This document shows positions 1 to 53,794 of a stretch of DNA of 53,794 nucleotides, in pieces. Source of the DNA: Terriglobia bacterium. GTDB taxonomy: Bacteria; Acidobacteriota; Terriglobia; UBA7540. The DNA lies in the NCBI GenBank assembly GCA_046705545.1, contig JBJKQF010000303.1, positions 1-53,794 on the forward strand. The letters run 5' to 3'. The translations under genes were made by a program, and so were the position numbers. The notes under the pieces were generated by a model. It was not told the origin of the DNA, did no database searches, and saw nothing but the letters and a program-made list of their open reading frames with translations. Within the stretch, counting starts at the first letter, position 1. Every line of letters starts with the position of its first letter.

Positions 1-250
1 GAGCTTGCCATCTCTCGAGGATACGCCGCGGCGACGCGAGTCATTTCTGCGCCTTTGAGCCAAGCGCTTCAACGGCTTGAAGCTGAACTGAAGAAGCGGT
101 GGCCGCGATCGGGCTGGCGCGACGGAGGGGCCTCAGACGCCCCTTTCATGGGACATTTCACCGGGAACACCGCGGTTTACCCAGCCAACCGATTCACCTT
201 GACAACCCACAGAAACCGGGAATAGATTGGGCTCAGGGGACTCCCAAAAA

Positions 251-574
251 ATGAGAAAAGGAATTATTGCTGTAGCCCTTTCTTGCTTTATCGCGCTGCT
301 TGCAGCCAGAGCGGTTTCCCTAACGAATTACCAGGGGCAGAGCCGCAGCGACGCCCCGAACAGCGATCTGCAGGACGTTGTCTGTGACACTGATTGGACC
401 CTCCCCGCTCGATTTACAATCGAGGCCACCAAGCAGGAACACACAGAAGGCGTCGTTTTCGATTTTCCCTCCGCACATTTGTGCTCTACCTCACGTTTCT
501 TTGAGACCTCCGATGGCATCCCCGCAAGATCCGGAAAAGACCTCCTTACTTTTATTCGACAGCGGACCACATAA
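251..574 (+). CDS. small hypothetical secreted protein (107 aa)
   Basis: ATG at 251 inside ORF 227..574 (227 is TTG). The N-terminus is signal-like (MRKGIIAVALSCFIALLAARA). No family recognised. GC3 is lower than in neighbouring genes. Confidence 0.35.
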   Translation: MRKGIIAVALSCFIALLAARAVSLTNYQGQSRSDAPNSDLQDVVCDTDWTLPARFTIEATKQEHTEGVVFDFPSAHLCSTSRFFETSDGIPARSGKDLLTFIRQRTT

Positions 575-710
575 AGACAGTCCCCTTTTACTCGCCCGAT
601 TTCCGAAGGGTTTGACCCTTCGGTGGGGTGAGACGTTGCGTTCGAAAGGTTACGAGGGCCGCGCGCATAGCGCCCAGCACCCGACACTTTTCTATAAAAG
701 GAGAACTGCT

Positions 711-2117
711 ATGACTCTCTTACGACCCGACCCCAGTTTCTACCCTTCTCCCAAGATGGCGATGGGCGCTCCGGCAGAGAAACTCGCTTACGTGGCTTTG
801 CTCAATCCGAAACGCCAAGGACAACACGATGCCTTGGGAGTTGTCGACGTCGACCCAACCTCGCGAAAGTACGGACAACTCATCAGCCAGGTGGAAATGC
901 CGAACGTCGGCGACGAACTCCATCATTTCGGTTGGAACGCGTGCAGCTCGTGCTTGGCGCCGTACGCACCCCACGCCCATATGGAACGGCGCTACCTGGT
1001 GATCCCCGGCCTGCGCTCGTCGCGGATTCACATCCTCGACACAAAGCCCGATCCCCGCCATCCGAAGATCGTTAAAGTAATCGAGCCTGAAACGGTCGCC
1101 AGTCGGGCCCGTTATTCCCGCGCCCACACCGTCCATTGCGGCCCTGACGGCATCTACGTCAATGCGCTCGGTTCACCGAGCGGCGATGGCCCGGGGGGAA
1201 TCTTTATGATGGACCCCGAGACCTTTGAAGTGCTCGGTCAGTGGGAACTCGACCGCGGTCCTCAGTACCTGTCGTACGATTTTTGGTGGCACCTGGGCTG
1301 CGACACCATGATCACCAGCGAATGGGGGACCCCCAAGATGGTGGAGAACGGAGTGGTTCCCGAAATTCTCTTGAACGGCGGTTACGGCCACTCCCTCCAC
1401 TTCTGGGACCTGCGGCGGCGGCGCCACCTGCAGGCCATTGATCTGGGGAAAGAGAACCAGATCCCCCTGGAACTGCGCCCGGCTCATGATCCCTCCCGCG
1501 CTTACGGCTTTGCGGGGGTCTTGACCTCGTTGAAAGATCTCTCCTCTTCCATCTGGCTCTGGCACCGCGAGGAAGGCAAGAACGGCCACTGGTCTGCCCA
1601 CAAGGTGATTGAAATCCCCGCTGAATCAGCTGATCCCGAGGTGTTGCCGCCCATTCTGAAAGGCTTCAAAGCGGTCCCGCCACTGGTCACGGATATCGAC
1701 CTTTCCGTGGATGATCATTTCCTTTACGTCTCCTGCTGGGGGACCGGCGAGTTTATCCAATACGACGTGAGCGATCCGTTCCACCCCAAGAAAACCGCCT
1801 CCGTGCACTTGGGAGGCATCGTGCGACGCGCCGCCCATCCCAAGAAACCCAAGCAGCCCTTGAACGGCGGACCGCAGATGGTGGAGATCAGCCGTGACGG
1901 CCGGCGCATTTACGTGACCAACTCTATCTACGCTTCATGGGACGAACAATTCTACCCCGATGGGATCAAAGGATGGATGGTGAAGCTCGATGCCGAGCCG
2001 GAAGGTGGAATGAAAATTGACGAAAATTTCTTCCTGGAGTTTGGGGAGCTGCGCAGCCACCAGGTTCGCCTGGAGGGCGGCGACGCATCCTCAGACTCTT
2101 ATTGCTACCCCTCATGA
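711..2117 (+). CDS. selenium-binding protein family (SBP56 / SELENBP1-like, putative methanethiol oxidase)
   Basis: ATG at 711 with GGAG at 700..703. The 468-aa product has family-typical length and sequence, including HHFGWNACSSC, and no signal peptide. The ORF-track start at 378 is an upstream extension. Confidence 0.9.
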   Translation: MTLLRPDPSFYPSPKMAMGAPAEKLAYVALLNPKRQGQHDALGVVDVDPTSRKYGQLISQVEMPNVGDELHHFGWNACSSCLAPYAPHAHMERRYLVIPGLRSSRIHILDTKPDPRHPKIVKVIEPETVASRARYSRAHTVHCGPDGIYVNALGSPSGDGPGGIFMMDPETFEVLGQWELDRGPQYLSYDFWWHLGCDTMITSEWGTPKMVENGVVPEILLNGGYGHSLHFWDLRRRRHLQAIDLGKENQIPLELRPAHDPSRAYGFAGVLTSLKDLSSSIWLWHREEGKNGHWSAHKVIEIPAESADPEVLPPILKGFKAVPPLVTDIDLSVDDHFLYVSCWGTGEFIQYDVSDPFHPKKTASVHLGGIVRRAAHPKKPKQPLNGGPQMVEISRDGRRIYVTNSIYASWDEQFYPDGIKGWMVKLDAEPEGGMKIDENFFLEFGELRSHQVRLEGGDASSDSYCYPS

Positions 2118-2770
2118 GCGGGAGCGAGTGGTGGCCTTGGGTGGCGCTGGCGCTGCTTGGGGCCTACCACGGAATCAATCCGGGAATGGGATGGCTGTTT
2201 GCCGTCGCGCTGGGAATGCAAGAAAAAACCTCCCGAGCGGTGTGGCGATCTCTAGGACCGCTGGCCGCGGGACACGCTTTTTCGATCGGCGCCGTGATTT
2301 TGGTGGCAGTCCTGGTTGAAATTGTGGTGCCGCTAAGAATCCTGAAGGTAGCGGTTGCGAGCGCCCTTTTCGTTCTTGGAATTTACCGTTTGAAGCGCCA
2401 TCGCCACCCGCGAGGAGGGGGCATGGTAGTCGGCTTCAAGGACCTGACCCTCTGGTCGTTCTTGATGGCTTCTGCGCACGGTGCGGGACTTATGGTCCTC
2501 CCCATCGTGCTGGGAATGTCAGCCACAGAATCGACGCACGGGACCTACGCGGCAGGCCATATCGTGCACATGGCGCAGATGAGCGGAAGCACCACAAATA
2601 TGCTGGCCGTTGTTGTCCATACAGGGGGCTATCTAGTAGTGACCGGTCTCATTGCCTGGGTGGTCTACAAGAAATTGGGATTGGCCCTATTGAGAAGGGC
2701 ATGGTTAAACCTCGACCTGATCTGGGCCGTCGCACTTTTAGCAACCGGATGCTTTGTGCTGGCAATCTAG
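2114..2770 (+). CDS. polytopic His-rich membrane protein, possible NicO/RcnA-like metal transporter
   Basis: ATG at 2114 overlaps the SBP56 TGA (2115..2117) as ATGA; the track start 2102 is TTG. About 6-7 hydrophobic helices. Motifs YHGINPGMGW and SAHGAG, plus a His-rich loop THGTYAAGHIVHM. The family assignment is tentative. Confidence 0.7.
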   Translation: MSGSEWWPWVALALLGAYHGINPGMGWLFAVALGMQEKTSRAVWRSLGPLAAGHAFSIGAVILVAVLVEIVVPLRILKVAVASALFVLGIYRLKRHRHPRGGGMVVGFKDLTLWSFLMASAHGAGLMVLPIVLGMSATESTHGTYAAGHIVHMAQMSGSTTNMLAVVVHTGGYLVVTGLIAWVVYKKLGLALLRRAWLNLDLIWAVALLATGCFVLAI

Positions 2771-2961
2771 AAAAGACAAAGGACAGCAAGAGAGGGTTGC
2801 CGTGAGTAGTGCTTGCAGTCCCCGTTCAACTGCACCACGACGGACCGCGAGGACGATGCGAAATCCTTAGGGCGGTGAATAACGGTTCGTCGTTGGCTCT
2901 CCCGCTGAGGTTGAATGACTTTGGGAGTGAACAAACACGGCAATCCAGGAGGTAAAGGCAC

Positions 2962-4053
2962 ATGACGCACGGGGAAACAGGCCGGAAGTTCAATCCTTCA
3001 AGGGCGGAGGCGTTTTCCGACAAGCTGCTGACCGTCTTCAATGATGGGGCCCTCTGCCTGATGGCCTCCGTCGGCCACCGCGCGGGGCTTTTTGACGCCA
3101 TGAGCGAACTACCCCCATCAACTTCTGATGAGATTGCCGGCAAGGCCGGGCTGAACGAACGTTACGTACGCGAGTGGCTGGGGGCGATGGCTACCGCGGG
3201 GGTTGTTGAAATCGATTCGTCCCACCGGCGGTTTTCATTGCCTGCAGAGCACGCAGCGTTTCTCACCCGCGCCGCAGGCGCGAACAACCTGGGAGTCTAT
3301 ACCCAGTACATCGCTGTGATGGGAACGGTGGAAGACGAAATTCTCGAATGCTTCCGGAGGGGCGGAGGCGTTCCATACGATAGGTTTCCACGCTTTTTGG
3401 ACATCATGGCCGAAGACAGCGGAGTCTCGGTGCTGGCCGCGCTTGAATCCGACATCCTTCCGCTTGTGCCAGAGTTAACAGGCTGGCTGTCCCACGGCAT
3501 CCGCGTTCTGGACGCCGGCTGCGGAAGCGGCCGCATTATTAACCGGTTGGCAGAGCTGTATCCCAAGAGCAACTTCACCGGCATCGATTTCTCGGCAGAC
3601 GCTATCAAAACGGCACGGCGCGAGGCAACACAGAAGCGCCTGCACAATGTCGGGTTCCTGAGGCGTGATTTGAGTGACTTCCACATCAGCAGCGAGCCAG
3701 AAACCTTCGATTTCGTCACCACGTTTGACGCGATTCATGATCAGGCCAAACCACTCAACGTCTTAAAGGGAATACATCGCGCTCTGAAACCCGGCGGAGT
3801 CTACCTGATGCAGGATATTCGAGGATCAAGTCACGTTCACAAAAACCTGACTCACCCGATTGGAACGTTCCTGTATACCGTCTCGACCTTCCACTGCATG
3901 ACCGTGTCTCTAGCCCAAAAGGGCGAGGGACTCGGAACCATGTGGGGAGAGGAAAAGACCCGCGAGTACCTGGCGGAGGCGGGCTTTCGGTCGATTGAGA
4001 CGAAGCAGTTACCGCACGACATCCAGAATAACTGGTATGTGGTCAAGAAATGA
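2962..4053 (+). CDS. class I SAM-dependent methyltransferase with N-terminal winged-helix domain
   Basis: AGGAGG lies 8 nt upstream of the ATG. SAM motif I is VLDAGCGSGRI and the post-I region is GIDFS. About 100 aa of wHTH-like N-terminus. Confidence 0.85.
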   Translation: MTHGETGRKFNPSRAEAFSDKLLTVFNDGALCLMASVGHRAGLFDAMSELPPSTSDEIAGKAGLNERYVREWLGAMATAGVVEIDSSHRRFSLPAEHAAFLTRAAGANNLGVYTQYIAVMGTVEDEILECFRRGGGVPYDRFPRFLDIMAEDSGVSVLAALESDILPLVPELTGWLSHGIRVLDAGCGSGRIINRLAELYPKSNFTGIDFSADAIKTARREATQKRLHNVGFLRRDLSDFHISSEPETFDFVTTFDAIHDQAKPLNVLKGIHRALKPGGVYLMQDIRGSSHVHKNLTHPIGTFLYTVSTFHCMTVSLAQKGEGLGTMWGEEKTREYLAEAGFRSIETKQLPHDIQNNWYVVKK

Positions 4054-4160
4054 TGGCCGGATTCTTAGTATTTGGATCAATCCGTCCCGGCGCTCGAAAG
4101 TAAAAGGACCCAAGTTGATTCAATTCTCAACGTAGTAACAACGAAAGGAGAATTCAGAAA

Positions 4161-4439
4161 ATGCCAAGGTTTCTGATTGAAGTTCCTCACGAAGAAGAAG
4201 TCGCTGCCTGCGCCCGAGTCGTGCAAGTCTTTCTCAAGAGTGGGTCCCACTTTCTGACCCATGCGGATTGGGGTTGCCACGATGGGGAGCACAAGGCCTG
4301 GATCATTGCGGACGTGGAGAACAAGGAGGAAGCCCGCCGGATTGTGCCTCCGGCTTTCCGCCCGGGAACCCGAATCACCAAGCTGAACTATTTCACGATG
4401 GAGGAGATCGACAACCTTCTCCTCTCGCATCGGCCCTAA
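4161..4439 (+). CDS. hypothetical protein (92 aa)
   Basis: Strong RBS AAAGGAG 10 nt upstream of the ATG. Codon usage looks coding. The antisense ORF 4077..4430 lacks an RBS. Confidence 0.6.
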   Translation: MPRFLIEVPHEEEVAACARVVQVFLKSGSHFLTHADWGCHDGEHKAWIIADVENKEEARRIVPPAFRPGTRITKLNYFTMEEIDNLLLSHRP

Positions 4440-4651
4440 AGACGGCGCCGCCCAAGTTGGCTTGCCAACCGGCAGGATGAAGCTCGTTTAAACGGCGGCA
4501 CGGCCTAGGGCTTAGTGACCATGAATTCAATCTAAGCACCACGCCGTGCGAAAATTTGGCGGTGAAGAAACCGCCATTGAGAAGGCAAGACCGAACGGAT
4601 TTATTTTCTCCAGGGGCACCACAATACAATCCGACTATCGAGGAGGTTTCC

Positions 4652-6028
4652 ATGAACTCTGGATCCGTGGAAAAGCTACGAGCAATCCTGCGCGGCGAGA
4701 TCATTCAGCCCGGCGACGCCGCGTACGATTCGGCGCGCAAAGTCTACAACGGGATGATCGACAAGCGTCCCCGGCTCATCGCGCGCTGCACGGATGTTGC
4801 TGACGTGATGGCGGCGGTGCAATTCGGCCGTGAGAACCACCTGTTGACGGCGGTGCGCGGCGGCGGACACAGCGCCGGCGGGATGGGCATCTGCGATGAC
4901 GGATTGGTCATCGACCTCTCGCGCATGAAAGGCATTCACATTGACCCGAAGAAGAAAACCGTTCGTGTCGATCCCGGATGCGTCTGGGGAGACGTCGATC
5001 ACGCCACGCATGCATTCGGAATGGCCACGCCCTGTGGATTCATCTCCACCACAGGCGTCAGCGGACTGACGCTGGGCGGCGGCATCGGTTATCTCACGCG
5101 CAAGTACGGATTAACGATTGACAGCCTGCTTTCCGCCGACCTGGTGCTGGCGGACGGCCGGCACGTTACAGCCAGCGCCAAGGAAAATCCTGACCTCTTT
5201 TGGGCCCTTCAAGGCGGAGGCGGCAACTTCGGCGTGGTGACCTCCTTTTTGTTCCGCATGTATCCGGTCAAGGTGGTCCACGCCGGCCCCATCTTCTGGC
5301 CGATGGAGCGGTATCACGAAGTTTTGAAGGCCTATCGCGAGTTCATCGTTCGCGCTCCCAATTCCGTGAATGGCTTCTTTGCCGCGTTAACCGTTTCCCC
5401 CGTGCCGACGTTCCCCGAACATCTCCATCTTCGCAAAGTCTGCGGCGTCGTGTGGTGCTGCACCGGGTCGGAAAAGGAAACGCGAAGAGCGCTGAAACCC
5501 ATGCGTTCAGTTGCAGAGCCGCTTCTGGATCAAGTGGGACCTCTGCCCTTCCCGGTGCTCCAAACCTTATTCGATCCGCTTCTCCCGCCGGGACTCCAGT
5601 GGTACTGGCGGGCGGATTTCTTTAAAGAATTGAGCGACGAGGCGGTCTCAAAACATGCCGAACACAGCGCCCAGCTTCCGACGCCTCATTCGACGATGCA
5701 CCTCTACCCGATCGACGGCGCCGCGCATAACATCGGCAACACGGACACCGCCTTCAATTATCGGGACTCAAACTGGGCGGAAGTGATTGTCGGCATCGAC
5801 CCCGATCCAGCCAATCGCGAAAAGATCACGAACTGGTGCAAGGCGTACTTTGACGCGCTTCACCCATACTCGGCGGGCGGCGCCTACGTCAACTTCATGA
5901 TGGAGGAAGGCCAGGAGCGCGTGCGGGCCTCGTTTCGTGACAACTACGACCGCCTGGCGGAGGTCAAAAAGAGGTACGATCCTTCCAACTTCTTCCGCGT
6001 GAACCAGAACATCCAGCCCTCCGCCTGA
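4652..6028 (+). CDS. FAD-binding oxidoreductase, VAO/PCMH fold with BBE-like C-terminus
   Basis: ATG at 4652 preceded by GAGGAGG. VRGGGHSAGG motif, and a C-terminal YVNF...YDPSNFFRVNQNI (BBE-domain-like). The track start 4556 is an extension. Confidence 0.85.
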   Translation: MNSGSVEKLRAILRGEIIQPGDAAYDSARKVYNGMIDKRPRLIARCTDVADVMAAVQFGRENHLLTAVRGGGHSAGGMGICDDGLVIDLSRMKGIHIDPKKKTVRVDPGCVWGDVDHATHAFGMATPCGFISTTGVSGLTLGGGIGYLTRKYGLTIDSLLSADLVLADGRHVTASAKENPDLFWALQGGGGNFGVVTSFLFRMYPVKVVHAGPIFWPMERYHEVLKAYREFIVRAPNSVNGFFAALTVSPVPTFPEHLHLRKVCGVVWCCTGSEKETRRALKPMRSVAEPLLDQVGPLPFPVLQTLFDPLLPPGLQWYWRADFFKELSDEAVSKHAEHSAQLPTPHSTMHLYPIDGAAHNIGNTDTAFNYRDSNWAEVIVGIDPDPANREKITNWCKAYFDALHPYSAGGAYVNFMMEEGQERVRASFRDNYDRLAEVKKRYDPSNFFRVNQNIQPSA

Positions 6029-6048
6029 GCGTGCCCGCGGCGAGACGG

Positions 6049-7146
6049 TCAGTTCCTCTGCTCTCCGGCGGGCGGAGCGTGTGGCGGAAGGCCGGAGACC
6101 TTGAAGCCGTTTGCGAGTCTCTTAACCCGAAAGCGCACCTTTGATTTTCCCTTTGTTTGCACGGAAGCGAAGTCGGATGCCACAAACGAAACCATGAACT
6201 CCATCTCGTCATCCGATCCGGATGGCGAAGGGTTTGCAATCTCCACGGGAATGGGACAGCCGGCCGTGCCACAGTATGCTGCCAGCCACTCTGACGCGTC
6301 CAGCGGAGGAGATTCGGCTTGCCGCGCGCCCGCGGAGGAAGGGCCCGCGTAGTAGAAAGCGGCGGCCTGGTAATTCTTGCTGTCCAACGCAGACAGGAAA
6401 TCGTAAAGCGCGCGTTGAGCCTGGGCGGCGGGAGTAGGATGTTTCCACACAACCGGCAACTCGGAACCCATCCAGCTTTTAGTCTGGATGAAGTTTTTTC
6501 CGTCGTAGCGGTAGGCATCACACTCCATCATGCCAATGAAATTGTTGTAACTGCAAAAAATGCTATCGCCCTGGCCGGAGGAGTGAACTCCACCACTCGG
6601 TCCGGTGGATTGTGAGAGAAAACGCCGCCCGTCGGCGGCGAGGAATGCGACCCGCGCCAAATGACCTTCGGGGTCGAGGCGATAGAATTCCGCCGACTCG
6701 CTGTTGCAGCTCCCGTACTGGTACAGTTTCACCAACTGCTGCCCGTTACCCGGCGGAGTGAAAATATGCAGGCCGTCATGCGGATGTTCCGTCACAAAAA
6801 AAGTTCCCGGATCCAAACGCAACTGAGAAGTAATCTTTCCGTTTCGAACACTGATGAGCTCGTAATGGCCTTGGGAATCCTTGTCTCCCTCATTTCCGCC
6901 GCAGTACGGCGCCTGAAGGACGCTCACTTCCTGGTCCCGCGCGTAGAGATACACTGCAACTGGCCCGGAAGACGTCTGGAGCGTAACGTGTGACAGGCTG
7001 TTCCTGCGGACGGCCTTGAGGTCAGTTGTAACCGGCGCCACGTTTGAAGCATTCTGAGAAAATGCCTTCCCGGCGGGAACAATGCCGAAGACCTCTACAA
7101 TGAGCAAGCCCGCCAGCAATAGAACGAAGTTCCGCATCCCGCTCAT
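6049..7146 (-). CDS. hypothetical secreted protein (365 aa)
   Basis: ATG at 7146 gives a signal peptide (MSGMRNFVLLLAGLLIVEVFG). No family recognised. Confidence 0.55.
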   Translation of the reverse strand: MSGMRNFVLLLAGLLIVEVFGIVPAGKAFSQNASNVAPVTTDLKAVRRNSLSHVTLQTSSGPVAVYLYARDQEVSVLQAPYCGGNEGDKDSQGHYELISVRNGKITSQLRLDPGTFFVTEHPHDGLHIFTPPGNGQQLVKLYQYGSCNSESAEFYRLDPEGHLARVAFLAADGRRFLSQSTGPSGGVHSSGQGDSIFCSYNNFIGMMECDAYRYDGKNFIQTKSWMGSELPVVWKHPTPAAQAQRALYDFLSALDSKNYQAAAFYYAGPSSAGARQAESPPLDASEWLAAYCGTAGCPIPVEIANPSPSGSDDEMEFMVSFVASDFASVQTKGKSKVRFRVKRLANGFKVSGLPPHAPPAGEQRN

Positions 7147-7327
7147 TCTATACCAACGATGACAATTTCCGCCCGGCGCTTTGAACTGAAATAGGCTCAA
7201 CAGGCTGTGCGATAATGGCGGAGGAAGGACAAGCGCGGGCATTTTGGTCCACGGGAGAACACCTTCGCAATCCGGCCGGGCCGCCGGCGGCGCAGCAGGA
7301 TCTTCCATAGCAAAAGGAGAAGAACCG

Positions 7328-7732
7328 ATGGCTCGTCAAACCGCGATTCCCGCCATTGAACCGTGGATTCGTTCGTTGCTGCGGATCATTGTAGGGTTCA
7401 CTTTTTGTTCGCACGGGATGCAAAAACTCTTCGGCTTGTTCGGAGGCATTCGAGGGCACAAAGTTCCCTTGTTCTCTCTGTTCGGCGTGGCGGGGACTCT
7501 GGAAACCCTGGGAGGACTCTTGATTATCCTGGGGCTTTTCACCGTGCCGACGGCGTTTATCCTGTCGGGTGAGATGGCCGTGGCATACTTCCTCGAACAT
7601 TTCCCAAGAGGACACTTCCCGATCAGCAACGGCGGGGAGCTGGCTGTGCTCTACTGCTTTATTTTCCTTTATCTTTTTTCCGCCGGCCCCGGTCCTGTCA
7701 GCCTGGACCGTTGGATCCGCAAGAAAAACTGA
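7328..7732 (+). CDS. DoxX family membrane protein
   Basis: ATG at 7328 preceded by AAAGGAGAAG. 134 aa with 4 helices. Typical DoxX N-terminus (LLRIIVGFTFCSHGMQKLFG). Confidence 0.8.
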   Translation: MARQTAIPAIEPWIRSLLRIIVGFTFCSHGMQKLFGLFGGIRGHKVPLFSLFGVAGTLETLGGLLIILGLFTVPTAFILSGEMAVAYFLEHFPRGHFPISNGGELAVLYCFIFLYLFSAGPGPVSLDRWIRKKN

Positions 7733-7753
7733 TGAGGCTTCCGCGGATTGCGT

Positions 7754-8683
7754 TTATCGATCCTGTGCAAGCTTGAGCGCAGGAGCAGGTTTGCGGATTC
7801 GTGAAGTAGTAGATTGCACGGTTTGGCCCTTTTGGGCCTTGGCATCCAGGATCGCCTTCCGGGTGGCCGTCAGCATATCCTGAACCGTTTCACGCGAAAG
7901 GTTGCGCACCAGCGGCCTGACGAACCATGCAATCAAAAACGGAATGTCGCGTGAAAGGCTGATGGACTCCCACTCAATAATGACTCCGTCCTTGCACTGC
8001 TCATAGCGCCAGTAAGAATTGATGCGCCAAAGAAAGCCGCTATCGTGCCCTACGGGGTCCAGATGCTCCTGAGGCGTTCCCACATCTTCCACCTGCTGGA
8101 TGCGGGTGGAATAACTACGGGTGTATCCGTGGGTGGCGTCGATCCTCGAATCGTGAATTTTATACCAGGTATCTAACGTCACCGTGACGATCGACTTCTT
8201 CTGGAGGCGCAGGTAAATTTCGAAATTGCTGTCCTCATGGCTGATCAAGCGGGAACGTATGACCTCAGGCTTGTACAGTTCCTTGTAGTCGTTGTAATTC
8301 TGCAGCACGTCGAACGCCTTCGAGATCGAGGTTCCGGGCACCAACACCGCGCCCAGCCAGTGATGCACCATGCCATCCGGCACATCGATCTGATGGCCCG
8401 AAGCGTCTGTTGTCCTGATCCGCTGCACATACACTTGGCCCTGCTTAAGCGTCGCCATGACTTGGTCATATTGAGGCTTCGGGAGTTGTTCGATGTAAAG
8501 GAAGTCGCCGGGGTGGGATTCCTCGCGATTCATGCGCGCCTCGGCCGCCTGCACGTAACGCTCGAACGCCTTCGTCGTGGCCGGGCTCAGGTCCGCCGCC
8601 TGAAGAGCGCCCAGCCCTCCGCACAAGTTCGCCAGCATCGCCAACAGGGCGAGTAATAATACCTTCCGTAATGAATGTCGCAT
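7754..8683 (-). CDS. hypothetical secreted protein, possibly SRPBCC/START-like
   Basis: ATG at 8683 gives a signal peptide (MRHSLRKVLLLALLAMLANLCGGLGALQA). The fold guess is weak. Confidence 0.55.
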   Translation of the reverse strand: MRHSLRKVLLLALLAMLANLCGGLGALQAADLSPATTKAFERYVQAAEARMNREESHPGDFLYIEQLPKPQYDQVMATLKQGQVYVQRIRTTDASGHQIDVPDGMVHHWLGAVLVPGTSISKAFDVLQNYNDYKELYKPEVIRSRLISHEDSNFEIYLRLQKKSIVTVTLDTWYKIHDSRIDATHGYTRSYSTRIQQVEDVGTPQEHLDPVGHDSGFLWRINSYWRYEQCKDGVIIEWESISLSRDIPFLIAWFVRPLVRNLSRETVQDMLTATRKAILDAKAQKGQTVQSTTSRIRKPAPALKLAQDR

Positions 8684-8893
8684 GAAGCCCCTTCGCCACC
8701 ACAACCCGCCGTTCCTCATGTTAGCATGGGGCGCAGCCGGAAGCCCAGACACGCGGGTTCCGGACGCCTGTGGGCGCCGGCACTTCGGTCCTTGCCGCTC
8801 GCGAAGGGCTGCAAGAACCCTGGTAACGGCCCGCGAATTGTCGGCATCATAGTATCCACGGGCTAAAAAATTCCAAAAGGGGGTTATTCAACA

Positions 8894-9397
8894 ATGCATG
8901 ATAAGCGCACTCTTCTGATTCTCGGTATTGCAGCTTTGGCCGTGACGGCGGGACTTTGGGCCGCCCAGGGCACGAAGCATCAGGATATGAACGATTGGTC
9001 TTATGCCAAGGTCAAGCAATTGATGTCGAATCCCCACACGGCAAAACAGACTGCGATGATGGCCAAGAAGAGCCACGTGATGTTGATGGGCTGCGTATCC
9101 ATGGGAGGAAGTCCGGTTACCCTGAAGGGAGAGTTGACCGGGGCGGATTGCTACTTGAGCTCCGGACAACACGGCCACGAACACGCGCTCTGCTCCAAAG
9201 CGTGTGTCTCCCACGGCGGGCCGATCGTCTTTCTTGGAAACAATGGAACAACCTATCTTGTTCTGCCCCCCAAAGACGGCGCGCATTATCCCGAGCAAGT
9301 CTTAAACGATTTGGGCAAACCCGGCGTGACCGTGCAAGCGCACGAGATCGACGCCCACGGCATCAAGGCCCTTTCCGTGGACTCGGTCCAAGGGTAA
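8894..9397 (+). CDS. small secreted Cys/His-rich protein (167 aa)
   Basis: RBS AAAAGGGGG upstream. Signal peptide MHDKRTLLILGIAALAVTAGLWAAQG. Four Cys and a QHGHEH cluster (C-x18-C-x13-C-x3-C). Confidence 0.55.
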   Translation: MHDKRTLLILGIAALAVTAGLWAAQGTKHQDMNDWSYAKVKQLMSNPHTAKQTAMMAKKSHVMLMGCVSMGGSPVTLKGELTGADCYLSSGQHGHEHALCSKACVSHGGPIVFLGNNGTTYLVLPPKDGAHYPEQVLNDLGKPGVTVQAHEIDAHGIKALSVDSVQG

Positions 9398-9568
9398 AAG
9401 GTGGTCCAATCCCTTCCCGGCGGCGGGCACAAGCCCGCCGCAATCCTTCCGTTGGTTCTGCCGCTCCGACGTTTTTTCTCCGGCCCATGAACCCGCGGCA
9501 ACCTAACGGCCGCGCGGGCTCTGTTGTGGTAAACTCCCAGAGAATCCACTGAGCGGGGCGCTGGAAAA

Positions 9569-11278
9569 ATGGCACAGAGCATCGCAAAGCCCAAGGTTTA
9601 TGACGCGATTATTGTGGGGTCGGGAGCCGGCGGAGGCATGGCGGCTTACGTTCTGACGCAGGCGGGAGCAAAGTGCCTGATGCTGGAAGCTGGCGGCTGG
9701 TACGACACCGCCAAGCAATCCAAAATGTTCGAATGGTATTACCAGGCACCGCACCGTGGCGAGGTGGCGCAGCACACCACTTATAACTACTTCGACGCCG
9801 CGGTGGGCGGATTTACCGTTCCCGGAGAACCCTACCTTAATGCCCCTGGCTCGGACTGGTCGTGGTTCCGCTCGCGGATGCTGGGCGGGCGCACAAACCA
9901 TTGGGGGCGCGTCGCTCTGCGCATGGGCCCTTATGACTTTAAGCCCTACAGCCGAGACGGCAAAGGGTTCGACTGGCCCATTGCCTACCAGGATCTCGCT
10001 CCCTATTACGACAAGACCGAGGAATTGGTGGGAGTCTTCGGGACGGCCGAGCATCTGGAGAACGCCCCGGACGGGAAATTTCTTCCCGCGCCGAAACCGC
10101 GCTGCTACGAGCTGGTAATTCAGCAAGCCTGCCGGAAGCTCAACATTCCCTGCATCCCTTCTCGCCTGGCCATCATTACCCGCTCCATACATGGCCGGCC
10201 CGCTTGCCATTACTGCTCACAATGCGGCCGCTCCTGCGCAACCTCCTCGAACTTCTCTTCCCCCACGGTCCTGCTGCCGCCCGCCTTGAAAACCGGCAAC
10301 CTGGAAATTCGCTGTGACGCCATGGTGCGGGAGGTCCTGGTGGGGCGCGACGGCTTGGCCACCGGGGTCTCTTACATCAACAAAAAGACCCGCCAGGAAG
10401 TGCAGGTCCGGGGCAAGATTGTCATCTTGGCCGCCAGCAGCTGTGAAACGGCGAGGCTGCTCCTGAATTCGCGCAGCCCTCAGCACCCGGACGGCCTGGG
10501 AAACTCCGGCGGGATGGTGGGCCGCTACCTGATGGACACGCTGGGGGCTGACGGTACGGTGGGCTTTCTGCCGGTCCTGTCGGACCTTCCCCCGCACGAC
10601 GGCGACGGCACCGGAGGGTTCCATCTCTACATGCCCTGGTGGAATTACGAAAAACAGTTCAAGCACGAACTACCGTTCTCGCGCGGCTACCACATCGAAT
10701 TCAGCGGCGACCGCCGCCAGATGCCGGGCCCCGAGGTCTTCAAAGGCTCCGAGCGCTACTTGGGCGGGGGTTACGGGGCGGAGCTGAAACGCGGGTTGCG
10801 AAAAGCCTTCGGCTCCTTCGTCAGCTTTTCAGCCCGCGGCGAGATGATTCCCAACGACCAAAGCTACTGCGAGATTGACAAGAACGCTCTCGACGAGTGG
10901 GGAATCCCGGTGCTGAAGTTCCACTTCAAATGGAGCGAAGATGAAATTCAGATGGCCCGGCACGCCCGCGAAACTTTCCGGGAAATTATCGAGGCGGCGG
11001 GCGGAGAAGTGATCCAAACTTACGACGCCAGCCAAAACTGGGGAATCTATCCGGGAGGCGCAGTCATCCACGAAGTGGGCGCGGCCAGAATGGGCAACGA
11101 CCGCAGCACTTCGGCGCTGAATTCCTATTGCCAGGCATGGGACTGCAAGAACCTTTTTGTCACCGACGGCGCACCTTTTGTCAGCAACTCTAACAAGAAC
11201 CCGACATTGACGATCATGGCTTTGGCGTGGCGAACTTCAGAGCACGTAGTGGACCAGGTCAAAAAGCTGAATATCTGA
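9569..11278 (+). CDS. GMC-family FAD oxidoreductase, catalytic subunit (gluconate 2-dehydrogenase alpha-like)
   Basis: DAIIVGSGAGGG Rossmann motif. Cys-rich CHYCSQCGRSC segment. C-terminal HEVGAARMG active-site region. No signal peptide. Confidence 0.9.
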   Translation: MAQSIAKPKVYDAIIVGSGAGGGMAAYVLTQAGAKCLMLEAGGWYDTAKQSKMFEWYYQAPHRGEVAQHTTYNYFDAAVGGFTVPGEPYLNAPGSDWSWFRSRMLGGRTNHWGRVALRMGPYDFKPYSRDGKGFDWPIAYQDLAPYYDKTEELVGVFGTAEHLENAPDGKFLPAPKPRCYELVIQQACRKLNIPCIPSRLAIITRSIHGRPACHYCSQCGRSCATSSNFSSPTVLLPPALKTGNLEIRCDAMVREVLVGRDGLATGVSYINKKTRQEVQVRGKIVILAASSCETARLLLNSRSPQHPDGLGNSGGMVGRYLMDTLGADGTVGFLPVLSDLPPHDGDGTGGFHLYMPWWNYEKQFKHELPFSRGYHIEFSGDRRQMPGPEVFKGSERYLGGGYGAELKRGLRKAFGSFVSFSARGEMIPNDQSYCEIDKNALDEWGIPVLKFHFKWSEDEIQMARHARETFREIIEAAGGEVIQTYDASQNWGIYPGGAVIHEVGAARMGNDRSTSALNSYCQAWDCKNLFVTDGAPFVSNSNKNPTLTIMALAWRTSEHVVDQVKKLNI

Positions 11279-11354
11279 CACCGGGCACGATCTGTTAACG
11301 AGGGGGTCCGAAAGAATCGTGGGTCAAAAATCAAACAAAAGAGGCGAAGGCGCC

Positions 11355-11984
11355 ATGAAGCGCCGCGACGTACTGAGGTTTTTTTCCGCAGTACCGGCAG
11401 CCCTGATCCCCTTGGAAAGCGCCGTGGCGGCGCAGCGGAAAGCTGGCGGAAAAGCAGCGGCGCCGGCAGCGTCCGCCTACCGGCGGCAGACCTTTACCGA
11501 TCAGGAATGGGAAACCGTCAAGGTCTTGTGCGACCTGATAATCCCCGCAGACGAGCGGAGTGGTAGCGCCACCCAGGCCGGCGTACCCGAATACATCGAC
11601 GACATCCTCGCCTTTAAAGGCGGCAACTTGCAGGCGGAAATTCGCGGCGGCCTGATGTGGCTGGACCGCGAATGCAACCAGCGCTATGGCCGCGATTTCG
11701 TCCTCTGCGATCCCACCGGGCAAAAACAACTCCTCAACCGCATCGCCTACCCGGGAAAGGCGGCTCCGGAAGATTCCAACTACGTCGCCTTCTTCAACTC
11801 CATGCGCGACCTGGTTGTGGGAGGATTCTTCTCGAGCGAAATCGGCATTAAAGACCTGCCCTACCTCGGCAACAAAGTCGTGGCTCACTGGGAAGGCTGC
11901 CCGCCCGACGTTCTGGCCCGAATCGAGGAAAACCTCAAAGCCCGGCAGGTGGGACTGAGCCTCAGCGACCAGGAAAAAGCCTGA
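11355..11984 (+). CDS. gluconate 2-dehydrogenase subunit 3-like small subunit with Tat signal
   Basis: ATG at 11355 (the track start 11319 is GTG). Twin-arginine signal MKRRDVLRFFSAV. Lies directly downstream of the GMC gene. Confidence 0.8.
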   Translation: MKRRDVLRFFSAVPAALIPLESAVAAQRKAGGKAAAPAASAYRRQTFTDQEWETVKVLCDLIIPADERSGSATQAGVPEYIDDILAFKGGNLQAEIRGGLMWLDRECNQRYGRDFVLCDPTGQKQLLNRIAYPGKAAPEDSNYVAFFNSMRDLVVGGFFSSEIGIKDLPYLGNKVVAHWEGCPPDVLARIEENLKARQVGLSLSDQEKA

Positions 11985-12032
11985 AGAATCGAGTGGGGCA
12001 GACCGCCGAGCCGCTTCCTTCACAGCGCCCGT

Positions 12033-12728
12033 CTACACCCGCTTGAGCGATTGTTGATACGCCCGGCGGAGTTCCCCAACGTAATGGTCCGCTTCCCGCG
12101 TCGGCTTGGGAATGCGGTATCCGTCAAGACACTTGCGAACCAACTTCACGGCGGTCCCAAGCGACACTCGATGCCCTTGGGTCACGTAAATCGGCCTGAC
12201 TCGGTCACGCGTCCGCAAGACCATTCCCACACGCTCGCTGTGGAAATAGAGCGGCGCGGCGGATCCAGCCTCCAAACCCGGCTTAGCGTGTTCCCCGACC
12301 AGCAGTGATTTCGCGCAGCCGATCGCCGGCTTGTCAAAGAGCACTCCCAAGTGGCACGCCAAGCCAAACAGACGCGGGTGCGCGCGTCCATGCCCATCAA
12401 CCAGAATCAGATCAGGAGCGGTCTTGAGACGCGCAAAGGCCGCCAGCAGGATGGGAGCTTCCCGGAAGGAAAGCAGGCCCGGCACGTAAGGGAAACGCAG
12501 CTTCCGGCGCGCCATGCGACGTTCGATTTCTCGAAGCTCCGGAAAGCTGTAAACGATGACGCCGCCGAACGCCACTTCCGTTTCCGGATCAAAGGCCATG
12601 TCCGCGCCGGCTACGTACTGAATGCGCCCGAGGCGGTCGGATAGATTCACCTGGTCGCGCAGCCGTTCCTGGAGCCGGATGGCCTGGCGCGGCGTGAGGC
12701 TCCAACGGCTGCGAAACCTGGGGACCAT
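12033..12728 (-). CDS. nfi: endonuclease V (deoxyinosine 3' endonuclease)
   Basis: Full-length family pattern: AGADMAF, PYVPGLLSFRE, VDGHGRAHPRLFGLACHLGV. Confidence 0.9.
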   Translation of the reverse strand: MVPRFRSRWSLTPRQAIRLQERLRDQVNLSDRLGRIQYVAGADMAFDPETEVAFGGVIVYSFPELREIERRMARRKLRFPYVPGLLSFREAPILLAAFARLKTAPDLILVDGHGRAHPRLFGLACHLGVLFDKPAIGCAKSLLVGEHAKPGLEAGSAAPLYFHSERVGMVLRTRDRVRPIYVTQGHRVSLGTAVKLVRKCLDGYRIPKPTREADHYVGELRRAYQQSLKRV

Positions 12729-12842
12729 GTGCTTCCGCTTTCTCAGGGGAAATCAGTTTACGCCCGGTCCGCACGGGCTCTTGGGGAGACGTTCCGAGGC
12801 TTCAACTTGGCGACCAGGGGACGCGGGAGTGCCGGAGGATCT

Positions 12843-13517
12843 CTATTGGGACTGGATAATTCCTCTTTTCACCGCGTAGAGCACCAGCTCCGCCGTTCGG
12901 TGCAAGCCCAGCGTATCCATCAAGCGCGCGCGGTGAACAGCCACCGTATTGATACTGATTTCCAATAAGGTAGCGATTTCCTTATTCGATTTCCCCTGCG
13001 CGATGAGTTGGAGGACTTCTTTCTCACGAAGAGTGAGCCGCTCATATGGGTCCTGCTTGGGGTCTTGGATGCTCCCTGTCTTCAGGCCTTCCAGGACCAG
13101 GTTGGAAATGGCCGGGCTCATAAATGCTCCACCCTGCGCCACCGCAACCACCGCCTGCGGCAAATCGATTTCAATGGCGTCCTTCAAGATGTAGCCTTTG
13201 GCGCCCACTTCAATGGCTTTGCGCACGTAGGCAGGATTAGAGTACATGCTAAGAATCAAAATCTTGGCGTCCGGGTTGGCCTTGAGGATTTCCGCCATCG
13301 CCTCCAGGCCCCCAATCTCGGGCATCAGCAGGTCCATCACCACCACGTCCGGCTTGATCGCCCCACATTGCTCAATGGCGGCAAGGCCCGTACTGGCCTC
13401 GCCCACAACCTCGATGCGAGGATCGTCCTCGAGCAACCGGCGAAAACCCTGGCGGACCAGCGTGTGATCCTCAGCCAAAAACACACGAATCTTCTTTCCC
13501 GAATTGTCGGCTGGCAT
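12843..13517 (-). CDS. NarL/LuxR-family response regulator
   Basis: REC domain (VFLAEDH..., VVMDLLMP). C-terminal LuxR HTH (LTLREKEVLQLIAQGKSNKEIA). The ATG lies 3 nt after the kinase stop. Confidence 0.92.
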   Translation of the reverse strand: MPADNSGKKIRVFLAEDHTLVRQGFRRLLEDDPRIEVVGEASTGLAAIEQCGAIKPDVVVMDLLMPEIGGLEAMAEILKANPDAKILILSMYSNPAYVRKAIEVGAKGYILKDAIEIDLPQAVVAVAQGGAFMSPAISNLVLEGLKTGSIQDPKQDPYERLTLREKEVLQLIAQGKSNKEIATLLEISINTVAVHRARLMDTLGLHRTAELVLYAVKRGIIQSQ

Positions 13518-13520
13518 CTG

Positions 13521-14939
13521 TTATCCCACCCTTTCAGCCACAGCAGGACTGGCGGCTCTTTTCAATGGTATGTGAACGCGGATGATTGTACCTTTCCCTG
13601 GCGCGGATTGTATCACAAGCTTGCCGTTCAAGTGTTCGGTCCGTTCCCGCATACCCATCAGACCGATGCCATCCCCCGGCGAGCGGCCCGAGGGCGGGCT
13701 GACTTCAAAACCCACTCCATTATCCCGGATTTCCAGGCCCAGGCCGCCCGGGCGCTCTTCCAATTGGACCCATGCCTCCGTAGCTTTGGAATGGCGCGCC
13801 ACATTATTGAGAGCCTCCTGGACAATCCGATAAACATGGATGGCCCCCTCGGCGGGGAAACAATCATTGGGCAGATTGCCGCTAAAGTGCACCTCGATTC
13901 CCGCTTGGCGGGAAAACTGCCGGGCAAACCACTCAAGCGTCTGGTCAAGCCCGAAATCGTCCAGGACCCCGGGCCGGAACATTTGTGACTGGTCCCGAAC
14001 TTTGCTCAAAGTGTCTTCTACAATCGTCTTGATGTTTTCAAGGTCCTCAGTAAAGACCGGATCGGGTTGTTTCACCCTTCGGCCGGCGCGATTGAGCATG
14101 ACGCCGATTGCGGTGAGGATCTGGCCGAATTCATCGTGCAAGTCACGCGCCACCTGCCTCAGAGTTTCCTCCTGGACGTCAATCAGCTTCCAGGAAAGCT
14201 TCCGCAACTGTCCCGATTGGTCATGGAGTTGTTCGGCTAAATGCTGGAGTTTCGCAAAGGTCTTGCGGTTAGCTTGGAAAGTGTAAAGCCCCGTACCCAA
14301 AGCCAGCAGCAACAAGACAGCCGTCAGCCAAAAGATGTCCGTCTTAACGTCTTCATAGGTGGTATGGATGCGCCGGGCGGCATCCGCCTGTTCCTGGTCG
14401 TTCAACACCAGGAGGCGCGCTACGATCTCTGAGATGATTGCCCGCTTGCTCTCCAGTTCGGTTTCAATCAGAGCCCGGGCCTGAGCGCTTCGGCTTTGCC
14501 GGGCCAAGGCAAAAACTTTGTCCGCGGTTTGGCCGAAGCTGGCCAGCGCGCCGCGCAACTGGAGTCGTTTGTCGTGGCTGGCCACCGTGTCGACCGCGTA
14601 GCGGCTTTCCAGCATCGCGGCGTTCTCCATGTCTTTCCGCAGACGCGTGACCTCCGGCTCCCAGTCACGAATCGGATATCGGCTCTTGGAAAGCTCCAGG
14701 TCCCGCAAGGAAATCGCCAACCCGTAAACATCGTTCTGAAGCCGTGAAAGCTGCAGAGCATCCTTGCGGTTCCTCTGGACCACGTTCACCTGGAAGTCTT
14801 CAAGCCAGCGGATCTGCTGGCTGCTGTAAACGACAAAAACCAGGAAAATGGAGAGAATGATGCAAAGACCAATCCACAGGCGAGTCGAGGGAGAGGGAAT
14901 TTCCCGCAGCTGGTCGTGTTGGGACTCAGAACCGCTCAT
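13521..14939 (-). CDS. sensor histidine kinase (HisKA_3 / NarX-like) with periplasmic helical sensor domain
   Basis: Two TM segments flank an approximately 170-aa helical domain. H-box LHDEFGQILTAI. ATPase motifs NNVARHS, DNGVGF, GIGLMGMRER. Confidence 0.9.
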   Translation of the reverse strand: MSGSESQHDQLREIPSPSTRLWIGLCIILSIFLVFVVYSSQQIRWLEDFQVNVVQRNRKDALQLSRLQNDVYGLAISLRDLELSKSRYPIRDWEPEVTRLRKDMENAAMLESRYAVDTVASHDKRLQLRGALASFGQTADKVFALARQSRSAQARALIETELESKRAIISEIVARLLVLNDQEQADAARRIHTTYEDVKTDIFWLTAVLLLLALGTGLYTFQANRKTFAKLQHLAEQLHDQSGQLRKLSWKLIDVQEETLRQVARDLHDEFGQILTAIGVMLNRAGRRVKQPDPVFTEDLENIKTIVEDTLSKVRDQSQMFRPGVLDDFGLDQTLEWFARQFSRQAGIEVHFSGNLPNDCFPAEGAIHVYRIVQEALNNVARHSKATEAWVQLEERPGGLGLEIRDNGVGFEVSPPSGRSPGDGIGLMGMRERTEHLNGKLVIQSAPGKGTIIRVHIPLKRAASPAVAERVG

Positions 14940-14942
14940 GAC

Positions 14943-16691
14943 TTAGGTGGAACGCTTAAAGGGAATATCGTCAATAATGCCTTTGCCTTCCTTGATCACG
15001 TAGGTACGCCCTGCCTGCAACCTTCCCAGTTCCTGCTTCAGCCCGCTGGGCCACTCCAAGATGGCTTTCTCGATATATTGATAGGGACCCAGCCCGAATG
15101 TGACCCGGTGGTCCGAGCAGGATAGGTAGCTGGAGCCGCTTTTCACGGTCAGCCATCGCTGTCCCTGCGGCGCCCAGACGTGAACGTTGGTGCCAATGCC
15201 ATCCCGGTTGGAGCGGTCGCCAATCGTCGCGAACCTGATGCTGTGATTGGAGGACCGATCGTTTCGGTACAGATAGGCCGGCCCGTTGTTGGTAGTCATG
15301 AGCACGTCCAGGTCCCCATCGTTGTCAAAGTCCCCATAAGCGGCACCCCGGGCTACCTTCGGCTGGTCAAACGACTTCCCTACAAGCGTGCTGATATCAC
15401 GGAACTTACCATGCCCTTCATTATGAAACAAGCGAGGCGGCTCTGCATAGGTGATACTCGCCTCAACGTGGCTGATGGTGGCATCGATGTGGCCGTTGGC
15501 CACCAGCAGATCGAGCATGCTGTCCAAGTCAAAGTCGAAGAAGAAACATCCAAAGCCCAGCGTCATGCGGGTGGACTGGCCGATGGCGTTCTCCGGCGCC
15601 TCGTCGATAAAGAACCCGTGGCCCTCGTTCCGGTATAGGCCCACCATCTGCTGGGAAAAGTTCGTCACTACCAGGCTGGGCAGGCCGGAGTTGTCGTAAT
15701 CGGCGGCGTCCGCCCCCATGCCGGCCCGGGCCACGCCATCCTCGCTAAAGGCCACTCCCGCTGAAACCGCCACCTCCGTAAAGGTGCCATTGTGGTTGTT
15801 GTGATAAAGCTTGTTGGGCTGGGTATCGTTGGCGATGAACACGTCCGGCCAGCCATCCAGATCGTAATCGATCATCGTGACGCCCAGTGATTTGGACGTC
15901 GGATCGTATAAGCCCGACTTCCCGGTGACGTCTTCAAATGTTCCGTTACCACGGTTGTGAAACAGCCAGCAGGTGGTTCCGGGGTAGGCTTCCGGCGTGC
16001 AATAAGACTTGGTCTTGCCATCCAGGCTGCAAAAAATGTCCGATTCCGGCGACCACTTGACGTAGTTGGCCACCAGCAGGTCCAGGTGGCCGTCCCGGTC
16101 ATAATCGAACCATAAGGCCGAGGTGCTGAGGCTTGAGTAGCCGGACAATCCGGCTGAGCGCGTCACGTCGGTAAACGTGCCGTTGGCGTTGTTGTGGAAC
16201 AGGTGGTTCTGGCCGTAAGTGGTAATGTAAACATCATCAAACCCGTCGTTGTCATAGTCCCCAATCGCCACCCCAATGCCATACATCTCCACGTCCAGGC
16301 CGGCAGCGCGGGTGACATCGGCAAACGTCCCGTTGCGATTATTGCGGTAAAGCTTCATGGTTGTGCGGGCCTTATGGTGGTCCGGCCAGTCCATGCCGTT
16401 GATCAGCAGAATGTCAAGCCAACCATCGTTGTCATAATCGAAGAAGGCGCAGCCGGAGCCGAGCGTCTCCGGCAAGTACTTTTTGCCAAAAGCTCCGCTG
16501 TTATGTTCAAACAGGATCCCAGCTTGGCGGGTAACATCGACTAATTGATCAGGAAAGGGCTGGGTTGCAGCATGAGGGGTGAAAAGTCGGGACAAGCTTT
16601 TGCGGGCGCTCTGCGACTCATACAGCAGTCCCCCAGCGCCGCCAGCGGCTGCAAGACCTGCGAGCAGCTTGAGTAAATTCCGACGTTCCAT
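14943..16691 (-). CDS. CRTAC1 family protein (FG-GAP/VCBS repeats plus ASPIC/UnbV-like C-terminus), Tat signal
   Basis: ATG at 16691, with a GTG one codon upstream at 16694. Tat motif ERRNLLKLLAG. Repeated DYDNDG(W/F)xD and NNxNGTFxDVT units. Confidence 0.85.
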   Translation of the reverse strand: MERRNLLKLLAGLAAAGGAGGLLYESQSARKSLSRLFTPHAATQPFPDQLVDVTRQAGILFEHNSGAFGKKYLPETLGSGCAFFDYDNDGWLDILLINGMDWPDHHKARTTMKLYRNNRNGTFADVTRAAGLDVEMYGIGVAIGDYDNDGFDDVYITTYGQNHLFHNNANGTFTDVTRSAGLSGYSSLSTSALWFDYDRDGHLDLLVANYVKWSPESDIFCSLDGKTKSYCTPEAYPGTTCWLFHNRGNGTFEDVTGKSGLYDPTSKSLGVTMIDYDLDGWPDVFIANDTQPNKLYHNNHNGTFTEVAVSAGVAFSEDGVARAGMGADAADYDNSGLPSLVVTNFSQQMVGLYRNEGHGFFIDEAPENAIGQSTRMTLGFGCFFFDFDLDSMLDLLVANGHIDATISHVEASITYAEPPRLFHNEGHGKFRDISTLVGKSFDQPKVARGAAYGDFDNDGDLDVLMTTNNGPAYLYRNDRSSNHSIRFATIGDRSNRDGIGTNVHVWAPQGQRWLTVKSGSSYLSCSDHRVTFGLGPYQYIEKAILEWPSGLKQELGRLQAGRTYVIKEGKGIIDDIPFKRST

Positions 16692-16694
16692 CAC

Positions 16695-17056
16695 CCGGCC
16701 GACTCGAGCCCAACCTCCCGTGGTTCAAAAATAGCCGTCCCCAGCCATGGGAGCAAGACAATTCGGCTACCTAAGCCTTTTATATTCTTCCCATACTTGA
16801 AAATTTCGGCATAAATAATGCTTTTTAATTACACGCCTGATTCGCTTTTATCTCGCCGTTGAAGCTTCGACTGGGTTAGGCATCTGTTTTCAACAAACCA
16901 AGCAGATTGGGGAGTAAGTTAGTAGAAAAAAAATCCCCGACTAATATAAAAAAATCATAAGTTCACACAAAACGGGGTTGAAATTGTCGACCGCTATCCG
17001 ATAAGGTTGTGGCTCTCGCGTCGGGCTTGGGTAGTTGGGGGCAACTCGAAAAAAAG
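16695..17056. promoter_or_regulatory. AT-rich divergent control region between CRTAC1-TCS operon and cytochrome-TPR operon
   Basis: 362 bp with no ORF, and visibly the most AT-rich stretch of the window. A8 at 16926..16933 and A7 at 16948..16954. TTGAAA hexamers at 16797 and 16978. The second hexamer has a 16-nt spacer to GATAAG (17000..17005), a candidate plus-strand promoter. Confidence 0.45.
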
Positions 17057-20000
17057 ATGGCGGACAAGGCTAAGGACGTCCAAAAACGTCGGCGAATCGG
17101 CACGATTCTTTTGCTCCTCATATTGGCCCTGGCGCTCAACAGCGCCTATCTGGCGGCCTACTCCACACCAGATCTCTTCTACGTCATCAACGCGCTCTTG
17201 CATCCTGTTGCGGGCGTGCTGGCTGCCATCCTGCTGGTCGTTTACTTAAAGCGCCACAGAGACTATCTTGCAAGCCTCTCCGGACGCCTTTCCGTGGCGC
17301 TTTTAGGCTTGGCGGCAGGTTTTGGCATCTACCTCATCTTTGTCGGGATGACGCAGCGCCATAACTTGGCGCTCTACATCCACGTGGGGTGCTCCCTTGG
17401 CGGCCTTTTCTTCCTGCTGGTTCGCCTGCGCACTTGGCTGCGCGACCACAACGTCCTAATCTTCTCCCGTCCCGCCTGGCAAATGGCCGGCGTCGGCTTT
17501 GTGGGAGCGCTGGTATTCTACGGCGGAGCAGCGCTTTACCATCACTACGACCCCAATCCTGAGTACATTATCAAGAATCCCCTGACAGCCCCCACCAGCA
17601 TGTACAAGGAAGGCGGCGGAAAAAACAGCTTGATGTTTCCAAGCTCAGCCCAAACGGCCAACAAGGGAACCATACCTCGGGAATTTTTCCTGAATTCCAA
17701 AAGTTGCGAACCGTGCCACAAGGACATTTACGACCAGTGGTCACACTCGATGCACCATTTTTCTTCTTTCAACAACCAATGGTATCGCAAGGCCATTGAG
17801 TACATGCAGGACACGGTGGGCATCAAGCCTTCGATGTGGTGTGCGGGCTGCCATGACCACGCTCTGGCGTTCACCGACATGATGCAAAAATATCCCATCC
17901 GGAAGATTGAGTTCACTCCGGAGGGCCAGGCAGGCCTGGGCTGCATGTCCTGTCATGCCATCCAGCGCGTCACCAGCACCATGGGGAATGGCAGCTATAT
18001 CATGAAGTACCCTCCCCTCGACCGGTACGTTTCCAGCAAGAATCCGATCCTGCGCGACCTCAGCTATTATGCGATCCTTCTGAATCCCAAGCCGCACCGC
18101 CAAGCCTTTTTCAAGCCGTTTCTGGCCAACCATCATGAGCAGGCAAGATTCTGCTCAGCCTGCCACAAGGTACATCTGGATGTTCCCGTCAACCACTATC
18201 GCTGGATTCGCGGTTTCGACGACTACGACCATTGGCAGGCCAGCGGCGTTTCCGGCCACAGTGCAAGATCCTTTTACTACCCTCCCAAACCTTTAAATTG
18301 CGTGAACTGCCACATGCCGCTGGTGAAATCCCATGATTACGGCAACATCAACGGCTACGTCAATTCACACCGCTTTGTGGCGGCGAATACGGCCGTGCCC
18401 ACCTCCCACGGCGACACCTCGCAAGTCAAGGACGTCAAAGAATTCCTGAAAGACGCGGTCACGGTCGATCTATTTGCCATCGCCGCTGAACCCACGGGCA
18501 AGTCGGAGCGTCCCATTTCGTCGGGACTGCTGGGAGGAGCCCCGCAGACCTCCACGATGTTTGCGGTCGGCGAGGAATCGGCTCGCGGCTTGGAGTCGCA
18601 GGAAGTCACGGCCGTGCCCCCCGCCAAGCTGATGGCGCCGCTCAACCGCGGCACCGCCTACCTGCGCCGCGGAGAGACGGCGCGGGTTGAGGTCGTGGTG
18701 CGCACCCGGAAAGTGGGGCACTTCTTCCCGGGGGGAACCGTAGACGCCTTCGACTGCTGGGTGGAACTGAAGGGAGTGGATGACAAGGGACACACAGTCT
18801 TCTGGAGCGGCGAAGTAGCCGACAACGGCAAAGGGCCGGTGGATCCCGGCGCCCATTTCTACCGCTCTTACTCGCTTGACGAGCAGGGTAACTGGATCAA
18901 CAAGCGCAACGCCTGGGCGGCGCATGCCACCGTCTACGTGCACTTGATTCCTCCGGGCGCAGCGGACACCGTGCATTTCCGGATCAAAGTGCCCAAAGAC
19001 TGCGGCGACAAGATCACCTTCACGGCCAAGCTCAATTACCGCAAGTTTGACTGGTGGAACACCCAATGGGCGTTCGCGGGCCGCCGCGATCCGTATCAGA
19101 AGGACCGGCGGACCACGCTTGATTACGACAACACCGAGTGGCTCTTCAACGGCAACTTGTCCAACGTATCGGCCAAGGTCAAAGAGATTCCCAACGTTCC
19201 CATCGTCGTCATGTCTAAAGACATCGCGACCGTGCCGGTTCGGGCGGCTTCCGATCAGCCATTCCAGCAGGACATCAAGCTGCTGCCCGACGATGTGTAC
19301 CGCTGGAACGATTACGGCATCGGACTGCTGCTCCAGGGCGATCTGAAGGGAGCGGCGCGCGCCTTTAAAATCGTCACCAAGATCAATCCCAAGTATGCCG
19401 ACGGGTGGGTGAACGTGGCCCGCGCACTCGTTCAGGAAGGCAACGTTGACCAGGCGATTCCTTACCTCAAGACGGCCATCGGGCTGAACCCCGAGCTCGC
19501 CAGCGCCCATTACTTTATGGGGCTGGTTTATGAGACCAAGGGCAAATATCCGCAGGCGTACGACCAGTTCGCCAAGGCAGCCGCCAACCACCCCGTGGAT
19601 CGTGTGGTGAGCAACGCCATGGGCCGCATTCGTTTCCTGGAGCGAAAGTACGCGGAAGCGGTCAAGCAATTCCAGCACACGCTCAGCATCGATCCGGAGA
19701 ACTTGGCGGCGCATTACAACCTGATGCTCTGCTATCGCGGACTTCAGAAGAACAAAGAATCCGACCACGAAGAGAAGTTGTATCTGCGCTTCAAGGCTAA
19801 TGAAATTGCCCGCGCCATCACAGGGCCTTTCAAACGAGACAATCCGGATGAAAACAATGCCTCGCAGCCTATTCACGAGCACGTTTCCATCAGCGATGAA
19901 AACCCCACGCGGCTGAAGTTCTACTGGAATTACGGCCAGCGATGGGAGTGGTTGCCAGGCAAGCTGGGACAGGAACAGCTGGTCGCTCTGAAGCGTTACA

Positions 20001-20185
20001 AGAAGGACGGCAGCTACGGCTACCTGGAGGCCATGAGGAAAGACAAACTCGAGTTGCATGCCGCACACAAGGTCATGGCGAAAAAGAACCTCCAGAAACA
20101 CGCCATACCGAAGGTCGACGCAAAAGCAAAACCACGGGCGCGCGCCGATCATAAAATGATTGCGGAAGAAAGACCCCTGCGGTAA
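17057..20185 (+). CDS. membrane-anchored multihaem (5x CXXCH) cytochrome-like protein fused to TPR repeats
   Basis: ATG at 17057 (the track start 17009 is GTG). About 5 N-terminal TM helices. CXXCH motifs at nt 17705, 17840, 17942, 18152 and 18299. TPR-like repeats at about 19300..19800. Confidence 0.8.
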   Translation: MADKAKDVQKRRRIGTILLLLILALALNSAYLAAYSTPDLFYVINALLHPVAGVLAAILLVVYLKRHRDYLASLSGRLSVALLGLAAGFGIYLIFVGMTQRHNLALYIHVGCSLGGLFFLLVRLRTWLRDHNVLIFSRPAWQMAGVGFVGALVFYGGAALYHHYDPNPEYIIKNPLTAPTSMYKEGGGKNSLMFPSSAQTANKGTIPREFFLNSKSCEPCHKDIYDQWSHSMHHFSSFNNQWYRKAIEYMQDTVGIKPSMWCAGCHDHALAFTDMMQKYPIRKIEFTPEGQAGLGCMSCHAIQRVTSTMGNGSYIMKYPPLDRYVSSKNPILRDLSYYAILLNPKPHRQAFFKPFLANHHEQARFCSACHKVHLDVPVNHYRWIRGFDDYDHWQASGVSGHSARSFYYPPKPLNCVNCHMPLVKSHDYGNINGYVNSHRFVAANTAVPTSHGDTSQVKDVKEFLKDAVTVDLFAIAAEPTGKSERPISSGLLGGAPQTSTMFAVGEESARGLESQEVTAVPPAKLMAPLNRGTAYLRRGETARVEVVVRTRKVGHFFPGGTVDAFDCWVELKGVDDKGHTVFWSGEVADNGKGPVDPGAHFYRSYSLDEQGNWINKRNAWAAHATVYVHLIPPGAADTVHFRIKVPKDCGDKITFTAKLNYRKFDWWNTQWAFAGRRDPYQKDRRTTLDYDNTEWLFNGNLSNVSAKVKEIPNVPIVVMSKDIATVPVRAASDQPFQQDIKLLPDDVYRWNDYGIGLLLQGDLKGAARAFKIVTKINPKYADGWVNVARALVQEGNVDQAIPYLKTAIGLNPELASAHYFMGLVYETKGKYPQAYDQFAKAAANHPVDRVVSNAMGRIRFLERKYAEAVKQFQHTLSIDPENLAAHYNLMLCYRGLQKNKESDHEEKLYLRFKANEIARAITGPFKRDNPDENNASQPIHEHVSISDENPTRLKFYWNYGQRWEWLPGKLGQEQLVALKRYKKDGSYGYLEAMRKDKLELHAAHKVMAKKNLQKHAIPKVDAKAKPRARADHKMIAEERPLR

Positions 20186-20257
20186 ATTCCAGACTGCCAG
20201 GACGCTTTTCCCGGGGCTACAACCTCCAAAACGAAAGGTTCACGAGTAGGAAATATT

Positions 20258-21961
20258 ATGGGTGATTCCTCGCGCCGTGATTTTCTGAAGAATTTTTTGA
20301 TGCTCGCAGGTGCGTCGCAAATCGGCGTCCCCGCCGGCCTTTTGGGCGCAGTGGCACCCACTGGAAGGCATTACCTGGACGTCACGGCTCAAGCGGGGAT
20401 CCACTTCATCCATAACAACGGCGCCTTCGGACAGAAATACCTGCCGGAAACCATGGGGTCTGGGTGCGCCTTCATCGATTACGATAACGACGGCAACCAG
20501 GACATCCTCTTGATCAATGGCACGGATTTCCCCGGCCACGTCCGCCGCCAGACCACCATGAAGCTGTATCACAACAACGGCAATGGAACCTTCACGGACG
20601 TTACTGCGCGAGCCCGTCTGAATATTCCCATGTACGGCATGGGCGTGGCCATTGGGGACTACGACAATGACGGATGGGATGATATCTACGTGACGGGCCT
20701 AGGCGAAGCCCGCCTCTTCCACAATCAGCACAACGGCACCTTCCGCGACGTCACCAAGGAAGCCGGGGTCAACAACACGGGCTTCGGCACCAGCGCTGCT
20801 TGGTTCGATTACGACCGCGACGGCAAGCTCGACCTCTTCGTCTGTAATTACGTCCAGTGGGAGCAAAAAAAGGACATCTACTGCACCCTGGACGGCCGCC
20901 ACAAGTCCTATTGCACTCCTGAAGCCTACAAGGGAGAGAGCTGCCGCCTGTTCCACAACCTGGGGAACGGCCGCTTTGAAGACGTCACCAAGAAGGCGGG
21001 CATTTACGACATGTCAGGTAAGAACCTGGGCGTGGCCATCGTCGATTACAACATGGACGGCTGGCCGGATATCGCGGTATCGGACGACACAGAGCCCAAC
21101 AAGCTTTACCGCAACAACCACAACGGGACGTTTACCCAGGATTCCGTTCAGGCCGGCATTGCTTATGACATGAACGGCATCGCGCGGGGCGCCATGGGCA
21201 TTGATGCCGCGGACTTCAACCGCTCCGGCTACCCCAGCCTGGCCATCGGCAACTTTTCCAACCAGATGCTGGGCCTCTACCAGAACGAAAAGCACAACTT
21301 CTTTATCGACATTGCACCCCAGTCAGCCATTGGGCAAGACAGCCGCTTAGCGCTGACTTTCGGCCTTTTCTTTTATGACTACAACCTTGACGGGCTTCAG
21401 GACCTGTTCGTGGCCAACGGCCACATTGAGCCCGACATTGCGCGCATCCAGGCTCAGGTCACCTATGCGGAGAGGCCGCTGCTATTCCGCGACGAGGGAA
21501 ATAGCCGCTTTCAAGAGGTTGGCAAACAGGTCGGCTTTACCCGGCAAATGGTGGCGCGGGGGGCGGCTTATGGGGATATCAACAACGATGGATACCCGGA
21601 CGTCCTGGTGACCACCAACAACGGTCCAGCCCATCTCTTCAAAAACACGGGACGGGACACGGCCAACGCCGTCCGCATCAAGACGGTGGGCACCCGCTCA
21701 AACCGCAACGGCATTGGCGCGGTGGCCCGGGTCCACTCGAACGGCGCCGTCAATTGGCAGACCGTCCACTCCGGATCCAGCTACTGCTCCCAGAGTGAAC
21801 TTCCGCTTACATTTGGGCTCAACAAAGCGGAATCTGCCGAAGAAGTTCACATCCTCTGGCCCAGCGGACAACAAGACGTGCTGAAGAATGTGAAAGCCAA
21901 CGCCACGTACACCATCCAGGAGGGTGGAAAGGTGCTCTCCACCCGCCCGTTTAAGCGGTAA
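20258..21961 (+). CDS. CRTAC1 family protein (FG-GAP/VCBS plus ASPIC/UnbV-like), Tat signal; paralog of 14943..16691
   Basis: Tat motif SRRDFLKNFLMLAG. Same repeat units as the first paralog, and by eye roughly 60% identical to it over the N-terminal half. Confidence 0.85.
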   Translation: MGDSSRRDFLKNFLMLAGASQIGVPAGLLGAVAPTGRHYLDVTAQAGIHFIHNNGAFGQKYLPETMGSGCAFIDYDNDGNQDILLINGTDFPGHVRRQTTMKLYHNNGNGTFTDVTARARLNIPMYGMGVAIGDYDNDGWDDIYVTGLGEARLFHNQHNGTFRDVTKEAGVNNTGFGTSAAWFDYDRDGKLDLFVCNYVQWEQKKDIYCTLDGRHKSYCTPEAYKGESCRLFHNLGNGRFEDVTKKAGIYDMSGKNLGVAIVDYNMDGWPDIAVSDDTEPNKLYRNNHNGTFTQDSVQAGIAYDMNGIARGAMGIDAADFNRSGYPSLAIGNFSNQMLGLYQNEKHNFFIDIAPQSAIGQDSRLALTFGLFFYDYNLDGLQDLFVANGHIEPDIARIQAQVTYAERPLLFRDEGNSRFQEVGKQVGFTRQMVARGAAYGDINNDGYPDVLVTTNNGPAHLFKNTGRDTANAVRIKTVGTRSNRNGIGAVARVHSNGAVNWQTVHSGSSYCSQSELPLTFGLNKAESAEEVHILWPSGQQDVLKNVKANATYTIQEGGKVLSTRPFKR

Positions 21962-22015
21962 CCACAAGCCACCGGCATCGTTACGGAAGCGGCCAGGAAC
22001 CATCGCGCGCGGCCG

Positions 22016-23092
22016 CTACTCCCGGCGCGTTACTCCAGCGGCAATCCAGAATTTTCCGGGCTCGAACCCTGCATCGAGCGCGTAATTGTGGGCGAGAAGC
22101 TGAAGGATCACCACATCCACCAGAGTCCCAAGCCCTAAACGTATGGGTTCAACCTGGATCAGCCTCATATTGGTCACGTCTTCAACCGCGCGGTCAGACA
22201 GAAGCAGCACCCGGCCCCGGTGTGACCGGATATCTTCGGCCAGGCGTAGCATGAGCGCTGCGGTCTTCTGTCCCTGCGCGGTCGGCTGGGTTTGGCGGAT
22301 CAACATGATGTAGCAATGGGACGGGTTGACGATCTCGATGGGACCATGGCGAAACTGCGCGGCGCTCATGGGCTCCGCCGCCAGCCGGGCAACCTCTTTG
22401 AGCATCAAAGCTCCCTGGTAGGCGGAAGCCAAATCGGCGCCCCTCGACAGCAGAGCAACGTATGGAGGGTGATTGAAAAATTGCATCGTCGGGCGCATGA
22501 GAACATCTTGGCGATCGAGGATTTCTTCTTGCGCCTCCACGGCACGTTTGAGAGCGTGAGAAAGCGGCCGGTGATGCTGGCCTTCGAGGGCAAAAGCCAG
22601 GTACATCAGGACGGCAACGGCACAGGTATAGGTCTTTGTGCTCACGGCCGCTTGGACGCCAGCCATCATCGGTAACATCAAGTCCGCCCGCTTCGCAAGC
22701 AGGCTTCGCTCCATGTTCGTAACGGCCAGAATGCTTACTTTGGCAGGCAAGGCCTCCAGAAGACGGGCCACCTCCGCCGTTTCGCCGGATTGCGAAACAA
22801 CCACCAGAAGCGTGTCCGGCGTGAGGATTTTGAGGTGGTGGTGAACAAGTTCGGCGGTCTCCCAAATCAGGGCGCGGCGCCCCATCGCAGTCAGGTAAGC
22901 CTGCGCGGGATAGGCCGCATGCAGGGAAGATCCCATGCCGGTGAACAAGATGGTGGTTTGACGGGAGACCCCCAGCTTCTTCAGCACACTCCGGGAAATG
23001 GCGCCCGGGCTGGCATAGTATTTCCGAACATTCGCCAGGGCAGCGGGCTGCTGCAGGATTTCTTCCATCAACGGAGTCATGGCGTTAGGCAT
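22016..23092 (-). CDS. double-SIS-domain sugar phosphate isomerase/aminotransferase-like protein (GlmS C-terminal/FrlB/AgaS-like)
   Basis: Motifs GMGSS and VVVSQSGETAEV. 358 aa, with no glutaminase domain. Confidence 0.85.
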   Translation of the reverse strand: MPNAMTPLMEEILQQPAALANVRKYYASPGAISRSVLKKLGVSRQTTILFTGMGSSLHAAYPAQAYLTAMGRRALIWETAELVHHHLKILTPDTLLVVVSQSGETAEVARLLEALPAKVSILAVTNMERSLLAKRADLMLPMMAGVQAAVSTKTYTCAVAVLMYLAFALEGQHHRPLSHALKRAVEAQEEILDRQDVLMRPTMQFFNHPPYVALLSRGADLASAYQGALMLKEVARLAAEPMSAAQFRHGPIEIVNPSHCYIMLIRQTQPTAQGQKTAALMLRLAEDIRSHRGRVLLLSDRAVEDVTNMRLIQVEPIRLGLGTLVDVVILQLLAHNYALDAGFEPGKFWIAAGVTRRE

Positions 23093-23515
23093 AGCGGTCA
23101 GGCCATTGGGTGACGTGTCGGACGGAAGCGACTTCTCAAGGTTTCCGTCACCTTGCTGTTGCCGTTAGCGGTTGGCTAAAGATCCAGCCCGCCGCGTGCT
23201 TCAAAGCGCCAGGCTTGGTTCCGGAACTTGGGGTCTAACAGGTTGCCCACAGGCGTGAGGCTCCAAAGACCGGAGAGGGTTCTTTAACAAACCCCTACAA
23301 CTGCTTTGCTTTTCACTGGTGATTCTAACATCCGGTGCAAGTACCCGGCCAACAATCCTTTGCAATCAGGAGAACAGCTACACGGAGCAGATCAAAGAAA
23401 ATAGGGGGAAGACCTTGAGGAAAGAGCGTCCGGGGACACGACATCGCTCTCCGGCAAGTGAAGCGCTGAGGCTACAGGACGGACAAAACTGAGGGGTCGC
23501 TTAAAAGCGAGATTA

Positions 23516-23538
23516 GGAGCCGGAGATTATCCGGCTCC
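23516..23538 (-). terminator. candidate intrinsic terminator of the cold-shock gene
   Basis: 9-bp stem GGAGCCGGA/TCCGGCTCC with a 5-nt loop, 14 nt past the csp stop. On the minus strand a moderately U-rich tail follows (UAAUCUCGCUUUU). Confidence 0.5.
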
Positions 23539-23551
23539 AATCAACCTAGAG

Positions 23552-23764
23552 TTATAGCTGAACAACGTTTGCCGCTTGGAGTCCTTTGGGGCCTTTGACC
23601 ACCTCAAACTCTACCGAGGCACCTTCTTGCAGGCTGCGGTAACCGTCACCCTGGATCGCAGAAAAGTGGACGAACACATCCTCACCACCTTGCCGCTGGA
23701 TAAAACCATAGCCCTTGCTGGCGTTGAACCACTTTACGGTTCCTTGTTCGCGATTTTCACTCAC
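23552..23764 (-). CDS. csp: cold-shock protein (CspA family)
   Basis: 70 aa with RNP motifs KGYGFI and VFVHF. GTG start, with GGAG 11 nt upstream. Confidence 0.95.
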
Positions 23765-23960
23765 GTTTACTTCTACTCCTTTTGGTAGTTGGCGCCGTCA
23801 ATTCTCTGCTTCTCCTCCAGGCTGACATACACAATCGGCTACGGTCTAACCCGCAATCCATTGAGTACAACTCGAAAGGTACACAGGGGCGACAAACGCC
23901 ACTTCATTCTGCCATAAGGTTACAATTTCAACAATTATTTTTCAGATTAAATTTGTGCCT
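23765..23960 (-). promoter_or_regulatory. probable csp promoter and long 5' leader
   Basis: AT-rich block at 23920..23960 with a minus-strand TTGAAA (23931..23926). It lies about 160 nt upstream of the start, consistent with the long csp leaders of other bacteria. The -10 element is not clear. Confidence 0.35.
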
Positions 23961-24076
23961 CACCGGAGGCCGTCTCCAGGGCTAAATTCCCCGGCCAAGC
24001 CCCGCCTAAAACCTTCGCTTCGGCAGGCCGCCAATCCCCCGGACCCCTTAGTCCTTTGAGGGTTGTGAGAATCGGT

Positions 24077-26500
24077 TCAGAAGCTTACCTTCAGCCGGAC
24101 GCCAAAGCTGCGAGGAGTGCTGACGGCCGTCCCGGAAAAGAGGCTTGCAAAGTTGATGACGTTGAGGTGGTTTGTAAGGTTTGAGCCGCGAACCTGAAGG
24201 CTCACCAACGCGTCGTTCTGGGCGTAGAGGTCAAGCCCCGCCGCAGCCCCGATGGAGTAAGATGGGCGTACGCGCCCGCGTGCGAAGTCCACTTGATTCA
24301 GTATTTTAGATCCATACTGCTGGAGGAGAAAGTTGTAGTCGATGTCGCCGGTATCCAGTTCAACCGGCAAGCCGCTTCCATAGGAGCTGCTGGTGGCCAG
24401 CCACAGCCGTTTGGTCGCCTGGTAACGCACCAGAGACCGCGCCGTATTGCGCTGGTCCTGGGAGACCCAGAAGTGGCTGGTGTCCGAAACGTCTGATATG
24501 GCTTGGGATCCGATCAGTAGCCCTCCGGTAATGGGTCCGCGGCCCACGCCTTCCTGGTTGGCGTAACTGAGGTAGCCCGAGAAACGATCCCAACGCGGCA
24601 GTTCCAGCTTGGTTTCAACACCTTCAATCCAAGCGCTTGCGTCCGCAATGGGAAAACTGACGCCGGTGTTGAGCAGGGTGTCATCATCAGGGTAGTTCCG
24701 GAAGTCCCTCCGGAAGACGTTGGCGTTCAGGCGAAGCTTCCCCCGGAAGCCTTTCGCAAATCCCACTTCATAGTAGTTTGCCCGCGCGGGCAAGACCGGC
24801 AGCCGCAGCACTAGGCCGCTGATCTGCTGAACTTGGGGAGAACTGGCCAGCAGCAGGTTCTCCATCGCAGGGGTCTGAAAAACGCGGTCGTAGGCGGCGT
24901 GGACCACAACTCCAATCGAGGTGAAATAGCGCGATGCAGCCACCCTTGGGCTCCAGGCGGATTTACGCACCACGAAGCCATAGTGATCGTAGCGCAGGCC
25001 CAAGCTTAGGTTCCAATGGTGACGGCGGATCTCATCCTGGGCAAATGCGGCGGGCTCAGCGTCCGTACGCCGTCCCTGAAAAGCAAACTGCAAGTTGGTT
25101 CCCGGGTCAAACTGCGAAGGGTCTGTGATCGCGTAGTTGAGCGCTTCATGCACCGGGCTCAAGATCATGTCCGCGCCTATCTTCCAGTCCTGGGCGCCAT
25201 GGTGGCCCGCCAGAGTGACGCGTCCGTACCCCTGCCGAAAACCCCTCTGCTGCCCGATCACGATAGGCGTGCTGAACGAATTCGACCAGAGGCGGAAAGA
25301 GTCATCCCGCACGCTGCCTTCAGCCCGAAACAGGAGGTTGGGAGAAAGAACCCGCTCATAATCAGCTTGGCCGCTCGTTTCCACATCCGCGCTGTCCTGC
25401 CGCTGCCCCGCCGCCTGCTGCACCTTCTCATTGGGAACAAGATACCGAACCTGGGCGTGCCGAAAAGAAAGCCGCAGACGGTCATGGTCCGTCAAATCTC
25501 GCGTGTAACTTCCCGTGATTCCTCCCGTTGAGCCGCGATTCGTGAAGTTGTCAAGGACAGGAGGGTCCAGGTAACGATCCGTCACCCCTCCGGTACCCCC
25601 CAGGGTGAATTGGTTGGCCCCGCGTGCGTACCCCATCTGCGCGGAGCCAGTTGCAGTAGCAAAGCTGCCCCCCTCCCCGGTCGCGGTTAGATGCAGCCCA
25701 GGAGTCAGGTCGTCCCGCTCGATGACCTCTACCACCCCTCCCAGCTTGCGCCCGTATTCAGCGGGAAATCCCGCAGTCAGGACGCGCATGGATTCGACGC
25801 CCTGCGATTCCAGAGGGGGAGCATAAGCAGGTGAACGGTTCTCGGTGAGCGGAACGCCTGCCACAACAAATTGAACGGCATTTTCAGACCCGCGAGGATG
25901 CAGAATCCCGTTGGCCTCGTAGAGCCAGCCCGGCTCGTCGTCCACCAAGTTGGACAACCCCCGTCCCATTTGCGCGGGCATCTGTTCGTTGATGGCTTGC
26001 GGACCCACGACGTAAACGCTATTGGCGCGTTCCGGGTTCAACAACGTAGACGAGTCGGTCACGTTGACTTGGCTGTGAACCGGCGCCAAGCCCAGCACCA
26101 CCGTGACGCTGAGCGGAACTTCCGAACGAATCGTAATCAGCCGTTGCGTCGGACGAAATCCCTCATAGGTCACTCTCAGGCGATAGACGCCAAAAGGAAG
26201 TTCCCGAGCCACGTATTTCCCGTCCCGCCGGGTGAGAAACTTCCGATCAACGTGGTTGGCTTCGCTTACCAACTCAACGGTGGCCGCCAGCGGCCCACCC
26301 TTCGAATCCTCAACTTTGAGGCGTAGAGCGCCGCTTTCGTGCTGAGCGAAGACAGGAATCGAAGCGAGCATGGCGAGGCTGATGAGCCAAGCGAGGCAGC
26401 GCACAAGGGCTCTTGGCGTGCGTAGCCAATTCGTTTTCGGTAAAACAAGGGTGGAACAACAAAGGCCTGGAGCGGAGCCGGGAATTATCCGACGAGACAT
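24077..26500 (-). CDS. TonB-dependent receptor with N-terminal carboxypeptidase-regulatory-like domain
   Basis: Signal peptide, CarboxypepD_reg-like segment (LRLKVEDSKGGPLAATVELV), plug region, and a long beta-barrel ending in ...VRLKVSF. Confidence 0.85.
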   Translation of the reverse strand: MSRRIIPGSAPGLCCSTLVLPKTNWLRTPRALVRCLAWLISLAMLASIPVFAQHESGALRLKVEDSKGGPLAATVELVSEANHVDRKFLTRRDGKYVARELPFGVYRLRVTYEGFRPTQRLITIRSEVPLSVTVVLGLAPVHSQVNVTDSSTLLNPERANSVYVVGPQAINEQMPAQMGRGLSNLVDDEPGWLYEANGILHPRGSENAVQFVVAGVPLTENRSPAYAPPLESQGVESMRVLTAGFPAEYGRKLGGVVEVIERDDLTPGLHLTATGEGGSFATATGSAQMGYARGANQFTLGGTGGVTDRYLDPPVLDNFTNRGSTGGITGSYTRDLTDHDRLRLSFRHAQVRYLVPNEKVQQAAGQRQDSADVETSGQADYERVLSPNLLFRAEGSVRDDSFRLWSNSFSTPIVIGQQRGFRQGYGRVTLAGHHGAQDWKIGADMILSPVHEALNYAITDPSQFDPGTNLQFAFQGRRTDAEPAAFAQDEIRRHHWNLSLGLRYDHYGFVVRKSAWSPRVAASRYFTSIGVVVHAAYDRVFQTPAMENLLLASSPQVQQISGLVLRLPVLPARANYYEVGFAKGFRGKLRLNANVFRRDFRNYPDDDTLLNTGVSFPIADASAWIEGVETKLELPRWDRFSGYLSYANQEGVGRGPITGGLLIGSQAISDVSDTSHFWVSQDQRNTARSLVRYQATKRLWLATSSSYGSGLPVELDTGDIDYNFLLQQYGSKILNQVDFARGRVRPSYSIGAAAGLDLYAQNDALVSLQVRGSNLTNHLNVINFASLFSGTAVSTPRSFGVRLKVSF

Positions 26501-27270
26501 GCTTCCTCGACCAGAATGGCGTGGACCTCCCGAGGGCCATGAACGCCCCGTACGAGAATCTGTTCGATGTCGGCAGTGCGGCTGGGCCCCGTAACAAAAA
26601 CTGCAGAGCGCGCTGGGCTGGGCCGGGTAGGATCGCGTGAAACTGGCAAATTCTGCAGCACCTCGTCCAACGAGGCGCGAAGCTGGCTGCGCCGATAGAG
26701 GGCTACGTGCACGGGGGGAGCCAGCGATGCCAGTTGGCTGCCCTCCGTGAAACTGGTCAAAACCAGGCTACCCGTCTCCGCCAGCACAAAGTCGGCGCCG
26801 GTAATCCCCACCTCCGCGGCAAAGCTCGCTTCTCGAAATGCTTTGATTACAGTCAGTTCTGTCTAGCCCTGAGGCCAAACGGACACACTCTTGCCCCATT
26901 GCTCAAGCCGGGCCGCGAGTTGAAGCTGGCTGAGGAGCGGATTCCTGGAAAGTGCCACCATTTTCGCCTTTGATCGCTCCAGGATTGAGCGAAGAATTCC
27001 CTCCATCGAAGACAGGTTGGAGGCTCGATAAGCATCACAACCAAGGGACTTTAGCTCCTCCTCGAAGCGGCCTGCAAGCTGCTCGGCGGGAATCGTGGGC
27101 ATGACGTTCTCAAGAGGAGGCGGCAAAGGCTTACGTTGCGGCGAGGCATTGTTCTTCACATTTTTTTTCAATGCCTTAGCAACATCTCCCAGGAATTCTT
27201 GGCGTGTGGTCAACGGAAACCCTCCTGCAATCGGCCTTTTCAGGCTGAATCTCTCCCCAGATTCTACCAC
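26485..27270 (-). pseudogene. LutC/YkgG (LUD domain) family gene interrupted by one in-frame TAG
   Basis: ORFs 26863..27270 and 26485..26811 are in the same frame. They are separated only by a TAG at 26863..26865. The 17 codons after the TAG (TELTVIKAFREASFAAE) continue the family alignment into VGITGADFVLAETGSLVL ... GPSRTADIEQILVRGVHGP. Confidence 0.7.
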
Positions 27271-27424
27271 TTATGGGAACCGACAACCCTGCAATCGAAC
27301 AGAAAACAAGGGTCTTGAAGATTTTAGACTTTCGTGCTAAATTTTCGTGCAACCTTCGTCCTCTCCAAACCATCTGAAGTTTCGGATAGACGATTCAAAG
27401 GTCCCAAAAAAGGAAGGTTGAGCG

Positions 27425-27775
27425 ATGGCAGCAACATTGAAAACAAGAAACAATACGTATCGAACAATTCTGCTCAAGAAACGCCAGGAGCTGTTGGCCC
27501 ATACCAGAAGCGGCCCGGAAGCCCTTGCCGTGAGCGTCCAGTGCCCCGACGACATGGAATTTGCGGTGCAGACGGTTGAGCAGGATGTGAACGTCACTAC
27601 TGCAAGCGTCAGAACCCGCATGCTCAAGCAGATCGATCACGCTCTGCAACGAGTCGCTGGTGGGACCTACGGCGAGTGCCAAGCGTGTGGAGAACAGATT
27701 TCCTCCAACCGACTTAAGGCAGTTCCGTGGGCGGAATACTGCCTCACCTGTGAAGAGTTGCGCTCAAGAAACTAG
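27425..27775 (+). CDS. DksA/TraR-family C4 zinc-finger protein
   Basis: CQACGEQI...x17...CLTC zinc finger. Coiled-coil N-terminus. RBS AGGAAGG upstream. Confidence 0.85.
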   Translation: MAATLKTRNNTYRTILLKKRQELLAHTRSGPEALAVSVQCPDDMEFAVQTVEQDVNVTTASVRTRMLKQIDHALQRVAGGTYGECQACGEQISSNRLKAVPWAEYCLTCEELRSRN

Positions 27776-28052
27776 TTTCCCCTCCCTCAGGTTTGGATCC
27801 AAGGTGGCCGTGTGGCCACGAGGGAGGGTTGTATGTGCCGGGCAAGGGAAACCTAACTTTGCCCGGCAGGCTCCCGCCTGTCTGCGGGGAGAAGTGCGAC
27901 GCACCCCTGAATCCTCCCCTCATCCCCCGCACAGTTGTTGCTTCCAGCTCTTTGCGATAGAGTCTAGTCTTTGCTAATTTGCTTGCCTGAACGAGCAATC
28001 GTGTTCGGTCAAGAAATTCCGCAACCACCTTCTTACCCATGGGGGCACGAAA

Positions 28053-30908
28053 ATGAAATTTGGCCGGCGCAGGTTCTTGCAGTCAGCCCTTGCCACGCCG
28101 CTGGCCGCGGCGCTGGGAAGGCCGGGGGTGGAAGCTTTCGCGGCCTTGTTACCTCCGTCGGGGCAATCCCAATTTACCAATCCCCAGATCATCCGCTATG
28201 ACCACAACTGCTTCACCCTGAACGCCCGCGACACTTTTCTCCGCAGCGCTTCTTTCCATTATTGCCGCTGCCCTGAGCCCTTGTGGGAGGACCGCCTTCT
28301 CAAGATCCAGCGCGCAGGTTTCAATTGCCTGGAGACTTATGTCTTCTGGAACTATCACGAACCCGAAGAGGGCCACGCCGATCTCAGCAAGTTCGAAAGC
28401 TTCGTCAAGGCGGTAAAAGCCGCAGGGCTTTGGATGGTGGTCCGGCCAGGGCCTTACGTCTGCGCGGAGTGGGATGCAGGAGGCTTTCCTCATTGGGTAA
28501 TCGCCAAGCGCTTTCCCTTACGCAGTGACAATCCCCAAAGCATCGAAACTTCCGAGCATTGGTACAACCTGGTTCTACCGGTGATTCAGCGGAACTTGAT
28601 CACCTCCGATGGCCCTATCATCATGGTGCAGATCGAGAACGAATACGACTTCTGCAAGACCGTCTCTGACTCCCAGAAGCTCGCTTACCTCACGGCGCTG
28701 GCCCAGACAGCCTGGAGCGCCGGAATCGATGTCCCACTCATCACCTGTTGGACCCGGCAGGCGCGCGAGAATTCCAATCCGGACATGGCGCGCATCGCAG
28801 ACTTCTGCAACTTCTACCCGCGATGGAAGATTCTGCCGAAGGTGCCCAATGCCCTTGCGAAGTTGCGCGTTGAAGAACCTTCCTCTCCCTTGGGGGTGAC
28901 CGAACTGGAAGGCGGCTGGCCCAGCATGATTGGAGGCAAGCTTTCTGTCGAAGAGGAAGGCGTGGGCCCGGCGCAACTCAATGCTCTCACCAAAACCGTC
29001 CTGGAAGACGGTGTCACCTTCTACAACTATTACATGGGCTTCGGCGGCACCAATTTCGATTGGGCCGCCAAGGGGCTGACCACCAGCTACGATTACGCCG
29101 CGCCCATTCGTGAGCCAGGCGGTTTGTGGGAAGAGTATTATGAGGCGCGAGGCATCGCGCTCTTCCTCGGCATGTTCGGTTCCGTGCTCGCCCGCGCCCG
29201 TCGCCAGGAAGGCGCCGCGCAATCCACCAACCCCGCCGTCAGCGTTACCGAGCGCGTCAACGGCCAGAGCGCCGTCTTGTTTGTGCGGGAAAACGCCAAC
29301 GCCGAACAGCAATTCAAATTGAGTTTTGTGGACCCGGCCAGCCCCTCACATCGCATCATCAACACGCCGCGCGAAGGGCAACTAAGCCTTGGAGCGCGCG
29401 AGATGAAGATGGTCGCGGTGCAGGTTCCGCTGGTTACCGCCACGCTGCGCTACTCGACTGCGGAGGTTCTCGCCCACGGACTCTGCCTGGACCGCGAATT
29501 TTTGATTCTCTACGACGATCCCGGGCGCCTGGCGGAAATTGCGCTCTCCACCTCCTACCAGCCTCAGGTCGACGGCAACACCGCTTACCTTTACTGGGAC
29601 AATGAATACGAGTCGGTGGTGATTGGCGCGCGCGTTGGAAAAGAGGAGCAGGCCCTGGTCGTCAACGAGGAGCTGACCGTTCTACTGGTTCCTCGTGAGC
29701 GGGCCTTGCGCTCCTGGGTGGCGGAAGTTCAGAGCAAAGCGCTAAGGGAGGAAGAAAACGACCAGGAGGGCGAGGAGCAACAACAGCAACAGCCGAAAAG
29801 CGGCGGCAAGCCCATCGCCATTCCTTTTATTTCCGATGCCAGCCTGCTGGCTTCCTGCGGCTCCCATGGAGACCATCTCTGGGCGGAACTCGATTTTCGT
29901 CCCGGGGAGCACGCCGTCACCGCGCTACTGCCGGACAACCCTAACAACTGCCGCGTAGATGGCGCCAAAACTAAGTTCCAGTACACCTCCCGCCAGCGCA
30001 AGGCAAGCTTGACCATCGCCACGCCTGAATTACCTTCTGCGCCGATCGAGCTTGCGAACGTTCGCACCTGGGTGGAGAAAATCTCGGGCGCCGCTCAGGG
30101 CGATTGGGTCACTTCTCCGCTGAAGCCATTGGAAGAGTTCGGACGCCTTCCCTACGGCTACGTGAAGTACCGCCTGGAACACCTTACGCTCAACCCGCAG
30201 AGCAAGATTTTCATCTCCTGCTTCACCGATGACACCAAAAAGGTCTTCCTCAACGGACAGCTTGTGCCGGAAGCCTCCACACCCGCGAAGCAGGTTGCCT
30301 TCGAGCTCGCCAAGTACACCAAAGCCGCCGACAACCGGCTGGAGATTTCATACGAGGCTTTTGGCTCGTCCAACGGCGGAGCGAGCATGGGGGAATTGAA
30401 AGGAGTGGAGTCCGTGCGCGTCGGCGCCGACCTTGCGTCGGCAATTTCGCTGGGGCCTTGGCAGATTCAAAGATTTCCAGCGCCCATGCGGGGCCGCGAG
30501 ATCGATCCCGAAGCGCCCGCAGACGGCTGGAGCGAAGTGACTGCCGTCGGCGGTGGCGGCACCAACATACTTCTTCCGGCGTTTGCGTGGTGCCGCGCCG
30601 ACTTCGCCATGGAACAGCCACCCGAAAATTGGTTCGTGCCCTGGAAGCTCACCTTCGAAGCCAGCCGCGACGCCCTACTGTATCTGAATGGGAAGTTCGT
30701 GGGCCGTTACGTGACTGAGGGACCGCAGAAAAATTTCTATCTCCCTGAGCCTTTCTTCCTCCAGGAAGAGGAAGAGAAAAAAAAGAAGGGTAATGCTCTC
30801 ACCATCGTCCTGGCCTATGCCGAGACAGCCGCGCCGATTCGCACGCTGCGTATCGCTCCCTACCGGGAGTTTGCCACACGCAGAACCAGGATCGAGTTTG
30901 AGTGGTAA
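28053..30908 (+). CDS. glycoside hydrolase family 35 beta-galactosidase, Tat signal
   Basis: Tat motif GRRRFLQSALA. GH35 core: FNCLETYVFWNYHEP, RPGPYVCAEWDAGGFPHW, MVQIENEY. Confidence 0.9.
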   Translation: MKFGRRRFLQSALATPLAAALGRPGVEAFAALLPPSGQSQFTNPQIIRYDHNCFTLNARDTFLRSASFHYCRCPEPLWEDRLLKIQRAGFNCLETYVFWNYHEPEEGHADLSKFESFVKAVKAAGLWMVVRPGPYVCAEWDAGGFPHWVIAKRFPLRSDNPQSIETSEHWYNLVLPVIQRNLITSDGPIIMVQIENEYDFCKTVSDSQKLAYLTALAQTAWSAGIDVPLITCWTRQARENSNPDMARIADFCNFYPRWKILPKVPNALAKLRVEEPSSPLGVTELEGGWPSMIGGKLSVEEEGVGPAQLNALTKTVLEDGVTFYNYYMGFGGTNFDWAAKGLTTSYDYAAPIREPGGLWEEYYEARGIALFLGMFGSVLARARRQEGAAQSTNPAVSVTERVNGQSAVLFVRENANAEQQFKLSFVDPASPSHRIINTPREGQLSLGAREMKMVAVQVPLVTATLRYSTAEVLAHGLCLDREFLILYDDPGRLAEIALSTSYQPQVDGNTAYLYWDNEYESVVIGARVGKEEQALVVNEELTVLLVPRERALRSWVAEVQSKALREEENDQEGEEQQQQQPKSGGKPIAIPFISDASLLASCGSHGDHLWAELDFRPGEHAVTALLPDNPNNCRVDGAKTKFQYTSRQRKASLTIATPELPSAPIELANVRTWVEKISGAAQGDWVTSPLKPLEEFGRLPYGYVKYRLEHLTLNPQSKIFISCFTDDTKKVFLNGQLVPEASTPAKQVAFELAKYTKAADNRLEISYEAFGSSNGGASMGELKGVESVRVGADLASAISLGPWQIQRFPAPMRGREIDPEAPADGWSEVTAVGGGGTNILLPAFAWCRADFAMEQPPENWFVPWKLTFEASRDALLYLNGKFVGRYVTEGPQKNFYLPEPFFLQEEEEKKKKGNALTIVLAYAETAAPIRTLRIAPYREFATRRTRIEFEW

Positions 30909-31191
30909 GCCGGGCTATTTGTCCGATACGGCGAAACACACGAACCATTGGATTCGCCAAGGGGGGATACCCCGGTGTGAAGATGTCCTATTTTAAGCGG
31001 AGGCGAGACTGGATTGTATTTCCTGGCCGCCTGTCCACTTGATTCTCACAACCTAATGAAACTTTCGAAAATAGTGGATTGCAAAAGCAAGCGAGAGGCG
31101 TCATCCTCAGCGCAGCGTAAACCCTGCTTTGCCATCTATTGCCGGCAAAGACCCCTGCAATGAGTTCAAAAAACGGTGTGGGAGAAAAACG

Positions 31192-33393
31192 ATGAAGCCA
31201 AAAGACGGAAACTTCACGCGAAGAAATTTTATGCTGGCGGTGGGCGCGATCCCTGCCTCGGGAATTGCACTAAAAGGAGCGGGCGCAAGGGCGGCACAGA
31301 GCTTCAGCAATCGCGCTTTCGAGGTTGCGGTGATCGGCAGCGAAGAATGCTTGTGGAGTTATCGCCTCACGCCCTCGGGCCGGGAGCATCGCGTCGCGCC
31401 GCCGGTCTTCAATATCGACGGCCAGACCCGCGTCGCCACGCTGGGGAACGTCAAAGCCAAACGCGAGCCTCAAAGGCTTCCCAACGGCAGCACGGAATAT
31501 TCCTATGAGGGAACATTCGCAGCGCTTCCCGATTTCTCGCTCACCCTGGTCTTTCAGGTGGCGGAAGAGAATCCCGTGGTTCGCTTCAGCTACGTTCTGA
31601 AGAGCTCGCATCCACACTCTCTCACCAAGCCCGAGGGAGCGGATGAGCTGCAATATTTCAAAATCTCTTTCCGGGATTTTCGCCACGCCAAGGAAATCCG
31701 GCTTTGCGATTTCCACGAGATTTATCATTCTTACATCCTGGAAGAGAACGTTCTGGAACCGCGGGCTTTTGCCCACCGGCTGGAAGTGATGGGCCCCATC
31801 GTCGCGGCCTCCGGCGGAAAGGAAAGTTTGCTGGTGGCTTACGAGCACGGCTCGCAGGCACCGGATGCTTTTTTGCGCTTTGAGCTTCATCCCAACCGCC
31901 AGGTGGCTTTGCAGGCGGTAAAGGGCAATTATCTGACCGGGCAGAGAGTCGATGTCAAGCACCCTTACCAGACTTTGTGGCTTGAGATGGGCGCGGTCGC
32001 GGGCGGAGAAGATCAACTTGCCTCCGCCTTCCGCGCGTTTGTGCTGAAGCACATGACGCAGAATCCCGCCACGCGCCAGCCGCTGATCTATTACAACACC
32101 TGGAACCGCCAGGAGCGCGACAAGTGGTGGTACGGCAAGGAATTCGGGACGGCCCTCAACACGCATGACATCCTCGAGGACATTGACATCGCGCACCGCA
32201 TGGGGATTGACGTTTACGTGATTGACGGCGGCTGGTCTGACAAGGCAGGCGACTGGACGGTGGACCGCAACTGCTTTCCCGACGGCCTGCACACCGTCAA
32301 AAAGCGGTTGGACCGCTACGGCATGCAGCTCGGACTCTGGTTCGGGCCGCGCAGCGCCAGCGTGCCGAGCAAAACGCTCACGGAGTATCAGGACTGCATT
32401 GCCACGGTGCGCGGCAAGAAGACCGAGTTGCCGTTCGGGAGGCCGGGGAAAACCAGCTACGGCCTGTGCCTGGTCAGCCGCTACATTGACGCTTACGTCG
32501 AGCGCATGATCGCCTTCTCCAAGGAGGTGGGCGTCACCTACTTCAAGTGGGACGCCGTGATGCCGCACTGCTGCGACGCGCCCGGCCACTGGCACGGCGA
32601 CGCCAGCCACACGCGCGAGGAGCGCGAAGCTTCCCACGATTTCCAGTTGGTTCGGCAGGTGGCGCGCGCCGCGGACCGCATCGCCGCGGCCTGCCCCGGC
32701 GCCGTGGTGGATATCGACAGCACGGAAACCGAACGCCTGATGGGATTGGGATTTCTGGCGGCGGGCCGCATCTTTGCCATCAACAACGGACCTTACTATC
32801 ACAGCTACGACATTCCCGAGATCCCCAATCACTACACCAATATCTTCGCCTTTCCCGGTCCCGCCCGCACCTGGGTTTGCCGCTCCATGCTCACCTATGA
32901 CAAGTGGATTCCTTCGCTCCTGTTGATGTGCCACTACTTTCCCGACGACCCGCTCCTCTCCCAGGAGATCAACATGGCGTCGCTGGTCCTGGGGCAGAAC
33001 GGCATCTGGGGCGACCTGCCGCGCGTATCAGACGCCGGGGTGCGCTACATTGCAGAAACCTTGGCCCAGTACAAGAAGGTCTGGAACGACATGGCCGCCG
33101 CTGATCCGGTGATCACGGGAGGGTTGAGCGGCAGCCCGGAAATCTACGAGAAGATTGACGCCCGGACGGGCCGGGGCGCAGTGGTGATGTTTGCCATGTC
33201 AGAGGGGAAGTACACCTACGTCACTTCCCGGCGAGTCTCGCAGAAATACCGGGCGGGCGAAGGCGTCAAAGTGCGCCTCGACTCCCAGGGCCGCGCCCGG
33301 CTGGAAGTGACGGTTCCCCGGAATGAAAAGGTGAAGTTCCCGCACCGCGGTTACAGCCCCGCGGCCAAAATCATCTTCTTCGGCGCGGATTAA
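31192..33393 (+). CDS. alpha-galactosidase-like glycoside hydrolase (GH36-like, clan GH-D), Tat signal
   Basis: ATG at 31192 after GGGAG. Tat motif TRRNFMLAVG. Motifs VIDGGWSDKAGDW, GMQLGLWFGP and YFKWD resemble the GH36 catalytic core. Confidence 0.7.
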   Translation: MKPKDGNFTRRNFMLAVGAIPASGIALKGAGARAAQSFSNRAFEVAVIGSEECLWSYRLTPSGREHRVAPPVFNIDGQTRVATLGNVKAKREPQRLPNGSTEYSYEGTFAALPDFSLTLVFQVAEENPVVRFSYVLKSSHPHSLTKPEGADELQYFKISFRDFRHAKEIRLCDFHEIYHSYILEENVLEPRAFAHRLEVMGPIVAASGGKESLLVAYEHGSQAPDAFLRFELHPNRQVALQAVKGNYLTGQRVDVKHPYQTLWLEMGAVAGGEDQLASAFRAFVLKHMTQNPATRQPLIYYNTWNRQERDKWWYGKEFGTALNTHDILEDIDIAHRMGIDVYVIDGGWSDKAGDWTVDRNCFPDGLHTVKKRLDRYGMQLGLWFGPRSASVPSKTLTEYQDCIATVRGKKTELPFGRPGKTSYGLCLVSRYIDAYVERMIAFSKEVGVTYFKWDAVMPHCCDAPGHWHGDASHTREEREASHDFQLVRQVARAADRIAAACPGAVVDIDSTETERLMGLGFLAAGRIFAINNGPYYHSYDIPEIPNHYTNIFAFPGPARTWVCRSMLTYDKWIPSLLLMCHYFPDDPLLSQEINMASLVLGQNGIWGDLPRVSDAGVRYIAETLAQYKKVWNDMAAADPVITGGLSGSPEIYEKIDARTGRGAVVMFAMSEGKYTYVTSRRVSQKYRAGEGVKVRLDSQGRARLEVTVPRNEKVKFPHRGYSPAAKIIFFGAD

Positions 33394-33459
33394 TCTTGGG
33401 GTTTCTTGCCACCCCCGGCCCCCCCCCCACGCAGGGGGCCGTTCAAGCGATGACTTCCT

Positions 33460-34929
33460 TTACTGGCCCGGCTGGAAATTGAATTCAATTTCGGAAGTCA
33501 CCGGCAGCGGCTTGGAAGACTTGACCGCGGGCTTCTGGGGCGAGAGATCAAAGTAGGTGTGCGCGCCGTCCGCCACCAGCTTGACTCGGTGCCTCCCCGG
33601 CCACAGGCCCCCCAGGTGCAAGGTGTAGCTGTCGCCTCGGATGTTTTCCGCCACCCGCTTGCCATCCAGCAGGAGAGTGTAGCTGCTCGGTGGCCTCCCG
33701 ATCACCTCCCAATGCAGCGGCAGTTCTGATCCTTTCACCACCGCCGGGCTGAAGGGGCCAGAGAGCGCCATCACCGTGATGTCCTGAGTTTCGCGGCGAT
33801 AGAGCGAGATCAAGGCTTTCGTCAGATTGTAATAGTAGTAGCCCCAGCCCCCGCAGCCCCGGTAGGAGCATTTGTGCAGGTCCGTGGGTTCGAGGTCGTC
33901 GCTGAATTCCAGGTTGTACTCATCCCCGAAGACATCGTGTTGGGGCCCCCACCCCTTTCCGATCTTCTGCCCCGCGAATTCGTTCCACTGATGGATTTGG
34001 ATGAATTTCGGGCGGGCTTGAAAAGCCACTTGCCAGCTTTCAAGGTATGGCGCCCCATGGTCGCGGCCGACGGCACGGGGGTCCAGCCAGCCTTTCGGAA
34101 TCGGAAAGCTGGCAGGAGTCACCACCACTTCTTCCGCGCGCCCGCCGTGATAGGTCACCACCTGGCGGATGGGACCGTCCATCCACGACCAGAAGCCGCA
34201 CTTTTCCACGTGCGTATCCTGAAGCTGCGAACCCATCCAGCGGATCGTCCAACGGGGAGCTTTGACCTTAGCGGTATGCTGGGCGATCTCATCGCAGGAA
34301 AGCCCGACGTTATAGAGGATGGCCAAGAGCGGCTTGCCGTCGTATTCGAGCCAGTCCTGGTTGTAGTCGGGATTGTCGCGGAGATGCTGATCGATCCACC
34401 GAATGATGCCGTTGAGCCTCCGGGCTGCATCTGGAACGGGCGGGCCATTCTGGAGCCCCAGCATGATGACCAGCTTGGGCGGACGGCGGCCTTCCTTGCG
34501 GAGCTGGCTATAGGTCTTAAAGAGGAGTTCGGTGGTCTGCTCGAGCTCCAGGGTGCTTCCCTGTTGCTTTTCCCAGGCCGGCTTGGCCCACAGCATGTTG
34601 CTCCAGTCGAGCAGCAGCCAGTCGATCCCCAAGTCCTCAAACCACTGCTCGTGCCGGCGCAGCACGGCCGCGTTATAGGACGAATACTTGCCAAGGATCG
34701 GAATAGCTTCCGCCGTCTCGTAGGTCCCGTTGTTGTGCGGCGTAAACCAGGTTTCATACTGGAGGCCGATGAGCGTGGAAGATTCCGGCGGGGAGGCGCT
34801 TTGCTTGCGGCTGCCAGCGGCCTCTTCACTCCCGTTCTGCCGCCGCCCAGCGCAAGAAACCATGACGCCACCCAATACAGGCGCGCAGAGGAACAATGCA
34901 AAGAATCGCGAAGAAGACCAGTGTGTCAT
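33460..34929 (-). CDS. hypothetical (lipo)protein, possible glycoside hydrolase-like TIM barrel plus C-terminal Ig-like domain
   Basis: Signal peptide with possible lipobox (GGVMVSC). Function is inferred only from neighbours and from motifs such as LQYETWF and DWLLLDWSN. Confidence 0.6.
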   Translation of the reverse strand: MTHWSSSRFFALFLCAPVLGGVMVSCAGRRQNGSEEAAGSRKQSASPPESSTLIGLQYETWFTPHNNGTYETAEAIPILGKYSSYNAAVLRRHEQWFEDLGIDWLLLDWSNMLWAKPAWEKQQGSTLELEQTTELLFKTYSQLRKEGRRPPKLVIMLGLQNGPPVPDAARRLNGIIRWIDQHLRDNPDYNQDWLEYDGKPLLAILYNVGLSCDEIAQHTAKVKAPRWTIRWMGSQLQDTHVEKCGFWSWMDGPIRQVVTYHGGRAEEVVVTPASFPIPKGWLDPRAVGRDHGAPYLESWQVAFQARPKFIQIHQWNEFAGQKIGKGWGPQHDVFGDEYNLEFSDDLEPTDLHKCSYRGCGGWGYYYYNLTKALISLYRRETQDITVMALSGPFSPAVVKGSELPLHWEVIGRPPSSYTLLLDGKRVAENIRGDSYTLHLGGLWPGRHRVKLVADGAHTYFDLSPQKPAVKSSKPLPVTSEIEFNFQPGQ

Positions 34930-35237
34930 TTAACCGTCCACGGCCTCCGGCAAACCCCTCCTGCCGGGAAGAGAGATGATAACGGCGGGCGGGGGGCAAT
35001 ACAAGGGGCGATGCATGATGGGAAAGGCTCGGGCACCCCCCACCGCGAAACAGCGCTTTGCTCGGGAAAATCCCCTCTTGCAATTCCCCGCGTAAGGGAG
35101 TAAATAGGAGGTATGCAAACGGAAGGAGCTGTTACTCCGCCGGGCGCAGATTTGAAAAATGAATAGTCACACCGCTCTTGCGGTGCGTACCGATGACGGC
35201 GCGTCCGGAACGCCGCCACGGCGACAAAAAAAGTAAG

Positions 35238-35269
35238 AAAACGGGGAACCCCATGCGGTTCCCCGTTTT
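35238..35269 (-). terminator. intrinsic terminator downstream of the permease gene (potentially bidirectional)
   Basis: Perfect 13-bp stem AAAACGGGGAACC/GGTTCCCCGTTTT with a 6-nt loop. On the minus strand CUUACUUUUUUU follows. Lies 30 nt past the permease stop. Confidence 0.8.
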
Positions 35270-35298
35270 CATTTTAGGGGACCCGAAGCGGGTTGTGT

Positions 35299-36618
35299 TT
35301 ACCCTTTCACTTCCGTTTCCATTTTTCGGAGCGGACATCGGATTCCCCGCCCCGTCAGCCCCCTATAGACCGCCTCAATAGCAAAGGCCAATCCCACCAT
35401 CACCGCCAGCACCAAAATTCGCGACGGAGCGGAAAGAATGGTCTGAAAGAATAGAACACCCAAGGCAATCAAGCACCCCGCCATACCGACATTCGAGATC
35501 CATCGACGGCTGCGCGTTTGAGTGTGCAAGCGCGCGTTTGAGGCGTTGACGGCAGCGAAGATTAAGAGAAACCCGGCGCTGCCCATCACCGAGATGCTGG
35601 AAAGATCGAGCAGGTTTGCGATCAGGAGCGTCAGAACCGAGGTAATCAGCAGCCCTTCCGCGGGACGCTTCCAGATTTTTCTTTCCAGCTCCTGCGGCAA
35701 CTCGCCGTCTTTGGCGATGATGTAACTGACGCGCGACGCACCGTAAAGCGTCGCGTTGATCGCCGAGCCCGTGGAAAGCAGCGCAGCGATGGCAACCAGC
35801 ACAAATCCAAAGCTCCCTAGAAAGGGTTTGGCGCTGGCGGCCAAAGCGTAGTCTTTGGCATCCACGATTTGCGCCAGCGGAAGATTGCCGACCGTGACCG
35901 CGGCCACCAGAACGTAGAGGATAATCACTAAGACCACGGAAGTGTAGTAGGCGCGAGGAAGCGTCTTCCGGAAATCTTTGACGTCGCCCGCAGCGTTGGC
36001 AATCAATTCAAAGCCCTCGTATGCGAGGAAAATGATCATTCCCCCCGCCACCATCTGGAACGGATTGACCCACGAGGAAGGCGCCAGCCGACCCGCATCA
36101 ACGCTCCAGAACCCGGCAACGACAAAGAGCGAAAGGATCATCAGCTTGATGGCCACAATCCACTCCTCAGCACGTCCCACCGCCTGCGCACCGAGAAGGT
36201 TCAATCCGGTCAGGAGCAAGATCACCAGAGTGATCAGGACGTGCCGCCAGAACGGCTGCGCGGCGGCAGGAAAGAAGGAGGCGCCATAACCACCGAAAGC
36301 GTAAGCATAAAGCGAGAGCATCACCACGTAGCTGAGCCAGAGGAGAACGTTCAAGCCGCCGGTCAGGATGCCTTCACCAAAAGCCTGATTGAGAAACTCG
36401 ACCGTACCGCCTTGGCTGGGATAAGCGACCGAGAGCTTTGCGTAGGAATAGGCGGTGAGCAGCGCCACCGACCCGGCCACTGCAAAAGCAATGGGAGTTG
36501 CGCCGTGGGCCAATTCGACGGCCAGCCCGAGCACCGCAAAGATTCCTCCGCCCACCATCCCGCCAACCCCGATGGAGACAACGGAGAGAAAGCCCATTTT
36601 GCCATTGGAGGATTTCAT
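35299..36618 (-). CDS. APC-superfamily amino acid permease
   Basis: 439 aa with about 12 TM helices. N-terminal signature GVGGMVGGGIFAVLG. Confidence 0.9.
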   Translation of the reverse strand: MKSSNGKMGFLSVVSIGVGGMVGGGIFAVLGLAVELAHGATPIAFAVAGSVALLTAYSYAKLSVAYPSQGGTVEFLNQAFGEGILTGGLNVLLWLSYVVMLSLYAYAFGGYGASFFPAAAQPFWRHVLITLVILLLTGLNLLGAQAVGRAEEWIVAIKLMILSLFVVAGFWSVDAGRLAPSSWVNPFQMVAGGMIIFLAYEGFELIANAAGDVKDFRKTLPRAYYTSVVLVIILYVLVAAVTVGNLPLAQIVDAKDYALAASAKPFLGSFGFVLVAIAALLSTGSAINATLYGASRVSYIIAKDGELPQELERKIWKRPAEGLLITSVLTLLIANLLDLSSISVMGSAGFLLIFAAVNASNARLHTQTRSRRWISNVGMAGCLIALGVLFFQTILSAPSRILVLAVMVGLAFAIEAVYRGLTGRGIRCPLRKMETEVKG

Positions 36619-36806
36619 CTTTAACGGTTCGCCTTACCTAAAAAAGGTCCGCAGCGCGGAAACACACTCGCCCCCAGAGGTCCAGATACGCAATGATAGC
36701 GCCGCAGGGGCTTCAATTTCCATCGCCCAACCATCGCCCGCATGTATTATGATGGTTAATTGCGCTTCGAGGAGCGTTTGAGCTCCTGGGCGCTGGAAAT
36801 CATCGC

Positions 36807-38156
36807 ATGAGCAATCGCGCTAAAAAGGGTGCCGACAAAAGGCAAAGCGTAAAGCCAGCCGTCCGCCTGGGCCTGATCGGGGTGGGAACCGTAGGAAAGG
36901 GGACCATCCAGGTGCTCCAGGAGCATGCATTGGAAATCGAGCGGCGGCTTGGCTGCAGGCTCGACCTGAAGGTGATCTGCTCGCGAGGCATCAAGAAGAA
37001 AAACCTTTCCTGGCTGCACCATCGCGTGGAGATCACAACCGACTGGAAGCAAGTGGTTGGGGACCCCGACGTGGACGTGGTGATCGAACTGGTGGGCGAG
37101 CTTAAAACCGCCCGCACGATTGCCTTTGCGGCGATTGCGGCCGGCAAGCACCTGGTAACCGCCAACAAACAACTCGTGGCGGAGGATGGCATTGAGCTGT
37201 CCGAGCGCAGCCGCGCCCGTGGGGTGAAGCTGGGTATTGAAGCCACTGTTGCCGGCGGGACACCCATCCTGCACGCCATCCGTGCCGGCCTTGCAGGAGA
37301 AAGCTTTGCGGCGGTGTACGGAATCTTGAACGGCACCACCAATTACATTCTGACCCAAATGGAGCAGGAAAACCGGTCGTTTGCCGAAGCGCTGGCTAGG
37401 GCTCAGGAGCTGGGATATGCGGAGCCCGACCCCACCTTCGACGTGGAAGGCTACGACGCCCGGTACAAAATCGCCATTCTGGCCATGGTCTGTTTTGGAC
37501 GGGCGGTACGGGTGAATGATATTCCTCTTGAGGGCATCACACGAATCGAGCCGGTGGACTTTGCCTACGCCCATCGCTTAAACCGCACTATCCGGCTGAT
37601 TGCCGCGGCGCGCAAACCTGCTGACGGCAGCCTGGAAATCAGCGTTCGACCTACCATGATCCCCCAAACCTCCCAGCTTGCCGGCATGCGCGGCAGCACC
37701 AACGGGATCCTGCTGATCGGCAACAAGGGAGGAACTACCACTTTGACCGGCCGTGGCGCTGGCGGTGAACCCACCGGAGTCGCCGTTCTTTCCGATGTGG
37801 TGGAGATTGCGCGAGCCATCGCCGGTGGCGGCGCAGGCAGCACACCCCTCGGTTATTCGCGCTGGCACCAGGGAAAGAGCGCGGCTTCCGGCAAAAACAT
37901 TTTTACCTCCTATCTGCGCCTGGTGGTCAATGACCGTCCGGGCGTCCTGGCGCGCGTGTGCGCGATCCTGGCCCGCCACCATATCAATATCGACTCCGTG
38001 CTCCAGGAACCCGGCATGCCCAAGAGCCACCTGCCCTTTGTAATGACGCTGGAACCCACGCAAGAAAGGTACGCTCGTCAAGCAGTCCGGGAAATCTCCC
38101 GCTTGCCCTTCCTGGTCCAAAAACCTCTTCTTTTGCCCTTTGCCAACCTGCCCTGA
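36807..38156 (+). CDS. hom: homoserine dehydrogenase with C-terminal ACT domain
   Basis: NAD-binding motif LGLIGVGTVGKG. Catalytic-domain pattern, and an ACT-like YLRLVVNDRPGVLARVCAILARHHINIDSV. Confidence 0.9.
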   Translation: MSNRAKKGADKRQSVKPAVRLGLIGVGTVGKGTIQVLQEHALEIERRLGCRLDLKVICSRGIKKKNLSWLHHRVEITTDWKQVVGDPDVDVVIELVGELKTARTIAFAAIAAGKHLVTANKQLVAEDGIELSERSRARGVKLGIEATVAGGTPILHAIRAGLAGESFAAVYGILNGTTNYILTQMEQENRSFAEALARAQELGYAEPDPTFDVEGYDARYKIAILAMVCFGRAVRVNDIPLEGITRIEPVDFAYAHRLNRTIRLIAAARKPADGSLEISVRPTMIPQTSQLAGMRGSTNGILLIGNKGGTTTLTGRGAGGEPTGVAVLSDVVEIARAIAGGGAGSTPLGYSRWHQGKSAASGKNIFTSYLRLVVNDRPGVLARVCAILARHHINIDSVLQEPGMPKSHLPFVMTLEPTQERYARQAVREISRLPFLVQKPLLLPFANLP

Positions 38157-38368
38157 TCGAGCAGCACCGAGGCTTCAAGAAGGCTTTACTTCCCGCTAGT
38201 TCGTCCTAACCAGCACGGCCATCTTCGCCTTTTGTTCGCATAACAAATGCGCGTCTAAGCAACGATGGCGAGCGCCGTGGGCATCGTATTAAATGTGGGT
38301 CATGGGGCAGCCCGCTTGAACGAAAGGGGCGATCCCATCCTTAACCCACTGTAAGGAAAGGAGATGTT

Positions 38369-38962
38369 ATGCGCAAGCAGTTATTTCGAGTTTTGGGAAC
38401 GCTTCTGGCCGTGGCGTTATTTGCGCCGGCTGGATTTTTGTTCTCAATGGGAAACCAGCAGAGGGTCGAATTGAACTCCAGTTCAGCAAACTGGGCAGAT
38501 GTATCATACGCTTCGCACTTGTTCAACCAAGTTCAGGAACTTTCCGGGAAAATTGAACACGAGGTTGGTCCCATACAATCGGAACAGGTCAACCTTTTCT
38601 GGCAAGGCCAGGCCCATCGATTGAACGAGATCAGGGAGCACGTCAATCAAATGGGCAACGACCTTCACCAGTTGTCAGAAATGAGGAATCGTCTGGAACC
38701 CTGGCAGCAGCAGCTTCTCGATCGCATGACGCCGGAGATCCATGAACTGGCTTATCAAACCCGCGCGGCGATCCATGAACTGAATAGCCAGCATAGCGAT
38801 CTGGCACTTTACGCATCCAGCTATCCTCAGTACATCACCATCATTTCAAATAAATCCAGCCAATTGGAGAGCTCCATCGGAGCGTTCGCACAAGCAGCCA
38901 GCTCGGCTCAAAAACTGTCCGTCCTGGAGCAGAAGACCAGCGTCAAGAAAACCAACAGCTAA
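38369..38962 (+). CDS. hypothetical secreted coiled-coil protein (197 aa)
   Basis: RBS AAAGGAG upstream. Signal/anchor MRKQLFRVLGTLLAVALFAPAG. Q/E-rich helical remainder. Confidence 0.55.
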   Translation: MRKQLFRVLGTLLAVALFAPAGFLFSMGNQQRVELNSSSANWADVSYASHLFNQVQELSGKIEHEVGPIQSEQVNLFWQGQAHRLNEIREHVNQMGNDLHQLSEMRNRLEPWQQQLLDRMTPEIHELAYQTRAAIHELNSQHSDLALYASSYPQYITIISNKSSQLESSIGAFAQAASSAQKLSVLEQKTSVKKTNS

Positions 38963-38983
38963 AATCTGCCATTAAACCTCGAT

Positions 38984-39013
38984 GACTCCGCCGCAAACCG
39001 GCGGAGTCTTTTC
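38984..39013 (+). terminator. intrinsic terminator
   Basis: 10-bp stem GACTCCGCCG/CGGCGGAGTC, loop CAAAC, followed by TTTTC. Lies 22 nt after the stop at 38962. Confidence 0.75.
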
Positions 39014-39075
39014 GGGGAGGAGCCTCATCTACCAATCCCTGATTTTCAAACCGGAAGCTGATACGAAAACCCAGG

Positions 39076-39804
39076 CTATTCGGCGACTTGAAAGGTAAAA
39101 ACGGTATCGGGCGTAACTTTGCTGCCCGGGAGAGGTTGCTGCGAGAGGATCACGCCGGAGGCTCTGCCGGAAGACGCAACGCGAGTGGCTTGCGGGTTCT
39201 TAAAACCGGCCTCCTGAAGCTCCGCCTGGACAATTCCCAGTGGCTTTCCCTGGAAACTCGGACACAGGTAAGCGGAAGGTTGCTCGCCCAGAGAGACTAA
39301 GAAATCGACAGCCGGACTCTGAAGATCGGTTGCGGAGGGCGCTGGGTCTTGGGCCACTACGTCGTTGGGTTCGGCTTGCGGCCAATAGAGCGTCGCCACG
39401 TCGCCAATGGTCAGGCCGCGCTCGATGGCAGTGATGCGTGCGGCCCGCAGGCTCCTCCCGATCACGTCCGGAACCGTCACCTGGGGCGCTCCCAGGCTGA
39501 CCAGCACATGGACGTATTGCAGCGGCTTCATGCTGGTGCCCGCGGCGGGCATCTGGGAAGCAATGCCCCCCGCCGCCACGGTGGTGCTGTAAAGCTTGTC
39601 TTCGACCTTGAGATTCAAACCCAGCCCGGAAACCATCTTCTGGGCTTGAGCCACCGGAAGCCCCACCAGATTCGGTAAGGTTTCCTGCCGCCCGTGGACC
39701 GTCAAGCGGATCGTGGTGATCGCGGACACTACCGCCACCGTCAACAGCACAGCAAAAAGAAATACGAGACGAAGTATTGTCCGGACTGGCCCGCTGATTT
39801 TCAT
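39076..39804 (-). CDS. stand-alone membrane-anchored PASTA-domain protein (3 PASTA repeats)
   Basis: One TM segment (LRLVFLFAVLLTVAVVSAI) followed by three units of about 65 aa (LPNLVGL..., VPDVIGR..., CPSFQGK...). No kinase or transpeptidase domain. Start is the ATG at 39804 or the TTG at 39843. Confidence 0.75.
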   Translation of the reverse strand: MKISGPVRTILRLVFLFAVLLTVAVVSAITTIRLTVHGRQETLPNLVGLPVAQAQKMVSGLGLNLKVEDKLYSTTVAAGGIASQMPAAGTSMKPLQYVHVLVSLGAPQVTVPDVIGRSLRAARITAIERGLTIGDVATLYWPQAEPNDVVAQDPAPSATDLQSPAVDFLVSLGEQPSAYLCPSFQGKPLGIVQAELQEAGFKNPQATRVASSGRASGVILSQQPLPGSKVTPDTVFTFQVAE

Positions 39805-39909
39805 CCTCCCCGTAATAATGGACGACCCGTTGAAAATTATCAAGGCTGCGGGGGCGCTTTAGATTCTTTCGGCGGTAAGTTCTGAGAAGGTTGGTGGCCG
39901 CGCCTTCTT

Positions 39910-40887
39910 ATGTCAAAATGCCTGAGCACAAACGTGGTACAGGTGGAAAGCGAAAGGCTCTTCAGAATGAACCGTCGTCCGTTCTTTGAATTGGAAGTCA
40001 TGGGCAGGAAATTGCGGCTGGGCGAGCGCACTCTGATTATGGGTGTTCTGAACACCACGCCCGACTCCTTTTCCGACGGCGGCCTTTATGCGGACCCCGC
40101 CGCGGCCATCGCGCGCGGAATTCAAATGGCAAAACAGGGCGCCGACTGGATTGACGTGGGCGGAGAATCAACGCGCCCCGGCTCCTCAGCCGTCTCCGCA
40201 GAGGAAGAGATGGAGCGCGTGCTTCCGGTGATTCAGGGACTGCGGCGTAAGCTCGGGGCCACTCCCATCTCCATTGACACTACCAAGGCTTCCGTGGCGC
40301 GTCAGGCGGTGCGTGCGGGAGCGAACATCTTGAATGACGTGAGCGGGCTGCGCTTTGACGAGGACCTTGCCGAAGTCGCCGCGCTCCACCGCCTTCCACT
40401 GGTCCTGATGCACCTGCGTGGACGGCCCCGAAACATGCAGCAAAGACCCTTCGCACGCTCGATCTGGCGCTCGCTTCAGGAAGGCCTCGCAACTTCCATC
40501 GAGCGGGCTCTATCGCGTGGAGTCCGGCGAAAACAGCTGATCCTCGATCCGGGCCTTGGGTTCGGAAAATCCAGATCTCAAAACTACGAAATTCTGGCTC
40601 AGCTCAGCCGCTTGCAGAGCTTTCGCCTGCCAATTCTGGTGGGAAGCTCAAGAAAATCTTTTGTGCGGGCGGTCGTCTACGGCGAGGATGATCTCCGCCG
40701 GTCGGAGAGAAGAAAGAAGGCGGAGAGCGCTCCCGCGCTGCTCCCCTTTGGAGACGCGGCGGGCGTGGTGGCAGCCATCCTGAACGGCGCCCATATTGTC
40801 CGCGTTCACGACGTGGAGCTGATGCTTCCCGCCCTGCGCGTGGCTGACGCGATTGCAGCCGCCGTGAAACCCGGCCAGCATTATTGA
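39910..40887 (+). CDS. folP: dihydropteroate synthase
   Basis: MGVLNTTPDSFSDGG motif and a full pterin-binding domain. The true start may instead be the ATG at 39967 or 40000. Confidence 0.9.
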   Translation: MSKCLSTNVVQVESERLFRMNRRPFFELEVMGRKLRLGERTLIMGVLNTTPDSFSDGGLYADPAAAIARGIQMAKQGADWIDVGGESTRPGSSAVSAEEEMERVLPVIQGLRRKLGATPISIDTTKASVARQAVRAGANILNDVSGLRFDEDLAEVAALHRLPLVLMHLRGRPRNMQQRPFARSIWRSLQEGLATSIERALSRGVRRKQLILDPGLGFGKSRSQNYEILAQLSRLQSFRLPILVGSSRKSFVRAVVYGEDDLRRSERRKKAESAPALLPFGDAAGVVAAILNGAHIVRVHDVELMLPALRVADAIAAAVKPGQHY

Positions 40888-42437
40888 CTTTGAGGTTCTG
40901 AGCCGAAAGGTATCTTGAGCCCGCTTTCAACCGCCCGCTGAGCTTCGGGATATGCAGCCGCCGTGAGAGAGGCGGCCTGATACTGCGCCAGCGCCTGCTT
41001 GCGGTCTCCGCTTAGGTCATCGATACGCCCCAGATAAATATGCGACCAGGTTACCACGCGGAGGTCGCGCGAGGTCTTCAAGGTCTCTTCAAAATATTTC
41101 CGGGCAATATCAGGCTTGCGCGTGTTGCTGGCCACGACGGCCAGGCCGAATAGAGCGCGGGCGTTTTGGGGCTCTTTCGCAATCACCTGTTCAAAAGCCG
41201 CGCGGGCGGCCTCATAGTTGCCGGCGTAAATGGCATTGTCGCCCTGGTCGAGCAGCCGCTCAACGGCGCTGCGCGCGGGCGCCGGGGCGCTCTCTGCTTG
41301 CGGCTGGCTAAAGTGGACCGCCGCCAAGCGTTCCAACTCATGCGAAGGCTTAATCCCCAAGATCAGTTGCCGGTAATAGGAGCTCATGGAGGCTCCCTGA
41401 TTTTCATAAAGCGCCAGGGCGTCGTAGAAGTAGGGAACGAGGATCAGCCCGGAGCTGGTGAGTTGCTTGACACGCTTCTGAGCCTGGGCTTCGGAAAGCT
41501 TGTCCATGCGGAGCTCCACCGCGCGGACCAGGCACTCGGTAAGCAGCAGGGGGAAATCTTCCTTAAAATCTCTTTGCAGCGCCGGGGCCTTCCGGGCTAC
41601 TTGCTCAAGCCCGCTCGCCCGGCGAATCTCCGGCGCGAATTTCGCCGCCAGGGGGTCGAGAAGGAAATGGAGGTACTGTCCGCGGATGTCGCCGATAGCA
41701 AGTTTTTTAGAGGGCGTGAGAACAATGTAATAGTTGGATTTGTAGATTCTTGCCTGAACTTGGTTGGGGGCCCCAAGAAGATCCACATAGATGGTGTACG
41801 TGCGGCCCAGGTAAGCGCCTTCCGGAGAGCGCAGGTAAGCATCGGTAAGCTGAATACTCTTGCGAATCACGGGGCTGTACTGTTCAATCCGGCTTTCATA
41901 ATTGATTTGCGCGCGTGACCAGAGGTCCAGCAGATCGGCCTGCTTGTAAAAAGTCTGAAGAAGCGGAACCACTCCTGCGACTGCTCCGGCGTCAGGAGGA
42001 AGATCCTTGGGAGAGACCGTCAGCTTGAAATCCGGAGGAGGCCCCATGAACAAGGCAAGGGAGACGTATTGCCCCAAATCTTCTCCCGGACGCCCGGCAA
42101 GCTTATGCGCCTGGTAGAATTTCCCCAGCTCAGACAGGACTGGAATCTTTTCTTTTTCCAAGGCGGAGCGAACCGCCTCACGGGTTCGATCGCCCGTGTC
42201 AGCGCCAATGCCGGTGTCATAGCCCGCGGCGTTGAGAGCCGCAAGAAGATCAAAGAGCTGCTCGTTGGACTGCAGAACGACACGCCCCTGCTGTGCCCGA
42301 AGGGACGGCGGAGCGGCGAGGGACGCGAGGAGCAACGCACCGGCGAGCAGGCAGACAACTACTGCCGGCCCGCCCGTTCTCTTCCTTCCCCTTGATGTCG
42401 GTATTTTGGGGCTGGGCTTCACAAATCTCAAAAACAA
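40881..42437 (-). CDS. secreted protein with unknown N-terminal domain and C-terminal TPR repeats
   Basis: TTG start 6 nt after the anti-sigma stop. Signal peptide ...VVVCLLAGALLLASLAAPPSLRA. TPR-like C-terminus (AIYAGNYEAARAAFEQVIAKEPQNARALFGLAVV...). Confidence 0.7.
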   Translation of the reverse strand: MFLRFVKPSPKIPTSRGRKRTGGPAVVVCLLAGALLLASLAAPPSLRAQQGRVVLQSNEQLFDLLAALNAAGYDTGIGADTGDRTREAVRSALEKEKIPVLSELGKFYQAHKLAGRPGEDLGQYVSLALFMGPPPDFKLTVSPKDLPPDAGAVAGVVPLLQTFYKQADLLDLWSRAQINYESRIEQYSPVIRKSIQLTDAYLRSPEGAYLGRTYTIYVDLLGAPNQVQARIYKSNYYIVLTPSKKLAIGDIRGQYLHFLLDPLAAKFAPEIRRASGLEQVARKAPALQRDFKEDFPLLLTECLVRAVELRMDKLSEAQAQKRVKQLTSSGLILVPYFYDALALYENQGASMSSYYRQLILGIKPSHELERLAAVHFSQPQAESAPAPARSAVERLLDQGDNAIYAGNYEAARAAFEQVIAKEPQNARALFGLAVVASNTRKPDIARKYFEETLKTSRDLRVVTWSHIYLGRIDDLSGDRKQALAQYQAASLTAAAYPEAQRAVESGLKIPFGSEPQSQ

Positions 42438-42442
42438 GCAGG

Positions 42443-43096
42443 CTAACCTCGAACTGTGATTCGCCGGAATGAGAGTACCACCCGGCCGCTTGTCGGCACG
42501 CCGAACGAGGTGGCAGGCTGAAAGACGCTGAAATACATCATGCGGTCGAGGCGCCGCATCAGCTGCGGTGAGTGGGGGCCGGAAAGGACCCGGTACGACG
42601 TCACCTCCCCGCGCGCGTTGACGTAGGTCACCAGCACCAGAGGCTGGCCTTCCGTATCAAAATTCAGCGGCGCCATCTCCTGAACGCGTGGAGGCGTGAC
42701 AATCGCCAGGGGAACGTCAGGGATATTGTTGCTCCGGGGCGTCATTTCTCCCAGCATCAACCCAATGCAAACCAGCGCTACCAGAATCCCAGCCACCGCC
42801 GGAACGAAAACGGGCCCCAGCATATTTTCCAGGCGAACCATGGCGCGCTGGAGGGCGTTGCGATGCAGTTCCCTGGAAGTTTGGACGCGCAGGCTCAACG
42901 CCAAGTGGTGCGGAACGTGCTTGCGTTCGAGCCCTTGAAGTTCCGTCCGCAGAGTCTCACAACGCTCCAATTCTTCGCTGCACGGCGCGCAGCTCGCCAA
43001 GTGGTAGCGGATGGAACGGACCGTCGCAGGCTCGCAGACGCCGTCTATATAATCCGAAAAATAACCGCGAATTTCCGAGCAAGATTCAAAGATCAT
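42443..43096 (-). CDS. zf-HC2 anti-sigma factor, single TM, small C-terminal extracytoplasmic domain
   Basis: H-x3-C-x2-C motif (HLASCAPC). TM segment GPVFVPAVAGILVALVCIGLML. Starts 3 nt after the sigma-factor stop. Confidence 0.75.
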   Translation of the reverse strand: MIFESCSEIRGYFSDYIDGVCEPATVRSIRYHLASCAPCSEELERCETLRTELQGLERKHVPHHLALSLRVQTSRELHRNALQRAMVRLENMLGPVFVPAVAGILVALVCIGLMLGEMTPRSNNIPDVPLAIVTPPRVQEMAPLNFDTEGQPLVLVTYVNARGEVTSYRVLSGPHSPQLMRRLDRMMYFSVFQPATSFGVPTSGRVVLSFRRITVRG

Positions 43097-43099
43097 CGT

Positions 43100-43729
43100 T
43101 TACCTGCTCAGCTGCGCCGTCAATTTGCGTTTCAATAGTTCCCGGCCCCGCCGGAGCCGTGATTTCACCGTGCCTTCGGCAATCCCCAGGATCTGGGCAA
43201 TCTCCTCGTAGCTAAAATCTTCAACGTCGCGCAGCACCACCGCTGCACGATAAGGCGGCGCGAGACTCGCCACGGCGCGCTCCAGCTCTCGCTGGCGCTC
43301 GGCCCGCTCGTATGCCCCATAGGGAGTCTCCCGCTCCTGAGCGCTCGACGCCGCGTGAACTCTCGGCTGCATCTCTTCATCATCCACGGAGAAAGGCTCA
43401 TGAAAAATGCGCCGTCCCCAGCTTCGACGGTAGTTTGAGGTCTCGTGCACGGCAATGCTGTAAATCCAGGTTTTCAAGCTGCTGTTTCCGTTGAAATGGT
43501 GGATCCCGCGCAGAACCTTGAGAAAAACGTTTTGCAGAACGTCGGAGGCCTCGCTCTGGTCTCCGATCAAGTGACAGATCAGGTTGTAAACGGGATTCTG
43601 ATAAACGCCCAGAAGGTACACAAAGGCTTCTTCGGACCCTGCTTTCAACTCCGCCACGAGAGCAGCTTCATCGCTGCTCGCGGGGGCCGTAAGGTCAAGC
43701 GCCGCGCGCATTAAACGTACACTTTCCAT
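43100..43729 (-). CDS. ECF-type RNA polymerase sigma-70 family factor
   Basis: Region 2 (VYNLICHLIGDQSEASDVLQNVFLKVLRG ... TWIYSIAVHE). Region 4 HTH (SYEEIAQILGIAEGTVKSRLRRGRELL). RBS GAGGGTGAG upstream. Confidence 0.9.
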   Translation of the reverse strand: MESVRLMRAALDLTAPASSDEAALVAELKAGSEEAFVYLLGVYQNPVYNLICHLIGDQSEASDVLQNVFLKVLRGIHHFNGNSSLKTWIYSIAVHETSNYRRSWGRRIFHEPFSVDDEEMQPRVHAASSAQERETPYGAYERAERQRELERAVASLAPPYRAAVVLRDVEDFSYEEIAQILGIAEGTVKSRLRRGRELLKRKLTAQLSR

Positions 43730-43914
43730 CTCACCCTCAAGATACCAGGTTCAATCCCCCACAGCAAGTGGAAGCAGGACGCGTGGCTGGGCAGGCAAGG
43801 CTCTTCCGGCGAGAACAAAACACACCGCTGAAAAAGCCTGGAGATGGTTTCAATTGGATTCTAAAGTAGGATGGTTTCCGAGTTCGTTAAGGGGACTTCC
43901 GGCGGAGCGCGGAT

Positions 43915-44340
43915 CTAAGACTTTGCGTGCCGGGCCGTTTCCAGCCGGCACAAGGCGCGGCGCAACGCTTCGCGGGCAGCTTCGAGTTCAGCGTCCGGCT
44001 CAGCCGGTCCCTTCAGGCGATCTTCGGCGCGCTGCCGGGCGCGTTCCGCGCGCTCCACGTCAATTTCCTCTGCGCGCTCCGCGATGTCTGCCAGGACAAT
44101 GACGCGATCGGGAAGGACTTCGGCAAAGCCCCAATGAATGGCCACATGGAACGCCATCGCATCCTGATGATAGGTGAGTTCGCCGGACTGAAGCTCCGTC
44201 AGCAACGGGGCGTGACCGGGAAGAACGCCCAAATAGCCGTCCTTACCGGGAATGGAAACTTCGCTGACCTCCCCTTCCACCAGCTCGCGGTCTGGAGTCA
44301 CAATACGCAGTTGAATCCGAATGGGAAGCGAATCAGCCAT
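43915..44340 (-). CDS. atpC: F1 ATP synthase epsilon subunit
   Basis: 141 aa with a typical N-terminal beta-sandwich sequence (LRIVTPDRELVEGEVSEVSIPGKDGYLGVLPGHAPL). Lies downstream of atpD. Confidence 0.9.
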   Translation of the reverse strand: MADSLPIRIQLRIVTPDRELVEGEVSEVSIPGKDGYLGVLPGHAPLLTELQSGELTYHQDAMAFHVAIHWGFAEVLPDRVIVLADIAERAEEIDVERAERARQRAEDRLKGPAEPDAELEAAREALRRALCRLETARHAKS

Positions 44341-44381
44341 CTCACCTGTTCCTGATTAATTCTCACACCCTGCGGGCGTTC

Positions 44382-45866
<1,485 letters not shown>

Positions 45867-45891
45867 TCAAAAACCAAGACTCTTTTGCCGC

Positions 45892-46752
45892 TCAATATTC
45901 CAGGGCCTGGGCTCCGCTCACCACCTCGATGATCTCCTTGGTGATAGCGGCTTGGCGCAGGCGGTTCAGACGCAGACGGAGCGTTTCCATCAGTTCATCG
46001 GCGTTGTTGGTAGCAGAGTCCATCGCCGTCATGCGCGCCGCGTATTCGGCGGCCTGTGACTCCAGCAGGGCTCGGAAAACCTGCACTTCCACGTAACGCG
46101 GTAAAAGCGTCCGCAAAATCTCGGCCGGGGGCTGCTCGTAAATATAGTCCACCAGGCATTCGCCTTCCGGAGCCACGATGGGCTCGATGGGAAGGTAACG
46201 CTCCACCTTCACGTTCTGAGACATCACCGACTTGAACTCGTTGTACAGGAAATCGACGGCATCCACGGATTCCTGTGTGTAAAGGTCGATGAGTTCGCGC
46301 GCTAAAGTTTCCGCATGGGCAAACTCGAGATTCCGGAAGATGTTGACCTGCTCGGAAACGATTTCCACCTGGCGGCGCCGGAAAAAGTCGCGGCCTTTGC
46401 GCCCCACCGCCACCAGGGAGACGTTCTCCCTGCCGTGCTCCTCCAGGTAACCTTGGGCCGCTCGAATCAGGTTGGCGTTGAAAGCCCCGCACAATCCGCG
46501 GTCGGCCGTCACCAGAACCAGCAGGACCTTCCGCTGCGGACGCCGCGCCAGCAGAGGATGCTGCTGCTGTTCAAGACGTGCTGCAACGCTCTGCAAGAGC
46601 GCCATCATCTGCCGGGCATACGGCCGGGCACTGAAGATACGTTCCTGGGCGCGCCGCAGGCGGGAAGCCGCCACCACTTTCATCGCCCGAGTGATTTGCT
46701 TGGTGTTCCGAATCGAGCCGATCCGGCGTCGAATGTCCCTTAAGGTTGCCAA
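45892..46752 (-). CDS. atpG: F1 ATP synthase gamma subunit
   Basis: N-terminal MATLRDIRRRIGSIRNTKQITRAMKVVAASRLRRAQ and C-terminal ITKEIIEVVSGAQAL. Confidence 0.95.
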   Translation of the reverse strand: MATLRDIRRRIGSIRNTKQITRAMKVVAASRLRRAQERIFSARPYARQMMALLQSVAARLEQQQHPLLARRPQRKVLLVLVTADRGLCGAFNANLIRAAQGYLEEHGRENVSLVAVGRKGRDFFRRRQVEIVSEQVNIFRNLEFAHAETLARELIDLYTQESVDAVDFLYNEFKSVMSQNVKVERYLPIEPIVAPEGECLVDYIYEQPPAEILRTLLPRYVEVQVFRALLESQAAEYAARMTAMDSATNNADELMETLRLRLNRLRQAAITKEIIEVVSGAQALEY

Positions 46753-46764
46753 TGCCCTATTGCC

Positions 46765-48297
46765 TCACTCGGCCGCGGCTTCGCGGTCCGCCGCAAATTT
46801 CTTCTTATACTCCTCGAGCATCTTCTGGAGTTCGGCCCGCAGCGCGTCATCAAGCTGCTTCTTTTCCATGACCTTTCTCTCCAGCTCCGGATAGGAAGAA
46901 TCCAGAAACTCGTAGAGCCCCTTCTCAAAGTTCCGGCATTCCTCAACTTCCAGATCATCCAGATACCCGTTGGTGCCGGCGAAGATGGAGATGATCTGCT
47001 TCTCAACGGGAAGGGGAGAATACTGGTCCTGCTTGAGGATTTCCGTCAGGCGGCGGCCGCTGCGCAACTGCGCTTGCGTGGCTTTGTCCAAATCGCTCCC
47101 GAACTGCTCAAAAGCCGCCAGTTCCCGGTATTGCGCCAGGCCCAAGCGCAGGGTTCCGGCCACTTGCTTCATGGCCTTGATCTGGGCGTTGCCGCCCACG
47201 CGCGAGACTGACAAGCCAACGTTGATGGCCGGCCGCACGCCGCTGTTGAACAGGTCCGACTCAAGATAGATCTGCCCGTCGGTAATTGAAATCACGTTGG
47301 TAGGGATGTAAGCCGAAATATCTCCCGCCTGCGTCTCAATGATCGGCAGAGCGGTCAGGGATCCTCCGCCTTTTTCTTTCTTGAGCTTCGCGGCACGCTC
47401 CAAGAGGCGTGAGTGGAGGTAGAAAACGTCTCCAGGGTAAGCCTCCCGGCCCGGCGGCCGCCGCAGGAGCAGAGAAATCTCACGGTAAGCGACGGCGTGC
47501 TTGGAAAGGTCATCGTAAATGCAGAGGGCGTGGCGGCCATGGTCGCGGAAGTACTCGCCCATCGCGCAGCCCGCATAGGGCGCGAGATACTGCATGGGCG
47601 CGGGGTCCGCCGAACTGGCCTCGACGACAATCGTGTACTTCATCGCCTCGTATTCTTCGAGGATGTTGATAACCTGGGCGATCGTCGAGCGTTTCTGCCC
47701 GATAGCCACGTAGATGCAAATCACATCCCCGCCGCGCTGGTTGAGGATGGTATCAATGCCGATGGCGGTCTTGCCGGTTTGCCGGTCGCCGATGATCAAT
47801 TCGCGCTGGCCGCGGCCAATGGGAATCATTCCGTCGATTCCCTTCAAGCCGGTTTGCAAGGGCTCGCGCACCGGCATGCGATCCACCACTCCGGGCGCCA
47901 GGGTCTCCACCGGGCTGAACTCTTTGGCCTGGATGGGCCCCTTGCCGTCCGTCGGACGGCCCACGGCGTCAACCACGCGGCCCACCAGAGCATCGCCCAC
48001 CGGCACGGACATAATCCGCTTGGTGCGCTTGACGACGTCCCCTTCCTGGATCTTCGTGTAATCTCCCAGCAGGACGGCGCTCACCTGGTCTTCTTCCAGG
48101 TTCAAAGCAAGGCCGGAAACGCCGTGGGGCAACTCCAGGAGTTCGCCCGCCATGGCGCGCTCCAGGCCGTGTATGCGCGCCACGCCGTCTCCCACCGACA
48201 TCACGGAGCCCACCTCGCTGACGCTTACACTGCGGTCAAAGTCCTCAATCTGTTCCCGAATGATTTCCGTAATTTCGTCTGGTCTTATTTTTGCCAT
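46765..48297 (-). CDS. atpA: F1 ATP synthase alpha subunit
   Basis: Walker A GDRQTGKT. Full-length alpha-subunit pattern. Confidence 0.95.
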
Positions 48298-48501
48298 GTG
48301 CCTTTGCTTTCGCCCGCTACGAAGAACCTTCTCGCAGCGAGCCGGGGTATCCCTGCCCTCAGGGTTTCCGCTTCATCAGTCTAAACTCTTTCCAGGCGCT
48401 GAGGTAACCAGGCTGGCTGCAAAATCCCCAAAAGGCCGAACACTCGATCGGTCCCTCTTCTTTGCTGCCTTGAGATCCCGGCTTCCCTCGCCACCCTGAA
48501 A

Positions 48502-49041
48502 TCAACTTGCGTTCAACTGCTCGCGGAGACGCTCCAGGTATCCCTGTACGGAGCCGTCATAGACGGTACTTCCCACGCGGGCCTGCACGCCTCCCAACAA
48601 TTTCGCCTCTTGCTGGAACTTCATTTCCACTTTGTTCCCGGTCAATTCCGCAAACTCTGCCCGCAGCTTTTCCTGCTCTTCAGCGGAAAGGTCCTGGGCA
48701 TAAAGCACCTCAACTTCAACGATGCCCAAGCGTTGGTTAACCACCTTCCGAAACGCCTCCAAGACCTCCTCCAGCAACGCGATGCGGTAATTCATCAGCA
48801 GAACTCGGAGGAAATTCGAGCCGGTCACCGAGGTTCCCAGGCGCGCCAGAATGGTGTCGAGAACCTTCCTTCTTTGCTCGGAGGAAAGGGCCGGAGAGAC
48901 CAGAACGTCCCGCAGCTCACCGCTCTCCTGCCAAACGGCGGCAAAGTCTCCCAGTTCACTCAAGGCCGTCCGGTAACCCTCGGCTGATCCCAAGACATCG
49001 GCCAGAGCGCGAGCGTAACGGCTGGCGATTGCCATCGACAT
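48502..49041 (-). CDS. atpH: F1 ATP synthase delta (OSCP) subunit
   Basis: 179 aa. N-terminal IASRYARALADV, and position between the b subunit and alpha. Confidence 0.85.
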   Translation of the reverse strand: MSMAIASRYARALADVLGSAEGYRTALSELGDFAAVWQESGELRDVLVSPALSSEQRRKVLDTILARLGTSVTGSNFLRVLLMNYRIALLEEVLEAFRKVVNQRLGIVEVEVLYAQDLSAEEQEKLRAEFAELTGNKVEMKFQQEAKLLGGVQARVGSTVYDGSVQGYLERLREQLNAS

Positions 49042-49104
49042 TTTGAAATCCCTTCCTATTCAGCGCTCCCGGCAGGGAGCGCCCCGGGCAGGTGTGTGCA
49101 ACAC

Positions 49105-49731
49105 TCAGTTCCGGCTAATCTTCGACTTCAAATCAGCCAGGAAAAAACTTACCATCCGGCGGCGGTTCTTTTCGTCCAGGCGCTTGCGAATCAGACCTCC
49201 GGCTTGATCGAGAGCTTGATCCACAACGTAGGTTTTGAGTTCCATCTTCGCCGCGTTGGTAGCCGCCTGAATTTGCAACTTGGCCATCTCCCCGACCTTG
49301 ACACTCTCTTCCCCTGCAGCCTGCCGCGTCCTTTCGCGTTCCCGCGCAATCTCCTCTTCCGCCCTTTTTTTGAGGGACGCGACTTCTTCCTCAAAGTGCG
49401 CCAGCTTGCTCTCAGCAGCGGCAAGCTTCGCTCGCGAATCCTCCAGCGCCTGGCGCGCCTCTTCCAAGCTCTTGCGGATGGCCTCCGAACGCTCGGTGTA
49501 GAATCCTCTTCCGTGCTTCCGGTAGAGATAGACTAGAACACCGACCAGCAGAACGAAGTTGACGATGTCAAAAATAAGCTCGCGATCAATCCCGCTTTCC
49601 TTAGCGGTCTTCGTCTCTTCTTGTCCGGGCGGCACGGCTGCAAAAGCCGGCGCGGCAACGGCAAACCCGATGCCTGACAAACAGAGGCCCAAAAGCGCCA
49701 CGCGGAGCATGCGGCTTGCGGCTCGATTCAT
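49105..49731 (-). CDS. atpF: Fo ATP synthase subunit b with N-terminal signal-like extension
   Basis: TM segment IFDIVNFVLLVGVLVYLY followed by a long charged helix. The extra N-terminal hydrophobic segment ends in AFA-A. The ATG overlaps the b' stop (ATGA). Confidence 0.8.
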   Translation of the reverse strand: MNRAASRMLRVALLGLCLSGIGFAVAAPAFAAVPPGQEETKTAKESGIDRELIFDIVNFVLLVGVLVYLYRKHGRGFYTERSEAIRKSLEEARQALEDSRAKLAAAESKLAHFEEEVASLKKRAEEEIARERERTRQAAGEESVKVGEMAKLQIQAATNAAKMELKTYVVDQALDQAGGLIRKRLDEKNRRRMVSFFLADLKSKISRN

Positions 49732-50204
49732 GCTTCAGTTCCCTCTTGATCTCTCTGGCCCAAACCCGGCGTAAAAAGGACGTCCGCCACTTCCGAAGCC
49801 AGCGCTTCAGCCGTGACGCGGAGTTCCGCCTTCGCTTTCTCCACTTCCTGCTGGAGGGATTTCTGCGCTGCTTCCAGCGCTGCTTCGGCCTCCGAGCGCG
49901 CCTGTTGCACCGTCTTGTCGCGTTCGCTCAGCGCTTCGCGGCGGGCGGCCTCCCGAAGTCGGTAGATTTCCTGCCGGGCCTTCTGAAGAGCTTGTTCGTA
50001 TTGATGCGATTTCTCATCCGCCGTCACAGCCTGCTCGTGAGCCTCCGACAGAGCCCCACTGGTAGCCTTGGCGCGCGCGTCCAGAGTTTGAGAGAGAGGT
50101 CTAAAGAATAGCCGGTCGAGAACCAGCACCAAACAGAAGACGAAGACGACGGTCGGGATCGTTTGGGCGAAAAGCTGCCCTAGCTGGGTTGTTATTTGAC
50201 CCAT
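49728..50204 (-). CDS. atpF2: Fo ATP synthase subunit b' (second b-type subunit)
   Basis: 158 aa with a single N-terminal TM (IPTVVFVFCLVLVLDRLFF) followed by an A/E/Q/R-rich coiled coil. Lies immediately upstream of atpF. Confidence 0.75.
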   Translation of the reverse strand: MGQITTQLGQLFAQTIPTVVFVFCLVLVLDRLFFRPLSQTLDARAKATSGALSEAHEQAVTADEKSHQYEQALQKARQEIYRLREAARREALSERDKTVQQARSEAEAALEAAQKSLQQEVEKAKAELRVTAEALASEVADVLFTPGLGQRDQEGTEA

Positions 50205-50258
50205 TCGTGTTGGCCGGCCTCACGGGTAGAATCCTTACAGTGTACAAAAGACTAAGAA

Positions 50259-50287
50259 ATGTAACACGCGAGCCTTTCGCGTGTCAA
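50259..50287 (-). promoter_or_regulatory. candidate promoter for the atp gene block
   Basis: On the minus strand, TTGACA (50287..50282), a 17-nt spacer, then TTACAT (50264..50259), about 55 nt upstream of the b' ATG. The -10 match is weak, and the spacer coincides with the hairpin listed next. Confidence 0.3.
50264..50284 (-). terminator. candidate terminator after the GMC oxidoreductase operon
   Basis: 8-bp stem ACACGCGA/TCGCGTGT with a 5-nt loop. On the minus strand UUACAUUUCUUAGUCUUUU follows. Lies about 95 nt past the stop at 50378. Confidence 0.4.
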
Positions 50288-50377
50288 GAAACGGACCAAA
50301 GGCCAATGGAATAAATGTGTTCAGGGGATAGCGGCATGCCCCGCGGGGAGGAGCCAAGCGGCTTTTCTGGCGGAATC

Positions 50378-51937
50378 TTATGAGAATTTCGGCCAGTTGC
50401 GAAGGATATAACGGGCCGATCGGAGCGCCAAGGCGCTCAGCGTGAAAGTTGGGTTCACCGCCCCAGTCGTGGGAAAAAGAGATGTGCCAACTGTGAACAG
50501 ATTGGCAACATCGTGAGTCTGTCCATAGCTATTGGTGACAGAGTTCCGGGCGGAATCCCCCATGATGGCGCCGCCCATCGTATGCATTTGAGCCCGCCGG
50601 CTGGCCCAGACCTCATACGCGCCAGCCGCCTCCATGACGGCTTTGCCTTGCTTAACTCCGGCTTCCCAGCAGCGGATACTGTCCTGGCCAAATTGGTGGG
50701 CCACCTGCGCCAGAGGAAATCCATAGCGGTCCTTCTTCTCGCTCAGAACAAGCCGATTCTCAGCCTGCGGCGCTCCTTCGCCGACAAAAGTCATTGTGGC
50801 AAGGTGCCGCGCCGCGGTGCGCAAGAAGCCGTGCAACGAGTCGCCGAACAGATCAACCCTGGTATTCGCTATGCCCAAAAGATCGTTGGGCTTGAGGGCA
50901 TTCCCAATCAACCACTGCGAACTTGCCACGTACCCCTTCCCGGGGTCCTTGGCGTAGCCCTCTTGCGAGAGCAGCTGCCCGCCGGTCATTCCCATGTGGT
51001 TTTCGGTCTCTTCCTTGAACAAGCCGTACACGTTGGAAGTGGCGTGGGCCATCATGTAACGCCCCACCGTTCCACTGGAATTGGCGAGCCCGCCGGGGCG
51101 GGAATTCAGCAGGATGCGAGGAGTTGAAAATGCGTACGCCGCGAGGATCACAACCCGCGCTTCCAACTCCTTCCTCTGGCCTTGCGCATTAAAGTATTCC
51201 ACGCCCGTCGCATGGTCTCCTGGACGATTCGTCAGGACCCGGGTTACGGAGCAATGGTTCAAAACCTTTGCCTGGGCCTTCAATGCTTGGGGAAGATAGA
51301 CTGCCAACGGATTGCCCAGGGCATAAATGGGGCATCCCGCATCACACCAGCCATCGTAGATGCAGGGAGGGCGTCCGTTGTAAGGCACCGAGTTGATTGC
51401 CATTGGCAGCGGTGAAGTTCGCAGGCCGAGCTTCTTGAATCCCCCCGCGATGAGGCGCCCCTGGTTAAAAACCTGCAGCGGCGGCATTGGGTAGGGCTCG
51501 CCTTCGGGACGCCAAACTTCCTGCTTCGCGTCACCGGAAATCCCCACTTCCCGCTGGATTTGATCGTAAAAAGGACGCAAGGCGGCATAGTCAAGAGGCC
51601 AATCCAGTCCCTTACCAAAGAGCTTTTTCATCTGGAAGTCTTCTGGGTGCAATCGAAACCAGCAAGCGTAATGATGCAGGGCTGCGCCTCCGGTCCCCCA
51701 ACCCGCGCCGAAGCCGACGGATAGAGGGTCCTTGCCGCCGGTTTCAACCGCGGGCCCGGCCCACTTCAAACGGCGTGCCCAAATTTGGGAACTGTATAAG
51801 TCCCCCATTTGGCGAGGTGGCCCGGCTTCCAGAATCAAGACGCTCTTGCCCGCTTGTGATAACTTGGCTGCGAGCAGGCTCCCGGCAGCGCCCGCTCCGA
51901 CAATCACCGCATCCACTCTATTTCCGGACATCAGCAT
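50378..51937 (-). CDS. GMC-family FAD oxidoreductase, catalytic subunit (second copy)
   Basis: DAVIVGAGAAGS Rossmann motif. Cys-rich PPCIYDGWCDAGCPIYALGN segment. HTMGGAIMG. No signal peptide. The start codon directly abuts the small-subunit stop. Confidence 0.9.
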   Translation of the reverse strand: MLMSGNRVDAVIVGAGAAGSLLAAKLSQAGKSVLILEAGPPRQMGDLYSSQIWARRLKWAGPAVETGGKDPLSVGFGAGWGTGGAALHHYACWFRLHPEDFQMKKLFGKGLDWPLDYAALRPFYDQIQREVGISGDAKQEVWRPEGEPYPMPPLQVFNQGRLIAGGFKKLGLRTSPLPMAINSVPYNGRPPCIYDGWCDAGCPIYALGNPLAVYLPQALKAQAKVLNHCSVTRVLTNRPGDHATGVEYFNAQGQRKELEARVVILAAYAFSTPRILLNSRPGGLANSSGTVGRYMMAHATSNVYGLFKEETENHMGMTGGQLLSQEGYAKDPGKGYVASSQWLIGNALKPNDLLGIANTRVDLFGDSLHGFLRTAARHLATMTFVGEGAPQAENRLVLSEKKDRYGFPLAQVAHQFGQDSIRCWEAGVKQGKAVMEAAGAYEVWASRRAQMHTMGGAIMGDSARNSVTNSYGQTHDVANLFTVGTSLFPTTGAVNPTFTLSALALRSARYILRNWPKFS

Positions 51938-52495
51938 TCACCACTTTTCCGGCGGCACAATGTGAGGCATATAGGGAATGTTGAGCCTCGCAAAGCCCTC
52001 CTGGGTTCCGTAGTAAGTGTCCACTGCGTCGCTGCGCGTCACAAAATAGAACAGAGGCGCGGGCGGCCCGCTCCAATCCGCCGGATTCTTCTGCGAAATC
52101 TCCCGGATCAGACCGTCCCTCTGAGGAGAAGGAAGTTCCGCAAACGAGTGAGCGTGGCGGGCCACGGCAAGACTTTCCAGCGATGCCAGGCCCTGCCGGT
52201 AGAAGCCGATAAAGGACTCCGGATAGTCCATGTATCGGAGCATCAACAGGGGCGTCTCACTGGCTAATTGACTGTCCACATAGTGCGCGATGCCAGCCGT
52301 GGCCGCGCCTGGCAAAAGGGTGTCGCCAAGGGCTTCGAGCGTTCTCCCTTCCCCTTCGCTTAGGATTTTGAAAGGCACGCCCTTCGCTCGAGCCTCTTCC
52401 GGACTAAGGGCTCCGTAGGAGGTGGCCACAGTTAGAGCAACCAACCCGCTTCCTACTCCCGTAAGAAACTCGCGGCGCGTCTTTTCGTTGGACAT
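51938..52495 (-). CDS. gluconate 2-dehydrogenase subunit 3-like small subunit with Tat signal (second copy)
   Basis: Tat motif TRREFLTGVGSGLVALTVA. RBS GGAGGA upstream. Confidence 0.8.
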   Translation of the reverse strand: MSNEKTRREFLTGVGSGLVALTVATSYGALSPEEARAKGVPFKILSEGEGRTLEALGDTLLPGAATAGIAHYVDSQLASETPLLMLRYMDYPESFIGFYRQGLASLESLAVARHAHSFAELPSPQRDGLIREISQKNPADWSGPPAPLFYFVTRSDAVDTYYGTQEGFARLNIPYMPHIVPPEKW

Positions 52496-52822
52496 GGAGA
52501 GATCATCCTCCGGTTCGAATTTCAGCAGAGCGTCTTACACACGGGGCCAAGACTATCTCACCACGCTTCCTGATTAAGGGGACATCCGGCCGTAACCCGT
52601 CATTTCCGCCGTGGAGCAAACATCGTGACGGATTCGACTATGCGCTGACCGGTTCACATCGTGGTTGAACGTTCGTCATCTACACGCTGGGCGGAAAGAA
52701 CCTGCCCACCAGATTTTTGCGATAGACCCCGCGTGCGCCCTCGCGGCCCAGGCCGCCGATCATGGAAGGAACATCATACCGGGCGGAGTATACGCCCATT
52801 GCGTCTTGCTATACAGAATACT

Positions 52823-53794
52823 TTAGTCGTATTTCAAAAACCCAGGATTCACGACCCCATGCGGATCGAATTTCTTTTTCAAGCTATTGACCACGGGCCA
52901 CTTGTCTCCGTAATGAGACTTCCATTGCGCGGCGTCAAAAGCAATCCAACCGGACAGGTATCGCTTGCCGCCCATCATCATGCAGGCCTGGCTGGCCATG
53001 TTCAGCTTGGGCAGCGCCTCCTCCAAAAAGCGCTGCGGAACCGCTGGCAGAATTCCAAAGCCCATTAGCAGGTCGGTTGTCGGGCGCATAAATAGCGGAA
53101 CGGAGGAGGAATTCCCCCGCGACGGCCATAGCAGAATGTGCCCGCCCGCGATGGCTTGCGGCGGCATGTTTTGCAGGACTTGTCCAATATAGACCGGCGT
53201 GGTCTGCCAAGGCAGGACACACTCCATCCAGGGATGCGCAAACTCCCAAACCCCCGTTCGCTTCCAGATGGCGAATAGCGCATCAAGCCGGGCGAAGAAA
53301 TCCGTCAACGCGCCTTCTTCAGTGTGTACATGCTTATAAAACTTGAGCCCCTGTAGTCTCTCATCAAGCTTCGGGTCCGGCTTTCCGTCCGTTTCAATGG
53401 TGGCGTGTAAAGGATAAAACCACTGCGCAAAAGCCTGGCGGGTATCGCCCACCTGCTTGAACCCTTGCGGACACGGCACACACCAGGATTCCAGGTAATC
53501 GAACCTCTCCCCGGCCATGACCATTTTCAGATCATCCATGAGAACGGCCATTTCGTCATAAAGCACATTGTAAGAACGAAACCGAGGCTGGTGAGTCCGA
53601 AAGTTCACCGTGGCCTCGGTCATCACTCCAAACTGTCCCATGCCCGCGCGAACTGCGTCGAACAAGTCCTGGTTCTTCTCCTTCGAGCAGCGCACAACTT
53701 CCCCTTCTCCGGTTACCACTTCAAGCTCCAGAACATTGTCCGCCTGGGTGCCGTATCTCCAGGAAGCCACACCCAGCCCCCCGGTCGATAGAGT
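52823..53794 (-). CDS. FAD-linked oxidase (PCMH/VAO fold, cytokinin-dehydrogenase-like), 5'-truncated by the window edge
   Basis: The reading frame stays open to the window end. The FAD-binding-domain end is GGLGVASWRYGTQADNVLELEVVTGEG, followed by a substrate-domain C-terminus ending DPHGVVNPGFLKYD. Confidence 0.8.
   Translation of the reverse strand, partial: TLSTGGLGVASWRYGTQADNVLELEVVTGEGEVVRCSKEKNQDLFDAVRAGMGQFGVMTEATVNFRTHQPRFRSYNVLYDEMAVLMDDLKMVMAGERFDYLESWCVPCPQGFKQVGDTRQAFAQWFYPLHATIETDGKPDPKLDERLQGLKFYKHVHTEEGALTDFFARLDALFAIWKRTGVWEFAHPWMECVLPWQTTPVYIGQVLQNMPPQAIAGGHILLWPSRGNSSSVPLFMRPTTDLLMGFGILPAVPQRFLEEALPKLNMASQACMMMGGKRYLSGWIAFDAAQWKSHYGDKWPVVNSLKKKFDPHGVVNPGFLKYD

Follow-up and report, generated by a model that had tools for sequence, protein, structure and literature searches.

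The locus analysed here raises the question of what a large membrane protein combining five CXXCH haem motifs with a TPR array does between two beta-propeller genes, and whether these genes and the adjacent two-component system work as one. The locus lies in a 53,794-nucleotide stretch of a Terriglobia bacterium genome (contig JBJKQF010000303.1 of assembly GCA_046705545.1), hereafter the window. On the plus strand, the gene for the central cytochrome-TPR protein (17057..20185; an open reading frame of 1042 aa with Pfam matches to Cytochrome_C554 and TPR families) is followed by that of its conserved core partner, the FG-GAP/UnbV_ASPIC beta-propeller CRTAC1-B (20258..21961; FG-GAP_3, 3e-50; UnbV_ASPIC, 1.2e-17). 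The minus strand encodes the upstream accessory paralog CRTAC1-A (14943..16694; FG-GAP_3, 5.9e-51 in 7 stretches; UnbV_ASPIC, 1.7e-13), a HisKA_3 sensor histidine kinase of 472 aa (13521..14939; HisKA_3, 7.3e-12; HATPase_c, 2.7e-16) and a NarL/FixJ-type response regulator of 224 aa with REC and LuxR/GerE HTH domains (12843..13517; Response_reg, 1.4e-24; GerE, 1.1e-17). The gaps between the minus-strand genes, 14940-14942 and 13518-13520 by the reading-frame coordinates, are 3 nt each, and a shared divergent control region of 362 bp (16695..17056) stands out by its AT-richness and by blocks conserved in the related loci L001, 2, 3 and 6. The reading-frame list, the Pfam search and the GC content bear out an earlier note on this DNA, which had described five genes, 3-nt gaps, five CXXCH motifs, a TPR array and a 362-bp AT-rich divergent region. 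The reading frame of CRTAC1-A starts with GTG at 16694, the ATG at 16691 given in that note lying one codon inside; for the cytochrome gene we take the ATG at 17057, which matches the starts in relatives, the GTG at 17009 being likewise open.

Comparison with related loci shows that the conserved core consists of two genes, the cytochrome-TPR gene and, after it, that of a CRTAC1 propeller. The two families co-occur above chance, as had been proposed: among the related loci with enough downstream DNA, 67 of 69 have a CRTAC1 gene on the same strand at most 1.6 kb downstream of the cytochrome gene. CRTAC1 is also the only consistently conserved neighbour (74/81 loci, with six of the seven misses at contig ends), and the pairing was confirmed by independent gene calls. 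This pair, and not the proposed five-gene locus, is the conserved extracytoplasmic unit. Some clades have the upstream paralog and the two-component system as accessories, each confined to about 13 of the 80 loci. A relative occurs in at least 588 species genomes, almost all of them from Acidobacteriota.

The central protein begins with a membrane anchor. AlphaFold2 places five helices in residues 1-165 (17057..17551, plus strand), at 2-34, 40-66, 74-96, 100-130 and 135-164 with pLDDT of about 85-96, in agreement with the approximately five transmembrane helices first read from the sequence. In the Pfam search this segment matched nothing, known quinol-interacting families included. H49 in the second helix is present in 69 and H109 in the fourth in 72 of the 75 distant representatives, and the pair forms a putative haem b or quinol site. 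Because a KRRR stretch at the N-terminus precedes the five helices, the haem, Ig-like and TPR parts are predicted to be periplasmic. A membrane part joined to a periplasmic multihaem c domain is the likeness that we propose to the inner-membrane cytochromes that pass electrons from quinol to the periplasm, NapC/NirT/CymA and, in Geobacter, CbcL and ImcH. Pfam and NCBIfam profiles detected no sequence or profile similarity to any of these, and the anchor differs from theirs in its five Pfam-unmatched helices with one conserved His pair.

Beyond the anchor, the CXXCH motifs, Foldseek, HMMER and the Cytochrome_C554 match (30.6 bits against a cutoff of 20.8) delineate a five-haem c domain of the c552/MccSep type (residues ~200-465; 17654..18451, plus strand), which is followed by an Ig-like beta-sandwich domain (residues 466-735; 18452..19261, plus strand) seen in the AlphaFold2 strands and unmatched in Pfam. 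The five motifs, at residues 217, 262, 296, 366 and 415, have fixed spacing in all 120 closest homologs, and CX4CH replaces CXXCH at haem 1 in 30 of the 75 distant representatives; apart from this variant, the haem motifs are kept family-wide, a point on which the earlier note had staked its proposal. Down to about 31% identity, H49, H109, H233, H347, H438, the GH loop and the five haem sites are all retained, and the Ig-domain loop G554-H-F-F-P-G-G-T561 is invariant. The second AlphaFold2 model of the protein has pLDDT 78 and pTM 0.77, in which residues 372-409 and 555-562, the segments of the putative active site, are modelled with low confidence. The single significant Foldseek match is the pentahaem c552 structure 5ze8 (E 1.1e-6, probability 1.0, 15% identity), and HMMER found only two PDB matches, 5ze8 (1.5e-5, profile) and, weakly though specifically, MccSep 9wt8 (E 0.02-0.044). 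The periplasmic core can accordingly be assigned to the pentahaem c552/MccSep (ExtKL) fold, in which an Ig-like domain accompanies a five-haem cap. Literature searches returned no published description of the cytochrome-TPR/CRTAC1 module, so the suggestion of an undescribed system holds for the module but not for the kind of cytochrome, whose fold family is known.

The closest structural relative, c552 of Thermochromatium tepidum (PDB 5ZE8, PHC family), likewise consists of an alpha-helical domain with five haems and, after it, an Ig-like beta-sandwich, and shares the His-x-x-Pro-x-Gly loop of the latter, its segment HAMPTGAP aligning at H555. However, c552 (435 residues in the deposited structure) is soluble in the periplasm and has neither membrane anchor nor TPR arm. 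MccSep/ExtKL of Geobacter sulfurreducens (GSU2937-GSU2936), a pentahaem selenoprotein polysulfide reductase, is a catalytic member of the same fold family, in which the Ig-like stem loop GHSIPDGU reaches the active-site haem. This kinship raises the possibility of an MccSep-like terminal reductase in the periplasm that is fed from the membrane and reduces polysulfide, selenite or another inorganic compound of this kind, which the propeller only delivers. The sole solved relatives are indeed c552, with a suggested role in sulfur metabolism, and the polysulfide/selenite reductase MccSep, and GHxxPxG, the Sec-bearing motif of the latter, is conserved in the cytochrome-TPR family. Yet the alignment of GHSIPDGU with GHFFPGGT has a score that 60 of 500 shuffles reach, not significant alone, and places the invariant Thr561 at the position of the catalytic Sec325. 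Furthermore, the family alignments contain no conserved free (non-haem) Cys, which makes a His/Cys-ligated haem 2 unlikely; together with the Thr at the Sec position, this argues against a polysulfide reductase of the MccSep type. MccSep is a soluble homotetramer with likewise soluble homologs, most of them from Desulfobacterota and Nitrospirota, whereas the cytochrome-TPR family is membrane-anchored, TPR-fused and almost restricted to Acidobacteriota. The Geobacter genes have rhodanese and porin genes as neighbours, as opposed to CRTAC1 here. On balance, we regard such a reductase as improbable.

The same kinship bears on extracellular electron transfer, under which the protein would begin, at the inner membrane, a conduit or a nanowire-like chain that leads to minerals or humic substances. 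ExtKL, a member of the PHC family, sits in a Geobacter porin-cytochrome gene cluster, PHC-family cytochromes have been compared with an archaeal cytochrome nanowire, and the central protein gives a weak match to an MtrC/MtrF domain. That match is below the MtrC cutoff, however, and the survey of neighbours with independent gene calls found no conserved porin, outer-membrane cytochrome or additional multihaem gene near the related loci; we consider this the least probable of the explanations, and very unlikely.

The TPR array (residues 740-915; 19274..19801, plus strand) is supported by matches to TPR structures in the PDB and by many Pfam families (TPR_1, TPR_2, TPR_11, TPR_16 and TPR_19) at residues 740-900. 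The C-terminal tail (residues 916-1042; 19802..20185, plus strand), defined by conservation in the alignments, has no Pfam match; the conserved motif RFKAxE..ITGP..DNNExQxIHEH spans the end of the array and the start of the tail, and the Lys-rich extension after it is restricted to the clade of the window. TPR proteins are frequent scaffolds of periplasmic assembly, and the array gives a weak TPR_CcmH_CycH match (30.2 bits), which would fit an arm that, like the TPR domains of CcmH/CycH, matures or exports its own haem domain or the propeller. In such a case, gene adjacency would reflect co-expression and not a working complex. However, the match is under its cutoff of 42 and is one among many generic TPR matches, and the pairing with CRTAC1 is maintained over deep divergence (48-78% identity). 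Many loci, moreover, encode TPR-CRTAC1 fusion proteins, and TPR segments, stand-alone or fused, that precede distant CRTAC1 genes are 27-31% identical to the central TPR region. These fusions, which lack a cytochrome, link the TPR arm with the propeller and not with haem attachment, and a role in assembly accordingly seems doubtful.

The propellers themselves are typical of their family. Both match FG-GAP_3 (6-7 stretches) and UnbV_ASPIC in Pfam, and they are 55% identical to each other; upstream of the central gene, orthologs of CRTAC1-A with 74-87% identity are present in loci L001-3, 6, 7, 9, 13 and 23. CRTAC1-B matches the human CRTAC1 structure (PDB 9ETN, E 1.7e-14). With human CRTAC1 and with bacterial TPR + CRTAC1 pairs, the propellers have in common the FG-GAP repeats, DxDxDG calcium sites and UnbV_ASPIC; six such sites and a C209/C219 pair are conserved in CRTAC1-B. 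What sets the locus apart from those pairs is the fusion of the TPR partner with a membrane-anchored cytochrome of five haems. Literature searches returned no demonstrated function for the bacterial pairs. To our knowledge, CRTAC1/ASPIC-UnbV proteins and their frequent TPR neighbours are widely annotated but have no demonstrated bacterial function. A CRTAC1-family FG-GAP gene also occurs among hydrazine-synthase-like multihaem (c554-domain) genes of non-anammox bacteria (PMC12758564); these clusters, a second, independent case of a CRTAC1 gene among multihaem genes, differ in containing HZS alpha and beta-gamma homologs and no TPR-cytochrome fusion. Two earlier suggestions fared less well. Inspected for motifs, the propellers have calcium sites and a single Cys pair, but nothing recognisable as a redox cofactor motif, which makes a part as redox partners uncertain; and Tat export is clade-specific, since most partner propellers of related loci have ordinary Sec signal peptides, so the twin-arginine motifs that we identified by eye (ERRNLLK in CRTAC1-A, SRRDFLK in CRTAC1-B) are no argument for a cofactor inserted in the cytoplasm.

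TPR-CRTAC1 pairs and fusions that occur without any cytochrome imply that the propeller has no inherent need for electrons, and calcium sites alone are what integrin or CRTAC1-type binding proteins have. Both observations would suit a redox-sensing anchor, whose haems respond to a small ligand or to the redox state of the periplasm and alter the hold of the TPR arm on the propeller, while no net flow of electrons reaches a substrate. The propeller itself would then be structural, in adhesion, matrix or envelope. The lineages that carry the family are best known as aerobic heterotrophs, so that a respiratory role is not obvious, and the central protein lacks a cytoplasmic output domain, so that any signal must act within the periplasm. 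Against sensing, five haems together with a conserved membrane His pair exceed what a sensor usually needs, conservation peaks around the pocket that is catalytic in MccSep, and in some loci a kinase whose sensor domain is predicted to be periplasmic is already encoded separately. Sensing seems to us unlikely, although less so than the other alternatives.

That kinase and its regulator resemble NarX/NarL-type systems in that a HisKA_3 kinase, its helical sensor region predicted to be periplasmic, is combined with a regulator of REC + LuxR type, but they score far under the NCBIfam cutoffs for NarX/NarQ/NarL/NarP; the best NCBIfam matches of the regulator, MctR, UvrY and NarL, are all far below their cutoffs. 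The helical sensor segment of the kinase (residues ~40-195) is predicted to be periplasmic from two flanking transmembrane segments read by eye, and the N-terminal sensor region gives a weak Pfam match to 4HB_MCP_1 (residues 19-183). Although most related loci lack a two-component system, the homologous pair is linked in divergent, co-directional or directly adjacent position where it does occur, and these three arrangements are hard to explain without a functional link. The proposed co-occurrence thus applies to a minority of loci.

The shared intergenic region has a GC content of 0.45 (0.37 in its core) compared to 0.58 for the window, where only 0.26% of 362-bp windows are equally AT-rich. 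It contains a direct repeat found by repeat search, TAGTAGAAAAAAA / TAATATAAAAAAA (16920..16954, plus strand; 22 nt start to start), a candidate cis-element of the cytochrome gene: TARTRNAAAAAA has two matches in the whole window, both in this repeat, against 0.02 expected. In a scan of 1.38 Mb of related loci with a looser A-tract motif, TA[GA]T[AG]N and then at least five A, 12 of 15 matches were located upstream of the central gene at distances of up to about 250 bp; across clades, the motif marks the cytochrome gene's promoter region. Closer to the gene, the intergenic alignment of the window with L001, 2, 3 and 6 reveals a promoter-like block, CAAAACG..TTGaAATT..CCGACC..TATCCGATAAGGT..CTCGCGTCG (16967..17026, plus strand), at which a consensus promoter scan made no call.

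Taken together, the architecture, the haem motifs, the fold kinship, the pairing, the fusions, the recurrent linkage to a two-component system and the conserved cis-motif support a module. From it we infer quinone coupling, docking of the propeller by the TPR arm, a direction of electron flow and a substrate, and control by the regulator. The best reading, to which we assign a probability of about 0.4, is a quinone-linked periplasmic electron-transfer module with the TPR arm docking the propeller. Counting against it are the anchor's lack of a Pfam match, the propellers' lack of a redox cofactor motif and their pairing with TPR segments in the absence of a cytochrome, the loss of the catalytic Sec/Cys of MccSep, the one relative that has been characterised, the low model confidence at the putative active site, and the many loci that have no two-component system. 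The first gene would encode an inner-membrane five-helix anchor with the His pair near its periplasmic face, bearing the five-haem c and Ig-like domains (c552/MccSep, PHC), the TPR arm and a short conserved tail; the second, a secreted, calcium-binding CRTAC1 propeller. At H49/H109, a b-type haem or a quinol site would let the anchor exchange electrons with the quinone pool, and the five c-haems would pass electrons on to a pocket of strong conservation, which residues 381-409 and the Ig-domain loop GHFFPGGT make up. Beside this pocket the TPR arm would position the propeller, which may be the substrate-capturing subunit or the redox client. In the clade of the window, the shared AT-rich region would also drive a divergent accessory unit, in which the second propeller is joined by a two-component system resembling NarX/NarL.

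The locus described in the earlier note comprises five genes in a divergent arrangement. By the ORF listing and Pfam, the minus strand encodes a response regulator (12843-13517; Response_reg and GerE), a histidine kinase (13521-14939; HisKA_3 and HATPase_c, with a weak match to a four-helix-bundle sensor) and the 583-aa propeller protein CRTAC1-A (14943-16694; FG-GAP_3 and UnbV_ASPIC), and the plus strand encodes a 1042-aa central protein (17057-20185; Cytochrome_C554 above the cutoff and many TPR families) and the 567-aa propeller protein CRTAC1-B (20258-21961; FG-GAP_3 and UnbV_ASPIC). The coordinates confirm this layout, including the 3-nt spacing between neighbours in the minus-strand trio; the two plus-strand genes are 72 nt apart. 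The 362-bp control region shared by the two groups (16695-17056) is AT-rich, as had been noted, and is in fact the most AT-rich stretch of the window, with a GC content of 0.45 (0.37 in its core) against 0.58 overall.

The genes flanking the module appear unrelated to it: they encode a GMC oxidoreductase, an endonuclease V, a SIS protein, a GH35 protein and a melibiase, along with an outer-membrane protein with a CarboxypepD_reg domain that is probably a TonB-type receptor. The GMC oxidoreductase gene (9569-11278) is followed by one for a gluconate 2-dehydrogenase subunit-3-like protein (11319-11984) with the twin-arginine motif KRRDVLRF, and together they appear to form a periplasmic sugar dehydrogenase pair of their own, with no relation to the module. 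The SIS-domain gene downstream of the propeller (22016-23092, minus strand) is found in a similar position in 7 related loci, which probably reflects lineage synteny and not membership in the module. No Pfam family at E ≤ 1e-5 was found for two minus-strand ORFs, 6049-7308 (419 aa) and 7754-8752 (332 aa).

The cytochrome-TPR gene and a CRTAC1 propeller gene form a near-obligate pair. We fetched 80 loci for neighbourhood analysis, with central-protein identity of 48-78%; a CRTAC1 gene lies on the same strand within 1.6 kb downstream in 67 of the 69 that have at least 1.5 kb of downstream DNA, and of the remaining two, one has CRTAC1 at +2 kb and one (L071) lacks it. This sole informative locus without a downstream CRTAC1 gene (L071:5577-7873; 3.4 kb downstream) has an unassigned 345-aa ORF and an apparently split DUF3179 gene instead, and its contig, binned as 'Heliomicrobium', looks mis-binned. 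When the ORFs of the 80 loci and the window were clustered, CRTAC1 was the one neighbour to be conserved consistently; genes for an amidase, a ROK regulator, a TonB-type receptor and a SIS protein are limited to 7-14 loci each and were set aside as lineage synteny. The pairing is also seen in two further long contigs, with independent gene calls and precomputed Pfam annotation.

When the query was the non-TPR portion of a homolog from Vicinamibacterales, at least 8000 candidates reached E ≤ 1e-10, and all 120 matches listed are TPR-bearing, mostly of 930-990 aa. An exhaustive HMMER search with residues 1-735 of the central protein against 1.84 billion cluster representatives (50% level) yielded 2777 matches at E ≤ 1e-3 and 686 at E ≤ 1e-30. 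In a scan of one genome per species, at least 588 species genomes carry a relative, nearly all of them from Acidobacteriota, which are among the most abundant soil bacteria.

Pfam upheld the reading of CRTAC1-A and CRTAC1-B, which are 55% identical, as an FG-GAP/UnbV_ASPIC propeller pair: both match FG-GAP_3 (~1e-50, in 6-7 stretches) and UnbV_ASPIC (1e-13 to 1e-17). Furthermore, human CRTAC1 (PDB 9ETN) matches the propeller at E 1.7e-14, and by their domains both proteins belong to the CRTAC1/ASPIC-UnbV family. Among 80 partner propellers, six DxDxDG calcium-type loops are at least 95% conserved, and calcium binding is predicted; beyond these loops, conservation extends to a Cys pair, an N-terminal FxHxNG...LPE motif and several His, Arg and Lys positions, and no recognisable redox cofactor site was found in these 80 proteins. 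The window propellers have twin-arginine motifs (ERRNLLK and SRRDFLK, found by eye), and the motif also occurs in the close clade. However, Tat export does not appear to be a trait of the family, and its signals are confined to certain clades: of 115 CRTAC1-cluster proteins, no more than 29 show the RR motif, and a Sec-type signal peptide is found in the majority of the others.

Many Terriglobales loci have a third gene downstream, whose product is a fusion protein of ~1150-1270 aa: N-terminal TPR, then FG-GAP repeats and UnbV_ASPIC. The TPR segments of these fusions are 27-31% identical to the TPR array in the central protein. Taken together, the adjacency of CRTAC1 and the TPR-CRTAC1 fusions point to the TPR arm acting in concert with the propeller. 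Alternatively, the TPR arm could have an assembly or chaperone role, which we consider improbable. The fusion proteins (L057:14671-18138, L017:19114-22767, L081:13376-17200 and those of about 25 other Terriglobales loci) extend at the C-terminus by ~440 further residues to which no domain is assigned. An independent hint that such propellers may partner with haem proteins comes from non-anammox bacteria, in which a CRTAC1-family gene is reported to lie within a set of hydrazine-synthase-like multihaem genes (PMC12758564). In the literature searched, this hydrazine-synthase-homolog paper was the only one to describe a system joining CRTAC1/FG-GAP/UnbV with multihaem or TPR proteins.

Motifs, Pfam and AlphaFold2 together corroborate the earlier description of the central protein as combining five CXXCH motifs, here placed at residues 217, 262, 296, 366 and 415, with a TPR array and about five TM helices. 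Its 120 best homologs, labelled in the database at most as 'tetratricopeptide repeat protein', are all ~1000 aa long and have exactly five CXXCH with constant spacing, so that loss of these motifs in orthologs, raised earlier as a potential objection, is not seen. All five haem sites are also retained in 75 distant representatives; haem 1 is CX4CH in 30 of these, so that all five haems persist. The CX4CH variant (e.g. CGRSGCH) is seen in the more distant subfamilies, for instance in P0243, P0244, P0248 and others among the full-length representatives. In another homolog, P0151 (1120 aa), the N-terminal haem region is partly tandem-duplicated in the trimmed alignment.

A first AlphaFold2 model of the full-length protein, built from a 30-sequence alignment, was unusable (pLDDT 50.8) and was superseded by a model of residues 1-740 from a 121-sequence alignment (pLDDT 78, pTM 0.77); both runs predicted five N-terminal TM helices. 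Foldseek comparison with the PDB gave one significant match (E 1.1e-6, probability 1.0; TM-score on the target, 0.55), 5ZE8, which is the low-potential pentahaem cytochrome c552 from Thermochromatium tepidum. By sequence, residues 165-740 matched 5ZE8 (E 0.0059; profile 1.5e-5), the Geobacter selenoprotein MccSep (E 0.044; profile 0.02) and no other PDB entry; a PDB search with the full-length protein returned TPR proteins only, and when the membrane anchor, Ig-like domain and C-terminal tail were scanned one by one, Pfam gave no match. One study (PMC11976967) places c552, together with ExtKL from Geobacter and related proteins, in a pentahaem cytochrome (PHC) family whose members have an Ig-like domain. 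The central protein, with its five c-haem motifs and, in the model, an Ig-like beta-sandwich after the alpha-helical haem domain, shares the fold of this family. The haems, the Ig-like domain and the TPR arm all lie in the periplasm.

ExtKL is one selenoprotein, MccSep, a periplasmic polysulfide/selenite reductase (bioRxiv 10.1101/2025.11.18.688581); its active site combines haem 2 (ligands His122 and Cys239) with Sec325, which is carried by an Ig-domain loop. The Sec peptide of MccSep (...AGHSIPDGUP...) aligns with an invariant loop of the central protein (...VGHFFPGGTV...), and the c552 loop HAMPTG aligns at the same His555; the short Sec-peptide alignment, which alone is not significant (60/500 shuffles), agrees with the c552 alignment and with the domain-level homology. 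On this alignment, Thr561 of the central protein, invariant in the 121 sequences aligned, stands in the place of Sec325. Moreover, no cysteine beyond the ten of the haem motifs is conserved in these 121 sequences, and none is conserved in segment 371-409, the expected place of the haem-2 ligand, so that the His/Cys-ligated active-site haem of MccSep (C239) has no conserved counterpart candidate. Finally, MccSep is a soluble periplasmic homotetramer, whereas the central protein begins with five TM helices and lacks a cleavable signal peptide. Given the threonine in place of Sec and the lack of a conserved non-haem cysteine, we conclude that the fold is common to both proteins but that the features defining MccSep catalysis are absent, and membership of the central protein among MccSep-type reductases was rejected. 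A role as an MccSep-like inorganic reductase, although suggested by the shared fold, is weakened by the same two differences and appears to us a slim prospect.

The central protein has conserved residues of its own. His233, His347, His438 and His555 are present in every aligned sequence, and Met420 in 72 of the 75 distant representatives. Segment 381-409 (YRWxRGFxDYDxWQxSGVSGxGARSFYYPP) is very strongly conserved and is modelled by AlphaFold2 with low confidence, as expected of a loop that wraps a haem left out of the model. In the membrane anchor, His49 (TM2) and His109 (TM4) are retained in 69 and 72 of the 75 distant representatives, respectively, and each is located ~9 residues inward of the periplasmic end of its predicted helix. 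This conserved pair is the one indirect hint at quinol oxidation or quinone reduction. Neither the membrane nor the haem domain matched NapC/NirT or CbcL/ImcH-type families in Pfam or NCBIfam, and the membrane domain had no match better than E 0.06.

We propose a mechanism to which, as a whole, we assign a probability of about 0.4. The anchor would draw on or feed the quinone pool via a b-haem or quinol site at the His49/His109 pair, the five c-haems would pass electrons to the conserved pocket beside the Ig-domain loop, and the TPR arm would place the calcium-binding propeller at this pocket, as a substrate-capturing subunit or as a client; some clades would, in addition, adjust expression through a kinase whose sensor domain is predicted to be periplasmic. 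Alternatively, the anchor could sense redox state and gate a propeller with a structural role, a possibility that we regard as unlikely. The five haems could also mark the start of an extracellular electron conduit; however, no porin or outer cytochromes are encoded nearby, and this reading seems highly improbable. The proposed quinone-linked mechanism would, in its most specific form, amount to a periplasmic redox enzyme system spread across Acidobacteriota, in which a PHC cytochrome recruits, through its TPR arm, a CRTAC1 propeller as the substrate-binding or catalytic subunit and acts on an extracytoplasmic substrate; we consider this full version doubtful.

About 13 of the 80 loci have homologs of the kinase and the regulator no more than 10 kb away, and these follow three arrangements. 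The divergent propeller-kinase-regulator order of the window recurs in L001, L002, L003, L006 and L013 and, with a TonB-type receptor gene (CarboxypepD_reg-like) inserted, in L007 and L009; in L011, the kinase gene (2-1015) is directly divergent from the cytochrome gene (1460-4276), with no propeller paralog between them; and in a distant clade (L042, L048, L060, L067 and L069), the order is co-directional, kinase-regulator-propeller-cytochrome-propeller, with kinases 36-39% and regulators ~50% identical. Recurrence in differing arrangements supports a functional link. The single module envisaged in the earlier note is real and extracytoplasmic but smaller than five genes, the two-component system and the upstream propeller being accessory and not core. 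Orthology to NarX/NarQ and NarL/NarP was rejected, with scores far under the NCBIfam cutoffs for both the kinase (NarQ, 93 bits vs 553; NarX, 85 vs 578) and the regulator (NarL, 143 vs 250; NarP, 136 vs 343), which leaves the general HisKA_3/LuxR class only. In several loci, TonB-type receptor genes (CarboxypepD_reg-like, ~1100 aa) separate the two-component/propeller unit from the cytochrome gene or immediately precede the latter (L007:5285-8692 and L009:5982-9353; also L019, L037, L050 and L080), and the window contains a related outer-membrane gene at 24077-26500.

The intergenic region contains a direct repeat (16920-16954), TAGTAGAAAAAAA / TAATATAAAAAAA, whose two copies begin 22 nt apart; they account for both of the matches to TARTRNAAAAAA found across the window, where 0.02 would be expected. 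A looser motif, TA[GA]T[AG]N followed by at least five A, has 15 occurrences over 1.38 Mb of related loci, 12 of them within ~250 bp upstream of the cytochrome gene, including loci without a nearby two-component system. This A-tract motif is therefore almost exclusive to the region upstream of the cytochrome gene, and its presence in loci without the two-component system suggests that the binding factor may be encoded elsewhere. Its carriers are L001-L006, L024, L035, L064, L072 and L078, ~75-250 bp upstream of the cytochrome gene. The closest relatives also retain a further promoter-like block just 5' of the start codon; a promoter and terminator scan of the intergenic region called nothing.

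Every domain of this system is of a known class, and the cytochrome core has solved relatives. In the literature searched, we found no description of the architecture (a 5-TM anchor without a Pfam match, a PHC core and a TPR arm), nor of the near-obligate CRTAC1 pairing and its phylum-wide spread, and no report of a bacterial function of the CRTAC1 propeller family. The label 'tetratricopeptide repeat protein' hides a membrane-anchored five-haem cytochrome, and the tie between the CRTAC1 propeller family and a redox partner provides a lead on the function of that family. The recently defined c552/MccSep family, in turn, is extended by a branch that is membrane-bound, lacks Sec and has a strongly conserved pocket of its own. 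The analysis singles out testable features, namely H49, H109, H555, T561 and the 381-409 loop, the predicted TPR-propeller contact and the conserved promoter motif. If the enzyme-system reading is true, the anchor would represent a new class of membrane electron-transfer anchors, with 5 TM helices and one His pair, and the CRTAC1/ASPIC-UnbV family, which reaches to humans, would acquire its first biochemical role.
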